From IMG/VR virus record IMGVR_UViG_3300046697_000246, positions 1 through 64,000 of that record: 64,000 nucleotides of DNA; one strand, written 5' to 3'. The notes beneath the pieces are model-generated. The model was given only the letters and a program-made list of their open reading frames with translations, was not told where the DNA came from and did not search any database. Position 1 is the stretch's first letter. Every line of letters starts with the position of its first letter. This stretch comes from a virus. The position numbers and the translations under genes were made by a program. Shown here one piece after another: positions 1 through 64,000 of the stretch.

Positions 1-24
1 GTTTTGCGCCTTTGCGCGGTTTTT

Positions 25-450
25 TCAGTTCCAGTTTTTCGGAAAATTTGTCGGCGTGGCCAAATATGAATTTGGAGAAAAAGCGTAACGCAGCGCCGAT
101 TTTGGGACGTTGAATTTTTCGACAACTCTCGAAACCCAATTTGGAGGCAAACAGCTTTTGCTCATGCCGATTTTTTCAGCCAGCGAAGCCAGTTTTTTTG
201 TGGCTGCCGATTGCGCCGCCCGCGCCGCCGGCACTGGAAAGCCAGGTCCCCAGCCCGCGAGCGTGCCAGCCGCCGAATTTTTTGCGTGCCATTGGTTGCA
301 AAAAATCGCGTCATCTCCGCGATGGCCAAGCAGATGCAGCTTGCCAATTTGTTTTTCGAGCCGCGAAAAAATGCGCTCGAAGGTTAATGCCTCGGTGTTG
401 ATCTTTACGATTACACCCTGTTTTGTTTCAAGAACTTTGAATTTTTTCAT
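25..450 (-). CDS. hypothetical phage protein
   Basis: 141-aa ORF with AT-rich leader and upstream TTGCAA-N16-TATTCT promoter-like sequence (~489-516, minus strand). Confidence 0.6.
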   Translation of the reverse strand: MKKFKVLETKQGVIVKINTEALTFERIFSRLEKQIGKLHLLGHRGDDAIFCNQWHAKNSAAGTLAGWGPGFPVPAARAAQSAATKKLASLAEKIGMSKSCLPPNWVSRVVEKFNVPKSALRYAFSPNSYLATPTNFPKNWN

Positions 451-574
451 AGTGTTAATTTGTTGTTTTGTTTTCTGCTAACGACTACAGAATAACACAT
501 GCAAACCGCTTTGCAAGGAATGATTGAAGGAAAATGATGCCCATTGTTGGGCTAAACCGAAGTAGAATAACCCT

Positions 575-730
575 TTATTTACAAGGGTTTTTGCAATTAA
601 GCATGGACAATCTTTGCCTTTCCAGATTTGCACGCTTAAGATTTTTCAAGATTGCCGCCCGCTTTTTGACTGTTTTTTTCAAACCGCCAAGCCGGCCAAG
701 CGCAACCGCAAACGGATTTTTAGAACTCAT
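575..730 (-). CDS. small basic putative DNA-binding protein (KNPxAVALGRLGG type)
   Basis: MSSKNPFAVALGRLGGLKK motif recurrent in small phage proteins; own promoter-like sequence upstream. Confidence 0.6.
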   Translation of the reverse strand: MSSKNPFAVALGRLGGLKKTVKKRAAILKNLKRANLERQRLSMLNCKNPCK

Positions 731-895
731 GCCGGCCAGTGTAACAGCAAAGCGGTTTGGATTGCAAGCAAAATAATCTGTTGACAGGAACGGCAATCAG
801 TTTTTGTTGCAACCTGATACGATTGAAACAAAGTTGCCGAATATCAGCCCAAAAGACCGACGCCAGAAACTCCTGATATTGGACTTGCCTTGCCG

Positions 896-1459
896 TCATG
901 CGTCACCAGCAATGATGCTGTCGGCCAATGCCTGGTTGCCATTGTCCGCCGCTTTGACCGCCCGCCGTTCGCGCGCCATGAATGCTTCAGACGGTGCCTT
1001 GCCGTCGTCGCCGGTGTTGACTCGCCGCCGCCGACCGCCGTGTTTCTTTTCCCGATAACGCTTTGACCGCGCCGCGCTGGTGTGATCCTTCTCCCGATAC
1101 TTCGCAAAATTTAACGCAATGAAACCGCCAGAGACACGCACCAATCTTCGCCCGTCAAAGTCCGGTGTCCGGCTTTCCATCTCCGGTTCTCCCAAACGCT
1201 CAAGAGCCGCCAGTCCAATTTCAGCTTCCATCCCGGATCGGTGGATGATGCCGCTGCCAGCCGCCGCGACAAATCCATACCAACCAACCGGCACGACAAA
1301 CCCCGTTTCATCCAGAGACCGGACCTTGATTTGTTTCGCCGGTTCCCTCAATTCAAACGGCTCCGCCATGAGCAAAGCCGTGATGAACAATTCCCGCGCA
1401 GCGCGGTCAAGCCAGATTGTTGAGTCTAATATCCCGCAGTCAAGTTTTACAAATGCCAT
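896..1459 (-). CDS. phage replication initiator-like protein (N-terminal domain only)
   Basis: MAFVKLDCGILDSTIW...LFITALLMA...NFAKYRE...AARSKRYREKK resembles replisome-organiser N-termini. Confidence 0.55.
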   Translation of the reverse strand: MAFVKLDCGILDSTIWLDRAARELFITALLMAEPFELREPAKQIKVRSLDETGFVVPVGWYGFVAAAGSGIIHRSGMEAEIGLAALERLGEPEMESRTPDFDGRRLVRVSGGFIALNFAKYREKDHTSAARSKRYREKKHGGRRRRVNTGDDGKAPSEAFMARERRAVKAADNGNQALADSIIAGDA

Positions 1460-1834
1460 ATTCCAACAGCATAAACCATGCGTCACGCCGTGTCAAGTGT
1501 GATGTCACGCGTAGCAAGCCGTAGCGTCACGCAAGCAGAAGCATACTACAGAGAAAAAACTCCCCGCCCGCGGCAAAATCCCCCAAATCCCGCCAATCCC
1601 AAATTCCCCCCATGTCAACACCAAGCCCGACCAATAAAAACGTCCCCAGCGCCAGCCAGACACCAAATTTCATGCGATTTACAAGCCTTTTCACCATTTT
1701 ACTCGTTTTTGCCGTTTTACCAGCTTAACCCAAATCCTGACCAAATGGATTGCCCAAAGCGGATTTTGTGAAAAGGAAAATGGCGAAGAACCACGATTTC
1801 AAGCTGGTTTCGGATTTGTGGAAAATCCTTGAAA

Positions 1835-2050
1835 TTATACGCGCTCATTTTGACCTTTCGGCGGGTAGTCAGATGATTTGTCGCACTCTTGCTGCATCCA
1901 CTCTGCGAGCGTCTGATTGTAGAGCCGCGCCGTGCGGACATACCAGCCCTTGCGAGCCAATGTCACGCGCAAGTGAATGTGTCCAGTGGCCGCCACGCCG
2001 TCTGTCAGCGGGCGGCCAACTGGATTGGTCGTTTTGTGTGGGACACTCAT
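1835..2050 (-). CDS. small RHH-like DNA-binding protein, paralog of 55843..56157
   Basis: GRP motif plus HIHLRV..RKGWYVRTAR..TLAEWMQ..CD; near-identical segment in 55843..56157. Confidence 0.65.
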   Translation of the reverse strand: MSVPHKTTNPVGRPLTDGVAATGHIHLRVTLARKGWYVRTARLYNQTLAEWMQQECDKSSDYPPKGQNERV

Positions 2051-2051
2051 G

Positions 2052-2249
2052 TTATTCGATTTCCTTGTATGATTTCACGTCGGACATTTTCATGCCCAAT
2101 TTCCCCACGGCCTGCTCGATGGTTTTGCCCTCGGAAAAGTCCGTGAAATGTTGGTTGAACTCAATCCAAAATGTCATGGTGTCTTGGTCTTGGTTTAGTG
2201 CGTGGCAGCAGGCCGTTCCTACCCGGTGGATTTGGTTTTCGATTGACAT
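2052..2249 (-). CDS. hypothetical protein
   Basis: 65-aa ORF closely coupled to the downstream gene, AATTT-ATG start. Confidence 0.55.
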   Translation of the reverse strand: MSIENQIHRVGTACCHALNQDQDTMTFWIEFNQHFTDFSEGKTIEQAVGKLGMKMSDVKSYKEIE

Positions 2250-2337
2250 AAATTTTATTTCTGGTTTAATTGTGTGGTCGGGCGCGGCCCCGTTGAGACT
2301 AGCTCAAAATTGCAGTAAATTCCGCGCCCGGCATTCT

Positions 2338-3306
2338 TTATTTTCCGTGATCGCTCAAAAGAGCGTAGCCATTCTTCGATTCGATTTTTTCGCGCCTCAA
2401 TCCGGCCAAAATCGCAGCCCGAACATATCTGGCATCCCCGTTGCAAACGGCCATCAATTCGGCTGCGCGATAATGCTTGGAAATATCCAGCGCGTGCCGA
2501 TCCGCAAAAGACTGCGTTCCGGCGACACAATTTCCCGCGCGCTGACTATCAGCGGCGCACACAAAGACACCATTCGCCGCGCCAGAATCCAGCAGCGCTG
2601 TCAATGCCGCTGTATCACGTTGCGCAGCGCGGGCGAAAAAGGCATCGCTTGCGGCGCGAATTGTCCCCCGCACGTCATAGCGGCCATTCGCGCCGGTGAT
2701 ATGATATTCTTCTGCGCCTTGTTTCCATGCCGGGCTTGCTGCCGCGCCCTGGCTCGCTGGAGTAACCACCACAGCCCACCCCGCCGGGCACAGGCGTCGC
2801 ATGGCGCGCACTGCGCGCTTGGTTTGGAGCGTGGTCATAGGAGAGATTTTGTTTTTAGCCGTGCGCCAGCCATACCCCGCCGCGAGGAAATACAGGCCAC
2901 CCAATGCTGTCTCGCGCCAAACTATGTCTCCGTTAGCCCAGCAATTTTTTCGCAAAAATGCGTAGTCAGCAGTGGTGTCTTTCATTCGAGAATCCCAAGG
3001 AGAGCGGCAGCCGAGGGTGGCATTAGCCGCCCCGCTATTGGTGATCTTATTCGCCGGAATACAGGCGTATCGGACATACGCGCGGCCACCGCGCCCACTT
3101 GTGCGGACGGCGCAAGCACCGACGCACTCGCTGTCAGCCGGATATCCGTAGCAATTCGGGACTCCGCCGCCGTGCTCGACATTGGCTGCGAGTCCGGTCT
3201 TGGATTTTGCCACCTCGCGGATTGTCTCCGCGAGGACGGTGAAAGGATTAACCGTGCGGGATCTTTTTTTGGAGGCGAGGCATTCTGCGATTTCTGGATT
3301 TTTCAT
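2338..3306 (-). CDS. hypothetical protein
   Basis: Long ORF directly downstream of a TTGACA promoter; start chosen at MKNPEI. Confidence 0.65.
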   Translation of the reverse strand: MKNPEIAECLASKKRSRTVNPFTVLAETIREVAKSKTGLAANVEHGGGVPNCYGYPADSECVGACAVRTSGRGGRAYVRYACIPANKITNSGAANATLGCRSPWDSRMKDTTADYAFLRKNCWANGDIVWRETALGGLYFLAAGYGWRTAKNKISPMTTLQTKRAVRAMRRLCPAGWAVVVTPASQGAAASPAWKQGAEEYHITGANGRYDVRGTIRAASDAFFARAAQRDTAALTALLDSGAANGVFVCAADSQRAGNCVAGTQSFADRHALDISKHYRAAELMAVCNGDARYVRAAILAGLRREKIESKNGYALLSDHGK

Positions 3307-3375
3307 AATTTTGTCTGTGTTATTTTCACTTCCCGCATCCGGCGGGTCGGTCGTAATCATCTTGATTACAGGGAC

Positions 3376-3403
3376 AAGATACCATATCCAGTAATTATGT
3401 CAA
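3376..3403 (-). promoter_or_regulatory. sigma70-type promoter TTGACA-N16-TATCTT
   Basis: Consensus -35; 15-bp TGTCAACACATTATT shared with promoter at 56476-56504. Confidence 0.6.
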
Positions 3404-3806
3404 CACATTATTTGTAGTTTTATTCATTTGATTTTTAACGAGTTATGTCAACACAACGGAAATTGACTTATCGGTGATTGGCTCTGCCCATCCATTTTCA
3501 GCCGACTTGCAGATTACGAGCGACGCGAGCGACGCCGATCCAGACCGGTGATGGAAGCCTCGATCTGAGACACCCCTACAGGTTGTGCTTGTGGTGTTTT
3601 TGGGTGCCCGATTTTGGATTGAACCTGGTCAAAAACCACAAGAGCCATCAAACCCGCGTGGATAAAGGAGAATATGACGCATCCAATTAAATACAATGGA
3701 TATTGTGCATCTATAATTCGACCTCGGATGCTACAACCCAGCAGGCCGGGGGAGGGGTTTTGGGGTGGCCGGGTGGCGGACGAATATGACGTTATGCCCC
3801 ATATCT

Positions 3807-4376
3807 CTATCCTTGCTCAATTTCCGCCGGTAAGGGGGTGGTGTCAATCAACTTTGGTAGATTTACGGCATGGATGGTGTCGGGGGCTTGATTTTTGGGT
3901 AAATGAATCTCTGTTTTCTGTTGGAGGTAGAATTTTGGGGTGGAAACAGGTTCGTCTGAATCGGCAGTTTTTGATGTGGCCGGTCTGGATTTATCGGTTT
4001 GGGCTGCGGCATAGGCAAAGGACTTAGCGACATCGGCTGCGGCTTTGAAGGTATCGGTCATGGCTTTCACAGAAGCAATTTCTTCTTCATCGAGCACGTC
4101 GTGTTTTTTGACACGCTCGCTGATTTCGAGGGCGGTTTCGTAAAGGATGTTGGTGCAATTTTCTCCGATGGCGTTATAGACGAAGTGTTGGATTTCCTGA
4201 TCAATAATATAGCCGCGCGCGACGAGTTTGATGAAAGCCTTGTTGAGTTCGTTATTGTTCTGTGTTTTGATGATTTTCCTGATTTTATCGGCGACGGATT
4301 TAGTGAAGGCGAGCGGGGTGTCAGACTGCGTTGCCGGCAGGATGTCAATGGAGTAGATGCCTTTTCGTTTGGCCAT
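3807..4376 (-). CDS. hypothetical protein, possible terminase small subunit
   Basis: Helical ~190-aa protein co-oriented near terL; positional inference only. Confidence 0.4.
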   Translation of the reverse strand: MAKRKGIYSIDILPATQSDTPLAFTKSVADKIRKIIKTQNNNELNKAFIKLVARGYIIDQEIQHFVYNAIGENCTNILYETALEISERVKKHDVLDEEEIASVKAMTDTFKAAADVAKSFAYAAAQTDKSRPATSKTADSDEPVSTPKFYLQQKTEIHLPKNQAPDTIHAVNLPKLIDTTPLPAEIEQG

Positions 4377-4390
4377 GATGATAATGTGGA

Positions 4391-4732
4391 CTATTTGTTG
4401 TGGGAACGCCAACCGAAAGTAAATTGCGTGCTGATGTCATCTCCCCAGCAGGAGGCGTTTAGGATACCGCATTTAATTTCGGTGGAACAATAACAGCCAA
4501 GACCCCGGAATTCTTTTGAGAGCGGGGATCCGCAGGTTCGGAGTGGGGGATAAAAGACGGGGCAATGTCGGCAGGCTCGGTAACGGCGGTAGGTGAGCCA
4601 GAATGGTGCCTGGGTCATGGGTTTGAGCCAGAGGAACCAGGCGGCGCGGATGCGGCTGGCAGACTTGGCCGGCGAGAGGATGCAGGCGATGACGGCGACG
4701 GCGAGAGCGGACAGTAAGCGGATGGTTCTCAT
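4391..4732 (-). CDS. small Cys-rich protein with hydrophobic N-terminus
   Basis: CxxC (CRHC), CxC and CWG motifs; ATGA overlap with terL stop. Confidence 0.55.
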   Translation of the reverse strand: MRTIRLLSALAVAVIACILSPAKSASRIRAAWFLWLKPMTQAPFWLTYRRYRACRHCPVFYPPLRTCGSPLSKEFRGLGCYCSTEIKCGILNASCWGDDISTQFTFGWRSHNK

Positions 4733-6270
4733 AATCCGACAGAGGAGACACCGGAAGCGGCGTGATCGCGTTTCCAGTCCATTAAGAGGTTGTGGTTCAA
4801 CTCCTCAAAACATTCAGTGGCGACGGCGTAGGTGATGGCGTCGAAAATGTGTTTATGCTTCGACCCCTTGTCAATCGTCGAGTATTGCCCCCGACCTTTG
4901 CACAGTGATTTACACATCTGGATTGCATTTGGTGTTTTCGAGTTTGAAAAGAAGATGCGGCCTTGGAACAGAAGTTTGCGGAACAAATCAATGCGCTGCC
5001 TCACCGTCTCGTTTGTCCTTCGGCCTCGCATTGCCGCCACCAGCGTTATTTTACCATCCGATGATTCGGCTACAAGTTGATGCTGGAAACGTCCCCCCAA
5101 CGGCTCCTTGGTGTCGAATGCGCTTTTATCCGACCAATGATCCCAGATAATTGAGTTGCCAGTGAATTTCTCCCAGAACCGCATCTTGGCCATTGCTTCC
5201 CGAACAAAGTCGTCTATCAAATGATCCTCGCCAACGATGACCGTTTCATCCAGAATCTTGAAGTAGGACACGGGTTTTATCACCGTCTTTCTGATCCCGC
5301 GCTCATCGGTGACTTCGCGCGACTCATCGCGGACATACTTTTCAATGATGGCCATCGCGCTGTTCACAGACTCCCCGATGTCCCAACCGGCAACAAGCTG
5401 GAAGCAGTCCGGTTCCGGCAACAGAAGTTCCGGTGTTGGATTGCTCCGCGTCTCGATTTCGCCGATGACGTGGAATAATGGACGAAACACGCCAAGAAAC
5501 AAGGCATTCTCGCTGGCCGTTACCCACTTGCCTTCAATGTAGCGCGCATACAAATCCGGGTCAGTGGCATATTGGGATTTGACGAGTTCAATTTCCGCCG
5601 GTGAGGAATAAATGTTGTCAGACAAGTCAAACTGCACCAATCCAAGTTGATCTTTGAGAGCCTTCAGCTTGTCGTCGAACTCATCGTCTTGCCCCAGTTC
5701 AAACCACATTTTGTAAATCCAAGAGGCGGCGCCTTCATCCGCCGGATTGCAGTCCCCTAAAAAAAGCAGTTCATTGTCTTTAAGATTTGGCATTCTCAAA
5801 GCCAAGACCCAGGTTGAAAAGGTTTTTAACTTTTTGAACAAATCCAGTTCGGTCACATAAATCATGGAGAACGATTTGTTTTTGAACCGCTTCTCAACAT
5901 CTTCCTCGTGCGACAAGGAATGGAGTTGAATCTTCACCCCCTCGCCGAATTTATTAAAAACGATGCACGACGGCTTTTTCGACGACCCCTCGTTATACGG
6001 CTTCTTTTTGAACTTCAATCCGAAGTGCGGAATTACCCAATCCATGAGTTGTTGCCAGATGCCGCTATCCGTGCCTGCGCCGAGCGTCAAGGTGACGAGC
6101 GCGATATTGCCAAGCCTCGTGTTCCATGCGTGGTCACACACGATATGCAGGCAGTTTATGGTTTTCGTTGACAATCTCGTGCCCGAAGCAAGCGTGAGAC
6201 GTTTCTTTTTACAGACGCTCATCAGCAACTCCCCTTTGGGGTTCATCGGCTTGAGCAGATAATCAGACAT
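4729..6270 (-). CDS. terL: terminase large subunit
   Basis: Walker A-like SGTRLSTKT, Walker B IYVTE, coupling motif DCNP, YIEGKW, RNase H nuclease motifs GWDIG and HIFDAITYA. Confidence 0.85.
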   Translation of the reverse strand: MSDYLLKPMNPKGELLMSVCKKKRLTLASGTRLSTKTINCLHIVCDHAWNTRLGNIALVTLTLGAGTDSGIWQQLMDWVIPHFGLKFKKKPYNEGSSKKPSCIVFNKFGEGVKIQLHSLSHEEDVEKRFKNKSFSMIYVTELDLFKKLKTFSTWVLALRMPNLKDNELLFLGDCNPADEGAASWIYKMWFELGQDDEFDDKLKALKDQLGLVQFDLSDNIYSSPAEIELVKSQYATDPDLYARYIEGKWVTASENALFLGVFRPLFHVIGEIETRSNPTPELLLPEPDCFQLVAGWDIGESVNSAMAIIEKYVRDESREVTDERGIRKTVIKPVSYFKILDETVIVGEDHLIDDFVREAMAKMRFWEKFTGNSIIWDHWSDKSAFDTKEPLGGRFQHQLVAESSDGKITLVAAMRGRRTNETVRQRIDLFRKLLFQGRIFFSNSKTPNAIQMCKSLCKGRGQYSTIDKGSKHKHIFDAITYAVATECFEELNHNLLMDWKRDHAASGVSSVGL

Positions 6271-6348
6271 AAATTTTTATTGACGGCGGCGGCATTTTGA
6301 TGTAAGACATTGATTAACGATAGCAACAAATTAAAATCTTTCAACAAA

Positions 6349-6705
6349 ATGAGAACACAAATTCTTCGCGCGCCCGACATTGCGGATGCCGCCCCAGCCG
6401 GCGGCGGTGGCGCTCCCACATCAACCGAGGAACCCGGAGCCGTTGACAACCGGCTTTCGCTCGACCCGTCAGCGGACGAGTTCAAGGGCTACGTTGACGA
6501 GTGGGAGGATGGGCAGGAATACGTAATCACGCTCAAGGCCACGCAGATTTCTCCCGGCGAACTCACCGTCACGGAAATCCAAGACGCCAAGCCCGCCGGG
6601 GACGCCGAGGCCAAGCCCGGCGACGAGGAAGCAGGCGAGCCGCCGGCCACGGAGATTGACACCACGACCGACAATCCCGCCATCAAGAACTTGATGAAGG
6701 AATAA
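6349..6705 (+). CDS. acidic hypothetical protein
   Basis: ORF at head of structural operon, followed by hairpin 6739-6778. Confidence 0.6.
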   Translation: MRTQILRAPDIADAAPAGGGGAPTSTEEPGAVDNRLSLDPSADEFKGYVDEWEDGQEYVITLKATQISPGELTVTEIQDAKPAGDAEAKPGDEEAGEPPATEIDTTTDNPAIKNLMKE

Positions 6706-6787
6706 TTTTTGTGGCCACGTTACGGCCAACAATAAAAGAAGGCGGCGCGGTTGTCCCATGAGACTGCCCGCCGCCTTCCGCGTAAAT

Positions 6788-7033
6788 ATGAGCAAACAAA
6801 ACACAGATAGCCGGGTGCGCTTTGGGTGGACGTATTCACTCGACGGCGATCCTCAAATAATCTTTGAGAAGAAACCCAAAGACAACTTTCCCGGTGCGTG
6901 TGTTTATCCTGGTGCGTTTGCCGTTGCGGTGCTCCCGATGCCGTTCACGTCCGCACACCGAAGGGCAGTTATTCGGCAGTTCCAAAAAAACGTCCATCCA
7001 TCCCGACTATTTGGAAAACAAAATGAGCGTTGA
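6788..7033 (+). CDS. hypothetical protein
   Basis: 81-aa ORF overlapping the portal start. Confidence 0.5.
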   Translation: MSKQNTDSRVRFGWTYSLDGDPQIIFEKKPKDNFPGACVYPGAFAVAVLPMPFTSAHRRAVIRQFQKNVHPSRLFGKQNER

Positions 7034-9473
7034 CATCAAAGTGCTGAAGAAGCACGGCATCTCAAGCGGCGAGTATAAGAAATTATTCACCATGCCGCAG
7101 AAGCCACCTCGCGTTCAAAAGCTCATTGATCTCATCAGCAACCGTGTCAAGGACGGTTACACCCGAAATCTTACCGACTGGAAAAATTACGCCGCGATTG
7201 ATCTGGCGCATGACGCACCGTTCAATCAGACGACCGCAACCTTTGTCCGGCATCTGATGTCGCGAAAGTTGAAGGCCGAGGAATTGCTGGCCGAGATCGA
7301 AAAGTGGGGAATCAAGGAGGACGAACTATTTCTGACCGTCAAGACGAAGGGAGGCGAAACCTTGAAGGTGGTCAATCCGCCGATCTTCTTCCAAGTCCTC
7401 ATCCCGCTGGCGCGGGCATATTGTGCCGCTCGCATCGCCACGCTGTTCAACGAACGGAACCGGGTGCCACTACTGCCTTATCGCCCGTTGAAAAAAACCG
7501 CGCGCAACCGCGTCATCTGCGAGATCGTCACCGACCTTATCAATCGGATTTCAACTGATTACGGTTATGTGAACTATCTGGATCAGGCCATCAAGCAGAC
7601 TGTAAAATATGGCGTGGCGCTGTCATTTCCATGTGAGGAATGGCATTGCGAACGGCAGTTGCAGGGAGAGGATGAAGAAAAGGTGACAGTGAAAGAAGGG
7701 TTGCGCTACACCTTTCCGCATCCGACCCGGATGTTTTACGATTTGTATCATCCCCTGCCGAGCATCAACAGCGATTCTGGAATTGAATTCTGCGCCTATT
7801 GGGACGTGGTACCATTCAGCGAATTGCTTGACAATCGCAATTTTTGGAATCGCCGGTCAATTTCCTACGGCACCAACTGGTTTGACAACCCGCTGGCCGG
7901 AAATTATTTCAATGAATTTTACCCATGCCGCCTTCAATTCCCGATTTTGGGTGCGGGCGCGGATGCAAAGCGTCAGGACAAGGCGGCAATTTACAGCACA
8001 TCAGATCGGGACAAAGCGGTGTTCATAACGCGCTATTACATGAAGCTCCGCCCGCGCGACTGGGATTTGGGACGATATGAAGACGGGAAACTGGTTGATA
8101 CCTACGGCCATCCGGTGTGGCACCGTTTTTATCTTGCCGGAGATTCAACGGTTATCTGGGCCGAGCCATGCGCCTACAATCCAAACTGGTTCATGGGTTA
8201 CGACTACGATGCCCAGGCTGGCCGTCAAACAAGCCTTGGACTGGAAACGATTTCATGGCAGGACATTTTGGGAAACATCATCACCCAGATGTTTCTGACC
8301 TCGAAGCAAAATCTTGCCAACGTCATTTTCTACGACACGAACTTGGTGAACAAGACCGACATTGACGAGTTAAAAAATCTGGGAGAAGCCCGCTACCGAA
8401 GTTTGAATTTTCTGCCGTATGATTCAATGAAATCCGGGCGGGGCGGGTTTGATCCGCAGCGCGCATTCACGCCGGTTCAGTTGAATTACCGGACGATTCA
8501 GGACATGATGCAGATGATGGGAGCGGTGCTCGACATCATGGAGCGGGTGTTGCAGTTCACGGCGCAGGAAGTCGGGGCGACGGCAAAACATTATCAGTCC
8601 GCAAAAGAGGTCGAAACCACAAACGAATCATCTGATTCACGCGTGAATTACACGGGGGCCTCGATTGACAATGGCATTGATGCGTGGAAACAGCAACTCT
8701 ACACCGGGGCGCGCGCCTACATGGACGCCGATTTTGAATCAGAGGTTTCAATGGACATCCCCGACGTTGAAAAGGTCATCGAAGAATTGGGCTTCACCAT
8801 CACGGGACGGTCAAAGGACAAGATTTTTGTGAAGGGTGAAAAGCACAAGCTCGAATTGGATGAGTTTGCCCGCACGGGCAAGGATGACGAACCGCAGACT
8901 GACCAGCAGACAGCTCAAGCAATGTTCAATACCATCGGGATCATCGCCTCGCATCCTGAAATCTTCGCGCCGATTGGAGCCAAGCGCGTCATCAGCCTGC
9001 TTGAACAGGCCGCGAAGATGGCTGGCGCTGATGAGGACTTCAAACTTCCGGTGGAAACCCCGCCGACCGGCCAGCCTGTGCCCGGCCAGCCGCCGCAACC
9101 CGGCGCGCAACCGACTGGAGCACCGCCCGCGCCCGCCAGCCAGCCGCCGATGTCCCCAGTTCAGCAGGAAATCATGCCGCTGTTGCAGCAGTTGCAGCAA
9201 GCCATCCTGAAAACCGTTGAGGAAAAGATCGCTAAACCCGCCGCTGATGAGATGGTGAAGCAGGAGAAACAGATTCAACAGGGCGCACAGCAAATCCAGC
9301 AAATCGGCCAGCTTGTCCAGCAGCTTGAAGTGTTGCTCTCCAAACTCGCGCAGCCGCCGCCCGCACCGCCAGCGTTGCCTCCGCAAATGAATGCCCCCGG
9401 AACACCGACGCCAGTTCAGGCAGCATTGCCGCCGGATGGACAAATGCCACCGCCCGCAATGATTCCACGATGA
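7023..9473 (+). CDS. portal protein (podovirus/P22-like) with Pro/Gln-rich C-terminal extension
   Basis: ~816 aa; QAIKQTVKYGVA and PHPTRMFYD segments typical of portals; Q/P-rich tail; precedes scaffold and capsid. Confidence 0.75.
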   Translation: MSVDIKVLKKHGISSGEYKKLFTMPQKPPRVQKLIDLISNRVKDGYTRNLTDWKNYAAIDLAHDAPFNQTTATFVRHLMSRKLKAEELLAEIEKWGIKEDELFLTVKTKGGETLKVVNPPIFFQVLIPLARAYCAARIATLFNERNRVPLLPYRPLKKTARNRVICEIVTDLINRISTDYGYVNYLDQAIKQTVKYGVALSFPCEEWHCERQLQGEDEEKVTVKEGLRYTFPHPTRMFYDLYHPLPSINSDSGIEFCAYWDVVPFSELLDNRNFWNRRSISYGTNWFDNPLAGNYFNEFYPCRLQFPILGAGADAKRQDKAAIYSTSDRDKAVFITRYYMKLRPRDWDLGRYEDGKLVDTYGHPVWHRFYLAGDSTVIWAEPCAYNPNWFMGYDYDAQAGRQTSLGLETISWQDILGNIITQMFLTSKQNLANVIFYDTNLVNKTDIDELKNLGEARYRSLNFLPYDSMKSGRGGFDPQRAFTPVQLNYRTIQDMMQMMGAVLDIMERVLQFTAQEVGATAKHYQSAKEVETTNESSDSRVNYTGASIDNGIDAWKQQLYTGARAYMDADFESEVSMDIPDVEKVIEELGFTITGRSKDKIFVKGEKHKLELDEFARTGKDDEPQTDQQTAQAMFNTIGIIASHPEIFAPIGAKRVISLLEQAAKMAGADEDFKLPVETPPTGQPVPGQPPQPGAQPTGAPPAPASQPPMSPVQQEIMPLLQQLQQAILKTVEEKIAKPAADEMVKQEKQIQQGAQQIQQIGQLVQQLEVLLSKLAQPPPAPPALPPQMNAPGTPTPVQAALPPDGQMPPPAMIPR

Positions 9474-9757
9474 ACATTGAACTCAACGAAACGCCACTGG
9501 AAAAAGGATTGCAAGATTCCGTCGTCAACCTTTTTAGGCGAAGCGATTTTAAAACCCTTGAGCGCATCATCGAGGCCGAGGCCAAGAAATCCGCCTTTGC
9601 CGCAACCAACAAGGCGCTTGAATCTGGAAAATTTCCGAATTACACCGATGCGGCCAATGCCGAACTCGCCATCGCCATTCGCTATCAGACCGCGCTTGAA
9701 GTCCTGCAAGAACTGAAACAGCGCAAGGAAACCTTCACGCTCATCACTTCAAAATAA
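9470..9757 (+). CDS. small helical head-module protein
   Basis: 95 aa between portal and scaffold, ATGA-coupled. Confidence 0.6.
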   Translation: MNIELNETPLEKGLQDSVVNLFRRSDFKTLERIIEAEAKKSAFAATNKALESGKFPNYTDAANAELAIAIRYQTALEVLQELKQRKETFTLITSK

Positions 9758-9780
9758 ACCACCAACCACTCGGAAAAATT

Positions 9781-11190
9781 ATGGCAAAAGAAAAACCGAC
9801 AGACGAAAAAATCATCCCCCTCGTTCAACCAACACCCGAAGAAGTCAAAAAGGCCGGGGGCGAGAAGCCCGTTGAAAGCAAGGCGATTGACTCTTTCACT
9901 TCACGATTCATTCCCAGACCGCCCGGCGAGCAGCCGCTTGTCACGCCAAAGAAAAAGGAAGACAAGCCGGCAGTCAAGCCAAAGGCAAAGCCAGCGCCGG
10001 CGCACGCAGCAGCCTCACCGCCACCGGTTCCGTTGGGCGCGGATGAAATTGCGGAGGCGGCGGCGCGCGGTGTTGCGACTGCACTGGCCGAAACCAAATC
10101 AACCTTTACGCGCGAAACCCGTTTGGCTGATGAGGAAATAAAGAGAGTGGAGGAGTTGAGAAAATTACCAGCCGCCGAGCAGCGCCGCGTTTCGATCTTG
10201 ACTGAAATGGAGAAATCCAATCCCGATAAATACAAAGGCATGGCCGACCTTTACAAAAAATCACTGGCCAATCTTGTTGACTACGCGGCGAAATGGGAGA
10301 CCGAACACCCCGGCGAAACCTTCGACGAGGATGCCGAGGATCACAAGGAATGGATTGCTCAAAATGAGCAGGGTTTGGATTGGGACGATGACGATTACAC
10401 CGACGCCCTTGCCGAAATCAAAGTCCAAAAGGTTGTGGGCGATTCGCAGAAAAAGGACGATATGAAGGTGGCGGCGGCTGCGCGATTGCAGTCAGCAATG
10501 CCGGTCATTGCCGCCGAGCGCCTGGCTGCCGGACGTTCGTTTCTTTCCAAGATGGGCGAGGAATATGCGGCGATTGTCGGCGAAGACGGAGTTGTGAAGA
10601 AGGAAGTGTTCGACAAATTGAACGCCGAAGACCCGGTAAAAACCGAAATCATCATCAGTTCCGCCGACATGGTTGAGCGGCTTGTGGCCGAGAACCACGC
10701 ACTCTTTAACGGGCTGGTGCCGTTCAGCGGGCAGAACCCATTGCATCGTGACATCAGCAATTTCATTCTTCAAAAGGAGGCGCAGCTTTTGAAACTGCCC
10801 TCCGATCAACAGCAAAACAGCAAGGGACATCCATTCAAACCGGCGGCAGTATTTTGGAAGTTGTCCAAGGAACAGCAGGGGAAGTTCTGGACGTTCAACC
10901 AAAAGGATATTCAGGTGTTGCTCGTCAACGGCGTCTATCAGCAGGCGAAAAAACAAATCTCTGTCGAGGATGAAAAGTTTGCCAAGCGCGCAAAGGCACG
11001 CGGGATAAATCTGGAAACACCACTGGAAAAACCAACGGTTCAGTCCACGGTGAAGCCGGTTCCGGCGGATGAAGACGACAAACCGGAGACGCCAGATGTC
11101 CCGATTCAACCGCGAACTTCCAGCGGAAAAGCGCCGGAATCCACCGATTCACAGTCGAAATTCTTTAATAAATTCATCGCCAAAGCCTGA
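9781..11190 (+). CDS. putative capsid scaffolding protein
   Basis: Charged, helical, low-complexity ends; directly upstream of the capsid gene. Confidence 0.6.
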   Translation: MAKEKPTDEKIIPLVQPTPEEVKKAGGEKPVESKAIDSFTSRFIPRPPGEQPLVTPKKKEDKPAVKPKAKPAPAHAAASPPPVPLGADEIAEAAARGVATALAETKSTFTRETRLADEEIKRVEELRKLPAAEQRRVSILTEMEKSNPDKYKGMADLYKKSLANLVDYAAKWETEHPGETFDEDAEDHKEWIAQNEQGLDWDDDDYTDALAEIKVQKVVGDSQKKDDMKVAAAARLQSAMPVIAAERLAAGRSFLSKMGEEYAAIVGEDGVVKKEVFDKLNAEDPVKTEIIISSADMVERLVAENHALFNGLVPFSGQNPLHRDISNFILQKEAQLLKLPSDQQQNSKGHPFKPAAVFWKLSKEQQGKFWTFNQKDIQVLLVNGVYQQAKKQISVEDEKFAKRAKARGINLETPLEKPTVQSTVKPVPADEDDKPETPDVPIQPRTSSGKAPESTDSQSKFFNKFIAKA

Positions 11191-11212
11191 TTTCAGGCCG
11201 GTTTTTCAACAA

Positions 11213-11243
11213 GCCCGTTCGCAAAAGCGCGAACGGGTCTTTT
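11213..11243 (+). terminator. rho-independent terminator
   Basis: GCCCGTTCGC-AAAAGC-GCGAACGGGT stem followed by CTTTT. Confidence 0.65.
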
Positions 11244-11331
11244 CGTTTTCAAGGTGGATTGAACCTAATGGAGCCTTTTATTTGCAAGGCAATATGGCCA
11301 TTTAGGTCGCGGAGTATTAAGCCCGATAGAA

Positions 11332-11345
11332 TGCCAAATATGGCA
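11332..11345. promoter_or_regulatory. palindromic operator TGCCA-N4-TGGCA (copy 1)
   Basis: ATGCCAAATATGGCAT in the scaffold-capsid intergenic region; recurs at 27376, 30553, 36764. Confidence 0.55.
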
Positions 11346-11448
11346 TCTTCAAAGAATGTGGAAAAATAATTCAACTTTCTTTCAGCAACCCTTGACGAAT
11401 TGAAAGATGCTGTTTGCGTAAAGTTTAACAATTGAACAACGAAAAATT

Positions 11449-13176
11449 ATGGCACTCGTAGCAAACAGTTTCTCGAAATGCGCTCCGGCGATTTCCACCA
11501 ACATCAGGCAATGCGGCAGCGTCACCATCTGTGATGCCGTTCCGCTCGAAGTCGGCGATCTCACCGATGTTTATATGAAATCGGGCAACTACCGCGTCAT
11601 GGAGGCGCTGTTGATGCACGACATGGAAATCAAGATGTGCGAGGCCGTCCAGAACGGGATGTATGATTTCCTGATGGCCAACAGGGTCAATCTGTCGAAA
11701 CGCATCAAGAGCGACAACATGAACAGCGGCCTCATCGAAATCGCGCCGTTCATCATGGCCCGCCAGTTCAGCCCGATCAACGATGAATACTGGATCGTCG
11801 GCAATGGCCGCGCCTCCGCCAGCAATTGGGTTGTCGAAGTCACTTCCTCGACGAACATCCCGATTGATCTCCGCCTGTTCCCCGCCGGCCGCCGCGTTTA
11901 CATTGACTCGATGACCAATGCCGGAACGAAGGCTTCGACGGCATGGGCGATTGTCAGCGCGGTTGACAATGGCGACGACACCGCCGATCTCACGCTCACT
12001 TCGCAGAACGCCAACTCCTTCCTCGACGCCGACAAACTGACCAGCCCGGTCAATGGCGTGATGACGATTGGCTCGAACAATGTCAGCGATTACGAGAAGT
12101 TCTGCAACGAAGACCCCTCCTACATCAACTGGAAGAACGTCCCCTTCTGGTTTGAAACCACGCGCACGAGCCTTTGCAAATCCTCGAACTACGACAAATG
12201 GCGCGCGTTGATTCTCGAAAACAACCCGCTCTTCCGGGAGTTCGGCGACTTGGATGACATCCAGCGCAACAAGCAGCTTGGCCGCTCTTTCCAAAAGAGC
12301 TTAGTCCACAACATCTTTTTCTCGAAACCTCTGCCGAACCAGAGCCTTTCGACCTACAACGACCTCGAAACCATTGACGCATTCGACGGCTCACAGTTCG
12401 GCCTCGGCGTTGACGGCGCGACCTGCCAGGGCAAGCGCGCGAACGTCGTCGGTGTTTACGAACAGTTGGCGGAGTGCGGCCAGATCGTTGACCTTCAAGG
12501 TGCCGGCCTTAACCTGCCCGCGCTGTTCCGGGCGCTCTACAACATTTCGCGTGTCCGCGAGGGCATTGGAAACAAGCCCGACACGATTGACATCTTCACC
12601 GACTCGGTGACTGCCGAGCGCATCAATCAGGCGATGATCAAGTATTACAGCGGCAAGTCGAACAACACTTTGCGGATGACGTTGAGCATTGACGACTCTG
12701 TGAAGTCGTTCAACACGCCCGTTGCTTCGCAGCCGAAGAACGCGGAGTTCGGTTTCCGCTACCGCGCGTATCCGTTGCAGTGGCCGGCGCTGACGATGAA
12801 CATCGTCACCCACTACTTCTTCGACGACTATTTGTCCGCTGGCGCCCGTGCTTACGGTGCGTCATCGAACATGGCGAGGGTGTTGTGGATACTTGACTTT
12901 GCCGGGATCTATCCGGGCATCCTCGCCACAAATAAAGTCATCGCCAAGACTGGCGACCTGAAAACGATGGCGTCTGTCAACTCGGATTACGCGTGCGTGA
13001 TGAAAGTTCCGACGCGCGAGCAGACGTTGACCTCCACCAGTTACACCGTGGTTGTCGAATGTCCCAAGAGCAATCTGATCATCGAGAACTGGGACTCCAC
13101 GGAGATCGAACCGCTGGTTGATAACGGTGCTGATTATCCGAGTGGCGGCACTACGACGACCACACCGCATCATTAA
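11449..13176 (+). CDS. major capsid protein (large, with insertion domain)
   Basis: 575 aa, strongly C-ending codon bias suggesting high expression, follows scaffold, followed by terminator. Confidence 0.75.
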   Translation: MALVANSFSKCAPAISTNIRQCGSVTICDAVPLEVGDLTDVYMKSGNYRVMEALLMHDMEIKMCEAVQNGMYDFLMANRVNLSKRIKSDNMNSGLIEIAPFIMARQFSPINDEYWIVGNGRASASNWVVEVTSSTNIPIDLRLFPAGRRVYIDSMTNAGTKASTAWAIVSAVDNGDDTADLTLTSQNANSFLDADKLTSPVNGVMTIGSNNVSDYEKFCNEDPSYINWKNVPFWFETTRTSLCKSSNYDKWRALILENNPLFREFGDLDDIQRNKQLGRSFQKSLVHNIFFSKPLPNQSLSTYNDLETIDAFDGSQFGLGVDGATCQGKRANVVGVYEQLAECGQIVDLQGAGLNLPALFRALYNISRVREGIGNKPDTIDIFTDSVTAERINQAMIKYYSGKSNNTLRMTLSIDDSVKSFNTPVASQPKNAEFGFRYRAYPLQWPALTMNIVTHYFFDDYLSAGARAYGASSNMARVLWILDFAGIYPGILATNKVIAKTGDLKTMASVNSDYACVMKVPTREQTLTSTSYTVVVECPKSNLIIENWDSTEIEPLVDNGADYPSGGTTTTTPHH

Positions 13177-13200
13177 GTTTTTCGCGTTGGTTTTGTCATC

Positions 13201-13231
13201 GGCGGCGCGGGGTGGTTCCCGCGCCGTTTTT
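13201..13231 (+). terminator. rho-independent terminator after capsid gene
   Basis: GGCGGCGCGGG-GTGGTT-CCCGCGCCG followed by TTTTT. Confidence 0.7.
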
Positions 13232-13270
13232 GCTTGCAAATCGCGGCGTTAAGATTTACAGTGATGCGAC

Positions 13271-13735
13271 ATGAAACTTTTTTTCAAAAAAGAACTCTGC
13301 GCGAATAAATTCTTCGTTGACAATTCTCCCGTCCCATTCGAGTGTCAGCCATCCAACACCGGCGTCATCGCTTTGGATTCCGAGGCTGACGCAAAACTTG
13401 TCGCCGCGTTGGATGATGCGATTTCCAAACGCAAGGGCGGCATCGGTAAAATTGATGAGGCGACCTACGAAGCCATAAAAAAAAACAAGATCGGCAGAGT
13501 ATCCGCCGCCTTCTTGCCCAGTCAAAGGTTGCAAGTCCTCAAAGTCCCAAGCCCGTTCGGCAAGCCAAAGGACACCGCAGTTGTTGCGGCGGCTGAAAAT
13601 CCAGTTCATCAGCGAAGCCCCGCAAACAGTCCTGGTGAGGCGCTTGGTTCCACGGATCAAAGAGGGTCGTTCATCCCTCGCCGAGGCAAGGTGTTGAACG
13701 ACTCGGACAAGACAAAAGTTCCCGGCAACCCATGA
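13271..13735 (+). CDS. hypothetical protein
   Basis: 154-aa ORF in the structural operon. Confidence 0.6.
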   Translation: MKLFFKKELCANKFFVDNSPVPFECQPSNTGVIALDSEADAKLVAALDDAISKRKGGIGKIDEATYEAIKKNKIGRVSAAFLPSQRLQVLKVPSPFGKPKDTAVVAAAENPVHQRSPANSPGEALGSTDQRGSFIPRRGKVLNDSDKTKVPGNP

Positions 13736-13738
13736 TAA

Positions 13739-15829
13739 ATGAGCGCCACTTTTGGAAAACTCAAATCAGATGTCCGGGCAATAATTTTTCCAAGCGGGGA
13801 AAGTTCAAATCTTATCGCCGCTCACGACAAGGCATTTGTTGACGCGCTGATTGACCTGCAAATTTTTGTTGAATGCCTTCAAACTGACAACACTTCACTT
13901 TTTCCGCAATGCTCCACGCTTTACAACTGTGGCATCACCGTGTTCGACGCGCCGCGTGGCCGGATTAAAAAAGTGTCAGTCATTGATTCGCAACGGTCGC
14001 CAGCGCCCAGCGGCGACATTTTGTTTTCAGGAACATTCAACCCTCAGATAACGGATGCGGCCAGAGGAATGTCAGACATCGGCACCATCGTCAATCCCGA
14101 TCTTTACATCATTGAAATTATCGGCCAAGGGACAAGGTGCTCCGGGAAAAAGGTGCCGCAATACTTCAACGTCAACATCCTTTACAAGTCCCCTTCAGGT
14201 GTGCAGACCGCAACCAATCGCGTGACGCTCAACGATTGCAACACAGACCAGACAATTCAGGCCAACATCGTGGCCAACTCTGATGTTTATGTTTCCATCG
14301 TTCCGGTCAATGTTCCCGTGAAAAACTCGCCGGGCGATGGCGGCGCGCAAATCACGGTGAATGTCCGGCAAAACATTGCCACGGACATCCTTACGTCGGT
14401 TGATGAATACTGCTCGGAAATTGAATACAAGCAGGTTGATCCGGCTTACGTTCAAAAATACTGGAATGAGACCCGGCACCGGAGATATTGTCCATCCATT
14501 CCATTTTTCTTCGGCTTGGATGCTGAACAAAGCGGGATGCGGAATTATCCGCCCGTGCCAACGGACGCCACGGTTCCCGCCGGGCTTGCCGTTTTGCCGA
14601 TGGGGTTTCATTATCCGCAATCCGACACGGACAAAAAGCATCGCGCGCGCTCCGGCGTGTGGGCGATTGAGCGCGGGAAAATCTATATCGCTCCGTGGAT
14701 TGACAGCACGGAAACCGTGCTGGTCAAGTGGGATGGCATCAAACGAATCTGGGCGGATGCCGACCCGGTTGACGACGACCCGCTGTTGACTGAGGCGGTT
14801 ACGGCGTTTGTCCGGCAAAACCACTACACCTATTGGGATCGGGATTACGAGGCGGCGCAGGTCGCGCAGGGAGCATACAACGAGGCGCGAGCCAAGCTCA
14901 TCCATGAATGCCGGGAAGAAACCCGGATACGCGGCGATGAGCCGAGTTTTGCCAGGGCGGTTTCCTCGGCAAATTCAGCCGGCGGCGGGGCGCTGTTCTA
15001 CAACAACGCGCAGACGGCCACGGCCAGTTGTTCGTCTGGTCAAACCGGAAATCCAGTTTCGGTGACGATTCCGGCAGGAACCGTTGCCAGTTCGCTTTCA
15101 CAGGCTGATGCCGACACACAGGCATTGGCGCAGGCGCAGCAGCAGGCAACGGCGCAGTTGAATTGCCAGTCACCACTGATAACCTATTACAACGCCGCGC
15201 AGAGTTTCACGGCGGTTTGCACGGGAGAAACCGGAGCGCCAAGTCCCACAGGAACACCAGTGACAGTCACAATTTCAGCCGGAGCAATTTCTTCGGTTGT
15301 CAGCCAAGACGATGCAAATGCTCTTGCGTTGGCGCAGGCCACCAGCGAAGCGACCGATCAACTGGTTTGCATCTGGCACAACAAGGCCGTCAGTTTCACG
15401 GCGTCCTGCCCATTGAATCCAAGCATCACCGCAGTAGGCACCACGCCCTCCGGAACCAGTTCATGCGACTCGACATTATCACAAGCGGAAGCCGACAATA
15501 ATGCACTGATTGCCGCGACCAATTCCGCAAATACAGCCCTTAATTGCGGCGGCGGGGTGCTTTATTTCAACACCCTCCAATCAGCAACTAAATTGGCTTT
15601 CTGTAAAGGCCCAGGAGTTTATGCCGGCTGCAATATGCAAGTCATGCTCCTTGTGCCGGCGGGAAGCTTTAATTCCCGCGTATCGCAAGCTGATGCAAAT
15701 CAACAGGCGATCAACTGGGCAAATGGCAGAATTTTAAGTGCCTGGCTTTCGGCCTGCATGAAGTATCCCCCAACTGGGATTTCAGTGTGTCCGCCAATCA
15801 CCATTCAATATCCCAATACGAGCGTATGA
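13739..15829 (+). CDS. head-tail adaptor-like protein fused to about four DUF5977-like repeats
   Basis: N-terminal TFGKLKSDVRAII and GKIYIAPW adaptor-like segments; C-terminal repeats YxNxAQxxTAxC...VTIxAG...SQxDAxxxA. Confidence 0.6.
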   Translation: MSATFGKLKSDVRAIIFPSGESSNLIAAHDKAFVDALIDLQIFVECLQTDNTSLFPQCSTLYNCGITVFDAPRGRIKKVSVIDSQRSPAPSGDILFSGTFNPQITDAARGMSDIGTIVNPDLYIIEIIGQGTRCSGKKVPQYFNVNILYKSPSGVQTATNRVTLNDCNTDQTIQANIVANSDVYVSIVPVNVPVKNSPGDGGAQITVNVRQNIATDILTSVDEYCSEIEYKQVDPAYVQKYWNETRHRRYCPSIPFFFGLDAEQSGMRNYPPVPTDATVPAGLAVLPMGFHYPQSDTDKKHRARSGVWAIERGKIYIAPWIDSTETVLVKWDGIKRIWADADPVDDDPLLTEAVTAFVRQNHYTYWDRDYEAAQVAQGAYNEARAKLIHECREETRIRGDEPSFARAVSSANSAGGGALFYNNAQTATASCSSGQTGNPVSVTIPAGTVASSLSQADADTQALAQAQQQATAQLNCQSPLITYYNAAQSFTAVCTGETGAPSPTGTPVTVTISAGAISSVVSQDDANALALAQATSEATDQLVCIWHNKAVSFTASCPLNPSITAVGTTPSGTSSCDSTLSQAEADNNALIAATNSANTALNCGGGVLYFNTLQSATKLAFCKGPGVYAGCNMQVMLLVPAGSFNSRVSQADANQQAINWANGRILSAWLSACMKYPPTGISVCPPITIQYPNTSV

Positions 15830-18800
15830 ATTTCGGCTTAATCATCAAAGTGGATTGCGTGAACATCGGATCGGTTCCGAATCAGAATTGCAACGACCCT
15901 GCATTTGCTGAACTCAACCCCGGCATTTGCGGCTCGACACCGCAACTCATCATCCAGCCGTCGAATGTGCTTTGCTGCTTGCTGGGAGGAGTGAAATTTA
16001 GCGCAGTTCAGATTCTAAATGGAGTTGAAACGGACGTGACGGCCTCGACCATTTTCCAGATTTCAGATCCGGCCATAGCTGTGATTGGGGTTTCCAGTGG
16101 CCGGGCGACCGGCGTTGGTGAAGGTGAAGCCGTGGTGAATGCGACCTACAACGGCATGACAACGCAGGCTTCACTCACCGTCATCGGGCAACCAGACGAA
16201 TGCGGGTGTTGCGATGACGTGGAGGTTGCCATGATGGTTGTGGTGGACAACAGCCTTTCGATGTCGCAACAGTTCAATGGGAGTTACCTGACAAAGCTGG
16301 CGTATGCAAAGGCGGCGGCGAAACGATTTATCGGTGAAGTCAACGGGACGAAAGACCTGGTTGGGCTGATGACATTCAACGACAGTGGCGGCACGGTGGT
16401 TTCCGATTTGTCGCACGATGAAAACGCAGTCGCGGCACTCGTGAACGACATCAGCCAGACCAGCCAGTTGACCGGATACGCGGCGGCGCTGACCGCCGCA
16501 ATCGGCGCGCTCAACGCAAGCGGCGCGTCGGAACTGGTGCTCGTTTTGATGAGCGACGGAGTTGACACGTCAACCGCCGATTCAACGGACATGGCGGACG
16601 CGCTGGCCTTGGCAAAACAATTCCAGTCCGGCGGCGGGATAATCATTTGTTTAGGTGTGCGGTCAAGCAGCGGCGGTTTCAGCTTTTTGGAGTCACTGTC
16701 AACGGGCGGTTTCTTTGTCAACGCCTTCGACTCGACGGCGACGGCTGCGCTTGGCTATTTGAGCGGCATGAAGGGATATTTCTGCGCGGGCAATTGCGCC
16801 CCGGTAGGTGATGATTATGTTGCCAAAGGGCAGTTCGATTATTGCGCGTTTGCGAACTGGAATGTGGTTGGAGGCCATGTAGATTTACTGGGGAATGGGT
16901 TTCTGGATTACCTGCCCGGCAACGGGCTTTACGTTGAACTTGCCGGGAGTGATGCACCGCACGGCGGCGCGATGGTCAGCAAGAATTCTTTCGCATTGAA
17001 GTCCGGCCACAATTACCGGCTGTCTTTGAATCTGGCTGGCAATCAGCGCGTGGCGGGATCTCCGAACACGGTTTTGATGAAGATATTCGGGCGCAACAAT
17101 GACGGGCTTTCAAACCCGTCGGGTGCCCCGGTGTTGACGGTGAACAATGCCGGCAACACGCTTTCGACCACGCCGACCTACAAGTATGCATACACCTACA
17201 CCAACGCCAATGGCGAGACGGCGCCAAGCCCGGTGGCATCGGCAACGCCGACAACTGATGGCGCGTCCGTCACCGTCCAAACCGCCGCTGATGCGAGCGC
17301 GGACAAAATACGGATTTACCGGACAATTGGAACTGCACCGGACAGCCCTTATTATCTGATTGCCGAAATTGACAATACCGCCCCGGCCTACACGGATTAC
17401 ATGAACGAGGCGGACATGATTGCAGCGATGGCGGCTGGAACGGTTGACACTTGCGCGGTTGTTCCGACGGCCAACACCACTGGTTCAACGGTGAACTATC
17501 TGAATCAGTCGGTATCCATCAACAATTACCAACAGGGATTCACGCCGCAATCGTTCACGTTCACCGCGCCATCCGATGCGGTGGTCTGGATTTCATTCCA
17601 GCAGACGGCATTCCCGGCGGGCGCGGCGTCAACGGGATTGCTGCTCGACAGCGTTTCCTTTGACGACACGACGGACATCATCAATTTGTTGCGCGACGAT
17701 TTCACGAATGAGAATTTGACGTATATCCCCCCAGCTTGCGGGACTGGAAAGACGTATGTGCCGGTAGGTTACCAGTATTACGGACAATGCGGGTCGTATT
17801 CCAATCAGACAACAACCACACTAATCCCGCTGATGACTTCGGCTAATACGCCGTCTGGAATCGCATCCGCGTCCGATCAATATACGTTTGCAGGACAAAA
17901 TAACTCCCTTTATCCGTGGAAGGCATTCGACGGAAGTGCCGGAATAGCTGTCGGATTATTCAGCGCCTTCGACCACGCATGGGCGACCGTTAGTTACCAA
18001 GGATGGTTGCAATACCAATTCAACACGCCACAATTGGTTAATAGTTATTCATTCTCAATAAACAATTCGTCTCTATCTTGGTCGTTCCAAGGTTCAAATA
18101 ACGGATCAAGCTGGACGACGCTGGACACGCAAACTGGTTTTAATTTTGGCAGTTCGAATGCAAACTTGATGAGGAGCATTAATACGTTTAGCTTCAGCAA
18201 TACGACTGCATATTCGTATTATCGAATCCTGCTATTATACCCACCAGCGCCATATCAAGGTGATTACCTATTGGTTTCATTGTTCCAAATGTATTCCACC
18301 ATAAATGTATCAGGGAATGTCTTATGCTACGTCCAGCCCTACGGCTACGAATCCGGCTATTGCTGCTACGGTGAAGGCTGTCTCGACACGCCTCCTCCCG
18401 CGCAACTCCAAGACCCATCACCGCAACCCGACATCGAGTCCGGTTACACGCCGCCCGGCACCTATCAAAGCACGCAACAAGTTTGTGTCAGTTGTCCCGG
18501 CGAACAGGTTAATTTCCAGCCCGCCAGTCTGATACCCGCGATGACCAGCGATACCATGCCAAGCGGGATTGTGTCGGCATCCAGTTACAGCAGCACGAAT
18601 TATCCGTGGCAGGCTTTCCGGGGTTTCGCCACGATTGCCGGCCAGTTGTGGGATGCGGGCGGGAATTGTCCGCAATGGCTTCAATATCAGTTTGCCGCAG
18701 AACAGACGATTGGAAATTACGGCGTCACGCTCGGATTGATCGGGGCGTCAAATGTCAGTTTTGAATTTCAAGTCTCCGACGATGGCACAAACTGGACGAC

Positions 18801-19752
18801 CGTTGACACCCAGACCGGGCTTTCATTCTACGGCAGCGAGCGGAAGCTGTTCACCCTCGGTGCCCCGGCATCATGCACTTTCATCCGGCTCACCTTAACC
18901 AGCATCACCATTGCCGGAACTCCACAGCAATATCCGTTCGTCAACCTGATTGAAGTATTTGCTCCGGCTCCGCTCCAAGTATGTGCCAGCGCCTCCTACA
19001 CCAGCGAGATCAGTCAGACCGACGCAGATTCAAAGGCCACGGCAGCGGCCACGGCAGCGGCCACGGCACAACTGAATTGTGTTGATGGTTTTACCGCAAC
19101 GGAATCATTCACGGCAAGTTGCATAGTTGGCATGACTGGATCATCTGTAACCAAATCAGTCACGGCAACCAGTCTTATCAGCCTGCAAGACGCGCAGAAC
19201 AATGCACAGGCTGCGGCACAAGCGGCGGCGGAAACCGCCTTGGTGTGCGTTTGCAACGACACGAGCGAAGACACCATCACCATTCCGCTTGAAGGCGCGG
19301 CAACTCTGTATCCTGCCAGTCAATGTGTTTCTGGCAAAACCGGGACGATTACAAAAGTTACGGTCGAACTTGCCGGCTTTTATCATACATCGCCCAGCGA
19401 TGTCAGTGTGGTTTTGATGAGTCCGACCGGAACGATTGTTGAACTGATGCGGAATTGTGGCGGTGAAAATGCGGTATTCGAGGCATCCGACTGCAACATT
19501 ATTTTCGATGACAGCGCGGCAAACCCGCTTCCAGACAACGCACAGATTGTTTCTGGCACTTACAAACCGACGCAACGAGGTCTGACTGTATCACTGCCCG
19601 CCCCATGCCCGTCAGGGACACCGCATAACACCTTGGCGGCATTCATCGGAGAAGACCCGAATGGCGTCTGGAACTTGTTTGTTTTTGACAGCCAGCCGCT
19701 GGATGGCGGGGCAATCGTCGGCGGGTTCGCCGTGAACATAACTTCTGCATAA
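15826..19752 (+). CDS. multidomain virion surface/tail protein (Ig-like Big2, vWA, FN3-like, two F5/8C-like, DUF5977-like repeats, P-proprotein-like domain)
   Basis: GRATGVGEGEAVVNATY (Big2); VVDNSLSM and LMSDG (vWA MIDAS); WLQYQF...QGSNNG/QVSDDG (F5/8C); GEDPNGVWNLFVFD (P domain). Confidence 0.75.
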   Translation: MNFGLIIKVDCVNIGSVPNQNCNDPAFAELNPGICGSTPQLIIQPSNVLCCLLGGVKFSAVQILNGVETDVTASTIFQISDPAIAVIGVSSGRATGVGEGEAVVNATYNGMTTQASLTVIGQPDECGCCDDVEVAMMVVVDNSLSMSQQFNGSYLTKLAYAKAAAKRFIGEVNGTKDLVGLMTFNDSGGTVVSDLSHDENAVAALVNDISQTSQLTGYAAALTAAIGALNASGASELVLVLMSDGVDTSTADSTDMADALALAKQFQSGGGIIICLGVRSSSGGFSFLESLSTGGFFVNAFDSTATAALGYLSGMKGYFCAGNCAPVGDDYVAKGQFDYCAFANWNVVGGHVDLLGNGFLDYLPGNGLYVELAGSDAPHGGAMVSKNSFALKSGHNYRLSLNLAGNQRVAGSPNTVLMKIFGRNNDGLSNPSGAPVLTVNNAGNTLSTTPTYKYAYTYTNANGETAPSPVASATPTTDGASVTVQTAADASADKIRIYRTIGTAPDSPYYLIAEIDNTAPAYTDYMNEADMIAAMAAGTVDTCAVVPTANTTGSTVNYLNQSVSINNYQQGFTPQSFTFTAPSDAVVWISFQQTAFPAGAASTGLLLDSVSFDDTTDIINLLRDDFTNENLTYIPPACGTGKTYVPVGYQYYGQCGSYSNQTTTTLIPLMTSANTPSGIASASDQYTFAGQNNSLYPWKAFDGSAGIAVGLFSAFDHAWATVSYQGWLQYQFNTPQLVNSYSFSINNSSLSWSFQGSNNGSSWTTLDTQTGFNFGSSNANLMRSINTFSFSNTTAYSYYRILLLYPPAPYQGDYLLVSLFQMYSTINVSGNVLCYVQPYGYESGYCCYGEGCLDTPPPAQLQDPSPQPDIESGYTPPGTYQSTQQVCVSCPGEQVNFQPASLIPAMTSDTMPSGIVSASSYSSTNYPWQAFRGFATIAGQLWDAGGNCPQWLQYQFAAEQTIGNYGVTLGLIGASNVSFEFQVSDDGTNWTTVDTQTGLSFYGSERKLFTLGAPASCTFIRLTLTSITIAGTPQQYPFVNLIEVFAPAPLQVCASASYTSEISQTDADSKATAAATAAATAQLNCVDGFTATESFTASCIVGMTGSSVTKSVTATSLISLQDAQNNAQAAAQAAAETALVCVCNDTSEDTITIPLEGAATLYPASQCVSGKTGTITKVTVELAGFYHTSPSDVSVVLMSPTGTIVELMRNCGGENAVFEASDCNIIFDDSAANPLPDNAQIVSGTYKPTQRGLTVSLPAPCPSGTPHNTLAAFIGEDPNGVWNLFVFDSQPLDGGAIVGGFAVNITSA

Positions 19753-19772
19753 ACCAAAGGACATCCCGGCAA

Positions 19773-21287
19773 ATGAATAATCCGAAACTCTCGGCGCTGA
19801 TGGTGACGTATGGCAGAACCGCTCACGTCCAGCGCGCGTTGCAATGTTTCCTCAATCAGGATTATCCGAACAGGGAACTCATCATTCTCAACACCTTCCC
19901 CGGCCAGAAATTGACCGGCGACTTCAAGGATGTCCGAATTGTGAATCTTGATCATCGCCCTCCATCGCTAGGCGCGTGCCGGAACATTGGCGTCAAGGAA
20001 ACAACTGGCGACTTGATCGTTACGCACGACGATGATGATTTAGTATTGCCAAACCATCTTTCCAATTTCGCGGAGCAATTCTCGGAAGGAGAATGGGTTT
20101 GGATGGAAAATCAGTTTTACAGCGAGAAGGGCGCAATCCTGAAATTCATGTCTGGGAGTTACAACACGTTTGCGTTCACAAAAAAGGCGTGGGAAACCGT
20201 TGGCGGATTCAACGAGTTGTCGGTCGGTGAGGATCGTCACTTCGTCAGCCGGGTCACGTCGGCGCTGCCGGGGAAACGAATCACACTTGCGCCGGACAAA
20301 ATCAGCTTCATCTACTGCTGGGCAAATGGCGCCGCACACATATCCGGCCTCGGCGAGGACAAGCGCGGATTGCAACCGGCGTATGTCCGCTCGGAATTGG
20401 ATTTGAAGCGGCGCGTGAAAAACGGCATGGAGCCAATGGGCACCGTCGAATTGAAGCCAGAATCAGTTGACACTCAAAAGATGGCGGATGATTTTCTAGC
20501 GAGCGTCGTCCATCCGGGTGACCCGATGCCGGTTTGCATCGTTGAATTGGGGCGCATCGGTGACGTTATCAATCTCCTGCCGATCTGCAAACATATCGCG
20601 GAGCAATATGGGAAACCGCATCTGATGGTCAGCCGGCCATTTGCTTCTGTGCTGGATGGCGTGAGCTACGTCATCCCTGAAGTGGTGGACATTCCTTACG
20701 AGCATTTGAATGCTGGCGTGGCAGAGGCACAGCGCAAATTTCCAATTGTCATGCGCGGCCAGATTTGGGGCAGCGGGCATCATCAGGAAAAGCAATGCGC
20801 GTCCTACAACGAGGAATCGTGGCGTGAACTTGGATTTCTGAAACACTTCAAAGACCCGGCATTCCCGCTGGTGTTCGACCGGCGCGACGCCAAGCGCGAG
20901 CAGCAGCTTGTGGACAAATTGAAGACGGACAAACCGATGCTGTTGGTCAAGGTGACGGGCGGAATGAGTTCGCCATTTCCAACTGGTGAAAGGAATCTCT
21001 ACGCGATTCGGCAGTATTTTGGCGCGGACTTCAACGTGGTGGATTTGAGCATCGTGCAATGTGAACGAATTTACGACCTGCTGGGTCTGATGGATGTCGC
21101 CGCCGGTTTGATAACCATAGACACAGCGACAATCCACCTTGCCGCCGCCTCGACCGTGCCCGTGCTGGCTATCGTCAATCCGACGCCGTGGGCCGGCACA
21201 ACCCCGCGTTGCAACTGCGTGGCTCGGTTGACCTATACCGAGATTGAAAAGAACCCCAGACTGCTTCTTAAAGCCATCCCGAAATGA
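19773..21287 (+). CDS. glycosyltransferase, GT2 domain fused to GT9-like GT-B domain
   Basis: LMVTYGR...QDYPNRELII...HDDDD; GRIGDVI and ITIDTATIHLAAA heptosyltransferase-like motifs. Confidence 0.8.
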   Translation: MNNPKLSALMVTYGRTAHVQRALQCFLNQDYPNRELIILNTFPGQKLTGDFKDVRIVNLDHRPPSLGACRNIGVKETTGDLIVTHDDDDLVLPNHLSNFAEQFSEGEWVWMENQFYSEKGAILKFMSGSYNTFAFTKKAWETVGGFNELSVGEDRHFVSRVTSALPGKRITLAPDKISFIYCWANGAAHISGLGEDKRGLQPAYVRSELDLKRRVKNGMEPMGTVELKPESVDTQKMADDFLASVVHPGDPMPVCIVELGRIGDVINLLPICKHIAEQYGKPHLMVSRPFASVLDGVSYVIPEVVDIPYEHLNAGVAEAQRKFPIVMRGQIWGSGHHQEKQCASYNEESWRELGFLKHFKDPAFPLVFDRRDAKREQQLVDKLKTDKPMLLVKVTGGMSSPFPTGERNLYAIRQYFGADFNVVDLSIVQCERIYDLLGLMDVAAGLITIDTATIHLAAASTVPVLAIVNPTPWAGTTPRCNCVARLTYTEIEKNPRLLLKAIPK

Positions 21288-22015
21288 ATCCTCCAACTCG
21301 CAGAATCTACCACGCCGTTGAACGGCACGAGGGCGGCGATGCCAGGGTGCAGGCCGCGCAAGCAAGCTGGGACACGCTCTACGAAAACGGCGTCATTCCG
21401 TGCCACTACTGGCGATACGAGCGGACGGCGCTGGAAATCGGAGACCACCGCGCGCTCCCGTTCTTGAAGGACGTTTTGAAATCCGCGATGGATCAGGCTG
21501 GTGATGACGACATCATTTTCTGGACAAACGACGACAACCTTTTGCACCCGCAACTTCCCGAAATCCTTCGATTCTGCGTGTCGGTTTATGATGCTGTTTG
21601 CAGCCAGCGATGCGAGTTCAAGCGGCGCATTCCAGTCAACGCCACAACGGAAGACTGGGTGAAAGCCGCCAGCCCTCACATGGGGTGCGACCTGTTCGCG
21701 TTCAAGAAATCGTGGCTCACACAGCATTGGAACGAAATTCCAGACTTCATTCTCGGTGCCTCGATTTTTGACTTGGCGATGGCCTGCCTGATTCGGTTGG
21801 ACAAGGGCATTATCACCACGCAGCGAAACATTAGGCATCATATTTTTCCCGCCGAACTTCCACTTGGTTACATCGGCCATGTCTGGCATAAATCGTCATG
21901 GAATCTGTCTAAAAACGCAAGATCACCGGCGGAAAAGTGGAATAAAAGACTTTTCCAAGAATGGGCGGTAACGAGGCTTCCCGAATTGAAGTTCGACAAG
22001 TTTGGAAATATATGA
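21284..22015 (+). CDS. putative GT-A fold glycosyltransferase
   Basis: IIFWTNDD, GCDLFAF and HVWH motifs; lies within the GT operon. Confidence 0.55.
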   Translation: MNPPTRRIYHAVERHEGGDARVQAAQASWDTLYENGVIPCHYWRYERTALEIGDHRALPFLKDVLKSAMDQAGDDDIIFWTNDDNLLHPQLPEILRFCVSVYDAVCSQRCEFKRRIPVNATTEDWVKAASPHMGCDLFAFKKSWLTQHWNEIPDFILGASIFDLAMACLIRLDKGIITTQRNIRHHIFPAELPLGYIGHVWHKSSWNLSKNARSPAEKWNKRLFQEWAVTRLPELKFDKFGNI

Positions 22016-22686
22016 AGATTTGCGTCATCAACGCCCACCTGCCGAATTACCAGCAACTCGCTGAATTGACCACCTATGGCAATCGCGCTGATTATTGCCA
22101 TCGCCACGGCTACGAACTAAAAGTGCAGACAGATGGATTCACCGGCGGGATGCAGCACCCTGTTTCATGGGACAGATTCAGATTCATGCGCGACACACTT
22201 GCCGGCGGATTTGACTGGGCGTGGTGTTCCGGCACGGACACTTTGAACACAAACTTCAACATCCGATTGGAGGATTTGATTGATGAAAACTTTCATGTGA
22301 TTGCATCGGCGGAATGGTGCAGCCCGTTTCAGGCTGATTCATTTCTGGTCAGGAACAGCCCGGAGGGACTCGGCTGGATGGACACGATTCTCTCCATGTT
22401 TGACAAATACAAAACCCATACGTGGGTTGAGCAGCAGGCGATAATTGACACACTGCCAGATTTCAAAGGCATTGTGAAACTGCTTCCGCAAAGGGCGATG
22501 AACTCTTACGATTACTGGCTTTACAGGGAAAAATATCCGAAAGAGAATCGTGTTTATTCTGGTGTGGACATCTTTGGCAATGACGGGCAATGGCGGACTG
22601 GCGACTTCCTGATTCACTGGCCTGGATTGCCACTTGAACAGCGCATGGAGTTGGTGAAAAAATATCTTCCGTTCGTAGTGAAATGA
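22012..22686 (+). CDS. GT34-like galactosyl/xylosyltransferase
   Basis: YCHRHGYEL, DSFLVRN, WVEQQAI and GDFLIHWPG motifs. Confidence 0.75.
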   Translation: MKICVINAHLPNYQQLAELTTYGNRADYCHRHGYELKVQTDGFTGGMQHPVSWDRFRFMRDTLAGGFDWAWCSGTDTLNTNFNIRLEDLIDENFHVIASAEWCSPFQADSFLVRNSPEGLGWMDTILSMFDKYKTHTWVEQQAIIDTLPDFKGIVKLLPQRAMNSYDYWLYREKYPKENRVYSGVDIFGNDGQWRTGDFLIHWPGLPLEQRMELVKKYLPFVVK

Positions 22687-23312
22687 AAATCACGCTCATT
22701 TACATCAGCGTTTTGAACAATCGCGGCTTCGATGAATATGCCAAGCGGTTTCTGGTGACTTACGCTTTGTTCCGACCAACGATCCAGCATGAACTCATCA
22801 TCAGAGACGGCGCCGCGGCATGGGACATCGGGACGTTTCAACAGGTGGTGCCGGAGCTTGACTGCGACCTTGCTGTTTGTCTGGGCAGCGCGGCATATTT
22901 CCATCATCAGAACTGGCTGGAGCCATTCGTGGCGGTATTTCAGACCTACGGGCCGGGGTTGTATGGGCCGCAGGCCAGCTACGAGAACCGTCCGCACATC
23001 CGAACCGCCGCCTTTGCAGTTGCGCCCAGAATCATGTGCGATTATCCGGTGAAAGTTCACGCGCCGGACGAGCGTTGGGAGTTTGAATGGGGCGAGCGGA
23101 ACATCACCGCATGGACGTTATCCCGGGGTTGTCCGGTTTTCATGGTGACAAAGGACGGATGCCGCGAACAAACGCAGTGGCGGAACCCGGATAACATCTT
23201 CCGGCGCGGCGATCAATCCAACTGCCTCATCAAAGACCGGCACAACGACATTTACCAGATGGCAACGCCGGCAGAAAAGGCGCGGCTGGAAAAACTTGCG
23301 GACGCCGTATGA
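22683..23312 (+). CDS. putative glycosyltransferase-related protein
   Basis: WDIGTF and PHIRTAAF motifs; coupled within the GT operon. Confidence 0.5.
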   Translation: MKITLIYISVLNNRGFDEYAKRFLVTYALFRPTIQHELIIRDGAAAWDIGTFQQVVPELDCDLAVCLGSAAYFHHQNWLEPFVAVFQTYGPGLYGPQASYENRPHIRTAAFAVAPRIMCDYPVKVHAPDERWEFEWGERNITAWTLSRGCPVFMVTKDGCREQTQWRNPDNIFRRGDQSNCLIKDRHNDIYQMATPAEKARLEKLADAV

Positions 23313-24088
23313 ATCTCAACATCATCACGCTGGTTTTGGACGGTGCTCCATACATCTTCAGGCACCTGCCAATCTTTGAAAAGCTGTCTTGTCCGTGGAG
23401 GTGGCACATCGTTCACGGCGCGGCGGCGAACGTCGGATCAACAGCTTGGTGCAAACCGCAGGAGCCGCGATTGAGCAGGGATGGGACTTCCGAATTCGTC
23501 AACTCGCTCGTGAAGCACTCGAACGTCAGGATTTACCAGAAACAGTTTTGGCGTGGCGGGAAGGATGAAATGGCCAATGCGCCGTTGAAGGGCATCATGG
23601 AGCCGTGTTGTCTGATGCAAATTGATTCGGATGAAATCTGGACTGCCGACCAACTTGATAAAATCGTCCAGACTTTTGAGGCGCGACCGGAGCTTTACCG
23701 AATGTATTTCTGGTGCAATTATTTTCTGGGGCCGGACATTGTTTCTACCTCAATGAATGGGTATGGAAATCGGTATGGTGAGTGGTTGCGCGCCTTCCGC
23801 TTCGTGCCGGGAATGGCGTTTCAAAAGCATGAGCCGCCCGTGCTGGCTGGAAACAGCCGCGGGCTTTCGCTTGGGCGAGACGCAACGCGCGGCATGGGAT
23901 TGGTCTTCGACCATTTTTCGTGGGTGCATGAGCCGACGGTTCGGGCGAAGATGCAATTCTACGGATACGGCGAACGCGGCCTTGCCGGATGGAAAAGGCT
24001 GCAAGAAAACAAAAGCTGGCCGGTTGACTTGCGGCAATTTCTGCCGTTCGTCGGGCCGGGAGCCAGCGCGGACAAGGTGAAAATATGA
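23309..24088 (+). CDS. GT2-like glycosyltransferase
   Basis: SRDGT, QIDSDEIW DxD motif, FDHFSW...KMQFY. Confidence 0.7.
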   Translation: MNLNIITLVLDGAPYIFRHLPIFEKLSCPWRWHIVHGAAANVGSTAWCKPQEPRLSRDGTSEFVNSLVKHSNVRIYQKQFWRGGKDEMANAPLKGIMEPCCLMQIDSDEIWTADQLDKIVQTFEARPELYRMYFWCNYFLGPDIVSTSMNGYGNRYGEWLRAFRFVPGMAFQKHEPPVLAGNSRGLSLGRDATRGMGLVFDHFSWVHEPTVRAKMQFYGYGERGLAGWKRLQENKSWPVDLRQFLPFVGPGASADKVKI

Positions 24089-24996
24089 GCGCCAAACCCA
24101 CCATCGCCTGTGTTGCGCGGTTTGATTTCCCATCATTTTACTGGCTTGGGTTCGTGCCACTATTGGAGTTGGCACAGGATTTAAAAGTCATTATTGACGG
24201 GCGGGACATGGCTTCAAAAGCTGACATCGTTTTCATAATAAAGGGCAGGCCGAATTTGGAATGGGCTGGAATGTTGAAGGCGGGCGGCAAGCGGCTTGTC
24301 TATTGCCCGGCGGACGAGTTCAACAGCGCGGAGGAAATCGCCGAATCTGGAAAGTGGTTGCAGTTTATGGACGTGGTGTTGATCCACTGCGAGCGGTTGA
24401 GGAAATACTTTGCGCCCATTTGCCGCCGGGTCGAGTTTTGCGAGCATCCGGTTTTGTCGAGTCCGGTCAACGCCATGACGCGCGACTCAATCGTGTGGAG
24501 CGGCCAATGCCAAAACCTTCAGCCCGTCATGCAGCATTTGAAGAACAATCTCGACTCCTTTGGAGGACTAAAACTCAAGGTGATGACCAATCTAGAAGTG
24601 AACTGGCGCGAGCCGGAAGGCTTTGACTGGGAGTTCGTGAGCAAGCACGTCGAACTTCTGAATTGGAGTTTTGCCGCCGAGCGCAAGCTGTTCGCATCGG
24701 CAGTCGCCACGCTCGACATCAAGGGTGACTCGTTCAACGCGATGCACAAGCCGCCGCTGAAGGTGAACACGTTTATCTCTTACGGAGTGCCGGTGTGGAC
24801 AAATCCTGAAAGTTACTCGACTGAATATCTACTGAAGAACGGACTGCCCGTTCCAAGTTCGTTTTATGGAATGACTGGAATGACATCAGATTACCGTGTC
24901 GCTTGCTACAACTATGACTGGCAACACATTCTGAAACACTGTTCACCCGCCGCCGTCGCCAATACCTATCGCAACATTTTCAGGCAAATCGCATGA
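24085..24996 (+). CDS. putative GT-B fold glycosyltransferase
   Basis: IVWSG and KPPLKVNTFISYGVPV resemble the GT-B C-terminal domain. Confidence 0.6.
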   Translation: MSAKPTIACVARFDFPSFYWLGFVPLLELAQDLKVIIDGRDMASKADIVFIIKGRPNLEWAGMLKAGGKRLVYCPADEFNSAEEIAESGKWLQFMDVVLIHCERLRKYFAPICRRVEFCEHPVLSSPVNAMTRDSIVWSGQCQNLQPVMQHLKNNLDSFGGLKLKVMTNLEVNWREPEGFDWEFVSKHVELLNWSFAAERKLFASAVATLDIKGDSFNAMHKPPLKVNTFISYGVPVWTNPESYSTEYLLKNGLPVPSSFYGMTGMTSDYRVACYNYDWQHILKHCSPAAVANTYRNIFRQIA

Positions 24997-25646
24997 GCAA
25001 GTTTTACATCTACACTGCATTTTCGAGGGACTACGACAATCTCATGGCGTTGCCGAATGGATTCATTCGAGGTTGCACGCCGGTTGCTTTCGTCAACGGT
25101 CAGACGGCAAACGGCTGGGATGTCCGACTGTTTGAAAACAGAACTGCCACGCAAAAACTCAACGCAAAATTCTACAAGGTGTTGCCACATGTTGTTTTTT
25201 CAGACGCCGACTACTCGCTCTGGATTGATGGCTCGTTCAAGGTGTTCACGCACGACTGCGTCTGGGGCTTGGTTCAGAAATACCTCCAAGATTCAGACAT
25301 CTGCGTTTTCAGGCACCCGAAGCGCAACTCGTGCTACGAGGAGGCCGCTGCGTGCATCGCTCAAAAGTTGGATGACCCGCAAGTGATTTTTGACCAAGCG
25401 GCGCGGTATCAAGCTGACGGGTATCAGGACACCGAACTGTTCGAGTGCTGTGTTATTCTTCGTCGGCGCACTCCGGCAGTGGCACGGTTCAACGAAATCT
25501 GGTGGGATGAGATTGTCAAAGGCAGCACGCGCGACCAAATTTCTTTTGGCTACGCGGCACACAAGGCCGGTCTGAAGGTGTCCACGTTTTACGGTGAGAA
25601 CAAACAGCATTCCGCTGGCTGGATTCAGAAATGGGGACACCGATGA
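24993..25646 (+). CDS. DUF616 (TOD1/MUCI70-like) glycosyltransferase
   Basis: IYTAF..YD, SLWIDGS, HPKRNSCYEE and RDQISF motifs. Confidence 0.8.
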   Translation: MSKFYIYTAFSRDYDNLMALPNGFIRGCTPVAFVNGQTANGWDVRLFENRTATQKLNAKFYKVLPHVVFSDADYSLWIDGSFKVFTHDCVWGLVQKYLQDSDICVFRHPKRNSCYEEAAACIAQKLDDPQVIFDQAARYQADGYQDTELFECCVILRRRTPAVARFNEIWWDEIVKGSTRDQISFGYAAHKAGLKVSTFYGENKQHSAGWIQKWGHR

Positions 25647-26446
25647 CCGCAACGCCCTACAACACCGCTGTCGTCTGCCTGCTCAATTACAAGGAGGGTG
25701 AGATTCCGGCGACCTGCGCCTTTTTCCAGAAGTCGGCGGCGCGGCTGGGCATCTCGCCGATGGTCTTTGGCCGTGGCGATACGTTCGGTTCAAACACCCT
25801 GACCCCGGATCACCCTGAATTCCTGTATCACAATTCGTTCAACGCGAAGGTGACGCGGCTTGCCAAGCATATCGCCACAATTCCGCCTGAATTCAAATAC
25901 ATCCTCTATGTTGACGCCCGCGACTCGCTATTTGTCCGGTCATTGTGGGCAATCTGCGATGAATTCAACCGGACTGGCTGGCCGCTCCTGTTCGGTGCCG
26001 GTCCGATAAATCATCCTCACGTTGACCCCGGCTGGCTGGGCAGGTTCCGCCAGAACAAAACCGGGATTAAGTTCCTGAACGCCGGAGTCTGGATGGCAGA
26101 GCGCGGCGCATTGGAGGAGGCATTCGACAAACTGGAAGTGGTAAGTTCAATGGTGAAGGAAAACGAAATTCCGTCGTCGGCGTCCTTCCTCCATGACAAC
26201 GATCAACACGTCTGGCAGGCCGCTTACGCCGAGGAGATGCTGCCCATCCGGCTCGACTTCGAGCGTCAGATTTTTATGAACATGGATCACTCCGACATCA
26301 GCGACTTCGACTTCTCGAAAAGCACGGAAGACGCGCCGGTTGTGCTGAAGAATGGGTCGAGGCCAAGCATCATCCACTTTCCGGGCATTTCGAGCGTGGC
26401 ACTGCCGTTCTTCGCGTGGTTCTTGAGGATAGCTCCGCTGCCATGA
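25643..26446 (+). CDS. PLOD-type glycosyltransferase domain protein
   Basis: LYVDARD, FLNAGVWM, DNDQ, LDFERQIF and IIHFPG motifs as in the procollagen lysyl hydroxylase GT domain. Confidence 0.7.
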   Translation: MTATPYNTAVVCLLNYKEGEIPATCAFFQKSAARLGISPMVFGRGDTFGSNTLTPDHPEFLYHNSFNAKVTRLAKHIATIPPEFKYILYVDARDSLFVRSLWAICDEFNRTGWPLLFGAGPINHPHVDPGWLGRFRQNKTGIKFLNAGVWMAERGALEEAFDKLEVVSSMVKENEIPSSASFLHDNDQHVWQAAYAEEMLPIRLDFERQIFMNMDHSDISDFDFSKSTEDAPVVLKNGSRPSIIHFPGISSVALPFFAWFLRIAPLP

Positions 26447-27363
26447 AAATCTCCGCTGTAATTCCAGTCGTAAATGACCTGCCAGAGCTTTTAGAAACGG
26501 TCAAGAGCCTGCGCGAGACAGCGCCGGATATAGAAATTGTCGTCGTGGATGATTGCAGCGCCGCTCCTGTGGTCATTCCGCGCGAGCTTGGCGTCGTCCT
26601 GCATCGGAACACCTACCGCATTGGCTCCGGCGCGTCCCGGCACGTCGGCGCGCAGATTGCGACGGGAGATTACATGCTGATCACTGATTCACACTGCCGT
26701 TTTGAGCCGGGCTGGGTCGCCGCTGTTGAGCAAGCGGTCGAAAAACATCCCGGCTCTGTGTTTTGTGGAATCTGCCACGGTTTCACGGCCAAGATTCCTC
26801 CATTTTCGAGGCCATCCGGCGTCTATTACGGCGCGCATCTCCAATTTGTCGGCCACGATCCGAACAATCCGAGCCGTGTTCAAGTTTTGGAAGGAGTTTG
26901 GTCGGGATTGAGGCCAGACGACTGCGAAATCTCATGTCCAATGGGTGCCTGCATAATTGTTCCACAAAAAACATTTCTTCATTTGGGTGGGATGCAGCAT
27001 TTTCGCGTGTGGGGCTGCGAAGAAGTGATGTTGAGCCTCAAATTCTGGCTTTCGGGCGGCGAAGTGCGGCTGTTGCACGGGTTGAAAACTTGGCACCGTT
27101 TCCGCGACGGCGAGAAACTGCCATTCCGTTTGGAATACTGGAATGTGATTTACAACAAGCTGTTCACGATCCACACCATCTTTCCAGACGACATGGCGGA
27201 GCGCATGATTTCGCGGCTGCCAAAGGGGTTCGACTTGAACAAGGCGCAGGAAACGATTCGGAAGGACTGGGGGCTGGTCGAGGCGGAGAAGGCGCGGAAC
27301 AAAACGCTGTTCACGGGAGACGTAAAATGGCTCCAAGAAAAATTTAACGTTCCGCTAATTTAG
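26443..27363 (+). CDS. GT2/GT27 polypeptide GalNAc-transferase-like glycosyltransferase
   Basis: SAVIP, VVVDDCS, DxH motif TDSHC, and VWGCEEVMLSLKFWLSGG resembling the Gal/GalNAc-T motif WGGENxE. Confidence 0.75.
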   Translation: MKISAVIPVVNDLPELLETVKSLRETAPDIEIVVVDDCSAAPVVIPRELGVVLHRNTYRIGSGASRHVGAQIATGDYMLITDSHCRFEPGWVAAVEQAVEKHPGSVFCGICHGFTAKIPPFSRPSGVYYGAHLQFVGHDPNNPSRVQVLEGVWSGLRPDDCEISCPMGACIIVPQKTFLHLGGMQHFRVWGCEEVMLSLKFWLSGGEVRLLHGLKTWHRFRDGEKLPFRLEYWNVIYNKLFTIHTIFPDDMAERMISRLPKGFDLNKAQETIRKDWGLVEAEKARNKTLFTGDVKWLQEKFNVPLI

Positions 27364-27366
27364 TTG

Positions 27367-27395
27367 TTGACACCGTGCCAGATTTGGCATAGTAT
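27367..27395 (+). promoter_or_regulatory. promoter TTGACA-N17-TAGTAT with TGCCA-N4-TGGCA operator in the spacer
   Basis: Read directly from the sequence; operator at 27376-27389. Confidence 0.7.
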
Positions 27396-27422
27396 GACTT
27401 TATGTAAAGACCAACAATCAAA

Positions 27423-27920
27423 TTGTCAGAGTTCCCGCGTGGGATTCCAATGGGTATTTATTTTATACAACTTCCGGCATGGGTGTTTCATGGCGGGATG
27501 CGCGTCTGGTTCAGACACGCAAGCGTTCACGATCACTTCATGAACGATAGCCACTGGTGGCCGGGAGATTTGCCAGAACCCGAATTTAAGCCGACTTCAG
27601 AAGACGTGAAACACGCTTACGATGGGCGCGATAAAAGAACAACGGCAAAAAACTTTTCTAAAACAGTGAAGAACCCAAAACCGGGAAGACCGATCTCGTT
27701 GCTGCACCCCGGCTACGCGGCTACGCGACATAATAAAGGATGCCGGAACCAAAGACTCACCATGAAAAGCCTGTTGAAAAAGAAAGGCGCTACAAACGCC
27801 GAATTAAAAAGGTTGTTTCTTTTGAAGGAACCGACTTCGCGTGTTACCAGACTGAAATTAAAAATCTGCAAACAAGTTGTAAAGAACAATCCCGGAGCGT
27901 TCCAAAAGATAGTTGAATAA
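27423..27920 (+). CDS. hypothetical protein; C-terminal 52 aa (ATG 27762) resembles the portal N-terminus
   Basis: ORF downstream of the promoter; start uncertain. Confidence 0.45.
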   Translation: MSEFPRGIPMGIYFIQLPAWVFHGGMRVWFRHASVHDHFMNDSHWWPGDLPEPEFKPTSEDVKHAYDGRDKRTTAKNFSKTVKNPKPGRPISLLHPGYAATRHNKGCRNQRLTMKSLLKKKGATNAELKRLFLLKEPTSRVTRLKLKICKQVVKNNPGAFQKIVE

Positions 27921-27946
27921 GTTCCAGATTCCGTTATTGTAGCGGT

Positions 27947-29803
27947 GTGGCAGCAAAGAAACAAAAGTGGAGCACCGTCAGCCTGCAACCGCTGACCGGG
28001 CAACTGGACGCGAGGTTTCGTCCGACGGAAACCCCGGACGGGGGACTCAAGGAAAAGCAGAACCTTGCCGTCAGCGAAAACGGGCGGTTGACCCGCAAGT
28101 GCGGTTTCGAGCGTTTGTTTGCCGAAAGCGTTTTTTTACAGGGGCCGTATGCTTCTCAAAATTTAACCGGTTGCATCGCAACCGCCGTTTTGCAGGGTGG
28201 TCAATGGTGGTGTCCATCCTACACCAACTGGGATTTTCACCGGCGCAACGTCACCACGCGCAAGCCCATCACCGGACTTTTTGAAATCACCGGCAGCGAC
28301 AAGGCGCGATACCTTTTTGCCACAACCGAATCAGAGATTTCCGTTTTGAATGAAACGACCGGGCAATGGACGGACATTTACCAAGGGGCGATCACGGGCG
28401 GCAAATTCAGATGCGATATGCTGCAAGACACGGTGGTTTTTACCGACCGGAAAAACGTCATTCTGTCATTTAATCTTGGAGGCACACAGGCAGTTACAAT
28501 TTCTGATTTGCAAAACGTTGGCAGCGACACTCCTTTGACCAACGCGCAAGTTGTCATCCAATACAATGGGCTGATGCTCCTGATGAACACGGTTGAGGGG
28601 GGCGTAAATCATCCAAATCGCGTTCGCAATTCAGATTTGAATCTTCCGTTAAGCTGGTTGGTTGAGGGTGCTGGCGGCGGTTCCATCGCCAACTTTCAAG
28701 ACCTTGCTGCTGGCGAGGAAATTCTGGCTGCAGCAGTGTTGCAAGGCAGCCTCATCATTTACACCAACTGTTCATTATGGACTTGCTATATTTCCGTTGA
28801 CGCTGCCGCCAATACCGCACTGGGCTTCGGTAGAATTTACACCGAGCCAAAAAACAACGCGGGCTGTCTGGTTTATCCCGATTCTCTCGTCAGCACTGGG
28901 GACGCTCATTACTACGCCTCGCGGGAAAGTTTCTACACCTACAACCCGTATCTGCCGACGCCGGAAGCCCCGGAATGGCTGCGACAGGCGACCGGGTTGA
29001 TTTACACGGACAAGAACCGAAAGATTGACCCGGCGTGCTGTTTGGCCATGTGCGCAGAATACCGGCCTCTCACGCATGAAATGTGGATAAGCTGGCCGTC
29101 GGCGGGCAACGCCTGCCTCAACAACCAGTCCATGATTGTCAGCACGAAGTATTTGACCGGGTATTACAACGATGCTGGTTTCACGGCGCTGACGAATTAC
29201 AAACCCAACCCGGCGGCGGGCGCTGACTGCAATGTGTTGCAAATCTTGGTTGCGGCGAGTTCGCAGGATTACGCCTTGAAACAGGCGGGCATGGTTTTGT
29301 TCCGGGAATTTGTTGCACAAACGCCGAGGCCTGGGGATGAGACGCCGTTGGTTTCTGAAAACATCACCGTGCCAGTCTGGTCAACGGTTGGATTCAACAG
29401 TATTCTGCGCGGCATTGTCCCGGTGACACTTTTCGACGTGGAGAAGATCATCCGCAAGGTGATTCTGGGGCAATACACAGCGCCGCAAACAACGCCCTGC
29501 ATCGCGCGACTGCGGATTGGGACATCAGCGCAGTTGACCGACCCGAACAACACGACGTATTGTTCAATCGTCTGGCACACCATCACGCCGGATTTGGTGT
29601 TGAAATGCCCGGAGACATTGACGGCGGATGAATTGGCGGCAGACAACTTGATCCCGTCACTGGAATCAGAGTGGAATTGTTACGAGCGCGGGAAATATAT
29701 TTACTTTGAAATCACGGTGTTGAATGCGGACGGGACTCCGGCCATTGGTGCCGAGACGCATTGGTTCAAGATTGACTTCTCGGTCATGTCTTTGCCTGCG
29801 TAA
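27947..29803 (+). CDS. tail nozzle/DNA stabilization protein (P22 gp10-like beta-propeller)
   Basis: 618 aa, beta-rich; NLAVSENGRLTRKCGF, RVRNSDLN and EMWISWP segments typical of podovirus tail stabilization proteins. Confidence 0.65.
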   Translation: MAAKKQKWSTVSLQPLTGQLDARFRPTETPDGGLKEKQNLAVSENGRLTRKCGFERLFAESVFLQGPYASQNLTGCIATAVLQGGQWWCPSYTNWDFHRRNVTTRKPITGLFEITGSDKARYLFATTESEISVLNETTGQWTDIYQGAITGGKFRCDMLQDTVVFTDRKNVILSFNLGGTQAVTISDLQNVGSDTPLTNAQVVIQYNGLMLLMNTVEGGVNHPNRVRNSDLNLPLSWLVEGAGGGSIANFQDLAAGEEILAAAVLQGSLIIYTNCSLWTCYISVDAAANTALGFGRIYTEPKNNAGCLVYPDSLVSTGDAHYYASRESFYTYNPYLPTPEAPEWLRQATGLIYTDKNRKIDPACCLAMCAEYRPLTHEMWISWPSAGNACLNNQSMIVSTKYLTGYYNDAGFTALTNYKPNPAAGADCNVLQILVAASSQDYALKQAGMVLFREFVAQTPRPGDETPLVSENITVPVWSTVGFNSILRGIVPVTLFDVEKIIRKVILGQYTAPQTTPCIARLRIGTSAQLTDPNNTTYCSIVWHTITPDLVLKCPETLTADELAADNLIPSLESEWNCYERGKYIYFEITVLNADGTPAIGAETHWFKIDFSVMSLPA

Positions 29804-30149
29804 GCTTCAACCACGCTGCCATCTGCCGTTCAAAAGTTCTTCGCGTGATCGGTGACAGGTGTTTGAACTTCACTTTGGCCGTCGCCTGTTTCCGCAAGAA
29901 GGCAACCGCCTTGGCAGTTGAGTTCAGGTCAAAGTTGCAACCACGGCAGAATGGTTTAAGGTGATCCATCGAGCCAGCCCACGTCAAACGGGATGCGATG
30001 CGGGCCACGTTTCGCAGAGACAAGCCAGAAGCGGCGGCAATCTGCGTCAGTGTCAGTCCCTTACCGTGTTCGTCACGCGCAAGTGCGCGCACAAGGAATG
30101 GAGGCCAGTTCTCAAGTTCTTTCACGTCAATCAGCATGAACGCCTCCAT
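29784..30149 (-). CDS. HTH DNA-binding protein
   Basis: LTLTQIAAASGLSLRNVARI helix-turn-helix. Confidence 0.7.
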   Translation of the reverse strand: MEAFMLIDVKELENWPPFLVRALARDEHGKGLTLTQIAAASGLSLRNVARIASRLTWAGSMDHLKPFCRGCNFDLNSTAKAVAFLRKQATAKVKFKHLSPITRRTFERQMAAWLKLTQAKT

Positions 30150-30567
30150 TTCCGTTGCTCTTTTTCTTTCCGACTTGGGTTTGAATCGCCTCCCAGACCT
30201 CGCGCGTCACCTGACGGATTTTGCCGGCCATGTCCTGTAATTCAGGTGTCGGTTTGATGAAGGCTCCGGGGTTGTTAGCGTAACAGCAGGCGATCATTCC
30301 GGCATTGAGTTCAATCTGGCAATCCGGGCATACCGCTCCCTCACAAGTGCGTTCGGCTTTGATTTTGATGGTGATGAAGTCGAATGGCTTCAGGCAGATT
30401 TTACAGAGCTTGCGGGGAACGGTGTGCTCGACCGGCTTGCGGCGGTGCGGGATGCGGCCGCGACTGTCATTGCGCACATAATTGACGATGTTGCCAAGCA
30501 GCCGGTTAAGATTGCGCGGGGCTTTTGGGTCATCTGGCATTTCGATTGACTGTGCCACAACTGGCAT
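30127..30567 (-). CDS. zinc-finger hypothetical protein
   Basis: CKIC...CPDC; TGCCA-N4-TGGCA overlaps its start codon (30553-30566). Confidence 0.6.
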   Translation of the reverse strand: MPVVAQSIEMPDDPKAPRNLNRLLGNIVNYVRNDSRGRIPHRRKPVEHTVPRKLCKICLKPFDFITIKIKAERTCEGAVCPDCQIELNAGMIACCYANNPGAFIKPTPELQDMAGKIRQVTREVWEAIQTQVGKKKSNGNGGVHAD

Positions 30568-30579
30568 TGGATGTCAATG

Positions 30580-33500
30580 TCAAAACGTAAGGCGAGGACG
30601 ATGTAACCGGAGCCGTGGCGCATGATGTCTAGCCAACGTCAGTCGCGGCCTTTTGAGCTTGGGTGCACGGTGACTGATTCTGAACGAAGATGGCCGGGCG
30701 CGGCGCAGCTTGGAAATCCGAATCTTTGGAGTGGCGTAGTGCAGGCGCGCGGCGGACGTGCGGCGTCCGAGCGACACCCGGCGGGGTTTGGAACGTCCAC
30801 CGGCGGGGGTATATCGCGCTGCCGTGGCTGCTGGGGCGGCTTTTCCTACACGGGCGGGCACTTGCACCCCAACTGCGGCCAAAGCCTGCGCGTTGGCCTG
30901 CTGGTAAGCGGCCTTGGCCTGCTGTGGCGTGGCTGATGACCCCAATTGGGCGAGATTTGCCTTCAAATACTGCCCGCGAAGCTCGGTGTATTTGTCCAAT
31001 TCAGCCGCCGTCATTGGCCGCATTGTGCCGCCGATGTCGTAACCCTTTGCGCCGTTGATGGATGGAGGACGGAAACCGCTTACAATCATGGCCTGATACG
31101 CCGCCGAATCAGCCTGATTTACGGCAGACTCGCCCGGCGACACGGGGAACGGATACGATCCGGCAGTAATCGCCTGGATGATGCGCTGGGCGTCGTTTGG
31201 CGTCCTGACGGGATCTCCCAAGGAATTGACCAGCCGCGCGCCGGAAGTGGGCAACGGCACGAGGTAATCGAACACAGACGCCATGTTCTTGTCCATCGAG
31301 ACGCCCATCATGCGCGAAACCTCCTGATACATGGGAACGAGCGGCAAAAGCGGGCTTGCTAGTGCCGCCGCAGTTTTCCTCGCGTTTGGCACCCCAAATT
31401 CGGAGTAACCGGACACGGCACCCGCCGCCGTTGAACCGCCTAAAATGGAGTTCCAAACCGCGGCGCCAGCAACAGCCAGCGTGTCGGCAACGTAGTTGTG
31501 CGGGATTGGGCTTCGCGCCAGTCCTTTCGCATCAGCCGCGGCGTCGGCATTTTTCTGCTGTGCCGCCCTTGCATCGGCGAGTCCAGCCGCCGCGCCCGCG
31601 CCGGCCACATAAGGCGCAATCAGGGAGAACGGCCCCACCGTCATGCTGAACGGCGTGAATGTCCCGTCGTCATGCAGCCATTCCACCGTGCCGACCTTGT
31701 GCCCTTCTTCGATGAATCTGTCACGATCCTTTTTGTCGGTCGGGTATTTCAGTTGCACCTTCAACTTGTGATTTAGAATCATCAGGACAACCGTGCTGCC
31801 GACGAGACTGCCGAAAACCGCCATTATCACGTTATGTTTCCGGTCAAGATCGGTTTCATTCGTGGCATGGGTTCCAACACCCTCCTTGCTGACATCACCC
31901 AAAAACAGTTTGTAGGCCGGAGTCAGGCGACCGTGAAAGTTTATCCCATTTCCGATGGCCTGTGAGAAATACGTCGGGATGAACGGCAGATTATGTTTGA
32001 CGGAGAATTGCCGCGCCGACTGCATCATCTTCGACACCGTTCCACCAAGGCTGCCCGCCGCCGGCGGAGACTGCCAAGCCTGGGACATACGCTGGCGCAG
32101 GATGTAAGCCCGCATCGCATCGGACGGCAGCCCCATCAACTCCATCTTCTGATACATCCGTTCCTTGACCAGATAATCAGCGGCCTCGGCCAATTCAGTG
32201 TTGGGAGCCTTCTTCCCGTCCTCTGCAAACGTGCGCCCGGAATCTATCAGCGCGAGCGCCCATTCTTTCTTCATGTCGCCAAAGTTGCCATTCCACGCCA
32301 TCTCGCTTTCCGCGCGAGTCTTTCCGTTCTTCGCCATCTCGACAAAGAACTGATGACGCAGTTCTTGAAACTCGACTTCTTCGCCCTGGAATGCGTCCAG
32401 CGCGCTCACGACGCGGATTGCGTATTTCCACTGGGCGATGAATCCGGTCATGGCCGCGCGTGAATAATCGCCCTTGGCGTAGTATTCCTTGGAAGCGAGT
32501 TCAGCGCGTTCCAGCGCGTTGATGCCCGTCATCATCCGGTCAATGTTTTGCTGTTTTCCGCGACCTGCCATCTGCGCCCGCGCCTGCCGCAGCCCCGGCC
32601 CCATAGATTGAATCCACTGTGATGCCGCTTCGGAATAAGCCTTGGAAACATTTTGATAAATGTCCAGTGGACGCCCCGCCTTTGCATTGGACCCGATTAG
32701 CTCCCACGCCATTGCCGGCGGACGAGTGGCGATCAGGGTCAAATACTGAAATTGCGTGTGCAACAGGAGCCGGACTGGGAATCCCCATTTCGCCAGCAGG
32801 TTTGCCGTTGTGAATTCAATGACGGCCTTGGACGTGTTCCTGCCGGCATCGGTTGGGTTGAACCACGAGAACGGCGGGATGGCCTTGCGCGGATCGGCTG
32901 ACAGCGGCTTGGTGAACTTTGCCCATTCACCAGCAAGTCGGCGGGTCAACTGGCTGATTTCGCTGGTGTTGATGGCTGTTCGTTCGCCATTGCGTCTTTC
33001 AATTTCAGCCGCCTTATCTTTATCCGTGGACATGGTATCGGCCTGAATTCTGGCGCGCTCGGCTGGCGACACGGTTTGCAGGGATTGGATTTTGGAAACC
33101 AGACCGCGCAGCTTTTCGACTTCTTCAGGTGAAGGCACATTCCAGCCGCGCAGCGCGGCAACCCGGCTCAACAACTGCCCGGTATCAGTTCCGCCCGCGT
33201 TGAAAAATTGGCTGATTCGATTCCACAGTTTAGAGTCGCCGGGCGGCATGGTCGCTATCTCGGCTGGAGTCATCGTTCTCACCGCCTCTTTCATTGCGCT
33301 TTCGCGGGCGAGCTTCAGGCGCGCGGTTAGCGCCGAATCCATCACTTTCCACGCGGCGGCGGCTTGTTCTGGCGGAACGCCAAGCTTGCCCACAAGTTGA
33401 CGCATGAATTCGGCCTTCATGCCGGCCTGATCCGCCGTCGGAGTGGCGAGAATCTTTTTGACCAGATCGCTGACTTTCGGGAGCAGGTTGCGAATGGCCG

Positions 33501-36500
33501 ATTTGCCAGCCACGCGGTTGATCATGTCACCGACGAGTCGCGGGTCGGCGAACAGACCGGCATTGACCTTTTGCGCCATCATTTCATCTGGCGTGAGTTT
33601 GTCCGGGTGCTTTGCAGCCTCGAACATCAGGTCGCGGACGCGCGGGCGAACAACGTCGTTGATCTGCTTCAACAACTGCTCGCGGATGACGCCGGAAACC
33701 TGCTTTTTCGTCTCCGCCGATACACCATCCAAATCAATGTTGTCTTGGATGTTTTTCAGATAAGCATCCAGCACGCGCTGAACCTCGGCATCGGGCTGTT
33801 TCGCCAGTTCTGTGATGCTGATGCGTGTATCCACCGGCTTGACCTTGGCCTGTTGGAAGCGCAAGCCTTTGAAATAACGCTCGGCGACGGAGCGCGCCAG
33901 CTTGACGGTGACGGGATCATACCCAGCCCATTCCTCGCGCATCCGTGCCCATTTCTCGAAGTTCGGCAGCTTCAATCCGGCCTCAATCTGCTCCGGTGTC
34001 GGCAGTTCACCCGCTTCGTAGCGGGCGTCAAGCTCGGCTATGGCATCGGCGTTGCCGGAAACCTCATTGCGCGCCGCCTGCTTGCCGGCCTCGATTTCGC
34101 CAGTCTCAACCGCCCGTTGAATTGCGGCTGTGATTTTGTCCTTGTTTGCGTCCGTGACCATCAGGCGCAACTTTTCCAGCGCGGACATCTTCTCTCCGGC
34201 CGGCGGCTCTTGGACGCCGTATTTCTTCAAAGATTCGAGGATGGTGTTCAATTCCTCTTGGAACAGGGCATTTTTCTCCATCTTGCCCGGTGAAGTCTTG
34301 GCCATACTCAACTTCTGCTGGACGGCGCGATACAGCCGGTCGCTCGCCGTCGCTTGATCGGCGGCAATCAGCTTGTTCAGGTCGGCTTCCATGCTCGGAT
34401 TGTCCTTGAGCATCTTCGCAATCTCGGCTTCGGTGAAGAATCCACGGAAATGCTCGACCAGCCGCTTGAAAAACGTCTCGTAAGCGCGCCCACCGAACGC
34501 CAGAGCGTAGGTCTTTTGCAGGAACACCGGGAGATTGGCCGCGACGGTGAGCAAATCCTTCTGGATGCCTTGAACGGAGCGCAACATCCAACCGCGCCAT
34601 GACGATTCACCGGATGAAATACCGATCAACTGGTTCGCCACGTCCTGCGACATGATTTTATACCAGCCGCCGTCGGGAGAGACGTTGTAATTGATGAACC
34701 GGACGAGTGCGGACGAATAGGCCGGATCTCCGCCGGGCGAATTCTGCTGCTGGATGGCCTGCGTCAACTCCTCAATCAGCTTGCTCCCCTCGGCATCGTG
34801 GTTGAACCCGTCCGGGGTGAGCATGGCGACGTTTTCCTCGTGCGGCTCGACGGGGAGCTTCAGGGAATTGATGAAAGCCAGTGCGCGGGCATCGCCTTGG
34901 CGCTTCTGCGCGGGTTGCAACAGGTCTTTGCCGAGCACCTTGTAATCGTTCCCGGCAATCTGCGTCTTGATGCCGTCATCTTGGTTGTCCGGCTCGGATT
35001 CGTCCGGCGGATTGGTCGAATACTTCGGTTCGCCTTGTCCCGTCAATTCCCCTTGAGATTTTGAGTATTCCGCCAAGGCGTCGGCCATTACATTGCGAGC
35101 GTGTTCGACATCCTTGAAGAACCGGCTGGAACCATATTTTCGCTGATTCAGCCAGTCCATGATGCCGTTCATCCACTTCACCATTTCAGAAACAACCTTC
35201 TGGAAAGTGGATGGTGCTTTTTGCGCGAAGCGTTGCCAGAAGGCAGGCTCGGTGATTTGGTCACCAAGTAAATCCGCCAGCGTTTCTTCCTCAATATCCT
35301 CCGGCTTGTAATACTGACCGTATTGTTTTTCCTGTCTCTGGCGCGATGCGGCCAAGTCATCTTTCAAAGCAGACTGAACCTCGGCATACAAATCAGGACG
35401 CTGAACCTTCATCGCGTGAAGCAGTTCATGTGCTGCCGGCCTAATCCACGGGTGAGGATCGTCAGCATTTACGAACAGAACGTCAGGTCGCGAAGGCAGA
35501 AATATCCCGCCACGGCTTTCGCCTTGGATGTTATCCCGGAAGAAAACGATCCTTTTACCAAATAGTTGTGCAAATCCATCAACTCCTCCCTTGAGAAGTT
35601 CCAACAACTGTGGATCGTTTGGTCTGACAGCAACAAGAGAATCTCCTCTGGTGTAGCGCGGGTCTTTTGTGGTAACTGCTCGCCTTGCTGATTCGACAAG
35701 GTTGGCATCAATGCTTGATTCATGGTCATCGTAACGGCCTTTCGGTTCGTTTGGTTCATTGGTTGAAAATTTGGGCGATTCCGGCGGTATCGGCGGTTGC
35801 TGCGGCGCGGCGGGTTGCGCGGCCTGCTGCACCTGATTCAAAATGTCGTTCGCCTCTTGCGGCTTCATCGCGTTGATTTGCGCCTCTGTGTAGCCGCGCG
35901 CCTTCAAATCAACCGTCATCTGTTTTGTGATGAGCAGCGGAACTTTGACACCGCCTTTCGGAATTGGCGGAGCCGATTTCGGCCTTTCTACCGGCTCATC
36001 TCCGTTCCAAATATCCGCCATGTCGCGGGCGTTTTCTTCAGTAGCCCCACCGTGGGCAATTTTTCCAGTCCTTGAATCTGTAACATCCCAAGCGCCAGAT
36101 TTGTTTTGAGACGCAACGAAGCGTTTTCCAAGCGGTGCTTCTTTTTGAGTGACATCAATGCCTGTAAAATCATTCACGGCTTTCACTGATAACGCAATCA
36201 ACTTTTTGAAAACAGCCGCCTCCTTCGGGGTCAATCCTTGCGGAAGAATGCCCTTTGTAATGTAATCGCCAAAGCTCCACCCTTCCGCTTTGAAATTGTC
36301 CATCTTCTGAATGAAGGACTCTGAACTGAAAGTGGCGCGTTCTTCTGGTGTCAATTCTTCCGCAACCAACTCCTCCATCATGCCGGTGACTTTTTCGTTG
36401 TCGCCAGCGTCAGCAGCTTTTTGAAGAAAGTCCTCAACGGCCTTGTTTTCAATCGCGTCCAAGCCGGATTCTTTTTGCAGCCTTGCACCCTCTTGAACGG

Positions 36501-36696
36501 CTTGATAGAGCGTTCTCCCTTTTGGATCGCGCCAAGTCTTGGCATCCAGCCCCAGCAAGCGGATGGAATTCTCAAGGTCTGGTAGGGTGTTATTGTTCCT
36601 GAAAAAAGCCACATAAGAGCGCGGCTCGCCAATGAATCCAACCAGCCGCTTCCAGGTGGCGGCACTTTTATTGGGACAGACAATGTTGACTGGCAT
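30580..36696 (-). CDS. large internal virion/ejection (polyvalent) protein with zincin metallopeptidase-like domain
   Basis: 2038 aa; AAHELLH HEXXH plus EETLAD; KFSTN/KYSTN linkers; Arg-rich C-terminus. Confidence 0.75.
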   Translation of the reverse strand: MPVNIVCPNKSAATWKRLVGFIGEPRSYVAFFRNNNTLPDLENSIRLLGLDAKTWRDPKGRTLYQAVQEGARLQKESGLDAIENKAVEDFLQKAADAGDNEKVTGMMEELVAEELTPEERATFSSESFIQKMDNFKAEGWSFGDYITKGILPQGLTPKEAAVFKKLIALSVKAVNDFTGIDVTQKEAPLGKRFVASQNKSGAWDVTDSRTGKIAHGGATEENARDMADIWNGDEPVERPKSAPPIPKGGVKVPLLITKQMTVDLKARGYTEAQINAMKPQEANDILNQVQQAAQPAAPQQPPIPPESPKFSTNEPNEPKGRYDDHESSIDANLVESARRAVTTKDPRYTRGDSLVAVRPNDPQLLELLKGGVDGFAQLFGKRIVFFRDNIQGESRGGIFLPSRPDVLFVNADDPHPWIRPAAHELLHAMKVQRPDLYAEVQSALKDDLAASRQRQEKQYGQYYKPEDIEEETLADLLGDQITEPAFWQRFAQKAPSTFQKVVSEMVKWMNGIMDWLNQRKYGSSRFFKDVEHARNVMADALAEYSKSQGELTGQGEPKYSTNPPDESEPDNQDDGIKTQIAGNDYKVLGKDLLQPAQKRQGDARALAFINSLKLPVEPHEENVAMLTPDGFNHDAEGSKLIEELTQAIQQQNSPGGDPAYSSALVRFINYNVSPDGGWYKIMSQDVANQLIGISSGESSWRGWMLRSVQGIQKDLLTVAANLPVFLQKTYALAFGGRAYETFFKRLVEHFRGFFTEAEIAKMLKDNPSMEADLNKLIAADQATASDRLYRAVQQKLSMAKTSPGKMEKNALFQEELNTILESLKKYGVQEPPAGEKMSALEKLRLMVTDANKDKITAAIQRAVETGEIEAGKQAARNEVSGNADAIAELDARYEAGELPTPEQIEAGLKLPNFEKWARMREEWAGYDPVTVKLARSVAERYFKGLRFQQAKVKPVDTRISITELAKQPDAEVQRVLDAYLKNIQDNIDLDGVSAETKKQVSGVIREQLLKQINDVVRPRVRDLMFEAAKHPDKLTPDEMMAQKVNAGLFADPRLVGDMINRVAGKSAIRNLLPKVSDLVKKILATPTADQAGMKAEFMRQLVGKLGVPPEQAAAAWKVMDSALTARLKLARESAMKEAVRTMTPAEIATMPPGDSKLWNRISQFFNAGGTDTGQLLSRVAALRGWNVPSPEEVEKLRGLVSKIQSLQTVSPAERARIQADTMSTDKDKAAEIERRNGERTAINTSEISQLTRRLAGEWAKFTKPLSADPRKAIPPFSWFNPTDAGRNTSKAVIEFTTANLLAKWGFPVRLLLHTQFQYLTLIATRPPAMAWELIGSNAKAGRPLDIYQNVSKAYSEAASQWIQSMGPGLRQARAQMAGRGKQQNIDRMMTGINALERAELASKEYYAKGDYSRAAMTGFIAQWKYAIRVVSALDAFQGEEVEFQELRHQFFVEMAKNGKTRAESEMAWNGNFGDMKKEWALALIDSGRTFAEDGKKAPNTELAEAADYLVKERMYQKMELMGLPSDAMRAYILRQRMSQAWQSPPAAGSLGGTVSKMMQSARQFSVKHNLPFIPTYFSQAIGNGINFHGRLTPAYKLFLGDVSKEGVGTHATNETDLDRKHNVIMAVFGSLVGSTVVLMILNHKLKVQLKYPTDKKDRDRFIEEGHKVGTVEWLHDDGTFTPFSMTVGPFSLIAPYVAGAGAAAGLADARAAQQKNADAAADAKGLARSPIPHNYVADTLAVAGAAVWNSILGGSTAAGAVSGYSEFGVPNARKTAAALASPLLPLVPMYQEVSRMMGVSMDKNMASVFDYLVPLPTSGARLVNSLGDPVRTPNDAQRIIQAITAGSYPFPVSPGESAVNQADSAAYQAMIVSGFRPPSINGAKGYDIGGTMRPMTAAELDKYTELRGQYLKANLAQLGSSATPQQAKAAYQQANAQALAAVGVQVPARVGKAAPAATAARYTPAGGRSKPRRVSLGRRTSAARLHYATPKIRISKLRRARPSSFRISHRAPKLKRPRLTLARHHAPRLRLHRPRLTF

Positions 36697-36752
36697 AAAT
36701 CTTCACGTCATTTATACACCGAAACCCGCTTGATTTCAAGCAAAATTAGATG

Positions 36753-36781
36753 TTGACGCAGTATGCCAAATGTGGCATTGT
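36753..36781 (+). promoter_or_regulatory. promoter-like TTGACG with TGCCA-N4-TGGCA operator
   Basis: Operator at 36764-36777 between divergent genes. Confidence 0.55.
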
Positions 36782-36787
36782 GTGGAA

Positions 36788-37198
36788 ATGAAGCGAAAGC
36801 ACAGGCTGGCCGTGACTCAAAACACCACTCCTCCGGGTGAGATTTTGTGGGCGCAATGCAAGGGCGCGTCAAAAAAGAAAATAGATGCGATCAAACGCGA
36901 GATGCGGCGGGATTACAAGCGGTGGAAAAAGCCTTGCCCGAAGTTCACAAAAGCAGATTTTCAGCCGGCTTCGGAATATGAAAAAGGTAGCTTTTGGGTT
37001 CTCGTCACAAGTGAACGGTGGAGCGGTTTTGGTGTTAATGTTGGACTTAATAATTTACCTCAGATTGGTGATGCGCTCAATTTGAACTGGTGGAGGAGTC
37101 CAGCCGATTTTGCAATGGTTGAGGGGCGAAAAGTGCTAAAAGTGGAATATCCAAAACCCACAAAAAGTGATATAGTTAATGCGATAATTTATGTCTAA
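36788..37198 (+). CDS. hypothetical moron-like protein
   Basis: AT-richer ORF opposite to its neighbours, with own promoter. Confidence 0.55.
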   Translation: MKRKHRLAVTQNTTPPGEILWAQCKGASKKKIDAIKREMRRDYKRWKKPCPKFTKADFQPASEYEKGSFWVLVTSERWSGFGVNVGLNNLPQIGDALNLNWWRSPADFAMVEGRKVLKVEYPKPTKSDIVNAIIYV

Positions 37199-37235
37199 AT
37201 CCACTCTGGCAAATTGATGTCTGGGCAGACAATTT

Positions 37236-38468
37236 TCATTTCGATTTCTCCATCAGCTTTACGGCTTCGTCGAGCGCATCGCATTCGGCCTTCAACTGGT
37301 AGCCGCTGACCTTCTCCGCCGCGCCCTTCGCGCTGTCACAGGCTTCCTCGATGGTTGCACCGAGGCCAACAACGCTCGCCACTTCCTCGGCGTGCGTGTC
37401 GTCGGGGATACAATAATCCACGCCGTCAATTCGGCAATGATTGTAAATCTTCATCTGCTCCCTGATTTCTTCGGGGAACAGGATCGCCAAAGGATGATGC
37501 GTTGCCCACGGCGATTTGAAAATGATCTGCGCGACGAACTTCGCCTTTGTCTGCGCGTGAACCAAAACCCCTCCGGCACCTTCCCAAAGGATTTCAGGCA
37601 GGTTGTCAAACGCTTGGCAGAACGTCTCACCCGCCGGGCTTGCGTGGCGCGCGGTAATATCAATCGGAAAACCGTTGCGAAGCTCGATTGACCAGAATTG
37701 GCGATAGCCGTCCATGTGATAGGACAGCTTCGTGTTGGCATCCTTCACTTCCTTGGGCAACGAATCGTAATCCACCAGCTTCCCACAATACGCCTTGTTT
37801 TTGATTTCAAACCCAAAGTAGGAGTTGTTCGGGAACTCGCCTTCAATGCAGTATCCGTCGTAGCCGACCTCGGCGGCATCCGGTATCTCCGCCTCGACGA
37901 TGTAATCGAGCGTTTCCATGATCGGCCCGTGTTGCGCTTCCAACTCGTCCAACTGGCTTTTGACCTCGGTGTAGTTCTTGGATTCAAACGTCTCGGCCAT
38001 GCCGCGGAAGGTGGAAATCTTCACGAACACATTCTCGTGCTTTTGCAAATACAGCCGCAAGTTGGTCATGCCGTGAATCTGCTGCGCCGGATTTGACGGC
38101 AAGCCAACCTCTTTTATCAACCCCTTCGTTTTCCATCGGGCTTGCTCAAGGCTCGACTTCATGCCCGTCCCCCACACGCGCTTCCCGATGCTGCGAAGAT
38201 ATTCCTGCAAATCGCCGTCCCAGCAGTCCGGGAAGATGAACAGATCGTAGTCGTTCACCGCCGGCCAGAAGTATTTGAGCCGCGTCACTCCGAATTCATC
38301 AAGCCCGCTACCGACCGCCAATTCACGGCCATCGCAAAATCCATCCTGCCAAGGTCTGAAATAATCCACTTGCGCGAAAGTGTCTATTGCGGCAAGGCGC
38401 AGCGCGAGCGACACGAACAGGCCGTTGTCGTAGATCAAAACACGTTTCTTGGAAAGGTCTTCGCTCAT
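37236..38468 (-). CDS. ATP-grasp ligase, PurD/GAR-synthetase-like
   Basis: LEQARWKTKGLIKEVGLP, FVKIS, YIVEAEI, EVGYDGY and IDITAR ATP-grasp motifs; C-terminal VVGLGATIEEA. Confidence 0.75.
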   Translation of the reverse strand: MSEDLSKKRVLIYDNGLFVSLALRLAAIDTFAQVDYFRPWQDGFCDGRELAVGSGLDEFGVTRLKYFWPAVNDYDLFIFPDCWDGDLQEYLRSIGKRVWGTGMKSSLEQARWKTKGLIKEVGLPSNPAQQIHGMTNLRLYLQKHENVFVKISTFRGMAETFESKNYTEVKSQLDELEAQHGPIMETLDYIVEAEIPDAAEVGYDGYCIEGEFPNNSYFGFEIKNKAYCGKLVDYDSLPKEVKDANTKLSYHMDGYRQFWSIELRNGFPIDITARHASPAGETFCQAFDNLPEILWEGAGGVLVHAQTKAKFVAQIIFKSPWATHHPLAILFPEEIREQMKIYNHCRIDGVDYCIPDDTHAEEVASVVGLGATIEEACDSAKGAAEKVSGYQLKAECDALDEAVKLMEKSK

Positions 38469-38845
38469 GGCAATGCGTTGATAGCCTCCTCATACGTCGC
38501 CCAATCAACTCCCAACTCGGCTGCGAGCAATCTCTCCACCGTGGTTGCAAAAAAGTGTTCGCGCCGGTATGGGGCAAGCGCAGAATCTCCAGGTTCACTA
38601 TTGTCACCGTCCGGCCTGCACTGCTCGTATTGCTTGTCGAAGGCGTCCACGAGCGCGCAGGTGATTCCCCTGTCCTCGCACAACGCCACTTCGAGCAATT
38701 CGTGGGTTGCCACGAGGAGGGCATATTTGTCGCCAATTTCTTCACTGACGCGAATGTGAAGAACGCCGTCGGCCTCGCGGCGCCAGTCCCCCACCGTGGG
38801 ATACGGCTGTTCGGAGTGCGGAATTGTTTCGATCAAGATTTTCAT
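38465..38845 (-). CDS. small HExxxE/HEXXH-like putative metalloprotein
   Basis: VGDW, LVATHELLE and EHFFAT motifs; ATGA-coupled to the ATP-grasp gene. Confidence 0.55.
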   Translation of the reverse strand: MKILIETIPHSEQPYPTVGDWRREADGVLHIRVSEEIGDKYALLVATHELLEVALCEDRGITCALVDAFDKQYEQCRPDGDNSEPGDSALAPYRREHFFATTVERLLAAELGVDWATYEEAINALP

Positions 38846-38992
38846 GGCAATTTGGCTTTGAAAACTTTCGGCTCGCGTTTCTTCTTCGCCTCGGCGATGC
38901 GCTTGGCAAGGTCGAGCGGCAAGTCCCGAATCTCAACCGGCACGTCGCGCAGGTTCAAATACGGCGATGCGTCTTTCGGCTTGATCGGCTGG

Positions 38993-41131
38993 TTATTCAC
39001 TCAACACGCTCCTTTTTGTCGGAAACTTGCCGGAGCAAAACATCCGTTTCAGGAATTCGGATTTTGATTCCTTCACTCCGGCATCGGCATCCTTGGCGAA
39101 TGCCTTTTCAAACTCGCGCGGGCTGGCTCCAAGATTTTCACGGGCCGACTCGTAAAGTTCGCCGAGCGGTTTTCCAAAGCCAAATTCGTGGCTGTGCTGG
39201 CGCCCGGCGAAACGCTTCGCGGCCTCCTTGCGCGGGATGAACTCGCCGGATGGCAGGATGAAGCCCTCTTCGCCCTTCTTCGCGCCCTTGCCGTAAATCT
39301 CGTCGTGGCTGTTTCCCGTCACCAACTCGCCGGACTTGGCGCGGACGGCGGCGGACACCGGTTCTTGGACAATTTCCGGCTGGACGGGTTTTGGCTGGCC
39401 AGATTCGGGCTTCGGAGCCTGCGCGTCTCGAATTGATTGTGCAACCGTGTCACTGACGTTTCGGGCATAAACGGTGTATTGGTTGATTCCCTTCGCGCCG
39501 GGCTTTGTGGGTTTCTTGATCCACGGCTCAACCTTCGCGTCCACCTTCCCGGACGTTGCGTTGAAAAGCGCGGCGGAAAGCTCGTTTGCGTCCTTCAGCT
39601 TGTCGAAATGTTTGATGACGATGACATTTCCGCCGTTTGGCGTTGTCTGCACGTCTCCCGCCTTGCTGTCGAAAAGCCAGTGCTGTTCTGGTGCAAGCGT
39701 CGGCTTGGCAAGTTGTGGCGATATTGCCGTTTGCTCCGGTTTTGGAGGTATAATTTCGCTGCCAGTTGGCGCTGGCGGCGTTTTTACGACGGCGGGCTGG
39801 ATGGTTGGTGATGTTTGCTTAACCTTGACGCTGACCATGCCTTTCTCGTTTGGCGTCGAAACGTCCACGATGCCAGCATCGGACAACTGCCGCCATGTGG
39901 GTGTATTTCGGCCAAGCACGAGCTTCAGGTGTGGCGTCTGCTGTTCAACTTCCGTGGCGGGAATGAACATCTCGCGGCCCTGCATGTTCTCGAACAGTTT
40001 AGATTTCAGCGCGGGAACTATTTCAGGCGATATTGCTGGCGCAGTAGGTTTGGCGGCGGGCTTGACCGGCTCCGGCGGGAATGCGGCGGCAAACTGTTCC
40101 GGCGTCATCGCGGCCACGCGCCCGATGTCGGCGAAGGTCGAGCCTACTTCTTCGCGCGGCGCAACGACAGGCGGCGTTTGGACTTCTTCCAGTGGTGGTA
40201 TCGGGGCAGCTTCCCCTTGTTGTCGAAGTGGTGCCGTTTCACCCACGCCTTCCCCTTCGTTGCGAACAGGAAGGCCCGTTGTTTCTGGCTGGTCGAGGGC
40301 ATTTTGATCTCCCGTGGTTGTTCCGCCGCCTCCTGGCGGGGATGATTTTCCGAATTTTCTTGGTTCACCGAACAAAAGGAATTGCGCGACGCTTTGCGTG
40401 ATTTCACCGCCGGTCGGTTTCTGGCCTTGGAGTAGCGGATTCACGACGCCCATGCCTGCGCCGAGTCCAGCTTGGACGGCAAGATTTGTGGCAAGGCGTT
40501 TTTCAATGGCCGTGACAGGCTGGCCAGCGGCGATTTTTCTGATTGCGTTTGCCGCCGTCGCCGTCTGGATCGGGTTGGCGAGTTTGAAGGCGGGTAGTGA
40601 ACCGAACAGGCTTCCGGCGAAACTCGCAACCGGATGGTCTTTCAAATCCTCCTGCTGGAACTGTTCGAGTTCGTCAGCAACTTGAGGAGCGGCAACCTTC
40701 AGCGCCTCGTGCTGCGCTTTGTCTGCCACGGTTGAACCGATGATTGCTCCAACAAGTCCCAATCCGACTCCCAAAACATCGGCGAGCGGGTCTTCCGGGC
40801 CGAGGCCGATGGCTTCACCCAATCCCAATCCGCCAAGAAATCTTCCAACAGCGCCAGTCGCGGCTTTCTTCACAACCTGCGAGCCTGCCACTTTTGCACC
40901 AGCCAAAGCGCCATACGCGGGCAGGATGTTTTCGGCAGCTTGGCGGGTGAATGCTCCGGTTGCGGTTGTGGATGTTGGCGCGGGCGTTGCGGGGGCGGCG
41001 GGCGGCGGGGCGAACTGGTAGGCGGATGGAGCGGCGGGCGCGTTTGTCGTCTCTATGTCATCCGGCGACGGCGGAACAAAGCTGCTTGGCGCTTCTTCAA
41101 TTTCATCCGGTGCTGGTGGTGCAAAAGTCAT
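38993..41131 (-). CDS. putative ejection/internal virion protein
   Basis: Pro-rich N-terminus and Gly/Ala-rich hydrophobic segments typical of DNA-transfer proteins. Confidence 0.65.
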   Translation of the reverse strand: MTFAPPAPDEIEEAPSSFVPPSPDDIETTNAPAAPSAYQFAPPPAAPATPAPTSTTATGAFTRQAAENILPAYGALAGAKVAGSQVVKKAATGAVGRFLGGLGLGEAIGLGPEDPLADVLGVGLGLVGAIIGSTVADKAQHEALKVAAPQVADELEQFQQEDLKDHPVASFAGSLFGSLPAFKLANPIQTATAANAIRKIAAGQPVTAIEKRLATNLAVQAGLGAGMGVVNPLLQGQKPTGGEITQSVAQFLLFGEPRKFGKSSPPGGGGTTTGDQNALDQPETTGLPVRNEGEGVGETAPLRQQGEAAPIPPLEEVQTPPVVAPREEVGSTFADIGRVAAMTPEQFAAAFPPEPVKPAAKPTAPAISPEIVPALKSKLFENMQGREMFIPATEVEQQTPHLKLVLGRNTPTWRQLSDAGIVDVSTPNEKGMVSVKVKQTSPTIQPAVVKTPPAPTGSEIIPPKPEQTAISPQLAKPTLAPEQHWLFDSKAGDVQTTPNGGNVIVIKHFDKLKDANELSAALFNATSGKVDAKVEPWIKKPTKPGAKGINQYTVYARNVSDTVAQSIRDAQAPKPESGQPKPVQPEIVQEPVSAAVRAKSGELVTGNSHDEIYGKGAKKGEEGFILPSGEFIPRKEAAKRFAGRQHSHEFGFGKPLGELYESARENLGASPREFEKAFAKDADAGVKESKSEFLKRMFCSGKFPTKRSVLSE
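40144..40302 (-). CDS. overprinted small basic protein nested in an alternate frame
   Basis: GGGAG-N6-ATG start; MPSTSQKQRAFLFA resembles MPxxSxxQRxF small phage proteins; 52 aa, K/R/H-rich. Confidence 0.55.
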   Translation of the reverse strand: MPSTSQKQRAFLFATKGKAWVKRHHFDNKGKLPRYHHWKKSKRRLSLRRAKK

Positions 41132-41177
41132 TAAATCAGTTGAGTTTCTATACCTCAACAATCCCACCCATTCAAGA

Positions 41178-42302
41178 TTATTGTGTCTGCTGCCAAGAAT
41201 TCGGGTCGTTCGGATCGCCGCCGAGGTAAATCAAACCGCCCTTGTATCGCGTGCCAATTTTGTATCCTCCCATTGCCTGCGCTCCCAAACTTGGAGCGGC
41301 AGAAATCGGGGCTGCTGGCGGCGCTGTAGGCGGAACCCATGACGGAGCGCCGCCGGGCGCTGGCGAGACGTTCCGATACTGGCCGGTCGTCGGGTCGAGA
41401 ATCAGACCGGCGGGGATCGTCGGCGCTCCCTTGGGGCCGGTGTCGTAGGGCGCGAGGCGGGCGTCCATGGCGGCACTTTTCGCTTTCAAAGCGTCGAACC
41501 AACTGGTGTCCGGCGGCGGTGAACCACCAAACATCGGACTCGCGCCAGCCCAGCGCGCCACGGCGCCCGCCCCAATCAGTCTCGCGGGATTGAAATGGTT
41601 CCACCACGATAACCCGGAGTAGTTCGGTGTGATTGGGTTTTGCTGCGGCCCTACGGTTGACATCCCTTTGTCATCAACAGCCTTCGGAGTTTTGGAAATT
41701 TCCGATGACAGCAAACCCTTCAAATTCTCCTGCTTGGCCAGGTCGCCCGTGAATTGATACTGCTGTTCAACCTGTTTCCGGTTGGTTTCATTCGTGTCCC
41801 AAAGTTCGTCAATCTGGTCTTTGGTCGCCTTTGGCAATGCCGCCGCTATTTCATCACGCGATGCGAAATGGCCTTTCAAAGCGAGTCCAGAGACAGCATT
41901 GGCGTCATTCGCGGCATCCACAAGGGCTTGCTGTCGCTGTTCGTCATATTGCTTGCTCGTGAGATTGGCGGCGTTTTCGGCGAGTGTGGCGGCGATTTTG
42001 GATTTTTCGAGGTCAAGATACGCTTGCGAGCTTTGCTGGTCTTGCGCGTTCTTCTCCGCGAACTGGTAGGCTTGCTGCTGGCGTTCCGCGTTCTGATCTG
42101 CCTCGTTCTGCGCGCGGGCTGAGTCCTCACGATTCATCCCGGCAACATCGCGGAAGTATGCGTTGCGCTGGTCGGCGGCGCGGGCATAAGAGTCGAGATT
42201 GGCCCGGTCAACTTGGTTGCTATAACCGGCCCACCCGGCTTGTTGCGCGGCGTCGGCGTCAAAGCCGCTACCGATTACGGGCATGAAAGAAGGCGTAGGC
42301 AT
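41178..42302 (-). CDS. putative ejection/DNA transfer protein
   Basis: Q/A-rich coiled coil; C-terminal YLGGDPNDPNSW motif seen in podovirus pilot proteins. Confidence 0.65.
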   Translation of the reverse strand: MPTPSFMPVIGSGFDADAAQQAGWAGYSNQVDRANLDSYARAADQRNAYFRDVAGMNREDSARAQNEADQNAERQQQAYQFAEKNAQDQQSSQAYLDLEKSKIAATLAENAANLTSKQYDEQRQQALVDAANDANAVSGLALKGHFASRDEIAAALPKATKDQIDELWDTNETNRKQVEQQYQFTGDLAKQENLKGLLSSEISKTPKAVDDKGMSTVGPQQNPITPNYSGLSWWNHFNPARLIGAGAVARWAGASPMFGGSPPPDTSWFDALKAKSAAMDARLAPYDTGPKGAPTIPAGLILDPTTGQYRNVSPAPGGAPSWVPPTAPPAAPISAAPSLGAQAMGGYKIGTRYKGGLIYLGGDPNDPNSWQQTQ

Positions 42303-42304
42303 GG

Positions 42305-43930
42305 TTAGGATGTGTAGTTAGTTTCGTCGCCCAGATTCACTCCGGCTGGGAATTGATAGGTTCCGTTTGAACCACTGGCCGGGCCGGATTGCGCGCCGTA
42401 GCCCATCGCTGCCGATCCGAGATATTGCTGGTTGGCGTTGTAATAATTTCCACCGCTGTCAACGTAACCCTGTGTCCCGTCCGGCAACACAACCGATGTC
42501 ATTCCTGCGTTGGTGCCGGAATAATTACTTCCGTAATTGCCTCCGCCGGCTTGTGCTGGCGCGGGCTGTTGCGGCTGTTGCGGCTGTTGCGGATAGCCGC
42601 CTCCCGGCATCACTCCACTGTAGCGAGAGCCGGTCGGATAAGCCCCCGCCCCTCCGGGATTGAAAGTCGTCGTGGTCGGCTGTGATGGATTGGCACCGAA
42701 TAAATCCTGCAAACCCTGATACTGGCTGCCGCCGTAGAGCGAGTTCAATCCGCCCAAAGTCGAGATGTTGCCCTGATTCAACCCTTGATTGGTCGCAAGA
42801 ATTTGCTGAATGGTCTGGTCGGGCACCGCCATTGCCTTCATGTAATTCGTGGCGTCGGCGATGCTCATGCCTGCCGTCTGCAACTTCAAGTTTTGAAGCT
42901 GGGTCGCCGTGTTGTAGGAATTCTGATAATTCTGCTGCGCCATCGGCGCGGTGAATCCAGTCAACTGGCCGATTTGTGCCTGCGTCAACTGTTGCTGCAA
43001 TGGGGTGACGTAGCCCTGAAGCAACTGCTGCGCGGCCTGCGTCTTGGCCAGTTGCGTCGGAAGCTGGATGTTCTGGACGCCCTGCGCGATCAGCGATTCC
43101 TCGCCGCCGCCCAGTCCACTTGGCGTTCCGGTGCCGAGCTTGTAGCGGCTGACCTGTGCTTGCAAGGCGTTCTGTTCGGCATCCGCCACGTTTTGCGCTG
43201 CGGTGTCGTAACTGTCCAAGTTCTGATTGGCCTGTGCAATATCGGATGCGGTCGTGTCTGCCTGATTGCCGAGGATGTTGGAATATGTCGTGTTGAGTCC
43301 GCTGGTGGTATTCGCGTAGCCGGCGTTGAGATTGTTCAGCGTGGTTGTCAGCGGGTCGAGATTGATGGCGTTCTGATCGCTGGCGAGGCCGGAGGTTGCC
43401 GTTGATTGCGCTGAACGCGAGGCATTGAGCAAATCGCTGAAATCTGTGATTCCCTGTGTTGGCTGAAAAGTGGACGTGAGATTGTTGGTAGCCGCTAAAA
43501 CGCCGGGGTTTTTGGCAATGTTGACAGACGCATAGCGCGAATTCGGATTGTTGGCCATCTGCTGGTATGACTGGCCGGCGTTAAAAGATTGGCCGAGATA
43601 TGTGCCGGTGAACGGCTGGCCGGTCGTCGAGGACACCCAGCTTGATCCATTCCAAGTCGGGTTTCCCGGCGTCTGCGAGAGGTAGCTGTTGGTCGTCGGA
43701 TTGTAATTTGGGCTGGTTTGGCTGCCGTAAGTATTGTTGATCAGGCCGCTGTAGGTGGTCTGGTTTTGTGACGGCGCAGACAACGACTGTCCGGGCGACC
43801 ATATATTGTTGTTCGTCCCTTGAGGAGTTGTGGGGAATGGCGTGTTCAAATACTGACCCTGCGAAAACATACTGTTGTTTGGATTATTATTGCTCCCGCC
43901 GCCAGCGGATGTAAATGATGTGTCAGCCAT
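42305..43930 (-). CDS. putative ejection/DNA transfer protein (Q/N/T/G-rich)
   Basis: Low-complexity composition typical of pilot proteins. Confidence 0.65.
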   Translation of the reverse strand: MADTSFTSAGGGSNNNPNNSMFSQGQYLNTPFPTTPQGTNNNIWSPGQSLSAPSQNQTTYSGLINNTYGSQTSPNYNPTTNSYLSQTPGNPTWNGSSWVSSTTGQPFTGTYLGQSFNAGQSYQQMANNPNSRYASVNIAKNPGVLAATNNLTSTFQPTQGITDFSDLLNASRSAQSTATSGLASDQNAINLDPLTTTLNNLNAGYANTTSGLNTTYSNILGNQADTTASDIAQANQNLDSYDTAAQNVADAEQNALQAQVSRYKLGTGTPSGLGGGEESLIAQGVQNIQLPTQLAKTQAAQQLLQGYVTPLQQQLTQAQIGQLTGFTAPMAQQNYQNSYNTATQLQNLKLQTAGMSIADATNYMKAMAVPDQTIQQILATNQGLNQGNISTLGGLNSLYGGSQYQGLQDLFGANPSQPTTTTFNPGGAGAYPTGSRYSGVMPGGGYPQQPQQPQQPAPAQAGGGNYGSNYSGTNAGMTSVVLPDGTQGYVDSGGNYYNANQQYLGSAAMGYGAQSGPASGSNGTYQFPAGVNLGDETNYTS

Positions 43931-43933
43931 AAA

Positions 43934-44161
43934 TCAAGGGGGTGGGATTGCGCCAAAGATGGCGACGTTGGTTTGAACACGCCATGCTTCCAACGCGGCG
44001 TGATTGGTCTTGTGCCACGCGGACAATTCCGGGAAAGCATCCGAAACCCTTTTGGGAATGGACACAAAAGGGATTTTCGGAATGACCAGCGCCGGCTTTA
44101 CTGTCGCCACATTCGCCAGTGCATTTTGCTTAATCTGTTGCGGTGTTGGTGTTGATGACAC
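43934..44161 (-). CDS. hypothetical protein
   Basis: 75-aa ORF heading the minus-strand ejection operon. Confidence 0.5.
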   Translation of the reverse strand: MSSTPTPQQIKQNALANVATVKPALVIPKIPFVSIPKRVSDAFPELSAWHKTNHAALEAWRVQTNVAIFGAIPPP

Positions 44162-44300
44162 GAACGCCTTTTGACCCTGCCGGGGTGGGCGTCAGATATT
44201 TAATAACGCAAAATCCAGCCCGTGTCAACATTCTGCTTGCCAATGTCGAACGATTATGCGATAGATTCTTAACGCGCCCCGGCAGGCTCGTAGGTGAATT

Positions 44301-44687
44301 GTGGCTGAAGACGCATACGGAAATTATCAGGCTGGATTGTCGGACAACGTGGATTATGTGACGCCACAATCAGGCGCGCCAGTCCAAACCGGAACTGGAT
44401 CGCCGACTGCCAACACGCCTGTTTCGCCAGTTTATCTGGATTCAGCCAACAATAACATCTGGATCAATCCGTCTTTGACGACAAATGGATGGGTTTTGTC
44501 CACCAGTGGCGGCGGGGGAAGCGTTCAGGTGATGAGCAGCAACGCCGCAAACCCGAACACGGCTTCTGTTTCGCCAGACAATCCGACGCTCGGCGCAATT
44601 TATTATCAAACCGCGTCTGTGACGCCCTACAACATCTGGATTTGGGACACGGCTGGTCGCGTCTGGGTGCAATTTTCCGCTCCGTAA
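44301..44687 (+). CDS. small tail-fibre-associated protein
   Basis: Two repeats of P..P..(Y/G)..Y...N.W.W typical of fibre modules. Confidence 0.55.
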   Translation: MAEDAYGNYQAGLSDNVDYVTPQSGAPVQTGTGSPTANTPVSPVYLDSANNNIWINPSLTTNGWVLSTSGGGGSVQVMSSNAANPNTASVSPDNPTLGAIYYQTASVTPYNIWIWDTAGRVWVQFSAP

Positions 44688-44692
44688 AATTT

Positions 44693-47665
44693 ATGAAAAT
44701 AACATCATTCGTCTTTCTTGCCTTTATCGCCAGTCTTTTCACCGTGTTTGGGCAACCTTACAGGCCGACGGCATACACGACCAACACGGCGGCTGCCGCA
44801 GACGCCCATGTGCGGGGCATTGTCGTTTCAAACGCGCAGTCGGCGAACTATGCGACCAGCGCGGCCTCGGCTGCGGTTGCGGGGGCGGCGGGCTTGGCGA
44901 CGAATCTTGTCCCGCCGATTGCGAACCTGATTTACACCAACATTGGGAATTTGAGCATCGGCACAAACATCTCGACGCACGCAAACTTCACGTTGAATAA
45001 CGCCACGGGTGACAAGACGACCAGCGGCAGCGAGACGGCGGCGGGCGGGTTTATCGGCGGGGCGTCCACGGCGACGAATGCGCTGGGATTTACTAGTCTC
45101 GGCACGACCAACATCTTCGAGTTCGGAAATTATGCGGCACCGCAGGGTGAATTTCTTGACACCACGGCTGGCAGTCGCGATGCGCACAATTTGAATAACT
45201 GGGGATCGCTTTGGCGGATGACTGGAACTCAATCCAGCCAGAGCGGAAACTTCTATTCCGGCATTGATGATACTGGAAACAATTTCAATAATGAGGGATT
45301 CGTGTATGGGGTTTATCCGCTTTACGGAGACTGGTATTTCAACGGCTACACCACGGCAACCGTGTTTCCGACGAATATAATTTCTTTCAAGTGGAACCTT
45401 TACACCGCTAATCCTGAAAACATCCTGCGGATGTATGGGGCGCAGTATTTTGAAGCCCCGGCCAGTTTGCGGCCAAATGATGCCAGTTATCCCAATGGCT
45501 ACACCGTCTCCACACTGATTCCCTTCGTGGGCGGCTCGGCGTCGGCGATGGATGATTTGCCGCCTTCGCCCACCGCCGTGGCGAACAATATGCCTCTGCC
45601 CATTTTCCGCTTCATGGCGGATGCAGGCAACACGGCGCAGATGACCAACTGGGTTCAATCCGAAATCACCAACACGCTTCCCCGGATTTCCACCGTCCAT
45701 AATTTTCTGACGAACAATGGCGTGACCACCGTTGCCTTTGTGGACGGCTACTGGCAGGCGGCGCACCGGGATTCGGGCGGGGGCATCGTCTGGGATACCA
45801 ATCAATTTCCCAGCGGAATGCCGTGGTTGGCCAACTGGCTGCATACCAACGGCTGGAATTTTGAACTGGCGGATTATTACCTTGGCGGCTACTCGAACGA
45901 AGTCAGTTCCATTATTTTTGGCGGGAGCGCAAATTATGTGATGCTGACTCCCAACACCATCCAGCGCGATATTGCACGGATCCATTCATGGGGCGTTGAT
46001 GGTTTCCGCGCCGAAGATTCAGAACTTGGATCTGGATACCAGCAGCAGATGGTGTTGCAACTGTCCGCCGCCTGCGTTGCGCCGGGCGGAAGTGTTTTCA
46101 ACGACATCGTGAACCAACCCTATCCGCACCCGATGTATTCAAGCGTGCTCCTGCAAAACCCGCCAAACATGAACTGGTCAAGCTGGGTCAACACTGTTGG
46201 AAATGACGGAATCTCCTATTTCCAGCCCGCGTCGCAGACCGTCCAGTTCCAGATTGATATGTGGAATTTCCGGGTGGACTGGACGAATTATGTCCCCGGC
46301 ACTTCGCGCGGGCATTATGTGGATGTGTCAACCTTCAGCGGAGGCGGGTGGGACCCGCCCGTCGGCGATGCTCATATTGTCCTGTCCAGCGCGGCGATGA
46401 TGTTTTCTTCCCTGAACTTCTGGGGCGCAACCAACGATTCCATCGCCGCCAGCTTCAGCAACTCCGTTCTGTCGAACACGAATTGGATTTCCGTCTGGCA
46501 CGATCCGCTGTTTGCCCACGCGCAAAAGGTTTATGACGGCGGGCTGCTCACCACGTCCGTCTGGTCACGGGCATTGTCAACCGGCGGCGCGGCAGTGCTG
46601 ATGGTGAACGAGACGAACACCCAGCCGATGAGCGTGCAATTCGGCGCGCTCGGAATGTCACCGGCGCTCACCACGTTTGACGTGTTCGATTGCTGGTCGA
46701 ATCAGGACTTGGGAAACTTCACGGGCGGCTTCACGAACAGCATCGGTTTTCAAGATTGCGGACTGTATGTGGTCACGCCGGTCAGTTCCATTTCCGCCTC
46801 GTCCCTAAACAACAGCGCGGGCAATCCGGCCAGCCTGACCAACGCGGCCAACTCCTTCTCCGGCACCTTCACCGGCAACGGGAGCGGGTTGACTGGCGTC
46901 AAAGTGGCTGACACGAATATCACCGGGACAATCACAGTGACAAACGGCAACGTCGGCATCGGGACGACGACGCCACTATCAAAATTGGAAGTGGCAGATA
47001 GTCAAAGATGGTCATTGAGTGAAGACCCGAACAATTACTACTTGAACTTAGTCCGAGATATTACATCAGGCAATGTTCGTTGGTCTTTTGACCAAAAAAA
47101 TGCGGGTTTTGATTATGGTCGGGTTCTTACTTTTACAACGGGTAAGATTGGTATAGGTGGAGAATTGAATCCTGCTTCAAATATAAGCGTTTCGGGTAAT
47201 TTATCTGTTGGTGATTCAACTTATACAACCACTGCGGCTCCAACAGGAGGGGCAATAATTCAAGGCAACGTCGGCATCGGGACGAATGCTCCCGACTCTT
47301 TGCTGCACGTCGCTGGCAACGGTCACTTTAACGGCACCGTCACCGCCAGCGGGTTTGCGTCGACGATTACCGTCATGCCCTCAATCACAAACTGGGTGGA
47401 CATGAGCAGTCAGGTTCAACTCATCACGGAGACGACCACGAACATCACACTGCTCGGTTTCAGCAACCTTGTGGCATCCGTGGTCAACACTTGCATCCTT
47501 GAAGTGACCAACTCCACGGCCACGGCAGCGGCAGTTACCCTGTCACCCGCTTTCCACATCGGCGTAAATTCAACGAACTGCCTGTGGATTCCCGCCGGTA
47601 AAGAAGGCCGGATATTTCTTGATTACATAGACCAAACCAACGCCATGACCACTTTATTCCAATGA
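44693..47665 (+). CDS. signal-peptide-bearing tail fibre/spike-like protein with GH27 alpha-galactosidase-like domain
   Basis: VDGYWQ..RD..G.IVWD..QFPSGM.WLANWLH, WGVDGF and melibiase C-terminal VWSRALSTG..AVLMVN; GNGSGLT and GNVGIGT fibre repeats. Confidence 0.75.
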   Translation: MKITSFVFLAFIASLFTVFGQPYRPTAYTTNTAAAADAHVRGIVVSNAQSANYATSAASAAVAGAAGLATNLVPPIANLIYTNIGNLSIGTNISTHANFTLNNATGDKTTSGSETAAGGFIGGASTATNALGFTSLGTTNIFEFGNYAAPQGEFLDTTAGSRDAHNLNNWGSLWRMTGTQSSQSGNFYSGIDDTGNNFNNEGFVYGVYPLYGDWYFNGYTTATVFPTNIISFKWNLYTANPENILRMYGAQYFEAPASLRPNDASYPNGYTVSTLIPFVGGSASAMDDLPPSPTAVANNMPLPIFRFMADAGNTAQMTNWVQSEITNTLPRISTVHNFLTNNGVTTVAFVDGYWQAAHRDSGGGIVWDTNQFPSGMPWLANWLHTNGWNFELADYYLGGYSNEVSSIIFGGSANYVMLTPNTIQRDIARIHSWGVDGFRAEDSELGSGYQQQMVLQLSAACVAPGGSVFNDIVNQPYPHPMYSSVLLQNPPNMNWSSWVNTVGNDGISYFQPASQTVQFQIDMWNFRVDWTNYVPGTSRGHYVDVSTFSGGGWDPPVGDAHIVLSSAAMMFSSLNFWGATNDSIAASFSNSVLSNTNWISVWHDPLFAHAQKVYDGGLLTTSVWSRALSTGGAAVLMVNETNTQPMSVQFGALGMSPALTTFDVFDCWSNQDLGNFTGGFTNSIGFQDCGLYVVTPVSSISASSLNNSAGNPASLTNAANSFSGTFTGNGSGLTGVKVADTNITGTITVTNGNVGIGTTTPLSKLEVADSQRWSLSEDPNNYYLNLVRDITSGNVRWSFDQKNAGFDYGRVLTFTTGKIGIGGELNPASNISVSGNLSVGDSTYTTTAAPTGGAIIQGNVGIGTNAPDSLLHVAGNGHFNGTVTASGFASTITVMPSITNWVDMSSQVQLITETTTNITLLGFSNLVASVVNTCILEVTNSTATAAAVTLSPAFHIGVNSTNCLWIPAGKEGRIFLDYIDQTNAMTTLFQ

Positions 47666-48225
47666 AAACATTCACTCATTTCCTTCTCATTCTGGCCATG
47701 ACCGTCCTCGACGGCGTGGCTTACGCCCAGCCCAGCTACTGGCAGCAGTCCATGTTGAGCCAGCCGGGGGCGAGTGTGCCGTCAGGTCCGTCTTTGACTT
47801 GCACTCTTTTGGGTGAAACCCTTTCTGGAGGAGGTAACCTATACAACGACGGTTCTGGTTGTCTTTCAACATCATGGACGGCAGTATCAACATCCCAAGT
47901 GTGTGAGTTTGATGTTTTTGCGGCAACGGTTAATTCTAATCCAACTCATATTGAGATATGGACAGGCCCCGGAAGCACAGGGACACTTCTTGGCACTAGT
48001 TCGAGTATAACAGCATCATCAGGCTGGAACGCATATTATTTTTCTTCCCCAGTTTCGATTTCTTCCGGGACAACGGTTTATTTTACTTGGATAACTGGAA
48101 CGGAATGGGATTACTCTAGTTGGGCTTTTGCCGGCGGTGCCGGTGGAGTATTGCCGGGATTGGCATTTAAGACGGGATTGCAAGCTGGGGAACATCCTGC
48201 TTGCCGAGTTTATACTGAACAATGA
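47662..48225 (+). CDS. secreted-type beta-sandwich protein
   Basis: Signal peptide ending AYA-Q; GWNAYYFSSPVSISSG resembles DUF4082-like modules. Confidence 0.55.
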   Translation: MKTFTHFLLILAMTVLDGVAYAQPSYWQQSMLSQPGASVPSGPSLTCTLLGETLSGGGNLYNDGSGCLSTSWTAVSTSQVCEFDVFAATVNSNPTHIEIWTGPGSTGTLLGTSSSITASSGWNAYYFSSPVSISSGTTVYFTWITGTEWDYSSWAFAGGAGGVLPGLAFKTGLQAGEHPACRVYTEQ

Positions 48226-48530
48226 AAAAAATACTGTTTATTTTGTTGTTGTCGGCTTCAGCCTCGGCGCAGATTATGCCCTCCGGCCATCTTCCCGGTG
48301 GTGTCATCTGGGCATCGAATCAGGTTGGTGTCGTTGGCGGCATCCCGAACGTCACAACCATCTACACCAACCTTTATCCCGGTGCTGATGACTGGGGCAC
48401 AATCAATCGAGCGTTGAAGGTCTGTCCTAGCAATGAAGTGGTTTATCTCAATGCCGGAACTTACACGCTTACCAATTATCTGTGGTATGGAACGGCTTGG
48501 GATGCGTGGCTTTCAACTGCGGGACATTGA
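48222..48530 (+). pseudogene. probably truncated pectate-lyase-like beta-helix protein with signal peptide
   Basis: GVVGGIP...TINRALKVCP..VVYLNAGTY is a beta-helix N-cap, but the ORF ends at 102 aa. Confidence 0.45.
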
Positions 48531-48533
48531 ACC

Positions 48534-49085
48534 ATGAACGATCTTTCAAAAATCATTGACGAAATCCGCGCGCTGGAGTTGAAGATTCGCCGCATTGAGA
48601 ATCGTATTCTCGACAAAGAAATCGAGTTGGCCACGGCTCTTGATGCAAAACTAAAAAGCGGCACTTCTCTTGCGGACACGAGCAAGGAAACTCCAGCTGT
48701 GATTCCGCCATTAACCCGTTCTGAAGCATCCAAGCTGCGGTGGAAATTGATCAGGGAGAAACGGGGCAGCTTTGTGATGTTGATGTTCCTCTTTCTGGCA
48801 ACAACGGCATGGGCGGCAGATGTAAGGCTGTCATGGGTTCCATCGGTTTCAACCAATGCCATTGGCACGAAGATTTACTGGGGTGGACAAAGCCGGGTTT
48901 ATACGAACAGCATTGATGTCGGAAGCGTAACCAACTGCGCGGTCAGCAACTTGATGTCAAACACCAGATACTATTTCGCGGCCACGGCCTACGATTCAGC
49001 CGGGAATGAAAGCACTAATTTTTCAAACGAGGCGGTGTGGCCAATCGTAACCAGTCCCGGCGGATTCTGGCCGGGATTATATTGA
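48534..49085 (+). CDS. coiled coil plus internal signal peptide plus fibronectin type III domain
   Basis: LSW.PS...KIYWG...YYFAATAYDSAGNES FN3 signature. Confidence 0.65.
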   Translation: MNDLSKIIDEIRALELKIRRIENRILDKEIELATALDAKLKSGTSLADTSKETPAVIPPLTRSEASKLRWKLIREKRGSFVMLMFLFLATTAWAADVRLSWVPSVSTNAIGTKIYWGGQSRVYTNSIDVGSVTNCAVSNLMSNTRYYFAATAYDSAGNESTNFSNEAVWPIVTSPGGFWPGLY

Positions 49086-49297
49086 AACATGAAACGCCTC
49101 ATCAAACTGATAGACTGGATTATAGACAGACTGACACCAATAAATGATTGGATTGCAGGCCGTCTTAAATAAAACCATGAAACTTCTCCTACAATTCCTG
49201 CGCGACTTATTCAGCTGTCCTTTGGGCTGGCAGGATGAGACGACGCAGACTTTTAAGTTTGGGAAAGAGCCATGACCACCAACAACTAAATTGAACT

Positions 49298-49672
49298 ATG
49301 ATTACAAACCTACTCGCAACCATAACAATAATGCTCGTCACCAATACCACAGAGCGTTTCCCATTGGAACAAGTGCCTGACTTTTCTCCGTCTCCTGTCG
49401 TCACTGATTCACACGGTTATGGAATGAATGACTTGGTTTATCGCTACCGCTTGGAGCCGGTCAAAGACCCCACGCAGAAGGATGTCGTGACAGAGGTTTA
49501 TGAGGTCAAGACGCTGACATTCGATTTCGAGGGCAAGCACACGATGGAAATCAGCCGCACAAGAATGTCATCCACGACGAATCATTTCGAGTTGAAGAAC
49601 AACTGGCTGCCTTCAACCAATTCGCTGCCGGAACCCAAAAGTGTTCTATTTTTTAGCCCAACAGGAAATTAA
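49298..49672 (+). CDS. hypothetical protein
   Basis: 124-aa ORF with hydrophobic N-terminus. Confidence 0.55.
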   Translation: MITNLLATITIMLVTNTTERFPLEQVPDFSPSPVVTDSHGYGMNDLVYRYRLEPVKDPTQKDVVTEVYEVKTLTFDFEGKHTMEISRTRMSSTTNHFELKNNWLPSTNSLPEPKSVLFFSPTGN

Positions 49673-49696
49673 ACAACGGATAAAAGGGAAATAAAA

Positions 49697-50089
49697 ATGA
49701 GCGATTCAACCGAGCAAATTCAAGCTGAACATTTGAAGCGGGAAGCCGCCAGGGTAGCTGACGAGCTTCTATCGCACGCAAGGGAAACGGCTCGCCAAAT
49801 GTTGCTTCTGGCAAACAAGGACGCGATTCAAATGAACACGATGCTGCAAAACCTGGCGCAGAAGATGTCGGATGTTCATACGGCTGTTTGCGGCGATGAA
49901 TACGATTTGAAAAAGCCTGGCCTTTTGAGAACTACACAAAAGCATTCTGTGACGCTTTACGGCGAGTCTGGAAAGAATGGTCTGAACGGGGATAATCAAA
50001 AATACAAGCGGATGTTTTGGATCGGGACGGGCGCGGTTGGACTGGCTCAAATTTTATTCGCGTGGTATATCGCCGTCCATTCGCATTGA
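49697..50089 (+). CDS. membrane protein (lysis-module candidate)
   Basis: Coiled coil plus C-terminal transmembrane helix. Confidence 0.5.
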   Translation: MSDSTEQIQAEHLKREAARVADELLSHARETARQMLLLANKDAIQMNTMLQNLAQKMSDVHTAVCGDEYDLKKPGLLRTTQKHSVTLYGESGKNGLNGDNQKYKRMFWIGTGAVGLAQILFAWYIAVHSH

Positions 50090-50093
50090 TTTT

Positions 50094-50294
50094 ATGAACG
50101 AACTGACAACCATCCTGCCGCCGAAATACGCGGCTTACGGCGCGGCGCTGGTCGTGCTTATTCAAGTCTGTGGCCGGGCATATCACTCGCTGGCGAGCGG
50201 CAGCGGGCTTATTGGCGCGTGGCGGGCGTTGCTCTACGGAACCACCAAGACGCCGCAGGAAACGAAAGACGCGGCAAAACCGACTGTCCCGTGA
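50094..50294 (+). CDS. holin-like small membrane protein
   Basis: 66 aa, hydrophobic helix and charged tail. Confidence 0.45.
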   Translation: MNELTTILPPKYAAYGAALVVLIQVCGRAYHSLASGSGLIGAWRALLYGTTKTPQETKDAAKPTVP

Positions 50295-50708
50295 TCGTGA
50301 ATCATGCCAAGCATCGCCGGTTCAAGGAGCGGCTGGCGGCGTTGTCACCCGGCGGCAAGCCGCTGATGAATCTGGCGAAGGTGTCGCTCCATCAGGTGGT
50401 CGTTATCCATGTCTGCACTCGCGTTAAAAAAATCACGAAGCGTCTTTTGTTTTATTGCGCGGCTCTTGCCGCATGGGTCGCGCACCTCTCGGAATGTTTT
50501 GCTCATGGACGCAAAATCAACACGCCCTTGATTGTCGTCTATGGGGTGTTATACTAACACGAATGAAAACCGCCAAGAATCACAATGCGACGATGATGCT
50601 TGAAAGGCTGTTTGAGGCGCTGGGTTGTAAGTTTGTAACGGTCACGCCGCCGCCGGATTTCACCGCCAAAGTCATGCGACGAATACGGAAGGCGAGAAAG
50701 GCTTCAAA

Positions 50709-51587
50709 GTGAAAACGTCCGGTCTTTTTACAACGCATCAGTTCACCATCCCGTCAAAATTTTCAAAGGAGGTTCAAATAATTTGCTTCGGCGATGTTCA
50801 CCGCGATTCTCCGAACCATGCGGATACAAAATGGCAGGAGGACTTGGCTTATTTCCGGTCACAAAAAGACGCCTACTTCCTCGGCATGGGAGATTATTTA
50901 GATTCCACATCCACAACTGAACGCGAATGCCTCGGCCACATTTCCAAACAGATGCACGATACTTTCCGCAAGGATATTCAGGCATTGCAACTCGCAAAAA
51001 TTGAAATGATTGCGGGCGAACTTTCGTTTATGAAGGGGCGGCTAATTGGGTTGCTAAACGGAAACCACTACTTTGAATTTCAAAGCGGAATCAACGGCGA
51101 CCAAAAGCTCGCAGAGTTGCTTGAAACAAAATATCTGGGCGTGTGCAGCCTCATGCGGTTTTTTTTCAAGTTTTCACAATCAGGCCAAACGCAAGCGATT
51201 GACATCTTTGCGCATCACGGGATGGGGGCGGCAAGGCTCATTGGCGGATCGCTTAACCGTGTGGCACAAATGTTTGAAGGCGTTGAGGCTGACATAACGA
51301 TAATGGGTCACGATCACAAGCGCGGCGCAGTCCCATCCACTCCGCGATTGTTCCTGCAAAACACGAGCAACGGAGGATTGAAGGTAAGGCAGCGCGAGAC
51401 ATGGGCGGTTCGTTCCGGTTCGTATCTGACAAGTTTCCGAGACGGTGAATCTAATTACAACGTGGACTCCTGCCGGATGCCGTCCAGTCTTGGTCATGTT
51501 GAAATGCGCGTCAAATTCACAAATGGTCGGAATACGGATGGAGGCAATGCGCGAAATGTTCGCAAAGAAATCCACTTCCTGACTTGA
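50709..51587 (+). CDS. calcineurin-like metallophosphoesterase
   Basis: GDVH, GDYLD, GNH, HHG and GHDH motifs. Confidence 0.85.
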   Translation: MKTSGLFTTHQFTIPSKFSKEVQIICFGDVHRDSPNHADTKWQEDLAYFRSQKDAYFLGMGDYLDSTSTTERECLGHISKQMHDTFRKDIQALQLAKIEMIAGELSFMKGRLIGLLNGNHYFEFQSGINGDQKLAELLETKYLGVCSLMRFFFKFSQSGQTQAIDIFAHHGMGAARLIGGSLNRVAQMFEGVEADITIMGHDHKRGAVPSTPRLFLQNTSNGGLKVRQRETWAVRSGSYLTSFRDGESNYNVDSCRMPSSLGHVEMRVKFTNGRNTDGGNARNVRKEIHFLT

Positions 51588-51839
51588 TTTTTTCCTTGCA
51601 ACCCGGCGCGGGCGGGTTTATGATTCCAATGTGATTAACGTCACCACCAATTACATCCTCGTCGCGCTGACACTCCTTTGTGTGTGCTTAAATTTGTTCC
51701 TGTTGAAGAAATGAAACCGGATCACATCATCTGGCTGGTCACGGCGGCTTACGTCCTGTTGACGGCGTTGGTGGTATTTGTCATCATTCATTTTTCTCCA
51801 GTCGCTCTGGAGAAGTAGCAAACAAACAACAACTCATAT

Positions 51840-52418
51840 ATGAATAAAATCAAAACATTCGGATCGGGCGCATTGCTGCTTCTGGCGTGCGCGTTCACGG
51901 CAACGGCGCAGACCAATGCGCCAAACTTGTCTGCGGTCACCAACGGTATGTCGTCCGACCTGACAAAGCTCGGATCGGACTTGCTGTTGGATTTCAAAAA
52001 CATCTATCCGCTGACGACCAACGGCGAGGCCACGGTGCTGCTGGCGGCGGGTAAAGGCACGGCCAAAAGTTCCCACTGGGTTGAAGCCGTTGACTTGAAC
52101 GTGCCATTGAGCAAGATGGTTTCCGTGACGGTGATAGGCGACCACATTGGCAGCACCTGGCAGGAGGGCGGCGGCACGCTGACGCTCTCTCGCACGGACA
52201 ACTGGCCGCTCATCGGCACGGTGAATGAATCCATCGGCGACGGCGCGGTGTATGACTTCAAGGCGCACGGCATGGCGAACTACCTTTACACGCAATACGA
52301 CAAGAAGTGGGACATCAGCAATAAGTTCTACATTCACGCGGGAGTGGCCGTGGCGAACATTTCATCGGTGTCAGGCGTTGAGATTCTGGCCGGTGGCGGA
52401 CTCACGTTTCACTGGTGA
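51840..52418 (+). CDS. exported protein, possible small outer-membrane beta-barrel
   Basis: Signal peptide ending ATA-Q; alternating beta strands; terminal GGGLTFHW. Confidence 0.6.
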   Translation: MNKIKTFGSGALLLLACAFTATAQTNAPNLSAVTNGMSSDLTKLGSDLLLDFKNIYPLTTNGEATVLLAAGKGTAKSSHWVEAVDLNVPLSKMVSVTVIGDHIGSTWQEGGGTLTLSRTDNWPLIGTVNESIGDGAVYDFKAHGMANYLYTQYDKKWDISNKFYIHAGVAVANISSVSGVEILAGGGLTFHW

Positions 52419-52666
52419 CCAAAAAAGCCGGGCGCGGTGCTCGTTCCTCCGACGCCGCGCCTCGGCAATCTGATTTATGGACACACACGGAATAATTTCA
52501 AAAGCCTGCGAAATCGTTTACCGACTCGTGCCGGACATAACGGTCGCGGAGCGGTTTCAGATCAGCAAGGCAGTTTCAGAGGCGGTGAAAGAAGGAACGA
52601 GACTTGCGGAGGAGGTTAAAAGAACAAAATATATGCCGGTTCGACTCCGGTAGCCCGCGCCAATTT

Positions 52667-53170
52667 ATGACCCCCGCCGAAACATTTGCCGTGTGCGGCG
52701 TCTATTTGGCGCCGGGGCAGTTCTCGACGAGGATTTCATCGGTTGACACTTCTGATTTCCGGCACTTCATTCCTACGGCCAGCGTTGAGTATTTGTCGCT
52801 GGCCGGCGTGCTGTATCGGTTTCCGCGCTACGCCCCAACCGACTTGGCGAGCATCCCGCGCCCGCTGTGGGCACTGCTTCCGCCGCAAGGTGAGGATGGC
52901 GCGGAGTATGGGCTTGCCGCCAGAGGGCATGATAATTTCTACCAAGACACCGCCTTGGTTTGGCCGGCTGGCGCAACGCCGCCAGGCCTCTTCGTCTTTG
53001 CCCCGAACGATAACACTGGCTGGATCAAGGCAACGCTGCCAAAGGCCGATTGCGATTTACTCCTTTGGGAAATGATGATCGCCTGCAAGGTGCCGGGGAG
53101 CATCGCGGAAGCTATCTACATGGGCGTCAAGCTCGGAGGCGCTAGTGCTTTCGACAAAGATCGCTCTTGA
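52667..53170 (+). CDS. DUF1353 family protein
   Basis: TDLASIPRPLW...AARGHDNFY...AD...Y.GV.LGG. Confidence 0.75.
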   Translation: MTPAETFAVCGVYLAPGQFSTRISSVDTSDFRHFIPTASVEYLSLAGVLYRFPRYAPTDLASIPRPLWALLPPQGEDGAEYGLAARGHDNFYQDTALVWPAGATPPGLFVFAPNDNTGWIKATLPKADCDLLLWEMMIACKVPGSIAEAIYMGVKLGGASAFDKDRS

Positions 53171-53216
53171 ACCGTGAACATTGGCTTCGACCATATTGCG
53201 GACTCGCGCAACATGG

Positions 53217-53426
53217 TCAAACATATCTCGTTTTGCGCATCTCCCGCCAAGCCACATTGTAAGCCGAGTGGCCGAGTGCTTTATTTGACAGTCCCGTCCA
53301 CCATCGTCGGTTCGTCTTGCGCGGGACTCTTCGTCTCATTAAACGGGCGTATTCGTTCGCGCCGAGTTCTTTCCATGAAAGCCCGCTTTTGTTTGGACGA
53401 CCAATTTTTGGAAGTGTTGGTTTCAT
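53217..53426 (-). CDS. hypothetical basic protein
   Basis: ATGA-coupled to the upstream gene; GRP motif. Confidence 0.5.
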   Translation of the reverse strand: MKPTLPKIGRPNKSGLSWKELGANEYARLMRRRVPRKTNRRWWTGLSNKALGHSAYNVAWREMRKTRYV

Positions 53427-53824
53427 GAGGTTAAAACGGCTCGAATCAAATCAGAACATTTGCCCGGATTGTCAGCAAATGTCTCAACCATTTGAGGTGT
53501 TACCGCCGATCCGACGTGTCGGAAATCCATCACGGCACCGTCCATCCGGCCAAGAAGCCCTGTTGCCTTTTTTCTGAATCGGTTTCGCGTCTCCGGCACG
53601 TCAGCGCAATCCTTCTGCATTTGTTGCCATTTTGTAGCCAGTGAATAGAGCGCGTGCGTCACGTCGCGCGTCGTCCGGTAATAACGAGCGCAATGGTCAC
53701 AAGCGATGTGATCTTTGAAACTCATTATTATTTTATCAAGAATTGGATTAAATTTAATAGTTTCATCAAAATTGAATGTGCCGGCTTTGTGGCAGAACGT
53801 GCAATTATAGGGGATTTGTGTCAT
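53423..53824 (-). CDS. zinc-binding protein downstream of the replication initiator
   Basis: CTFC...CDHC. Confidence 0.55.
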   Translation of the reverse strand: MTQIPYNCTFCHKAGTFNFDETIKFNPILDKIIMSFKDHIACDHCARYYRTTRDVTHALYSLATKWQQMQKDCADVPETRNRFRKKATGLLGRMDGAVMDFRHVGSAVTPQMVETFADNPGKCSDLIRAVLTS

Positions 53825-54561
53825 AGCTGGTTTGCGAGGTTGCGGATGCGTTTTTCTTCTTCAGGTGATCTCTCTGGTTTGAAATTTCGGGCTTGGTCAA
53901 CGAACTTCTCCCATCCTGTGACAAGGGAAAAAAGTGATTGCGGCGGTTTCCTGGCCCTCGGAATAAACCGCTCGATCTCGGCAAGTTCTTCCAAAATGTC
54001 CGGTCTGCCCGTCAACCTTGAAATATCAGCCTGTTCAGAATAAGGCATTCCGTTTTGTTTGCGTTTGAATAAGCCAAAAAGACGGATCTCGACCTGGTTG
54101 AAAACATCTATTTCAGGCTTGGGGTTAGAAGCAGAGGTAGAAGCAGAGGCATATGCATATGCAGAGGGTGTTGGGGTGTTTGTTCCTACAGGCTGTTGGG
54201 GGTGTTGTTCATGTTTTGTTCGTGCTATTCCGGACAATCTACCCGCCTTTCTGCGCTCTTCTTTGATTTCACAGTCTCTTTTTCGGCGTCGGCTTGTTAG
54301 AGTTATGTTCCCGTTCCGTTCGTCAATATCGGCAACTTCGCGCGCTTTTAGCTGCTGAATTGCCATCGAAAGTTCAACCGGAAGGCACGAAAGAAGCCCG
54401 CAAAGCTCCTCGTTTGTGCCGGAAATCTGGCAGGCCCCGGACAGCATCATGGTGTTCAACGCGTCAAACCAGATTCCGCGAGTTGATGGCCGGCAGAGGC
54501 GCAATCCAGGCTCGCTCGCCCAGTTGGTCGGATACCACTTTTCCCATGGGAGTTCAGGCAT
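53821..54561 (-). CDS. phage replication initiator (DUF1376/YdaU-like N-terminus)
   Basis: PWEKWYPTNWASEPGLRLC..RGIWFDAL, RRKAG, AYAYASAS linker. Confidence 0.7.
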   Translation of the reverse strand: MPELPWEKWYPTNWASEPGLRLCRPSTRGIWFDALNTMMLSGACQISGTNEELCGLLSCLPVELSMAIQQLKAREVADIDERNGNITLTSRRRKRDCEIKEERRKAGRLSGIARTKHEQHPQQPVGTNTPTPSAYAYASASTSASNPKPEIDVFNQVEIRLFGLFKRKQNGMPYSEQADISRLTGRPDILEELAEIERFIPRARKPPQSLFSLVTGWEKFVDQARNFKPERSPEEEKRIRNLANQL

Positions 54562-54726
54562 AATAAAAAAGACCGCCATCAATCTTCACCCACGAGAAAG
54601 TTGTGACGCCCGCAAGCGGGGTCGGATTGACAGCGGCCAAAATGGAAAATGCGGTCGTCACAAGTGCATTCTCGCACACCCGCGCGCCGGATGCAAGCAA
54701 AATCTCGATATTTTTGGAGGGAGGGG

Positions 54727-55293
54727 TCATAAAAGTGCCAACTCCTGCTCAACGGCATGGATTTGAGCCGTGGCGGGCGGTGGTGGCGTCGAGTTGCGTT
54801 CCAGCCATGTCCGGGCAGCCGCCGCGCTTTTGAGGCGGTTAAACTCACTAAATGACATGCGTGGTGGCTTTGGCTTCTCTGACAATGCCCTTTCAATACT
54901 CCACCCACGATTTAGGCGGTTGATAATTGTATTGTGCGGGATACCCATTAACTTTCCCCAATCCACCAGACAGCGAACAACTCCATTAAAATTAAGAATG
55001 TGATTAGTGTGTTGGTTTCTGTTTTGCTCTGCACAAGTTGCCCAGCGACAATTTTCTTTTGAGTAAGAAAAATCATTGTCAATTCTTTCAATAGACTTTC
55101 CGCCAGGCCTTGGCCCCATATCTTCAAAGAAATTAGGAAATGAATGCCTCCAACGATCACAGACAAAAATCCCGCGCCCCCCATATCGTGGAAACGCATC
55201 TACGTTCGGATTGTAACACCTTGCAAGCATGGCCTTCCAAATTCGATATTCGGTCGTTTCACCGCCTCTTTTTGCCGCGCCGTGTTTCGTCAT
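54727..55293 (-). CDS. HNH homing endonuclease-like protein
   Basis: YRIWKAMLARCYNPN..YGGRGI.VCDRW..F.EDMG.RP..SIERIDND..Y.KENCRWAT. Confidence 0.85.
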   Translation of the reverse strand: MTKHGAAKRGGETTEYRIWKAMLARCYNPNVDAFPRYGGRGIFVCDRWRHSFPNFFEDMGPRPGGKSIERIDNDFSYSKENCRWATCAEQNRNQHTNHILNFNGVVRCLVDWGKLMGIPHNTIINRLNRGWSIERALSEKPKPPRMSFSEFNRLKSAAAARTWLERNSTPPPPATAQIHAVEQELALL

Positions 55294-55460
55294 AAAATTT
55301 TGGGTTGGCGTTTTAGGCAATCTTCAATTCCACGCTTCATCATGTCATTAGCGAGCGAAGGAGTTGAAAGTGAAAGCCCAAGTTGTTTTTTTAATTTTGC
55401 CAGCAACGCCCAATTATCCGGCGTTACTCGAACCCTGTTATGTTTGTCGCATTTGCTCAT
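55290..55460 (-). CDS. small RHH-like regulator
   Basis: RVRVTPDNWALLAKLK..GLS; coupled to the HNH gene. Confidence 0.5.
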   Translation of the reverse strand: MSKCDKHNRVRVTPDNWALLAKLKKQLGLSLSTPSLANDMMKRGIEDCLKRQPKIL

Positions 55461-55559
55461 GGCACACAATGTATCGTAGTGGGTTAATATGGTCAACAGA
55501 TTTTTTTCCGCTCGGCGTCGGATTGTTCTGGTGGACGGGTTTTCATAAAGTTTTCAGGT

Positions 55560-55826
55560 TCACGCCCGCATTAAAACCTGCTGGACTTTCTTGCCGGCCA
55601 AAGTCGGGCTGATTGTCCAGCCGCCATTCGGAAGTTTGTAGGTGCTGAACTGCATCTGTGGTTGGTCTTTTAGTTTTATGGTGACAACGACATCAGGCCG
55701 GATTTTAGGGCGAAACACACTCTCGTTTTCCGGGATCAATTCGGATGCGGCCTTGTGCTGGTAATACGCAGCAATGTTGCCCCGACGAATCGCCGCCTTC
55801 CAAGTGCTTGAATGAAAACGAGACAT
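55560..55826 (-). CDS. hypothetical protein
   Basis: 88-aa ORF starting at the left boundary site of the cassette array. Confidence 0.55.
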   Translation of the reverse strand: MSRFHSSTWKAAIRRGNIAAYYQHKAASELIPENESVFRPKIRPDVVVTIKLKDQPQMQFSTYKLPNGGWTISPTLAGKKVQQVLMRA

Positions 55827-55870
55827 AAATGTTAAGTGATTTTCACTTCGGCTTATCAGCTATGTTAGCC
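55818..55870 (+). repeat. left boundary site (attI-like or decayed attC)
   Basis: GCTTATC-AGCTAT-GTTAGCC; GTTAGCCGTCAC (55864-75) complements GTGACGGCTAAC (56575-86); no intact AAC arm. Confidence 0.6.
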
Positions 55871-56157
55871 GTCACTAGCTGGCTCTTTGGCGGGTAGCCT
55901 GATGCCTCGTCACATACACGCTGCATCCATTCCGCCAATGTCAGATTGTGCAGCCGTGCCATTCGCACATACCAGTTCTTGCGCGCCATCACGACGCGCA
56001 GGTGGATGTGTCCTGTGGCAGCTACGCTGTCATTCAGCGGACGACCAGCCCCGCGTCCTAGGTCGGCGGTTTTAGCGCCACGGGGCCGGTCGTGAGATTC
56101 TTCGTGGCATCGGACGCATACGTCCGAGTCTTTGCCGTGTTCGCATTTGTGGGCCAT
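55843..56157 (-). CDS. cassette gene: RHH-like regulator, paralog of 1835..2050
   Basis: Shared GRPL.D.VAATGHIHLRV..ARK.WYVR.ARL.N.TLAEWMQ..CD..S.YPPK. Confidence 0.7.
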   Translation of the reverse strand: MAHKCEHGKDSDVCVRCHEESHDRPRGAKTADLGRGAGRPLNDSVAATGHIHLRVVMARKNWYVRMARLHNLTLAEWMQRVCDEASGYPPKSQLVTANIADKPK

Positions 56158-56158
56158 A

Positions 56159-56404
56159 TTATTTCAGCAGCTTGGCGACTTCGGAGGCGATGCGGCTATT
56201 GTGCGGCTCGCCGATATTGTCAGCCGTCCACCATCCACGGCGCGAGGCTCGGCAGTCGCCCGGCGCGCAGCCGTATCCGCACTTGCATTGCGGATCGGAA
56301 TGATTGACGTGGGTTGCTCCGGTAGCAGCCTCGATCTTGCTGACGATTTTGCGGGACAGGAATCCGTCGTGGCATCCGAAGATATATTCGCTTGAGGTTG
56401 TCAT
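56159..56404 (-). CDS. cassette gene: Cys-rich hypothetical protein
   Basis: CKCGYGC..C; downstream of the cassette promoter. Confidence 0.6.
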   Translation of the reverse strand: MTTSSEYIFGCHDGFLSRKIVSKIEAATGATHVNHSDPQCKCGYGCAPGDCRASRRGWWTADNIGEPHNSRIASEVAKLLK

Positions 56405-56475
56405 ATTTTTGTCTGTGTTGTTTGTTCACTTCCCGGATTCGCCGGGGCGATTTGTTGGTTTCTTCCAACACAGAT

Positions 56476-56504
56476 AGTTTCGCATTTCATCTTCATTTTG
56501 TCAA
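56476..56504 (-). promoter_or_regulatory. cassette-internal promoter TTGACA-N17-GAAACT
   Basis: Consensus -35; shares 15 bp with the promoter at 3398. Confidence 0.6.
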
Positions 56505-56579
56505 CACATTATTATCAGATTTTTACGATTTATTTTGCCCTTGAAAACATTGACGATTTTAGTGTTTTTCGCCCGTGAC

Positions 56580-56669
56580 GGCTAACAAATCGGTGCAGCC
56601 AATGCCGGTTGGCGCTCTCAGCCAAGTCCGGGCGTCACTGGCCCGGCATGGCTGACCTCTGCGTTGGGT
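56580..56669 (+). repeat. attC-like site 1
   Basis: GGCTAAC..CAGCCAATGCCGG..CCGGCATGGCTG..GTTGGGT. Confidence 0.85.
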
Positions 56670-56780
56670 GCAGAAAAGTTTCATGCGGATTCTCCATGCG
56701 CTTGCGGGCGTTTGCCGCTGCGCCGAGTTTGCCAAGTCTTGAGGCGTTTCCTTTGTGAAACCTGCCATGTCTAGCGGTGA

Positions 56781-56802
56781 TTATTATATCAGCCTGTTGG
56801 GC
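56781..56802 (+). repeat. second attI-like simple site
   Basis: TATCAGCCT-GTTGGGC; GTTGGGCGGCACA (56796-808) complements TGTGCCGCCCAAC (57262-74); no hairpin arm upstream. Confidence 0.55.
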
Positions 56803-56835
56803 GGCACAGCGCACGCGCACTGTGCCGCGTGAGTT

Positions 56836-57282
56836 TTATTTGTTTCGGGTAGCTTCAAGGATTGGCAGGTTGGCTTCGGTCGGCACATAGACCACGGTTT
56901 TATCCGTGCCTTGCGCGGCCACGTCGTTGATCCAGAGGTAGCGGAGATACGCTTCGTTGTTTTTCAGCGATTCGCCGATTATCTGGTTTGCTTTTGCGAC
57001 ACCACCAGCGCGGATTACTTCCGCTTGCGCCAGCAGTTCCGCCGATTCCATTTTGGCCTTCGCTTCGGCCACGGCCACTTCTTTTGCGGACTGAGCGTGT
57101 GCCAGCATTGCCTGGCCGAGTGCGCGGCTCGCATAGATGTTGTATTGAGGATACGCCCACATTGCGCCGAAGATTACGACGCCGATTGCCACGATTGATG
57201 CGACGATCCAGCCCGCGTAGTTTGGTTCACCATTTTCTTTCATTGTTGTGTGTCTTTCGATTGTGCCGCCCAACAACCGCAT
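56836..57282 (-). CDS. cassette gene: membrane-anchored SPFH-like coiled-coil protein
   Basis: Transmembrane helix, EAKAKMESA..AEVIRA.GVAKANQIIG.SL..YLRYLWI..VVYVPTEANLPILEA. Confidence 0.7.
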   Translation of the reverse strand: MRLLGGTIERHTTMKENGEPNYAGWIVASIVAIGVVIFGAMWAYPQYNIYASRALGQAMLAHAQSAKEVAVAEAKAKMESAELLAQAEVIRAGGVAKANQIIGESLKNNEAYLRYLWINDVAAQGTDKTVVYVPTEANLPILEATRNK

Positions 57283-57376
57283 GGAGCCAATGCGGGTTGG
57301 ACGCGCAGTTTATTTCGTTGAGGCTCCAGATTGTTTCACGGTTTCAGTCCCGCATGGCTCATGCGGAGCGTTAGAC
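57268..57376 (+). repeat. attC-like site 2
   Basis: GCCCAAC..CCGCATGGAGCCAATGCGGG..CCCGCATGGCTCATGCGG..GTTAGAC. Confidence 0.9.
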
Positions 57377-57516
57377 AGCCGGGCGGAGCGTTTTGCTTTA
57401 CGGCGAGCTTTTTGAAGTGCGGCCTGTTGCGCTGGCGTGATTATCCGCGTGCGCTTACGTTTCTTCGGGCCTTGCGCGCCCCACCGCTTGAAATCTTCTG
57501 ACGTGTAGGTTTTCAA
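57310..57516 (-). CDS. cassette gene: small basic protein
   Basis: K/R-rich; reads into attC2. Confidence 0.55.
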   Translation of the reverse strand: MKTYTSEDFKRWGAQGPKKRKRTRIITPAQQAALQKARRKAKRSARLSNAPHEPCGTETVKQSGASTK

Positions 57517-57836
57517 AATTGGTGCCGGTCTTTATGGGTTTCATCCCAATGTTCTTTTGCGTGGCAGTTACCGCAAAGTAATTCGCATTTAGAAATCTCA
57601 ATCTTAACCTTTTCTAAAGACTTTGTTTGCGCTAAAAGCCTGTTCACTCTATCCACTTTCGTTGATGGGTCAATATGGTGGAACTGCAAACAGGCCGGAT
57701 GAGATTCACCGCACCTTTTACAGCCTGACAATTTAACACCCAACACATACGCCCTTAATTTAGCTCTGTGAGCGGACTGCCGCTTACGCTCACTCTCTTT
57801 GTAGAGATGTAAATTTTCACGCCCGATGTAACTCAT
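57513..57836 (-). CDS. cassette gene: small zinc-binding HNH endonuclease
   Basis: CKRCG..LQFHH.DP..KCELLCGNCH..EH. Confidence 0.85.
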   Translation of the reverse strand: MSYIGRENLHLYKESERKRQSAHRAKLRAYVLGVKLSGCKRCGESHPACLQFHHIDPSTKVDRVNRLLAQTKSLEKVKIEISKCELLCGNCHAKEHWDETHKDRHQF

Positions 57837-57844
57837 AAATTTAT

Positions 57845-58160
57845 TGCGGGTCTTTCCCCGCTGTCATCACCTTCGGACGATCAATCCAATCCACGGCCAC
57901 GGTGCGGGCCTGTCCCAGCTTCGGTTGCTGCTCCACTTCCGGCATTGTTGATGCCAGTTCCTCACGCGGGGCTATGAGTCGGAACCGCCGGAGGCTTTCG
58001 CCAAATTATCTCCGGACTTTCACGCCGTCCGGCTGGCGGCTCTTACGTTAGACAGATTCCGCGCTCTGCCGTGCTTTCGTGCGGCTCAGTTTATTTTATA
58101 CTCACTTCACTGGAGCCGACTCCGTTTTTCACAAGTCGCACTGCCGGTTTCCCGCGTGCA
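57845..58160 (-). ncRNA. putative structured ncRNA upstream of the HNH gene
   Basis: No convincing ORF; several stems with GAAA/GUGA loops on the minus strand; promoter-like TTGATT-N16-TATAAA at 58167-58194. Confidence 0.6.
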
Positions 58161-58233
58161 AGATTATTTATATCATATCCCCGTTACGAATCAAACTCTT
58201 TTTTGATTTATTTTCGTGAATCGCAAACCGGCT

Positions 58234-58330
58234 GTCTAACAACGCGCTGGAACCAACGCCCATTATCGCTGTCAGTCCGCTACGCGGGTCATTCCTCAAG
58301 CTGGGCGTGGTTCAGCTTGAGGCGTTAGAC
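58234..58330 (+). repeat. attC-like site 3
   Basis: GTCTAAC..GCTGGAACCAACGCCCA..TGGGCGTGGTTCAGC..GTTAGAC. Confidence 0.9.
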
Positions 58331-58590
58331 GGCTCGGCGAGCGCCTCGCGCGCTATGTCGCCAAGTCCGAAACTGCGGATGCTTTGCGATTCTTCGGACT
58401 CGATGATTTCTTCGAGTGCTTTTTTGTAGCGCTTCACATTCTCACCGAGCGCAAAAATTTGTCTGGCATCGGCTCGAATCAGCCTGTCAGATTCAAGCAG
58501 TTCGCCGATGAGTTGCAGTTTTGACACCTTTTTGTATCGTGCGGCGACTGTAATTTGTTCGCCGAATGTTTGTTCGCTCATAGAGTTCAT
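58312..58590 (-). CDS. cassette gene: coiled-coil hypothetical protein
   Basis: YKKALEEI...IAREAL; stop lies inside attC3. Confidence 0.6.
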   Translation of the reverse strand: MNSMSEQTFGEQITVAARYKKVSKLQLIGELLESDRLIRADARQIFALGENVKRYKKALEEIIESEESQSIRSFGLGDIAREALAEPSNASS

Positions 58591-58811
58591 TTGTTCCTTT
58601 TCACGAGGCGTTCAGCCTCGAACTTGGTCAGCCCTATTGCCAGCTTGGTCACTTTTCCGAACTTGGTCACTTTCACCACCATCCAAGCGTTTCCTACCGT
58701 CGAGCATGGTTTTATTTGAAGTTTCATATTTTCAATTCGCCGTCTAACAACCGCATGAAGCCAATGCGGTTGGGCGTCTCTGGTTTGACGGGAAGTCTCT
58801 GGTGATTTCAT
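58587..58811 (-). CDS. cassette gene: hypothetical protein
   Basis: Start inside attC4 loop; ATGA-coupled to the next gene. Confidence 0.55.
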   Translation of the reverse strand: MKSPETSRQTRDAQPHWLHAVVRRRIENMKLQIKPCSTVGNAWMVVKVTKFGKVTKLAIGLTKFEAERLVKRNK

Positions 58812-58847
58812 GGTTTGGTGTCCGCGTCGCTTATGCGGACGTTAGAC
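58742..58847 (+). repeat. attC-like site 4
   Basis: GTCTAAC..CCGCATGAAGC..GCTTATGCGG..GTTAGAC. Confidence 0.9.
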
Positions 58848-58857
58848 GGCTTCAGTA

Positions 58858-59232
58858 TCACCAGTCTATGAGTATCGTGTGTTCACCGGCTTCAAGCAGC
58901 CCTTTGGCATGGAGGTCATTTGCCACCATTTGCAGGTCAGGGTAGAAGTTTCTATCCCACCAAAGTCCCAGGCTGTAGTCCGTTCGCCCATCGGCCAGCG
59001 CTTTTTTTGGATCTCTTGCGAGCCACGCCGCGAAGCTCACGCCCTTTTCTTCATGGTTCACTTTTTCCGGCACAGTTGTTCGCTCGTGGTCACTTGCTTC
59101 GGATGGCACGTCTATTACCACCGTTCCGCGACTCATGCAGCCATCCTGTTGCTGTAGATTGTAGGGGCGTCCGTAGGTTTTCACCACGAGCGCATCCCAT
59201 TCCGACACTTCGATCACTTGTTTTGTTTTCAT
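58858..59232 (-). CDS. cassette gene: conserved-looking phage hypothetical protein
   Basis: YGRPYNLQQQDGC..WWDRNFYP..ANDLH..G..I.IDW. Confidence 0.7.
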   Translation of the reverse strand: MKTKQVIEVSEWDALVVKTYGRPYNLQQQDGCMSRGTVVIDVPSEASDHERTTVPEKVNHEEKGVSFAAWLARDPKKALADGRTDYSLGLWWDRNFYPDLQMVANDLHAKGLLEAGEHTILIDW

Positions 59233-59253
59233 ATTTGTTTATCGCTGTTCGCC

Positions 59254-59352
59254 GTCTAACAACTCACTCCAGCCAACCGGCGTTACGACTTGCCGTCCGC
59301 CTTCGCGGGCGACGCGCCTCGGTCGCCGGTGGCTGAGTTCGAGGCGTTCTCC
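59254..59352 (+). repeat. attC-like site 5
   Basis: GTCTAAC..ACTCCAGCCAACCGGCG..CGCCGGTGGCTGAGT..GTTCTCC. Confidence 0.9.
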
Positions 59353-59576
59353 GGCACGAGTCCTTTGTATTTATGGAGTTGGTAGCGGAGGTGTTGGATT
59401 AGCGCGGCGCAGTTTTTCCCATCATCACCAAAGTCTCGTAAGGCGGCTTCGGCTTGCCACATTTGAGCGGTTGCCTGTGCGATGTGAGACATGACGTGTT
59501 CGCGTGCCGGAGAACAAGTCGCTGCACCCGCAACTGCCGCTGCCCGTTTCCGATTCTTGGCTTTTATTTTGGTCAT
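59283..59576 (-). CDS. cassette gene: hypothetical protein
   Basis: Starts in attC6, stops in attC5. Confidence 0.55.
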   Translation of the reverse strand: MTKIKAKNRKRAAAVAGAATCSPAREHVMSHIAQATAQMWQAEAALRDFGDDGKNCAALIQHLRYQLHKYKGLVPENASNSATGDRGASPAKADGKS

Positions 59577-59636
59577 AAAGTTTCAGTGCCGCCCACGGTC
59601 GCGCTCGGCGGCAGTGGGGTGAGCTTCACGTTCGGC
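59509..59636 (+). repeat. attC-like site 6
   Basis: GGAGAAC..GCTGCACCCGCAACTGCCGC..GCGGCAGTGGGGTGAGC..GTTCGGC. Confidence 0.85.
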
Positions 59637-59640
59637 GTCT

Positions 59641-60288
59641 TCATTTTCGCGCCTCCGGTTTATCGTAGGGCAGTCCGACGAAAGCAAAGACGGCTTCCTC
59701 GGATTCCATCGCTCGCGCTTCGTCACCCCGCGAGAATCCCGCACCGTATGGATTCCATTTCCATCCGCGTTCCTGCGCGGACATGCAGATGCGCGTGTTG
59801 CTGTCCGCCGGGCCGGTTCGGCAGACGAGATAGTTGTGCCAGTTCTCCGCCGTCGCCGCGAAGAAGTCCACGGGCAGCCCGGTGGCACGGTGGCGCATCA
59901 GTTTATTTTTCGCGCCATACATTTCCGATCCGTTCACATTCTTGCGCCGTTCCAGCACGCCGGATTTTTCGAGCGCGGCGATTACTTCGTCCGCGAGATT
60001 TACCGTGATGCTGGCGAACATATCGGCAGGGTCTTGGCGCTCTTCGGTTTTTCCGATGTAGAGGATTTCAGCATCGCCCACGGTGGTCTTTCGCCGGCGC
60101 AGTGAGCCAGCGACGACGAGGCGCTCACAGACTGGCTTGAGCGCCGCGCAGAGTTCCGCAGCCACCTTCATTCCAACGGCGTTGTCGAAGCGAGGTTTCT
60201 GTCCAGACGCCGAACACATCGCTGCACCCGCAATGACTGCTGCGGTCACAGTTTTCGGCGATGGTGGCGTTTTTGGCGCAGCAGTCAT
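59641..60288 (-). CDS. cassette gene: minimal DNA polymerase X (palm and thumb)
   Basis: VAGSLRRRK.TVGDAEIL, PVDFF, RTGP and SEEAVFAFVGLPY..PEAR PolX motifs. Confidence 0.85.
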   Translation of the reverse strand: MTAAPKTPPSPKTVTAAVIAGAAMCSASGQKPRFDNAVGMKVAAELCAALKPVCERLVVAGSLRRRKTTVGDAEILYIGKTEERQDPADMFASITVNLADEVIAALEKSGVLERRKNVNGSEMYGAKNKLMRHRATGLPVDFFAATAENWHNYLVCRTGPADSNTRICMSAQERGWKWNPYGAGFSRGDEARAMESEEAVFAFVGLPYDKPEARK

Positions 60289-60309
60289 GGGGTGAGCTTT
60301 GCGTTCGGC
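60209..60309 (+). repeat. attC-like site 7
   Basis: GCCGAAC..GCTGCACCCGCAATGACTGCTGCG..CGCAGCAGTCATGGGGTGAGC..GTTCGGC. Confidence 0.9.
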
Positions 60310-60527
60310 TGCTTTATTGCTTGGGCATTCCAGTTGCGGCGGGCGGTGTGGCGAGTCCACGCCATTTTTCCGCTCCGACCGCATTTGGGACATAGCAGCC
60401 AGATCAGTCCGCCGCCACCGTCCCATATCGGGAGCGTTCCACAGTTACACGGCAGCAGCCGAACAAGCCTGCCGGAGCCAACCGTGGTTGGCCGTCTCTT
60501 TTTATTCGCTACGGATTTCTTTTTCAT
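60285..60527 (-). CDS. cassette gene: Lar (restriction alleviation)-like zinc finger
   Basis: LLPCNCG...CPKCG...ARRNWN. Confidence 0.65.
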   Translation of the reverse strand: MKKKSVANKKRRPTTVGSGRLVRLLPCNCGTLPIWDGGGGLIWLLCPKCGRSGKMAWTRHTARRNWNAQAIKQPNAKLTP

Positions 60528-60568
60528 AAAGTCTCTAGTCCACGGCGGCGCATCAGGCACCGTTCGGC
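60458..60568 (+). repeat. attC-like site 8
   Basis: GCCGAAC..GCCTG..GCCAACCGTGG..CCACGGCGGC..CAGGC..GTTCGGC. Confidence 0.8.
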
Positions 60569-61095
60569 TTCTGATACACGATCCAGTGTGTTCGGGTGTT
60601 TCCGACCCGCTGACCAAATAGCGGCTTCTGGTCGGTGAGCGACAAAACGGTTGTCAGCTTCACCCGATGTTCATTCCATTTGAAAACGAGCGTTCCCAGA
60701 GGACACAGGACGCGGAAGCATTCACGGAAGCCGGCCGAGATTTCGTTGCGCCAGTCGAGCGGAAGGCTTCCGTATTTCTTTATCGTCCTTCCGTTCGGCC
60801 CGCACCAGGTATGCGGCGGGTCGAATACGACGAGCGCGAAAGTGCAGTCAGGGAATGGCAGTTCCTTGAAGTTTGCCAGCACGTCGGGATTTACGACGAT
60901 GCTTGCCGGTTTCGGGCCGGTGTGGTCTATAAGCGTTTCGCGGCGCTTATCCACGAACAGAGCGCGAGGGTCTGATTTATCAAACCAGAACATCCGACTC
61001 CCGCAGCACGCATCCAGCACAGAAGCCGAACAAGTCCTTGGAGGCAAAGACGCCACGCCTTGCGCTCCATCATTGATTTCAATTTGAGTATTCAT
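60553..61095 (-). CDS. cassette gene: SAM-dependent methyltransferase
   Basis: VLDACCGSRMFWFDK, FDPPH, ECFRVL..GTLVFKWNE. Confidence 0.85.
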   Translation of the reverse strand: MNTQIEINDGAQGVASLPPRTCSASVLDACCGSRMFWFDKSDPRALFVDKRRETLIDHTGPKPASIVVNPDVLANFKELPFPDCTFALVVFDPPHTWCGPNGRTIKKYGSLPLDWRNEISAGFRECFRVLCPLGTLVFKWNEHRVKLTTVLSLTDQKPLFGQRVGNTRTHWIVYQKPNGA

Positions 61096-61146
61096 TTTAC
61101 GTTCGAGGCGGCGCTGTCGGCGTCTTGCCTCAAGTCTGCGTTCGGC
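61025..61146 (+). repeat. attC-like site 9
   Basis: GCCGAAC..CTTGGAGGCAAAGACGCC..GGCGTCTTGCCTCAAG..GTTCGGC. Confidence 0.9.
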
Positions 61147-61544
61147 GAAATGAATTGCACCGGCAGCCCCATCTCGTTTGCGATGGCGATTTCACCCGCA
61201 ACGCCTTTTGATTCCTTCCAGCCGTCGAGTGTCAGCACGATCATCGCGCAGCACGCGGCGAGGATGGCGCGGTCATACGCCTGCCAGTATTCCCACCCCA
61301 GAGGCAGATCACCGGCCAGCGCAATTGGATGCGTGTGGCTGATAGGCGAGTAGATGTGCATTCCCTTCCGCATCAGTTCCGCCGCCGCCGCGTTGACGGC
61401 TCGGAAGCGTCCTTCCCGCACCGATGCGTCTGGGTGCGAGTATGGGGTTGCGAGATATACGAGCGTTTTCGCCGAACAAGCGGATGCAGGCAACAGCCGC
61501 TGGCCATCTGGTTTTTCAAGTGTTGATTCCATATTCAAAGTCAT
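61092..61544 (-). CDS. cassette gene: DUF1937 / nucleoside deoxyribosyltransferase-like protein
   Basis: VYLATPYSH, YSPISHTH, GWKESKGV.GEI. Confidence 0.8.
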   Translation of the reverse strand: MTLNMESTLEKPDGQRLLPASACSAKTLVYLATPYSHPDASVREGRFRAVNAAAAELMRKGMHIYSPISHTHPIALAGDLPLGWEYWQAYDRAILAACCAMIVLTLDGWKESKGVAGEIAIANEMGLPVQFISPNADLRQDADSAASNVK

Positions 61545-61583
61545 TTGGTCTTCGGCGGCTGTGCCTGATCCGCAGCGTTCGGC
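61471..61583 (+). repeat. attC-like site 10
   Basis: GCCGAAC..GCGGATGCAGGCAACAGCCGC..GCGGCTGTGCCTGATCCGC..GTTCGGC. Confidence 0.9.
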
Positions 61584-61590
61584 GGCATTT

Positions 61591-61839
61591 TCATTCGATG
61601 CAAACAATACGCTCGGAGCCGCATTCAGGACACACGAGTTTCCCGCCGGCCACGCATGGCATTCGTTCCTCTCCGCAGTTATGGCAGCCGTGATATTTTC
61701 CGCAGGCTTGTTCTACGCTCAACGTTGCCGCCGAACAAACCGTTGCAGATAATTCGCTCTGCGCCTTCTGTTCTCGCTGCTCTCGTCGGCGAGCAACGCG
61801 CGCATACACGAGGATGGATGTTGGGTCAAAGTCGCTCAT
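61591..61839 (-). CDS. cassette gene: small zinc-ribbon protein
   Basis: CHNC...CPECGS; starts in attC11. Confidence 0.6.
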   Translation of the reverse strand: MSDFDPTSILVYARVARRREQREQKAQSELSATVCSAATLSVEQACGKYHGCHNCGEERMPCVAGGKLVCPECGSERIVCIE

Positions 61840-61860
61840 ATCTGAACTTTCTCGTTAGCC
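61730..61860 (+). repeat. attC-like site 11
   Basis: GCCGAAC..GTTGCAGATA..TATCTGAAC..GTTAGCC. Confidence 0.75.
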
Positions 61861-62144
61861 ATCGGTTCGACATCCACGCCTTTCATTCCAAGAAACGCTT
61901 TTCCGTGGATTGGGCATACAAACATATCGAAGTGGTGCTTGTGACTTCGGACGCGCCACTCAGCCTTGTTCTCGCAGAGTTCGCGGTCAGCTATGACCAT
62001 ACACGTCCGCTGGCTAACCCGGCGCTGCTGCGAATCCGTGCCTCGCTTTACGGACAACGGCATCATCACCATTTCGCGGCACCATCCGGCACAGTAGCCG
62101 TCATCCGTCACCAGTTCTTTTTTGCATTTTGGACACGTTCTCAT
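61836..62144 (-). CDS. cassette gene: Cys-rich hypothetical protein
   Basis: CPKC..CAGWC..CPIH; starts in attC12, stops in attC11. Confidence 0.6.
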   Translation of the reverse strand: MRTCPKCKKELVTDDGYCAGWCREMVMMPLSVKRGTDSQQRRVSQRTCMVIADRELCENKAEWRVRSHKHHFDMFVCPIHGKAFLGMKGVDVEPMANEKVQI

Positions 62145-62210
62145 ATTCGTTATTTTCCTTTGCGCTCCACATCCGCCGCCGGCACGGATCGCAGAGCTTG
62201 GTCGTTAAGC
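62012..62210 (+). repeat. attC-like site 12 (199 bp, expanded coding loop)
   Basis: GGCTAAC..CTGCGAATCCGTGCC..GGCACGGATCGCAG..GTTAAGC. Confidence 0.8.
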
Positions 62211-62483
62211 CGCTAGCTTCAGTTTGTGGCAGTTTTTTATTTCCTCACAACATTGCGGACAAGTTATCGCTTGCGGTGGGACATTCTCCCAAGCGGATTG
62301 ATCTTGCTCATTTCCGGTCGCAGTTCCATCGAACGCTTGCCCGCAGATGGTAAATTCCGAATTGAGAGCACTTATCCGGTGGACAAATCCATCACCTGTT
62401 TTTCCGAAGCCCGTATTCTTTCGGGGCCGCGGCTTAACCCGTCGCTGCTGCGGACACGGCTTGGCGTCTTGGGATTTGCTCAT
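62205..62483 (-). CDS. cassette gene: zinc-binding hypothetical protein
   Basis: VH...TICG...ITCPQC; stop TAA lies in the core site of attC12. Confidence 0.6.
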   Translation of the reverse strand: MSKSQDAKPCPQQRRVKPRPRKNTGFGKTGDGFVHRISALNSEFTICGQAFDGTATGNEQDQSAWENVPPQAITCPQCCEEIKNCHKLKLAA

Positions 62484-62540
62484 AAGGTTTCTGGTTTGCC
62501 TGCGTCCCCATGTGCCGGGTCGCAGAGCGCGTCGTTCGGC
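62432..62540 (+). repeat. attC-like site 13
   Basis: GCTTAAC..CGCTGCTGCGGACACGGC..GCCGGGTCGCAGAGCG..GTTCGGC. Confidence 0.8.
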
Positions 62541-62795
62541 CTATTCAGTTTTTTCGAGCCATTTCGCATATTTTTGCGCGGCTTCCTTGACGGCTTCTTC
62601 GAGTGTTTCTTTGCTTTTGGATTCACAGTAGCAGTCACCATGTATTGTAACACAGTAGCCACGACCAGCCCCCATTAACTTGAACATCTTGACCTCTTGC
62701 CCATCATCTAGTGCAGGCGCCAACGACTCTTGGCGATTTCCGTTCGATGTTTTTTTCTTCATTGGTTCTTTTGATTGTGATTTTTTAATTTTCAT
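62541..62795 (-). CDS. hypothetical protein
   Basis: ORF ending immediately at the attC13 core site. Confidence 0.5.
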   Translation of the reverse strand: MKIKKSQSKEPMKKKTSNGNRQESLAPALDDGQEVKMFKLMGAGRGYCVTIHGDCYCESKSKETLEEAVKEAAQKYAKWLEKTE

Positions 62796-63789
62796 GCGGA
62801 TCGTTAAAATCTTTTGGCCATTCCCTGATTTGAAGATGTTTCGGAAACTTGCTCATGTCGGTTTCAACTTTGCCGTCCATTGAAACTTGTTTTACCCACA
62901 CCGGAATTCCAGCCTCCAAGCCTTGCTCGACCAGCGACTCAATCCATTCGATCTTGCACTCGCGACGGCGCGGGCCGGACTCGCAGCCGATGATGAGCCA
63001 GTCAATCCCAACACCAAGTGCCCAACCGTCTTGAAACTTGGTCGAACCGGTTTTTACTTTCATCAAATCTACCGGCCCCAGCAGCGGTTCGAGCGAAAGA
63101 CCCCGGCACGCCGCCGGAATCTTGAGCGCATCCCGGACGCGCTTGTCGGCCATCGGCTGATTTTCAACCGAAGTCAGAAGGGTGATATTTTTGTGCGGAT
63201 GGTCGTAGGTAATCCATTCATTCAACCAACCAAGCAATCCACAAATCCATTCGTCGCGTCCCCCGGCATTGTGTTTTTCAGCGAGATAATTCACCGTCGC
63301 CGACATTCGCGGAAAGAAATTCTCCGGCCTCTTGGTGCAGTTGATCAGCGTCACGTCCGGGCATCGGCGTTGAACGTCAAGGAAATGAGCGAAGGTTTCA
63401 ATCGGCCACTTTAAGTCCAAGAAGTCGCTGTTTGAATCGCAGAAGATTTTTCTGATGTGGAAATTCATGCGGCACAAATTGTCGCCATCACCACGGCAAA
63501 AATGGTTCGTAGGCTCTTTGAACGCCTCGCCGCAGTCGTCGCAAATCAGCGGTCGCCGGTTCATCGCCAGCATGGACTTCTCGAAGCCCTTGACCGGCAC
63601 GCGGGCGCCATGCGGCCCCCACGTCTCAACACGTTCCCCGCGCATTCCCGGCCATCTGCCAGATCGCAGCACGCGGGCGGGAGTGTCCATCGCGGCAAAG
63701 CAATTTTTGCAGCCTTCCGAAATGCGGGAACAACCGATTACGCAATTTGAGGATGAGTCCGCCCAGGAAATTGAAGTTTTAGTTGCCAT
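62785..63789 (-). CDS. DUF5131 (phage Gp37/Gp68) family protein
   Basis: ISWAD...GCSRISEGCKNCFA, TKRPEN, TSVENQ, SLEPLLGP, DWLIIGCESG, WVKQ. Confidence 0.85.
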   Translation of the reverse strand: MATKTSISWADSSSNCVIGCSRISEGCKNCFAAMDTPARVLRSGRWPGMRGERVETWGPHGARVPVKGFEKSMLAMNRRPLICDDCGEAFKEPTNHFCRGDGDNLCRMNFHIRKIFCDSNSDFLDLKWPIETFAHFLDVQRRCPDVTLINCTKRPENFFPRMSATVNYLAEKHNAGGRDEWICGLLGWLNEWITYDHPHKNITLLTSVENQPMADKRVRDALKIPAACRGLSLEPLLGPVDLMKVKTGSTKFQDGWALGVGIDWLIIGCESGPRRRECKIEWIESLVEQGLEAGIPVWVKQVSMDGKVETDMSKFPKHLQIREWPKDFNDPHEN

Positions 63790-64000
63790 TTGTAGTGATG
63801 ACCTCATGCCTCAATGAATGCCGGTGTTTTACCGCCCCGATTTCCGACATTGATGTCCTGATGGGCAATGACGCCGGCAATCTTGCCTTCCGAATCCGTC
63901 AGGGCTTGCTTCAATCCCGTCAAATCCCATTCAACCTTGCGGACCAGGTCCGGCCTGGATTTCATCAATTGGAAATCATTGATCTGGTCAATAATCCAGA

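Follow-up and report, generated by a model that had tools for sequence, protein, structure and literature searches.

Evidence for an integron-type array of 13 gene cassettes without an integrase in an uncultured peat-soil phage

An uncultured tailed phage from peat soil very probably carries a true array of integron-type cassettes that lacks an integrase (a CALIN), with 13 attC sites and 13 cassettes at 55864-62540, which we consider the best explanation of the observations as a whole. Its record, IMG/VR IMGVR_UViG_3300046697_000246, is linear, 73,290 bases long and estimated to be 95% complete, and the window analysed here is its first 64,000 nucleotides. The array occupies an intergenic spot of an operon of small genes, with a RecT gene (64810-65742) nearby. 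An earlier note had read the region as integron-type cassettes bearing the footprint of G/TT crossover, and the attC model, the chain of cores and the contig junctions reported below agree with that reading. Its label of an early operon does not stand as an observation, having been drawn from the position beside the RecT and DUF5131 genes.

The array and its attC sites

All 13 attC-type hairpins are present where the earlier note had placed them, on the + strand, and measure 90-199 nt from the start of the left core to the end of the right core. The features are listed below with the scores of covariance model R1 (bits, E) and the z values of bottom strands folded as DNA.

55560-55826, - strand: backbone gene just downstream (gene sense) of the array, still next to it in the X7 variant
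55864-55870, + strand: left junction of the array, an isolated right-type core (GTTAGCC) that no arms precede, complementary to the S1 left core
56580-56669, + strand: attC S1, hybrid cores GGCTAAC / GTTGGGT, closes cassette 1 (55865-56663); 39 bits, E 4.1e-09; z -2.48
57268-57376, + strand: attC S2, cores GCCCAAC / GTTAGAC, closes cassette 2 (56664-57370); 31.8 bits
56836-57243/57282, - strand: cassette 2 gene, phrog_11227 (PHROG 2.7e-45)
58234-58330, + strand: attC S3, closes cassette 3 (57371-58324); 61 bits, E 6.6e-16
57513-57836, - strand: cassette 3 HNH endonuclease gene (phrog_3106, 1.8e-22)
58742-58847, + strand: attC S4, closes cassette 4 (58325-58841); weakest site, right arm decayed; 20 bits, E 0.0031
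58312-58590 and 58587-58811, - strand: cassette 4 genes, with ATG 58811 within S4
59254-59352, + strand: attC S5, hybrid cores GTCTAAC / GTTCTCC, closes cassette 5 (58842-59346); 55.3 bits
58858-59232, - strand: cassette 5 gene, phrog_27943 (PHROG 5.3e-52)
59509-59636, + strand: attC S6, hybrid cores GGAGAAC / GTTCGGC, closes cassette 6 (59347-59630); 27.5 bits; z -0.05
59283-59576, - strand: cassette 6 gene, start 59576 in the S6 loop
60209-60309, + strand: attC S7, closes cassette 7 (59631-60303); 41.9 bits; z -5.32
59641-60288, - strand: cassette 7 PolX-like nucleotidyltransferase gene (PF14791 1.2e-08, PF14792 1.5e-04)
60458-60568, + strand: attC S8, closes cassette 8 (60304-60562); 24.9 bits
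60285-60527, - strand: cassette 8 gene, 80-aa Cys-rich protein
61025-61146, + strand: attC S9, closes cassette 9 (60563-61140); 36.9 bits
60553-61095, - strand: cassette 9 DNA methyltransferase gene (phrog_954, 9.8e-63)
61471-61583, + strand: attC S10, closes cassette 10 (61141-61577); 45.8 bits; z -6.46
61092-61544, - strand: cassette 10 DUF1937 gene (PF09152, 2.4e-22)
61730-61860, + strand: attC S11, hybrid cores GCCGAAC / GTTAGCC, closes cassette 11 (61578-61854); 27.1 bits; z +0.78, no better than shuffles
61591-61839, - strand: cassette 11 gene
62012-62210, + strand: attC S12, hybrid cores GGCTAAC / GTTAAGC, long loop, closes cassette 12 (61855-62204); 26.7 bits
61836-62144, - strand: cassette 12 gene, start 62144 inside the S12 loop
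62432-62540, + strand: attC S13, hybrid cores GCTTAAC / GTTCGGC, closes cassette 13 (62205-62534); 25.8 bits; z -0.46; right end of the array
62205-62483, - strand: cassette 13 gene, start 62483 within S13
62541-63807, - strand: backbone genes that adjoin the array upstream in gene sense; an 84-aa ORF ends at 62541, and 62785-63807 is a DUF5131 gene (PF07505, 4.5e-41)

Cassette 3 also contains an AT-rich non-coding stretch and, at 58047, a repeat of its own first 9 bases. At the left junction the core at 55864 matches the S1 left core over GTT plus 9 bases, and R1 detects no attC site to the left of it; this end is attI-proximal by classical polarity, and no recognisable attI lies next to the array.

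A custom structure scanner (AAC and GTT 50-215 nt apart, with paired arms) found 9 sites in 55.8-62.6 kb and 0 in the remaining 66.5 kb of the record at threshold 11, and 20 shuffles of the array region gave a mean of 0.05 sites at threshold 10. This enrichment, together with the full-length recovery of 13 of 13 sites by R1, bears out the attC architecture claimed for the hairpins. Extra unpaired bases (2-3) stand in the + strand 5' arm of all 10 scored sites, with none in the 3' arm. The strict RYYYAAC / GTTRRRY consensus is kept by 5 of 13 left cores and 5 of 13 right cores, and the non-consensus variants are also used by IntI-adjacent bacterial sites. When the bottom strands were folded as DNA, z was -2.4 or lower in 8 of the 12 sites folded (S12 was excluded as too long), S5 was weak (-1.62), and S6, S11 and S13 folded no better than shuffles. 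These last three, with S4 and its 20 bits, make up the four weak sites; the bottom strand of S4 forms local hairpins instead of a long stem.

The right core of each site and the left core of the next share GTT and a mean of 7.6 further matching bases, against a mean of 2.4 within one site. The summed run along this chain is 99, compared with a permutation mean of 20.6 and maximum of 60, and 0 of 20,000 permutations reached 99, so that the chain of hybrid cores reported earlier is upheld. One core pair given for S1/S2 (56796/57262) was wrong, since 56796 is a second core copy and the true S1 right core lies at 56663.

Site family and integrase

Model R1 was built solely from 16 attC sites adjoining intI genes in three Verrucomicrobiota genomes. 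In the phage it recovered every one of the 13 sites on the + strand with E-values of 6.6e-16 to 3.1e-3, which are roughly calibrated, R1 being a custom model distinct from that of IntegronFinder; across the 73,290-base record it found no site besides these at E up to 1. A pattern derived from the phage sites matched at least 120 bacterial genome stretches, about 91 of 120 of them from Verrucomicrobiota according to record titles. IntI above the TIGR02249 cut-off occurs in 4 of 5 tested bacterial genomes with such sites, against 0 of 14 control genomes, and arrays of these sites directly adjoin intI in three genomes (G001, G004, G005). Judged by sequence, the attC family of the phage is the one used by the chromosomal integrons of Verrucomicrobiota, and from the attC family solely this is likely the host phylum.

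Integrons in Verrucomicrobia are mentioned by Cury et al. (2016). The sedentary chromosomal integrons of this phylum, such as that beside intI in Verrucomicrobia bacterium IMCC26134 (CP011265), share with the phage array an attC family that a single covariance model recognises, as well as their cores, the bulge in the arm and the chaining of hybrid cores. They differ in that intI, and presumably attI, is adjacent, whereas the phage array has neither.

Neither PF00589 nor TIGR02249 (IntI, or any tyrosine recombinase) gave a match at E up to 0.1 in the whole 73,290 bases. Because the record holds no tyrosine recombinase, an enzyme acting in trans is the simplest reading, and it is probably provided by the host. 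Three other viral records (94-100% complete, terminase present) contain 3-8 such sites in the parts examined and no IntI; a related viral record, G007, does encode an IntI, next to an array that is likewise reversed.

Gene orientation, cargo and natural variants

All cassette genes of the phage are antisense to attC polarity, lying on the attC bottom strand, and are co-oriented with the phage operon, with ATGA overlaps. Each attC precedes its gene, the start codon lies inside the gene's own attC in 9 of 13 cassettes, and the attC often also contains the preceding gene's stop codon; ATG 60288 of the PolX-like gene, for example, is within S7 and overlaps the upstream gene's stop. With start and stop codons placed in attC, the whole array has the form of a single translationally coupled operon. 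Both the reversed layout and the starts inside attC were overlooked in the earlier note. By heuristic gene-strand calls, in which many intervals are ambiguous, bacterial arrays have 65 intervals with genes on the same strand as attC, 3 opposite, 42 ambiguous and 10 without ORF, compared with 4, 15, 9 and 9 in viral loci (Fisher p = 1e-10); the Verrucomicrobiota arrays thus carry genes on the attC top strand and the phage array on the bottom strand. A codon model gave 0 same, 30 opposite and 9 ambiguous in viral loci and 0, 9 and 3 in the window, this model being trained on the phage backbone and uninformative on cassettes from bacteria, for which it called 15 same, 11 opposite and 96 ambiguous.

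The cassette cargo matches phage protein families (HNH, DNA methyltransferase, phrog_27943, phrog_11227). From the cargo list given earlier, PolX-like, DUF1937, HNH and DNA methyltransferase genes stand; the Lar-like gene drops out, as no cassette protein matched the Lar family at E up to 1, and so do the zinc fingers, which are Cys-rich patterns alone with non-significant matches. Homologues of the methyltransferase cassette, likewise reversed and bounded by sites, occur in phage record L099 (48%) and in L164 (54%), and S8 recurs together with its Cys-rich gene in phage record L073 (site about 90% DNA identity, protein 44%).

Contigs from other metagenomes differ by whole cassettes. As the earlier note had expected for related phages, the cassette-content junctions in X4, X6, X7 and X8 lie at the right-hand-core G/TT, their positions being ambiguous by 1-5 bases (shared GTTAG). 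In record 20 of X7 (1667 nt, each piece matching with 0-1 mismatches), backbone 55419-55863 runs straight into 57370, so that cassettes 1-2 are lost from this same backbone. At exactly 56663/56664 the contigs of X4, X6 and X8 switch partner, their match starting at 56664; among those of X8, record 26 matches 56664-57374 (cassette 2) with unlike flanks on both sides. Presence or absence of HNH appears in X7 and X8 as a 322-base joint (57526/57849), and record 8 of X4 (8989 nt) is unbroken from 60466 through 64000. The variants are assembled contigs, a kind of data in which circles, frequencies and timing are not visible.

Alternative readings, known systems and proposed mechanism

It is extremely improbable that the phage acquired a fragment of a host chromosomal integron by illegitimate recombination and that the array is a passenger without a role in phage biology. 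The Verrucomicrobiota type of the sites would suit such an origin, and phages carrying host integron fragments are described, for example Vibrio anguillarum phages (Qi et al. 2023, PMC9892861). However, a captured chunk would retain the bacterial layout, so the reversed genes (0 same and 9 opposite in the window) largely refute it; the phage families of the cargo, the co-oriented and ATGA-overlapped genes and an array GC equal to that of the backbone (0.549, close to 0.534 for the rest of the record) also speak against it, as does the search of 138 bacterial loci, where 1 of 15 cassette proteins matched (L164) and was reversed there too. A chiefly regulatory or structural role for the hairpins (RNA stem-loops, terminators, translation coupling), with shuffling by homologous recombination between them as proposed for the PeSL motifs of T4-type phages (PMC2839356, PMC4122927), is in our view very unlikely. 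The phage has a RecT gene, PeSL-mediated shuffling is published, and with start and stop codons inside the hairpins the sites surely affect translation. Yet the variant junctions map to one core's GTT and not elsewhere in the shared arms, the hybrid cores require a fixed crossover point, the sites fit on one strand only a model from IntI-adjacent bacterial sites, and neither of two motif types is enriched (promoter-like 6 vs 4.7 expected, terminator-like 17 vs 14.2). As described in these two sources, PeSLs resemble the array in that repeated stem-loops lie on either side of small accessory genes within a hyperplastic region for which modular shuffling is proposed; they are promoter-terminator motifs thought to work via homologous recombination, whereas the array has attC-type sites, a fixed G/TT crossover and no enrichment of sigma-70-like promoters.

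An unrecognised phage-encoded enzyme, either an unannotated protein or one in the missing ~5% of the genome, is an unlikely source of the site-specific recombination in place of host IntI. Most phage proteins are without a family match, the record is linear and incomplete by estimate, and G007 has an IntI of its own; against this stand the negative PF00589/TIGR02249 search, the three other near-complete array-bearing records that also lack IntI, and the commonness of IntI in the candidate host phylum.

The claim that such arrays were undescribed in phages does not hold, as Qi, Rajabal, Ghaly, Tetu and Gillings (2023, Front Microbiol, PMC9892861) described 17 CALINs carried by phage genomes. 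Those described there resemble the present array in having attC cassettes, no phage integrase, recurrent DNA methyltransferase cargo and sites taken as used by bacterial IntI. Their described examples are small (TJE1 has 4 ORFs as well as 3 attC sites, against 13 cassettes here) and in the orientation typical of bacterial arrays, whereas here all are reversed; start codons mostly inside attC, Verrucomicrobiota-type sites and whole-cassette natural variants further set this array apart from them. Apparently new in relation to those examples are the array size, the genes all antisense to attC, and most genes starting inside their own attC. IntI is also able to place cassettes at positions other than att sites (attG; Loot et al., bioRxiv 10.1101/2022.09.11.507474), a possible route for the first cassette into a plain intergenic GTT, with which the lone armless core at the start of the array is consistent; that work, as far as described, concerns bacterial genomes and isolated cassettes.

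We propose that IntI-type recombination at the G/TT of the + strand right-hand (R') core adds, removes and swaps cassettes, most probably with a host integron integrase acting during infection. Of 6 phage attC sites assayed by Qi et al. (2023), IntI1 recombined 5, and bottom strands on the lagging-strand template are reported to recombine more (Loot 2017). The reversed layout may favour bottom-strand exposure: the recombinogenic bottom strand is here also the sense strand, so transcription, or replication in the direction of transcription, would leave it single-stranded and thereby favour cassette turnover.

Recognition of the attC sites and their core chain

The 13 hairpins reported in the earlier note were all found at the positions it named (sites S1-S13, + strand, 56580-62540), and each closes one of 13 cassettes that together span 55865-62534. 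The AAC and GTT triplets are present in 13/13 sites. The strict 7-mer consensus RYYYAAC / GTTRRRY is kept by 5/13 left cores and 5/13 right cores, and non-consensus cores (GCCGAAC / GTTCGGC and others) are also used by bacterial sites adjacent to an integron integrase gene. A purpose-built structure scanner, which requires AAC and GTT 50-215 nt apart with pairing arms, detected 9 sites in 55.8-62.6 kb at threshold 11 versus 0 in the other 66.5 kb of the record; at threshold 10, shuffles of the region gave 0.05 scanner sites per trial. The extrahelical bases of textbook attC are G and T. In 10/10 scored sites the + strand 5' arm carries 2-3 extra bases and the 3' arm 0, and the IntI-adjacent bacterial sites display the same one-arm bulge asymmetry, on the gene-sense strand.

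No Rfam family was matched in the window at gathering thresholds. When the sites of the window were aligned to one another with MAFFT (A1, A2), the alignments were out of structural register and no model was made from them. The attC test was kept free of phage sites as training data: a covariance model, R1, was built from 16 aligned IntI-adjacent sites of three Verrucomicrobiota genomes, and the use of bacterial in place of phage sites also avoided circularity. R1 matched 13/13 phage sites over the full model, all on the + strand, with S3 scoring highest (61 bits), S4 lowest (20 bits) and E-values from 6.6e-16 to 3.1e-3; with E up to 1, no match beyond the 13 sites was returned in 73,290 bases. 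The R1 listing holds 26 rows because the viral locus L001 overlaps the window. When the bottom strands of 12 sites were folded as DNA, the outcome was uneven: z-scores were -2.4 or lower in 8/12, whereas those of S6, S11 and S13 did not surpass their shuffles. In 8/12 folded strands the lowest-energy structure is the long bulged stem, and S4 folds otherwise, without a long stem. The poorly folding sites (S6, S11, S13 and S4) are the hybrid or decayed ones.

The claim that cores match between neighbouring sites rather than within a site also holds. Between one site and the next, right and left core are complementary over GTT plus a mean of 7.6 further bases; within a site, the two cores share on average just 2.4 bases. 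The cores of five sites (S1, S5/S6, S11, S12, S13) are plainly mismatched within the site and matched across the neighbouring gene, and sites with the common GTTCGGC are still distinguished by the next 3-4 bases. The summed core run of 99 (permutation mean 20.6, maximum 60) was reached in 0/20,000 permutations. Chance was rejected as the source of the array.

Gene orientation and cargo of the cassettes

All cassette genes in the window lie on the - strand, opposite to the attC top strand; the usual integron layout, with the ORF on the attC top strand and the attC downstream of it, was not found in the window. The classical arrangement is seen in the integron of Verrucomicrobia bacterium IMCC26134, in which the genes occupy the strand where the site reads AAC-AA with the bulged arm first, and intI is divergent. 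Gene strands were scored by ORF length and by codon models. A first ORF-length heuristic on scanner-defined sites was mixed for viral loci and was redone with model-defined sites. The codon model from Verrucomicrobiota chromosomal DNA was undecided on bacterial cassettes, so that the bacterial reference rests on the length criterion. By this criterion the viral and bacterial loci differ with Fisher p = 1e-10.

Strand of cassette genes relative to the attC top strand
12 bacterial loci, length criterion: 65 same, 3 opposite, 42 ambiguous, 10 without ORF
20 viral loci, length criterion: 4 same, 15 opposite, 9 ambiguous, 9 none
Window, length criterion: 0 same, 4 opposite, 7 ambiguous, 1 none
Viral loci, codon model trained on phage backbone: 0 same, 30 opposite, 9 ambiguous
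Window, codon model trained on phage backbone: 0 same, 9 opposite, 3 ambiguous
Bacterial cassettes, codon model from Verrucomicrobiota chromosomal DNA: 15 same, 11 opposite, 96 ambiguous

In 9/13 cassettes the ORF has its first ATG inside the cassette's own attC, mostly in the loop. The G|TT cut thus leaves each cassette with a complete gene whose start region lies in its attC. The stops of several genes fall a few codons inside the following site, or the gene overlaps with the ATG there (ATGA), and with starts and stops placed in this way the array can be read as a single coupled operon. Bottom strands show more folding and recombination when they lie on the lagging-strand template, an orientation that most sedentary integrons avoid (Loot et al. 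2017). Reversal makes the bottom strand the sense strand, which would thus be exposed in transcription and in co-directional replication; such exposure of the recombinogenic strand would be a possible role of the reversed layout.

Family matches assigned part of the cargo, as listed below with the RecT gene of the record; the remaining small cassette proteins gave no significant family, and the Lar-like protein named in the earlier note had no match.

Genes assigned in the array, and RecT
56836-57282, - strand, phrog_11227, annotated protease
57513-57836, - strand, HNH endonuclease
58858-59232, - strand, phrog_27943
59641-60288, - strand, PolX-like nucleotidyltransferase
60553-61095, - strand, DNA methyltransferase
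61092-61544, - strand, DUF1937
64810-65742 of the record, RecT

The HNH gene of cassette 3 (57371-58324) shows a presence/absence polymorphism: contigs of the public metagenome runs X7 and X8 skip exactly 322 bases, 57527-57848, with a 7-base ambiguity. The skip bears no relation to the attC sites, which fits a free-standing homing endonuclease gene. The same cassette repeats its first 9 bases (GTTAGACAG at 57370) at 58047-58055, ahead of an AT-rich non-coding stretch. This repeat may have been left by the core of an attC now decayed, and cassette 3 would then be a fusion of two units; R1 found no site at 58047-58055.

Apparent cassette movement in natural populations

Nineteen studies of peat, permafrost and fresh water supplied 24 public runs that contain parts of the array, and the contigs of four of these runs (X4, X6, X7, X8) were compared with 53500-64000. 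Breakpoints at G|TT, the prediction made for related phages, were recovered there at right-hand cores (55863|57370; 56663|56664; end at 57370-57374). In X7 record 20, a contig of 1667 nt with 0-1 mismatches per piece, backbone 55419-55863 is joined straight to 57370; the contig represents the same phage lacking cassettes 1 and 2. The missing part is bounded on either side by a right-hand core GTT, with a 5-base ambiguity from the common GTTAG. Contigs of X4, X6 and X8 begin to match precisely at 56664, at the TT of the right core of S1; in X6 and X8 unrelated sequence lies before this point. X8 record 26 matches 56664-57374 and is unlike the window in both flanks, so that cassette 2 (56664-57370) is a unit occurring in other contexts too. 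Breakpoints at right-hand, not left-hand, cores are what an R' crossover with the + strand as top predicts. Taken together, the R1 matches, the core chain and the G|TT junctions support the integron-cassette reading of the earlier note.

Chimeric assembly was ruled out as the origin of the array, because X7 record 20 runs from the left backbone into cassette 3 and S8-S13 are continuous with the right backbone in X4 record 8 (8989 nt). Five further joints (58260|62465, 58344|59248, 58338|58738, 60541|58312, 61758|61831) were set aside for short sides of 21-31 letters or extra letters between the pieces; their probable source is other genomes whose attC halves are similar. Summed contig depth in X8 was ~320-1030 at 56308-57360, 59116-59817 and 61573-61923 versus ~14-48 in most backbone bins, which, contig depth being a rough guide, indicates copies of these cassettes or sites in other, more abundant genomes of the sample. 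Between-run depth differences were not used for ranking. In cassette 2, contigs of X6 and X8 also have 11 additional bases after 56778; the point is non-coding and adjoins a + strand hairpin and T-run (56812-56831).

Relatives of the cassettes occur in other viral records. L073 has S2-like, S8-like and S3-like sites at ~90% identity in a different order, with the Cys-rich gene remaining beside its S8-like site, and L099 has a homologous methyltransferase cassette between two sites. On a contig binned as Acidobacteriaceae (L164, 1020-1627), a methyltransferase 54% identical to that of cassette 9 (60563-61140) abuts an attC and is also reversed; this contig may be a mis-binned phage piece.

Phage context, integrase source and significance

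The IMG/VR virus record is linear, 73,290 bases long, with a CheckV completeness estimate of 95%, and the window covers its bases 1-64000. It belongs to a tailed phage, with a large terminase at 4729-6270 (phrog_2, 7.4e-15), a tail protein (phrog_17517, 1.5e-44) and a virion structural protein (phrog_3287, 1.8e-23). An IS1595/ISXO2-type transposase gene (L001 17482-18144, record 72482-73144, 6e-41) lies near the right record end, outside the window. A 1058-aa protein with alpha-galactosidase (melibiase) domains (44489-47665) adjoins tail-fibre-like genes and may be a glycan-degrading tail spike. The 2038-aa ORF at 30580-36696 on the - strand is without a Pfam match, and other large ORFs, among them 38993-41167 and 42305-43930, are without assignment. 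An IMG/VR search with the large terminase and DUF5131 proteins found no relatives of the phage, and a cultured-phage search with the terminase protein and array DNA gave just short unrelated matches of 69-76% within cassette 2.

The array has the GC content of the backbone. Its left end is a lone GTT core located 37 bases from the start of a backbone gene, on the upstream side in gene sense, and its right end directly abuts the stop of another backbone gene, so that cassettes appear to have been inserted repeatedly at a single GTT between genes. IntI has been reported to insert cassettes at sites other than att (Loot et al., bioRxiv 10.1101/2022.09.11.507474).

A pattern from the phage sites matches at least 120 stretches of bacterial genomes; ~91 of the 120 matches listed are Verrucomicrobiota by record titles, among them Limisphaerales, Opitutaceae, Pedosphaera, Prosthecobacter and isolate IMCC26134. 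Dense arrays of the same sites adjoin intI, with 15 sites within ~10 kb in IMCC26134, 5 in Opitutaceae EW11 and more in the compared genome G004. Integrons in Verrucomicrobia were noted by Cury et al. 2016.

For the enzyme, the earlier note had proposed a host IntI or one encoded outside the window. The latter was not found: the whole 73,290-base record has no match to TIGR02249 or PF00589, and no tyrosine recombinase of any kind. The former gained support, in that an integron integrase above the curated TIGR02249 cut-off is present in 4/5 site-bearing bacterial genomes tested versus 0/14 control genomes. Neither intI nor a recognisable attI at the left array junction was found, and the array is therefore classed as a CALIN, an attC cluster without integron integrase, and not as a complete integron. 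Three phage records that are 94-100% complete and carry a terminase (G008, G009, G010) have 5, 8 and 3 sites in the parts examined, and no IntI was found in them. A phage-encoded enzyme does occur in G007 (L254), a 26-kb IMG/VR record, 67% complete, whose own integron integrase (17428-18420, 346.8 bits) is divergent from eight adjoining attC sites (L254 12132-18420) with cassette ORFs again reversed. These ORFs include an RNA ligase, a PAPS-reductase-like protein and an Acb2/Tad1 hairpin domain protein (3.8e-07), the domain being a known counter-defence fold. A DnaB helicase was found in the G007 array flank and no terminase in the record. As IntI is lacking here and in the three near-complete records, G007 excepted, the simplest mechanism for the phage is a host integrase in trans, by which the cassettes would be recombined. 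IntI1 has been found to recombine phage attC sites (Qi 2023, PMC9892861).

The array is a large, reversed CALIN in a phage and, as far as the contig junctions tell, apparently active. The statement that such arrays are undescribed in phages did not stand, as Qi et al. 2023 had reported integrons and 17 CALINs in phage genomes, and five phage attC sites were proven to recombine (PMC9892861). A legend of that paper gives an example with 3 attC sites, and the authors describe a typical orientation, unlike the 13 reversed cassettes of the window; beyond Qi et al. 2023, whose supplement lies outside this comparison, a full-text literature search found no paper on phage attC arrays and none on reversed cassettes. 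The nearest phage-specific analogue, the PeSL motifs of T4-type phages (PMC4122927, PMC2839356), is yet a different kind of element, described there as an early promoter joined to a terminator stem-loop. This trait was not recovered in the window array, where neither promoter-like sites (6 vs 4.7 expected) nor terminator-like sites (17 vs 14.2 expected) are enriched.

The attC family provides a host clue (Verrucomicrobiota) for this uncultured peat phage, and attC-rich contigs should be treated with caution, since they may be viral or bacterial. The same recombination sites serve the phage for 13 accessory gene units of its own, a DNA methyltransferase, an HNH nuclease and a PolX-like enzyme among them, and variants in natural populations differ in entire cassettes, with breaks precisely at the crossover point. 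Candidate reasons for the uniform reversal are exposure of the strand, start codons lying within attC and separation from the cassette pool of bacteria. The reason is now testable, as are the host integrase as a driver of phage genome plasticity in infection and the arrays as counter-defence banks.

Integrons are viewed as bacterial gene-capture devices and lately as banks of anti-phage defence genes. We tentatively propose, at slightly less than an even chance, that Verrucomicrobiota phages, and perhaps others, keep their own circulating pool of back-to-front cassettes and hijack the host integrase to reshuffle a bank of accessory and counter-defence genes. The attC ahead of each gene would act as its translation start region and make the sense strand the recombinogenic bottom strand; transcription or replication of the phage would leave this strand exposed, upon which the host integrase would reshuffle the cassettes. 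The phage pool would be separate from the bacterial one. Some such phages even have an IntI of their own, as G007 does, with the Acb2/Tad1-domain protein among its reversed cassettes. If true, phages would mirror the bacterial use of integrons as banks of defence genes.

Follow-up and report, generated by a model that had tools for sequence, protein, structure and literature searches.

Integron attC sites are imperfect hairpins with AAC and GTT triplets in their cores; on the R''-L'' arm, positions 16 and 23/24 are extrahelical and a 6-bp stem separates them, and crossover takes place on the bottom strand at R', between A and C (Nivina et al. 2016, PMC5027507, as far as the available part of that paper goes). 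The repeats described here share these features, as well as the hybrid R' and the polarity relative to intI. Unlike in the cassettes of the same source, the ORF is carried by the bottom strand, an attC comes before the gene to which it belongs and contains the start of that gene, the gene end crosses the crossover point and both arms of the hairpin are coding.

The occurrence of attC arrays in phages is already known. Qi et al. (2023, PMC9892861) described integrase-free CALINs in phages that were virulent or uncharacterised, the cargo including methyltransferase cassettes, and our array resembles theirs in both respects; the accessible portion of their text makes no mention of tails, of ORFs in inverted orientation or of the frame in which the crossover is read. 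Our finder detected two attCs in their phage TJE1; both are on the coding strand directly after their genes, and orf3 terminates at the R'' TAA, a canonical orientation unlike that seen here. ORF-11 and ORF-18 of attI1 span the crossover, acquire an in-phase stop from the inserted cassette and are translationally coupled to the next gene (PMC8876359, available sections). A short ORF across the crossover whose stop comes from whichever cassette was inserted is common to both systems, but theirs is a single leader ORF at the attI of a class 1 integron, whereas here full-length cassette genes are involved and a shared phase rule covers every attC x attC junction. According to the same sections, short ORFs inside attC relieve the stem-loop block by termination-reinitiation. 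Translation through the hairpin and restart at the start of the next cassette are again shared, but those ORFs lie on the top-strand transcript at single sites, whereas here a bottom-strand transcript carries the tail or mini-ORF, with the start codon located between the arms.

The DNA analysed here, which we call the window, is a 64,000-nt stretch of a viral record (IMGVR_UViG_3300046697_000246:1-64000). We interpret its region 55.86-62.54 kb as an integron-type cassette array without integrase (CALIN) in a 73-kb phage genome, in which inverted genes run through the attC hairpins, tails are donated by the neighbouring cassette and crossover occurs at G|TT (probability about 0.75). For this array we document the identity and orientation of the attCs, a frame rule, the exchange of tails and a natural polymorphism in which two cassettes are present or absent at G|TT. 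We found neither the frame rule nor the inverted in-frame architecture in published reports.

Identity of the attC elements

The array consists of 13 units, each a gene body with an attC on its right, joined at G|TT; it begins on the left with a body and finishes on the right with an attC. The left boundary core, GTTAGCC at 55864..55870 (top strand, +), has 12 nt complementary to 56575-56586, and cassette 1 starts at 55865. Since this core has no hairpin on its left, it would be an attI-like or secondary-site junction.

All attCs have their top strand on +; z gives the bottom-strand fold relative to 200 shuffles. The first two are GGCTAAC ... GTTGGGT at 56580..56669 (z = -2.48) and GCCCAAC ... 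GTTAGAC at 57268..57376 (z = -2.66). They are followed by two GTCTAAC ... GTTAGAC elements, attC 3 at 58234..58330 (z = -3.19) and attC 4 at 58742..58847 (z = -3.34), and by attC 5, GTCTAAC ... GTTCTCC at 59254..59352 (z = -1.62), which is 88.5% identical to one attC of array L120. AttC 6, GGAGAAC ... GTTCGGC at 59509..59636, has pairing arms and a weak overall fold (z = -0.05). Four GCCGAAC ... GTTCGGC elements, attC 7 to 10, occupy 60209..60309 (z = -5.32), 60458..60568 (z = -2.85), 61025..61146 (z = -3.48) and 61471..61583 (z = -6.46). AttC 11, GCCGAAC ... GTTAGCC at 61730..61860, combines a typical 5' arm with a weak fold (z = +0.78) and may therefore be degenerate. Element 12, GGCTAAC ... 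GTTAAGC at 62012..62210, is doubtful; it is 199 nt long, contains the start of gene 61836-62144 and was left out of the folding. The last element, attC 13, GCTTAAC ... GTTCGGC at 62432..62540 (z = -0.46), adjoins the backbone gene 62541-62795.

These repeats are integron attC sites, as is evident from their cores, bulge positions and hybrid R'. The AAC of R'' and the GTT of R' are invariant in the 12 aligned window elements, and the GTCTAAC/GTTAGAC class conforms to the RYYYAAC/GTTRRRY consensus. In the + strand 5' arms of all 13 elements, position 16 is G or C and an A occupies 23 or 24, and single-base bulges appear on this arm in the folds of 57268, 58234, 60209, 60458, 61025 and 61471. In an array, the TTNNNN part of a hybrid R' comes from the next cassette. 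The 7-mer of R' equals the next R'' exactly in 12/13 window pairs and its own R'' in 6/13; for the 4-mer, viral arrays gave agreement with the next R'' in 82/121 pairs compared with 28/147 for its own. Eight of the 12 folded elements form a bottom-strand imperfect hairpin at z -2.48 to -6.46. Against our reading stand the other four, which fold no better than shuffles, and the GCCGAAC/GTTCGGC class, which departs from the consensus of canonical attCs at the triplet-adjacent position. The bottom-strand base at 23 is T, as in the consensus, and that at 16 is mostly C and not the canonical G (PMC5027507, available part).

Orientation and integrase

In the window, the genes occupy the bottom strand of the attCs, opposite to canonical cassettes, and the canonical layout, with the ORF on the top strand and the attC after its 3' end, does not occur there. 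Pfam, PHROG or tblastn relatives support minus-strand coding for six window genes. With a finder built on the + strand of the window, viral arrays showed a frame signal, that for AAC, on the bottom strand and none on the top strand, whereas the canonical form is seen in bacterial arrays with this attC family, their top-strand ORFs ending at the core TAA in 30/51 cases. It could be argued that the read-through ORFs are open-frame artefacts of GC-rich DNA and that the real genes occupy the top strand as in ordinary integrons, where open frames of at least 40 codons do reach R'' in 113/146 viral elements. We consider this very improbable: those frames are evenly spread (43/39/31), as expected of antisense noise, the core-TAA ending of the bacterial ORFs is absent from viral arrays, and the six supported genes read along the minus strand.

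In the Verrucomicrobiota-type integrons L440 (23 attCs), L441 and L442, the array lies downstream of intI and points away from it. The same is true of viral contig G002, where an IntI (TIGR02249, 290 bits against a cut-off of 265) sits beside 13 attCs, and the window attCs have the same polarity relative to intI as in these four integrons. Four of five Verrucomicrobiota-type genomes with this attC family have an IntI above the cut-off. The 73,290-bp record (95% complete) gave no PF00589 match, the ORFs flanking the array gave no NCBIfam match, and no integrase was found in G000 (95% complete), G001 (100% complete, terminal repeats) or G004 (100% complete); a complete integron, with intI beside the array, attI and the promoter Pc, is absent from the window. 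Shuffling would be performed by an integron integrase from the host or a related phage.

Reading frames at the crossover

The first-pass annotation had proposed that eight genes read through their junction with the GTT core in frame as an AAC (Asn) codon, the remaining genes stopping before or at it. Tracing all three minus-strand frames through every GTT half-site of the window confirmed both statements. Leftmost is a gene at 55843..56157 ending in TAN (AAC at 55864) and the tail IADKPK, encoded by the backbone left of the array (tails are given without their stop). The small gene 57310..57516 ends in LSN (57370) and a 19-aa tail from attC 2, APHEPCGTETVKQSGASTK; with 68 aa and a TTG start, it is the weakest gene call, and it is 90% conserved at the nucleotide level in L274. 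Next come 58312..58590, PSN (58324) with ASS from attC 3, and 59283..59576, PEN (59346) with a 20-aa tail from attC 5 and its ATG inside attC 6. The zinc-ribbon-like gene 60285..60527 ends in QPN (60303) and AKLTP from attC 7, its stop overlapping the next gene's ATG at 60286-60288; the methyltransferase-like gene 60553..61095, whose ATG lies inside attC 9, ends in KPN (60562) and GA. The DUF1937 gene 61092..61544 ends in SPN (61140) and a 15-aa tail from attC 9, ADLRQDADSAASNVK, with its stop overlapping the ATG at 61093-61095, and gene 61836..62144 ends in MAN (61854) and EKVQI from attC 11, with its stop overlapping the ATG at 61837-61839. The probability of finding 8/8 in the AAC frame by chance is (1/2)^4 x (1/3)^4 = 8e-4, counting two open frames for the four GTTA cores and three for the four others.

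Among the genes that end early, three have their own stop 4 to 17 nt ahead of the core. These are 58858..59232, a full-length match to phrog_27943; 59641..60426, which carries DNA polymerase beta thumb and palm domains, stops 4 nt before the core and probably has a coupled start at 60288; and 61591-61839. Gene 62541-62795 ends at a TAG adjoining the core, 62205-62483 at the TAA within the GTTAAGC core, and 56836..57282, a phrog_11227 'protease', 170 nt short of it. As the phrog_11227 match spans only residues 24-148, translation probably begins at the ATG at 57244. A cassette also contains an HNH endonuclease gene (57513..57836, minus strand, like the foregoing genes with matches).

We tabulated junction frames for 146 attCs of IMG/VR viral contigs. 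The frame reading the core as AAC (frame 0) was used in 97, frame 1 in 5 and frame 2 in 8; 20 stopped at a core TAA and 16 had no reading. After removal of near-duplicates, the 138 remaining junctions gave 92/5/8/20/13, and frame 0 was the majority frame in 21/22 arrays, a distribution that is not random. An earlier caveat held that GTTA cores, in which one alternative frame is a TAA stop, partly bias the count; the wider census lifts it, since cores without TAA use frame 0 in 49/61 cases (p = 6e-14). At R'', the core without crossover, frames are unbiased (41/30/38, none 37). Gene calls were based on ORF length, which weakens the case, and three false 'other-frame' cases in the window itself indicate that the census classifier is noisy.

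Alternatively, the bias might be a by-product of core constraint or common descent, linked neither to recombination nor to translation. The core fixes the last two codons (P/S/A then N), many attCs fall into a small number of families whose arms are identical, and bacterial control arrays also lean mildly to frame 0 on the bottom strand (25/14/5), which counts against our interpretation. Yet non-TAA cores leave frames 1 and 2 open, and these are used in just 4 and 8 of 61, the residues ahead of the P/S/A-N pair are unrelated, and the bias persists in 21/22 arrays when near-duplicates are removed on the body side, from which alone the frame is counted, without use of the attC. We therefore regard this explanation as improbable.

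Tail exchange between neighbours

A near-identical phage contig from another metagenome (run X7, record 27) lacks exactly two cassettes. It joins 55863, at the left boundary core, to 57370, the R' of attC 2, within a shared GTTAG (5 letters; side 157), and thereby deletes two body-plus-attC units; 1,523 of its 1,667 letters were placed on the window with 1 other letter, at a depth of 5.27. This single record places the crossover at G|TT; a second run with the same joint had only 29 letters on one side and was left uncounted. The LSN gene is present in the variant and ends there in IADKPK, the tail of the TAN gene in the window, and not in APHEPCGTETVKQSGASTK. The HNH gene is missing from the variant.

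Other arrays point the same way. One tail can follow unrelated genes: ADLRQDADSAASNVK occurs behind 2, EKS behind 6 and VES behind 4, and DKIQP, IKAER and VCMSHGGH each behind two. Conversely, one gene can carry different tails, as the first-pass annotation had anticipated: the methyltransferase-like gene ends in GA in the window and in DQADLPPR in L120, and another gene in VES in L120 and IRS in L274. Together with a frame rule confined to R', these cases uphold the view that the neighbour donates tails and stop codons. The picture of shuffling in that annotation needs refining in that diverged gene copies also differ in their start-side attC. In the window body 60561-61034 and its L120 copy (89% nucleotide identity), and in cassette 7 of L120 and of L264 (87%), homology ends at both cores, and in a high-depth variant of 59352-59522 in runs X4-X6 it is likewise confined between the cores. 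This counts against our reading, and recombination at R' alone does not explain it.

It is possible, though unlikely, that the mobile modules are instead the gene bodies between two cores, exchanged at both, with the hairpins as linkers and the frame rule serving body-to-linker compatibility and not cassette-to-cassette joining. Either both strands of the attC would recombine, or recombination would use short homologies in the conserved arms, like the regulatory-cassette shuffling of T4-type phages. In the latter, PeSL (promoter-stem-loop) cassettes place small accessory genes between repeated shuffling hairpin modules that contain a promoter and a terminator and are exchanged by homologous recombination; they differ from our array in having no AAC/GTT cores, hybrid-core signature or integrase link. 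Exchange of bodies would account for the three independent diverged copies homologous only between cores and for the L214/L272 pair, which has in common an attC together with the body on its tail side, and top-strand recombination at R'' has been reported for some attCs as well (PMC5027507, available part). On the other hand, exchange at R'' would need a frame rule, which R'' does not show; the sole near-identical variant differs by whole body-plus-right-attC units at G|TT; the window array begins with a body and finishes with an attC; and attC families common to many cassettes, given a background identity of up to 95% between unrelated attC interiors, could mimic attC replacement.

Translation through the hairpins

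In the inverted array that we favour, the genes lie on the attC bottom strand, so the start of each is in or next to its own attC and the end in that of its neighbour. The bottom strand is the recombinogenic one. The gene end runs across the crossover into the neighbour's attC, and the cut would fall inside the Asn codon (AA|C), in a phase kept by nearly all cassettes. Given this shared phase and an in-phase stop in every attC, any cassette order would yield a terminated protein with a short neighbour-encoded tail; such donation depends on the bottom-strand position of the genes. In 2020, Nivina and colleagues reportedly engineered synthetic attC sites into coding sequence, and the window would be a natural case of an attC within a reading frame.

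Across the arrays, a frame-0 stop lies inside the attC in 140/146 elements, compared with 99 and 85 for the other frames, and an in-frame ATG lies inside the hairpin in 78/109 cases. The frame-0 stop overlaps a start opening at least 40 codons at 30/100 frame-0 junctions. Coupling through ATGA is not universal, with 41 of 100 such junctions lacking stop-start overlap in any frame, and the raw overlap count of frame 2 is similar to that of frame 0; both observations count against our reading. At about one third of junctions, the tail's stop overlaps the next start, between the hairpin arms, where the upstream ribosome could unfold the hairpin and pass translation on to the next gene. By themselves, the tails probably have no function; judging from the sequence, they probably supply termination inside the hairpin and, at about one third of junctions, the ATGA hand-over, and selection for termination and translational coupling may maintain the frame rule.

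As an addition to the first-pass annotation, mini-ORFs behind three of the early-stopping genes bridge the core (58841, 59630 and 61577) and read AAC in frame. The start of each overlaps the stop of the gene before it (ATGA or GTGA), and its own stop overlaps the next start (ATGA). All are on the minus strand: the first, at 58808..58861, has a GTGA overlap with the stop of 58858-59232 and an ATGA at 58809-58811, and those at 59573..59644 (MKTPN-VKLTPLPPSATVGGTETL) and 61541..61594 (MKMPPN-AADQAQPPKTK) have an ATGA overlap at each end.

Results

Array layout and attC identity

The source record is 73,290 bp long and rated 95% complete. Among the products encoded in the window, its first 64 kb, are a large terminase and a DUF5131 protein; a search of viral contigs found no relative of the latter, which flanks the array. 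From 63.8 down to 53.8 kb every plausible gene lies on the minus strand, and six genes in the window have family or tblastn matches that support coding on this strand (the longest ORF on either strand was dropped as a strand criterion because it was uninformative). The array itself, at 55.86-62.54 kb, consists of small minus-strand genes with 13 elements lying between them or overlapping them. The elements measure 90-131 nt, save for a doubtful one of 199 nt, and each, read on the plus strand, begins with NNNNAAC and ends with GTTNNNN. Arrays of this kind carry methyltransferase, polymerase-like, DUF1937 and HNH genes; in a blastn comparison of the array with cultured phages, the protease-like gene was the sole match. 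The array or portions of it are present in peat, permafrost and freshwater metagenomes of many studies, some peat and permafrost runs containing 30-90% of it, among which four runs (X4-X7) were compared in detail; in the sole RNA run among the runs listed, 5% of words were present. About 400 nt at 57837-58233 are free of long minus-strand ORFs and contain, at 58047, an orphan half-site, GTTAGAC, whose partner arm is absent. Outside the array, the minus strand of 30580-36696 encodes an ORF of 2,038 aa, and an ORF of 2,158 aa occurs in the viral contig G002.

Judged by sequence, the elements are integron attC sites. Their AAC and GTT are invariant across 12 aligned elements (the MAFFT alignment misaligns the 3' arms), and the 5' arm of every element has the same layout: a 7-mer, 2 nt, 6 nt, a G or C at position 16, 6 nt, and an A at position 23 or 24. 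Nivina et al. 2016 (PMC5027507) describe the bulged bases of attC at the same positions and with the same 6-bp spacing. The bottom strand folds better than shuffled sequences in 8/12 elements (z -2.5 to -6.5) and no better than shuffles in the other four. The GTT 7-mer matches, as an exact reverse complement, the AAC 7-mer that follows it in 12/13 cases and the 7-mer of its own element in only 6/13, which is the hybrid-core signature of cassette joining. No Rfam match was obtained at E <= 0.1, and by that search an attC family is apparently absent from Rfam. Sites elsewhere were located with a weight matrix of plus-strand 5' arms paired with a constrained fold; this finder places the partner of a weak element wrongly or overlooks it, as it did in the window at 56580, 61730 and 62012. 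A gapped pattern of the two cores was abandoned, since its 119 single matches were at about chance level by our estimate; the finder saw at least two attCs in only 2 of these loci.

Orientation and integrases

No tyrosine recombinase was found in the window's record, so the array is an attC cluster without an integrase, and none of three essentially complete phages of this kind (G000, the window's record, G001 and G004) yielded an integrase. When one genome per species was scanned for the motif, arrays turned up mainly in assemblies of Verrucomicrobiota and other members of the PVC group, and 4/5 such bacterial genomes encode an integron integrase above the NCBIfam cut-off. Three of these integrons (L440, with 23 attCs, L441 and L442) carry intI on one strand, and every attC found downstream of it has its 'top' polarity directed away from intI. 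By this polarity, the plus strand of the window is the attC top strand and the window genes lie on the bottom strand. L440 (contig G006:C3, 9120-19673) comes from a Verrucomicrobiae assembly; behind its intI stand at least 23 near-identical attCs (GCCTAAC ... GTTAGGC) within 9 kb, and it is a sedentary integron of large size that shares the attC family of the window. We infer an integrase step in the shuffling of the window array; the likely hosts have an integrase.

In the bacterial arrays, the top-strand ORF ends at the TAA of the AAC core (R'') in 30/51 cases with a long ORF. Phage TJE1, from the one paper on phage attC clusters (Qi et al. 2023, PMC9892861), has the canonical form in both attCs that our finder detected. 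The bacterial arrays and TJE1 thus share the canonical orientation, whereas the window and its relatives have the reverse. One viral contig with the reversed arrangement encodes an integron integrase: L443 (G002:C1, 4378-12017) lies on a contig of 45.6 kb, 63% complete, whose IntI at 11022-12017 matches TIGR02249 with 290 bits. Upstream of this intI are 13 attCs, and the cassette ORFs are bottom-strand, co-directional with intI, and read towards it.

Reading frame at the crossover core

The first-pass annotation had proposed that eight window genes run through their cassette junctions with the GTT core (R') in frame as AAC (Asn), and that the remaining genes stop before or at the junction. Walking all three minus-strand frames through every GTT bore out both statements. 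The eight genes, 8/8 in this frame, continue 2-20 codons beyond AAC (p ~8e-4 by our own arithmetic, with the TAA frame excluded for four GTTA cores). The stops of the others lie 0-17 nt short of the core, at the core TAA (62204) or far upstream (56836). Behind three early-stopping genes there is a mini-ORF, with cores at 58841, 59630 and 61577. The start of each mini-ORF overlaps the stop of the gene before it (ATGA or GTGA), its frame gives AAC at the core, and its own stop overlaps the ATG of the gene that follows (ATGA).

The same frame prevails well beyond the window. A scan of viral contigs with the 5'-arm motif, together with relatives of the methyltransferase-like gene, gave a census of 29 loci with at least three attCs each (four are redundant pieces; loci with fewer than three were excluded), and within each locus the attCs are always on one strand. 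The junction frame was taken as the bottom-strand frame with the longest open run, of at least 40 codons, on the body side, that is, the gene part between cores. Among 146 distinct viral elements, 97 were in the AAC frame (frame 0), 5 in frame 1 and 8 in frame 2, 20 stopped at the core TAA and 16 had no call; after removal of body-side near-duplicates the corresponding counts were 92, 5, 8, 20 and 13 (n = 138). Junction frames are therefore not random. The earlier concern that a possible TAA at the core biases the count is answered by the cores that lack it, where 49/61 are in the AAC frame (p = 6e-14). This frame is the majority in 21/22 arrays with at least two read-through junctions. The classifier errs on the conservative side: the three window junctions that it assigns to another frame reflect spurious overlapping frames, behind genes with an early stop. 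Frame 0 has a stop inside the attC in 140/146 elements, versus 99 and 85 for the other two frames. At the R'' core, the frames of the downstream gene in the viral elements are even (41/30/38, with none in 37).

Crossover site and exchange of tails

We compared the array with contigs of four other metagenomes, using joints that have at least 31 letters on each side and a known sequence between. An X7 contig matches window segments 55419-55863, 57370-57526 and 57849-58769 almost letter for letter (1 other letter). Its first joint falls within the GTTAG common to sites 55864 and 57370 and removes exactly two body-plus-right-attC units. The array begins with a body and finishes with an attC. Together with the restriction of the frame rule to R', these observations place the crossover at G|TT of R', as in canonical integrons. 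The joint also gives substance to the proposal that neighbours donate tails: in the X7 variant, the gene that reads LSN up to the core ends in IADKPK-stop, the tail of the window's TAN gene. Across contigs, one gene can have different tails and unrelated genes can be followed by identical ones. The methyltransferase-like body, for example, is 89% identical in L120, a complete phage of 71.6 kb with terminal repeats, and ends there in DQADLPPR-stop versus GA-stop in the window; no backbone similarity between L120 and the window was detectable over the 20-kb locus compared. HSP end-points between arrays were dropped as evidence of exchange because they mostly reflect attC family similarity, and near-identical locus pairs were dropped as variants because they are overlapping pieces without indels.

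What does not fit exchange at R' alone is that diverged gene copies lose homology at both cores, so that the start-side attC has changed too, and that one locus pair shares an attC together with the body on its tail side. Occasional top-strand (R'') recombination, short-homology exchange at the conserved arms, or genes that were paired more than once with widespread attC families may account for this. The main rival reading, exchange at both cores, is conceivable, though we consider it unlikely. Crossover at R' is the reading to which the X7 joint points. A diverged copy of the small cassette body at 59352-59522 (about 13 changed letters) occurs in X4, X5 and X6 at a depth 2 to 20 times that of the phage and with other flanks on both sides (loose ends at 59352 and 59522), and is thus abundant in another context. 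The second difference of the X7 contig, deletion of 57527-57848, removes the HNH endonuclease gene at 57513-57836 at a joint with 7 shared letters (GGTCTTT on both sides); it looks like gain or loss of a homing endonuclease, independent of the attC system.

Discussion

We put at about even odds (roughly 0.5) the reading that these arrays are lineage-spanning phage 'mirror' integrons, in which the ORF lies on the recombinogenic strand, both attC arms are coding (one protein's tail and the leader of the protein after it), a single phase rule, AA|C = Asn, applies, and at least one phage contig has its own IntI co-directional with the cassettes. As taught, the attC of an integron cassette lies behind the ORF and is not part of the gene. 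The arrays described here are reversed as a whole and recombine within a codon, and the phase convention keeps every permutation translatable. On the mirror-integron reading, this would be a natural in-frame site-specific recombination system, and the phage cassette pool could be expressed in phages and be silent behind a bacterial Pc promoter, with the reverse for bacterial cassettes. An attC embedded in coding sequence has been a goal of engineering, of which the phage array would be a natural example. To our knowledge, integron finders and gene callers presuppose the canonical orientation; both would truncate or mis-start such genes. The arrays might further link the shuffling of phage accessory genes to the integron machinery of hosts, Verrucomicrobiota-type bacteria of peat, permafrost and freshwater.

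Phage attC clusters have already been published (Qi et al. 2023, PMC9892861). The bottom-strand, in-frame cassette architecture is apparently new: our literature search found no report of bottom-strand cassette ORFs, a crossover phase rule or neighbour-encoded tails, though ORF orientations may stand in the supplements of that study.

With genes on the bottom strand, every cassette has its start beside or inside its own attC, and in 78/109 cases across arrays the attC contains an in-frame ATG. The other arm of that attC is lent to the upstream neighbour as tail and stop, and the common AA|C phase lets any cassette order reach a stop within the hairpin. If that stop overlaps the ATG of the following gene, a ribosome arriving from upstream could unwind the hairpin and restart there. 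This proposed restart follows the principle that a review (PMC8876359) describes both for short ORFs within attC and for ORF-11 and ORF-18 of attI1. A cassette shifted in frame would be expected no longer to terminate in the hairpin and, where the junction is of the ATGA type, to abolish expression of the gene that follows. In the window, seven frame-0 reads terminate at such an ATGA overlap; the start codon lies between the two hairpin arms, and the stops begin at 58808, 59573, 60285, 61092, 61541, 61836 and 62480. Coupling of the ATGA type is frequent and not general: it occurs at 30/100 frame-0 junctions across arrays, and raw overlap counts are similar for frame 2, so that translational coupling was rejected as a universal rule. 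On the start side, the leaders at 60213, 61029, 61475, 61734 and 59513 read the R'' core as TGT TCN and share a Cys-Ser motif near the N-terminus; three other leaders read GTT in frame.

Follow-up and report, generated by a model that had tools for sequence, protein, structure and literature searches.

The accessory-gene region of a phage of about 73 kb from peat soil carries a CALIN, i.e. at least two close attC sites without a nearby integron integrase, in which all genes lie antisense to the top strand of the attCs. The array is probably an inverted CALIN in which each attC is the 5' front of its gene; the attC-encoded N-termini are predicted to be translated, and neighbouring genes may be translationally coupled. 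The phage probably infects a bacterium of the Verrucomicrobiota. All coordinates refer to the window, i.e. the whole stretch of DNA that was analysed, which comprises positions 1-64,000 of IMGVR_UViG_3300046697_000246; genome-wide scans were done on the full 73,290-b record.

Structure of the attC sites

The array (55864-62540) consists of 13 attC hairpins, all within 6 kb, and one core site without a hairpin:

55864-55870, plus, core site GTTAGCC without a hairpin, in an attI-like position where the array has its 5' end on the top strand
56580-56669, plus, attC0, found by the scanner with 0 mispairs; position 16 is G and position 23 is A
57268-57376, plus, attC1, with its R' at the contig breakpoint 57368-57374 of four runs
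58234-58330, plus, attC2, with the stop of orf92a (58312) in the L' arm
58742-58847, plus, attC3, with ATG 58811 in the unpaired loop; in-frame ATG 58727 is 14 nt past R''
59254-59352, plus, attC4, the sole site with C at top-strand position 16
59509-59636, plus, attC5, with three extra bases
60209-60309, plus, attC6, with three extra bases; contains ATGA 60285-60288 and ATG 60219
60458-60568, plus, attC7, with an irregular L box; hand alignment only
61025-61146, plus, attC8, contains ATGA 61092-61095
61471-61583, plus, attC9, contains the DUF1937 starts 61544 and 61532
61730-61860, plus, attC10, hand alignment only; contains ATGA 61836-61839
62012-62210, plus, attC11, long (199 nt), with a 133-nt loop that encodes a Cys4 zinc-ribbon-like peptide
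62432-62540, plus, attC12, the last complete site; contains ATG 62483

Imperfect hairpins of attC type were found with canonical geometry, by structural scanner and by hand alignment, where the initial annotation had placed them. Its array was too short at the left end, where attC0 and the core site are to be added, and at a further attC proposed near 58000 the canonical geometry is absent. No attC fold was found left of the core site at 55864.

The scanner pattern was NNNNAAC...GTTNNNN with a spacer of 5 nt followed by 3 bp, one extra base (position 16), a further 6 bp and a second extra base (position 23). It gave 13 matches in the 73,290-b genome, of which 11 are within 56580-62540, all on the plus strand and with at most one mispair each, and 0-4 matches in ten dinucleotide shuffles. 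The remaining two sites (60458-60568 and 61730-61860) were fitted by hand alignment only. attC_aadA1 of plasmid R100 has the same geometry parameters and was read identically. In a Vibrio integron the scanner missed every attC with three extra bases and is therefore tuned to one attC type.

The 13 sites have in common boxes of 7 nt, a spacer of 5 nt and, at positions 16 and 22-24, extra bases, which match the extrahelical positions given for attC (Nivina 2016). The L boxes are paired, with bases 16 and 23/24 on one arm and a 6-bp stem. AAC and GTT are conserved in all sites and the purine/pyrimidine pattern RYYYAAC...GTTRRRY is relaxed (GCCGAAC, GGAGAAC). On the bottom strand the distal extra base is T in 12 of 13 sites, and base 16, which is usually G in an attC, is C in 12 of 13; C16 is also present in an intI-linked array. 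Site length is 90-131 bp in 12 sites, and attC11 (199 bp) is outside the published range of 57-141 bp. At all seven informative junctions (of 13) R'' is a better complement to R' of the site before it than to the R' of its own site, the pattern of a cassette array. The core site complements R'' of attC0 at 7/7 positions, as does R' of attC4 (GTTCTCC) with R'' of attC5.

By their anatomy the hairpins are integron attC sites. Signs that an integron integrase recombines them are indirect, namely the box complementarity and an indel at G|TT described below. No match to TIGR02249 (integron integrase) or PF00589 (general tyrosine recombinases) was obtained in the 73,290-b record, whose completeness is 95%. 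The array is classed as a CALIN because the 73-kb phage record has no integrase; with no intI in the record it is not a complete integron.

Genes and polarity of the array

The predicted genes and open reading frames of the array are the following:

55843-56404, minus, two small genes (104 and 81 aa), first cassette
56836-57243, minus, 135-aa gene with one hydrophobic segment, start outside attC1
57310-57836, minus, 68-aa ORF, with its stop in the attC1 loop, and a weak-HNH ORF (107 aa)
58312-59232, minus, orf92a, orf74 (or a 46-aa form) and orf124, from ORF calls and codon scores
59283-59576, minus, orf97 (or a 69-aa form, start 59492), ORF call
59641-60288, minus, minimal PolX-like nucleotidyltransferase with Pfam thumb and palm domains
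60285-60527, minus, ZnR80, an 80-aa zinc-ribbon ORF, ORF call
60553-61095, minus, SAM-dependent methyltransferase, 7,992 relatives
61092-61544, minus, DUF1937 / nucleoside deoxyribosyltransferase-like gene, Pfam E = 2.4e-22
61591-62483, minus, orf82, orf102 and orf92b, small Cys-rich ORFs with weak codon scores

Genes on the minus strand are supported by Pfam matches to PolX, DUF1937 and DUF5131, and the AT skew agrees. Codon log-odds are at least 0 in 14 of 17 minus-strand ORFs and below 0.01 in all ten plus-strand ORFs, nine of which are negative. The scores of orf82, orf102 and orf92b (-0.03 to 0.03) are above those of the overlapping plus-strand ORFs, and no family match was found for orf92a, orf74 and orf124. 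The 104-aa ORF crosses the core site and has its stop 20 nt past it.

The extrahelical bases are found on the 5' arm of the plus strand in all 13 sites, which makes plus the top strand and bears out the earlier claim that the genes run opposite to the usual integron orientation. In a canonical cassette the ORF is co-directional with the top strand and has its attC downstream, whereas the family-supported genes here are all antisense, and their orientation relative to the attC is opposite to that at attC_aadA1 of R100. The same polarity was found in all ten phage arrays of this attC type, with a top-strand AT skew of -0.15 to -0.30. A bottom-sense ORF of at least 70 codons starts from a hairpin ATG in 25 of 42 attCs, compared with 5 of 42 in the top sense. 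By a crude strand call from the longest ORF, 27 of 51 sites are inverted, 10 are canonical and 14 ambiguous. The chromosomal integron of a Verrucomicrobiae genome confirms the strand assignment of the attCs, as its intI (357 bits, cut-off 265) faces away from the top strands of attCs of the same G16/A23 type. With the bottom strand as coding strand, each cassette is therefore read as an attC followed by a gene.

Starts and stops within the attC sites

The stop of the upstream gene lies inside an attC in 8 of 14 cases. All three ATGA overlaps claimed earlier (60285-88, 61092-95 and 61836-39) were found; they lie within attCs and have the overlapping stop and start by which a translationally coupled operon is recognized.

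The ten start codons proposed inside attCs differ in their support. Four are compelled, namely 60288 (or 60249/60219), 60527, 61544 (or 61532) and 62483, as PolX, ZnR80, DUF1937 and orf92b have a start codon only inside the attC; ATG 62483 is the sole one in the orf92b frame. Conservation favours 61095 as the start of the methyltransferase, with the loop ATGAAT retained in two other loci (L061 and L055). Starts 58811, 59576, 61839 and 62144 are ambiguous, each with an in-frame alternative 7-16 nt past the attC; in all, five of the proposed starts have such alternatives 4-16 nt past it. For seven AUGs that sit in loops, the predicted RNA fold leaves the A mostly unpaired (P = 0.54-1.00); ATG 60288, 60219 and 62483 fall in paired stems.

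The start proposed at 57282 was rejected. It lies in a paired stem, and the relatives of the 135-aa gene (37 viral loci) align only from residue 7 onward, mostly from about residue 24-36, so that ATG 57243 is the likely start. Viral contig L040 shares attC1 at 85% identity, and the leader and ATG of the 135-aa gene are also present there.

The initial annotation suggested a check on whether homology begins just past the attC in three genes. The PolX family core KPRF is six codons past R'' with no intervening start codon, the conserved methyltransferase core VLDACCGS begins immediately past R'', and the DUF1937 match begins at profile position 3, immediately past the R'' codons. Predicted N-termini encoded by attC do recur on unrelated proteins. 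The motifs TCSP, MCSA, TCSA, ACSA and VCSA are the R'' box GTTCKSC read in one frame. One loop with its exit arm precedes eight different bodies. In locus L037 the first 22 residues of ZnR80 are fused to another body; attC7 is common to this locus at 90% identity and both flanks differ in sequence. attC4 is common to locus L044 at 89% identity.

Cassette boundaries and variation

In a metagenome contig (run X6) position 55863 is followed directly by 57370, with the joint at G|TT of the plus-strand core sites, a 1,506-bp indel in which exactly two cassettes are missing. R' of attC1 is a point of divergence for contigs from four runs. The HNH gene is missing from contigs of runs X6 and X8, and run X8 has an abundant attC10 variant whose loop is shorter by 72-74 nt. 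Among methyltransferase cassettes the similarity extends about 30 nt into the upstream attC and ends at the entry box of the downstream attC.

Three lines of evidence, the extrahelical bases, the ends of the array and the X6 indel, point to the entry box of each attC, in gene sense, as the probable place of crossover. With the crossover there, the hairpin is in the same cassette as the gene downstream of it, and the attC is not a separate portable unit as had been proposed. What stands of that interpretation is that the attCs are predicted to be transcribed as part of the gene-sense strand, hold the eight stops and provide the only possible start of at least four genes. The start region of a gene comes with its cassette, and the stop is supplied by the cassette next to it. 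Borrowing of the stop in eight genes would be more natural under the opposite polarity.

Some junctions are found at the other box. In contigs of runs X5 and X6 foreign sequence is joined at R'' of attC5 (59512), and in relatives of PolX and the methyltransferase the same body is immediately preceded by different attC arms. Under the inferred polarity this box is not expected to recombine.

In the probable mechanism, an integron integrase of the host would act on the attCs with their bottom strand folded, and cassettes would be exchanged at R'. The hairpin would be transcribed as the 5' leader of the gene of its own cassette. The preceding gene would stop in the entry arm or loop and the next begin in the loop, in the exit arm or at most 24 nt past the hairpin, with translation of the attC-encoded N-termini. 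A ribosome that ends the upstream gene may melt the stem and free the next start, which would couple the two genes.

Alternative explanations

It is unlikely that the attCs serve only for recombination and as 5' leaders, with translation from the exit box or after it and with the in-frame upstream ATGs as by-products of long frames in GC-rich DNA. Seven genes do have starts 4-24 nt past R'' (57243, 58727, 59232, 59492, 61020 (GTG), 61722 (TTG) and 62000), 14 of 42 attCs also open at least 40 codons in the non-coding sense, and 3 of 33 aligned PolX relatives are annotated from an internal Met. The attC11 loop shows no clear third-position bias outside the ascertained motif (ten pattern-fixed codons set aside). 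However, PolX, DUF1937, ZnR80 and orf92b are without a start codon from R'' to the conserved sequence, and a UVR-like body in locus L141 lacks its own start. Methyltransferase cassettes keep the loop ATGAAT and an open exit-arm frame in three divergent contexts, and three of five cassettes with a downstream ATG retain an open in-frame loop ATG, for which the estimated chance is about 0.15 each.

The polarity itself could be canonical, with minus as top strand, each attC belonging to the upstream gene, the N-termini swapped as a portable unit and an integrase that tolerates extra bases on the other arm. Gene bodies adjoin GTTRRRY as canonical cassettes adjoin the core site, stops in the following attC are common in canonical cassettes, and the junctions of X5 and X6 at attC5 R'' and the eight bodies behind the same loop and exit arm would also be accounted for; the top strand of some attCs is reported to recombine at measurable rates. 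This is less probable still, as the extra bases are on the plus-strand 5' arm in every site, the same attC type is plus relative to intI in a native integron, and the array ends in a hairpin-less site to the left and a full attC to the right. The two GTTRRRY sites joined by the X6 indel are on the plus strand, and the extent of similarity in the methyltransferase cassettes is also against it. Hairpins acting as RNA-level operon elements (processing, stability or termination), with only coincidental likeness to attC, are very improbable. They fold as RNA at -34 to -71 kcal/mol, are intergenic within one co-directional block and have no match in Rfam, but the attC geometry is position-exact, the boxes are complementary across sites, the indel falls at G|TT and the same type adjoins intI in a bacterial genome. 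Promoter and terminator scans gave hits at chance level only, and the region was found in none of the listed RNA runs.

Comparison with known systems

CALINs are already known from phages, both virulent and temperate (Qi et al. 2023, PMC9892861). Those 17 were defined by at least two attCs, and IntI1 recombined five of six tested phage attCs. The peat-phage array resembles them in having clustered attCs without an integrase in a phage and in its orphan methyltransferase cassette, and differs in having 13 attCs and a core site, where an attC count of 3 is given in that paper. Cassettes in PMC9892861 are co-oriented as in bacterial arrays or in mixed directions, and coding overlap is unmentioned in its main text.

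A short ORF across a recombination site is known from attI1, where coupling by ORF-11/ORF-18 was shown experimentally and lets cassettes without their own initiation region be translated (Hanau-Bercot 2002, via the review PMC8876359). That ORF is in attI and not in attC, and encodes a separate peptide and not the N-terminus of a cassette protein. Synthetic attCs have been engineered into coding sequence (Nivina et al. 2020, PMC7439510), likewise with attC hairpin and reading frame on the same DNA; the peat-phage array may be a natural counterpart, with its translation predicted.

The sedentary integron of a Verrucomicrobiae MAG (G001, contig C8) has the same attC type (GCCGAAC AAG..., top-strand G16 and A23) and the same methyltransferase family, antisense there too. 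It differs in having intI, homogeneous 88-nt attCs, mixed ORF directions, attC loops with in-frame stops in both senses, and a methyltransferase about 350 nt from its attC. The core site of the phage stands in attI position, but the attI region of G001 is not similar to it. Reverse-orientation cassettes with their own promoter, e.g. toxin-antitoxin cassettes, also have the gene antisense to the top strand, but they are known as single exceptions within arrays, with long leaders, whereas here the entire array is inverted and the genes adjoin the attC.

Biological meaning

In the textbook integron a cassette is a promoterless gene followed by its attC, read from one platform promoter. This array in its entirety, like at least nine other phage arrays, has the inverse layout, in which the gene has the recombination site inside its predicted translated 5' end. 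Phages that infect soil bacteria with integrons may, tentatively, keep a phage-adapted cassette in which the recombinogenic bottom strand is coding and the attC gives the start and a translated N-terminal module (a zinc ribbon in one family). The host integrase would then swap translation-ready accessory genes, with in-frame recombination of protein modules at the exit box. If true at the protein level, structure-specific recombination sites can coexist naturally with coding sequence, and phages would reshuffle accessory genes (methyltransferase, PolX and a deoxyribosyltransferase-like enzyme) by means of a host integrase. The array is a test bed for what determines attC polarity and for the way in which cassettes are formed, and it links a group of peat phages to Verrucomicrobial integrons.

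Architecture and detection of the attC sites

The hairpins of the array are attC sites. Hand alignment of both arms gave a single architecture on the + strand in 12 candidates: the 5' arm runs from a 7-nt box ending in AAC through about 5 unpaired nt, 3 bp, an extra base, 5-6 bp and another extra base into a longer stem, and after a variable loop the mirror arm, which has no extra bases, terminates in GTTNNNN. A MAFFT alignment of 11 sites showed G1, A5, A6, C7 and A23 to be invariant, and T15 and G16 to be almost invariant. The extrahelical bases of attC have been placed at positions 16 and 23/24, separated by a 6-bp stem, on the top-strand arm bearing AAC (Nivina 2016), and exactly this layout is found in attC_aadA1 of plasmid R100 when the site is read in the aadA1 sense. 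A thirteenth attC was found at 56580-56669, beyond the array as first reported. The elements of the array are:

55864-55870, + strand, core site GTTAGCC without hairpin, left end of the array
56580-62540, + strand as top strand, hairpins attC0 to attC12
59641-60288, minus strand, PolX
60285-60527, minus strand, ZnR80
60553-61095, minus strand, methyltransferase
61092-61544, minus strand, DUF1937
61591-62483, minus strand, region containing orf102 and orf92b

A scanner built for attC geometry recovered attC_aadA1 as a control and named the aadA1 strand as top. It gave 13 matches in the phage genome, 11 of them within 56580-62540 and all 11 with + as the top strand, against 0-4 matches in dinucleotide shuffles (n=10); attC7 and attC10 fit by hand alignment only. 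None of the attCs in a Vibrio phage record with a chromosomal-integron fragment was detected because each has three extra bases, and the scanner is therefore specific to the attC type of the phage array. Rfam at gathering thresholds gave no match in the whole window, and the exact arm pattern of attC1/3 gave none in 185,579 species genomes.

A hairpin at 57979-58053, probably the extra attC of the initial annotation, ends in GTTAGAC and was rejected, the canonical geometry being absent. The hairpin is part of a 400-nt gap free of ORFs (57837-58233) within one cassette, which may contain a cassette-borne promoter or small RNA. The gap also has a sigma-70-like match at 58238-58210 on the minus strand, and 73 nt at 58171-58243 are common to L037, one of the loci compared. 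The promoter scan gave 7 matches against 6.8 expected by chance and the terminator scan 21 against 17.9, both no more than chance level.

Polarity of the array

The + strand is the top strand of the array on three lines of evidence. The extra bases are on the + strand 5' arm at 13 of 13 sites; the array opens, in the top-strand sense, with the site without hairpin and closes with a complete attC, matching the order attI-cassettes-attC; and a junction in a contig of metagenome run X6 unites + strand GTTRRRY sites. A search for methyltransferase relatives led to a Verrucomicrobiae MAG whose 88-nt attCs, arranged in arrays, are likewise of the G16/A23 type; it encodes an integron integrase scoring 357 bits, the cut-off being 265. 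Its intI is upstream of the attC top strands and on the opposite strand, which is the canonical layout, and the strand call is thus right for a native integron. This integron has ORFs in mixed directions. The left core site of the phage array has no similarity to its attI region. The region G001:C8:176651-214639 of the MAG (L077, L078, L135, L138 and L139) is a complete chromosomal integron, with intI at 176651-177613. The parts read contain at least 34 attC sites, each of 88 nt, over more than 36 kb, with copies of another tyrosine recombinase in between.

Probable traces of integrase-type recombination

The box at the + strand 3' GTT end of an attC is designated R' and the complementary box at the AAC end, the exit box in the gene sense, R''. 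The R' of each attC in a linear array is a hybrid, and R'' is therefore expected to match the R' of the preceding site. All 7 informative junctions show this match; the remaining six are uninformative because the boxes are identical. The X6 contig, from another metagenome, has a 30-mer identical to window 55834-55863 that continues directly at 57370; the difference of 1,506 bp is exactly two cassettes, and two + strand core sites meet there at G|TT. In contigs of four runs, agreement with the window breaks off at 57368-57374, the R' of attC1. Contigs of X5 and X6 have foreign sequence joined to attC5 at 59512, inside R'', by which GGAGAAC becomes GCCGAAC; this foreign sequence, one loose end, had no match in the window, and a loose end at 59352 had none in the loci compared.

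The same attC families stand beside unrelated genes elsewhere, in at least 11 further viral contigs and in one metagenome contig, and the same loop and exit arm is found with many different bodies. Given the + polarity, the R'' junctions and the shared loop and exit arm would require recombination of the top strand, homologous exchange among attCs of like sequence or repeated formation of cassettes. Methyltransferase cassettes resemble one another from about 30 nt inside the upstream attC as far as the entry box of the next one downstream, an extent that fits units of an attC plus a gene. The PolX of L046, a 73,024-b viral contig, has its own start and no surrounding attC array.

Two further length variants were seen. 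Exactly 322 nt (57527-57848, with a 7-nt end ambiguity), nearly the entire weak-HNH ORF, are missing from contigs of runs X6 and X8; this gene therefore varies in presence in the manner of a homing endonuclease. A form of attC10 with a loop shorter by 72 or 74 nt (window 61759-61832) was found at depths of 3,513 and 168 in run X8 and presumably belongs to other, more abundant phages.

Gene direction

The genes had been annotated as antisense to the attC top strand, and this is borne out by Pfam genes, codon log-odds and AT skew. PolX, DUF1937 and DUF5131 are on the minus strand. With training on the long genes of the phage, codon log-odds were at least 0 in 14 of 17 minus ORFs and below 0.01 in all 10 overlapping plus ORFs, 9 of which were negative; three Cys-rich ORFs at 61.6-62.5 kb scored only marginally above their antisense partners. 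The coding strand of the phage is A-rich, and AT skew oriented to the attC top strand ranged from -0.15 to -0.30 in all 10 phage arrays and from -0.05 to -0.11 in three bacterial arrays. Strand calls from the longest ORF, a crude and noisy method, were inverted at 27, canonical at 10 and ambiguous at 14 of 51 sites. From these sequence measures we conclude that the genes are antisense to the top strand and that this orientation characterizes the phage arrays as a group.

Predicted starts and stops inside attC sites

Stops are inside the next attC in 8 of 14 genes and at most 11 nt from its entry box in another 4. The two outside any attC are at 56836, 166 nt from attC0, and at 58587, directly followed by orf92a with no intervening attC. 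All three ATGA overlaps described within attCs are present.

The predicted starts that had been placed inside attCs hold for PolX, DUF1937, ZnR80 and orf92b, which have no start codon elsewhere. The motif KPRF-NAVGM is kept in 33 PolX relatives, many of which start M-x-[DE]-KPRF; the window PolX reads SGQKPRF without a start codon, and its only in-frame upstream starts (60219, 60249 and 60288) are all in attC6. In DUF1937 the R'' codons lead straight into the Pfam match, which enters the profile at position 3, and every possible start is in attC9. ZnR80 and orf92b have no start codon outside their own attC. An alternative start, GTG at 61020, is possible for the methyltransferase. Its divergent attC-linked relatives in L061 and L055 have an ATGAAT opening in the loop with the frame open through the exit arm, and an attC-less relative (L057) begins with MN just 13 residues ahead of the conserved VLDACCGS motif; this conservation supports the loop start at 61095. 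The same methyltransferase behind an attC, with its start in the loop, is found in L072, L061 and L055, which are binned to Luteolibacter, Limisphaerales and Pseudomonadota MAGs and may be prophages or mis-binned phage contigs.

The starts at 58811, 59576, 61839 and 62144 are ambiguous, with in-frame alternatives 7-16 nt past R''. The start at 57282 was rejected: it is within the stem, and relatives match from residue 7 on, mostly from about 24-36. Locus L040 has a leader and an ATG at 57243 in common with the window gene. Folded as RNA, the attC hairpins have energies between -34 and -71 kcal/mol. AUGs located in loops mostly leave their A unpaired (P = 0.54-1.00), and four AUGs (57282, 60288, 60219 and 62483) lie in paired positions.

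Recurring N-termini

Among predicted proteins, residues 1-22 of ZnR80 sit ahead of a different body in L037, LAPATGSAS stands before a relative of PolX and also before one of the methyltransferase, and the protein P0242 has a body as in orf102 with a different N-terminus. In attC11 the long loop together with the exit arm encodes 37-45 residues forming a Cys4 zinc-ribbon-like peptide, which is the N-terminus of seven otherwise unrelated predicted proteins. In L141, a metagenome contig, the reading frame of this module continues into a UVR-like body lacking its own start. A codon-degenerate DNA pattern of the loop peptide matched no viral contig and one metagenome contig, a match biased by the pattern, which fixed ten codons; outside these codons the attC11 loop had no third-position bias. 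The likeness of the attC-encoded N-termini could be explained by conservation at the DNA level.

The phage and its surroundings

The IMG/VR record of 73,290 b is rated 95% complete, and the window, its first 64 kb, has genes for a large terminase subunit and for a virion protein. Across the whole record neither the integron-integrase family nor the general tyrosine-recombinase family had a match. Near-identical DNA was found in metagenome runs from peat, permafrost and freshwater, and peat samples such as those of runs X1-X5 are rich in the phage. None of the runs listed as containing the array region is an RNA run, and two metatranscriptome runs of one study contain almost none of its words. 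The DUF5131 gene adjoining the array has no relatives among viral contigs. Elsewhere in the window are a 2,038-aa ORF (30580-36696, minus strand) and a 1,058-aa protein (44489-47665) with alpha-galactosidase (melibiase) domains, which may be a tail-associated glycosidase.

Relation to published arrays

Clusters of attC without an integrase (CALINs) have already been published for phages, and 5 of the 6 phage attCs assayed there were recombined by IntI1 (Qi 2023, PMC9892861); antisense cassettes and start codons go unmentioned in the text of that article. Main texts searched for phage CALINs, inverted cassettes and start codons within attC gave no account of an entire array built in this way. 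A small ORF across attI1 gives translational coupling (review PMC8876359), attCs have been engineered into coding sequence (Nivina et al. 2020, PMC7439510), and expression of an array is described as shaped by cassette translation. Judged from its sequence, the phage carries a real integron-type array in which the polarity is uniformly inverted and the attCs overlap the 5' coding ends of predicted genes.
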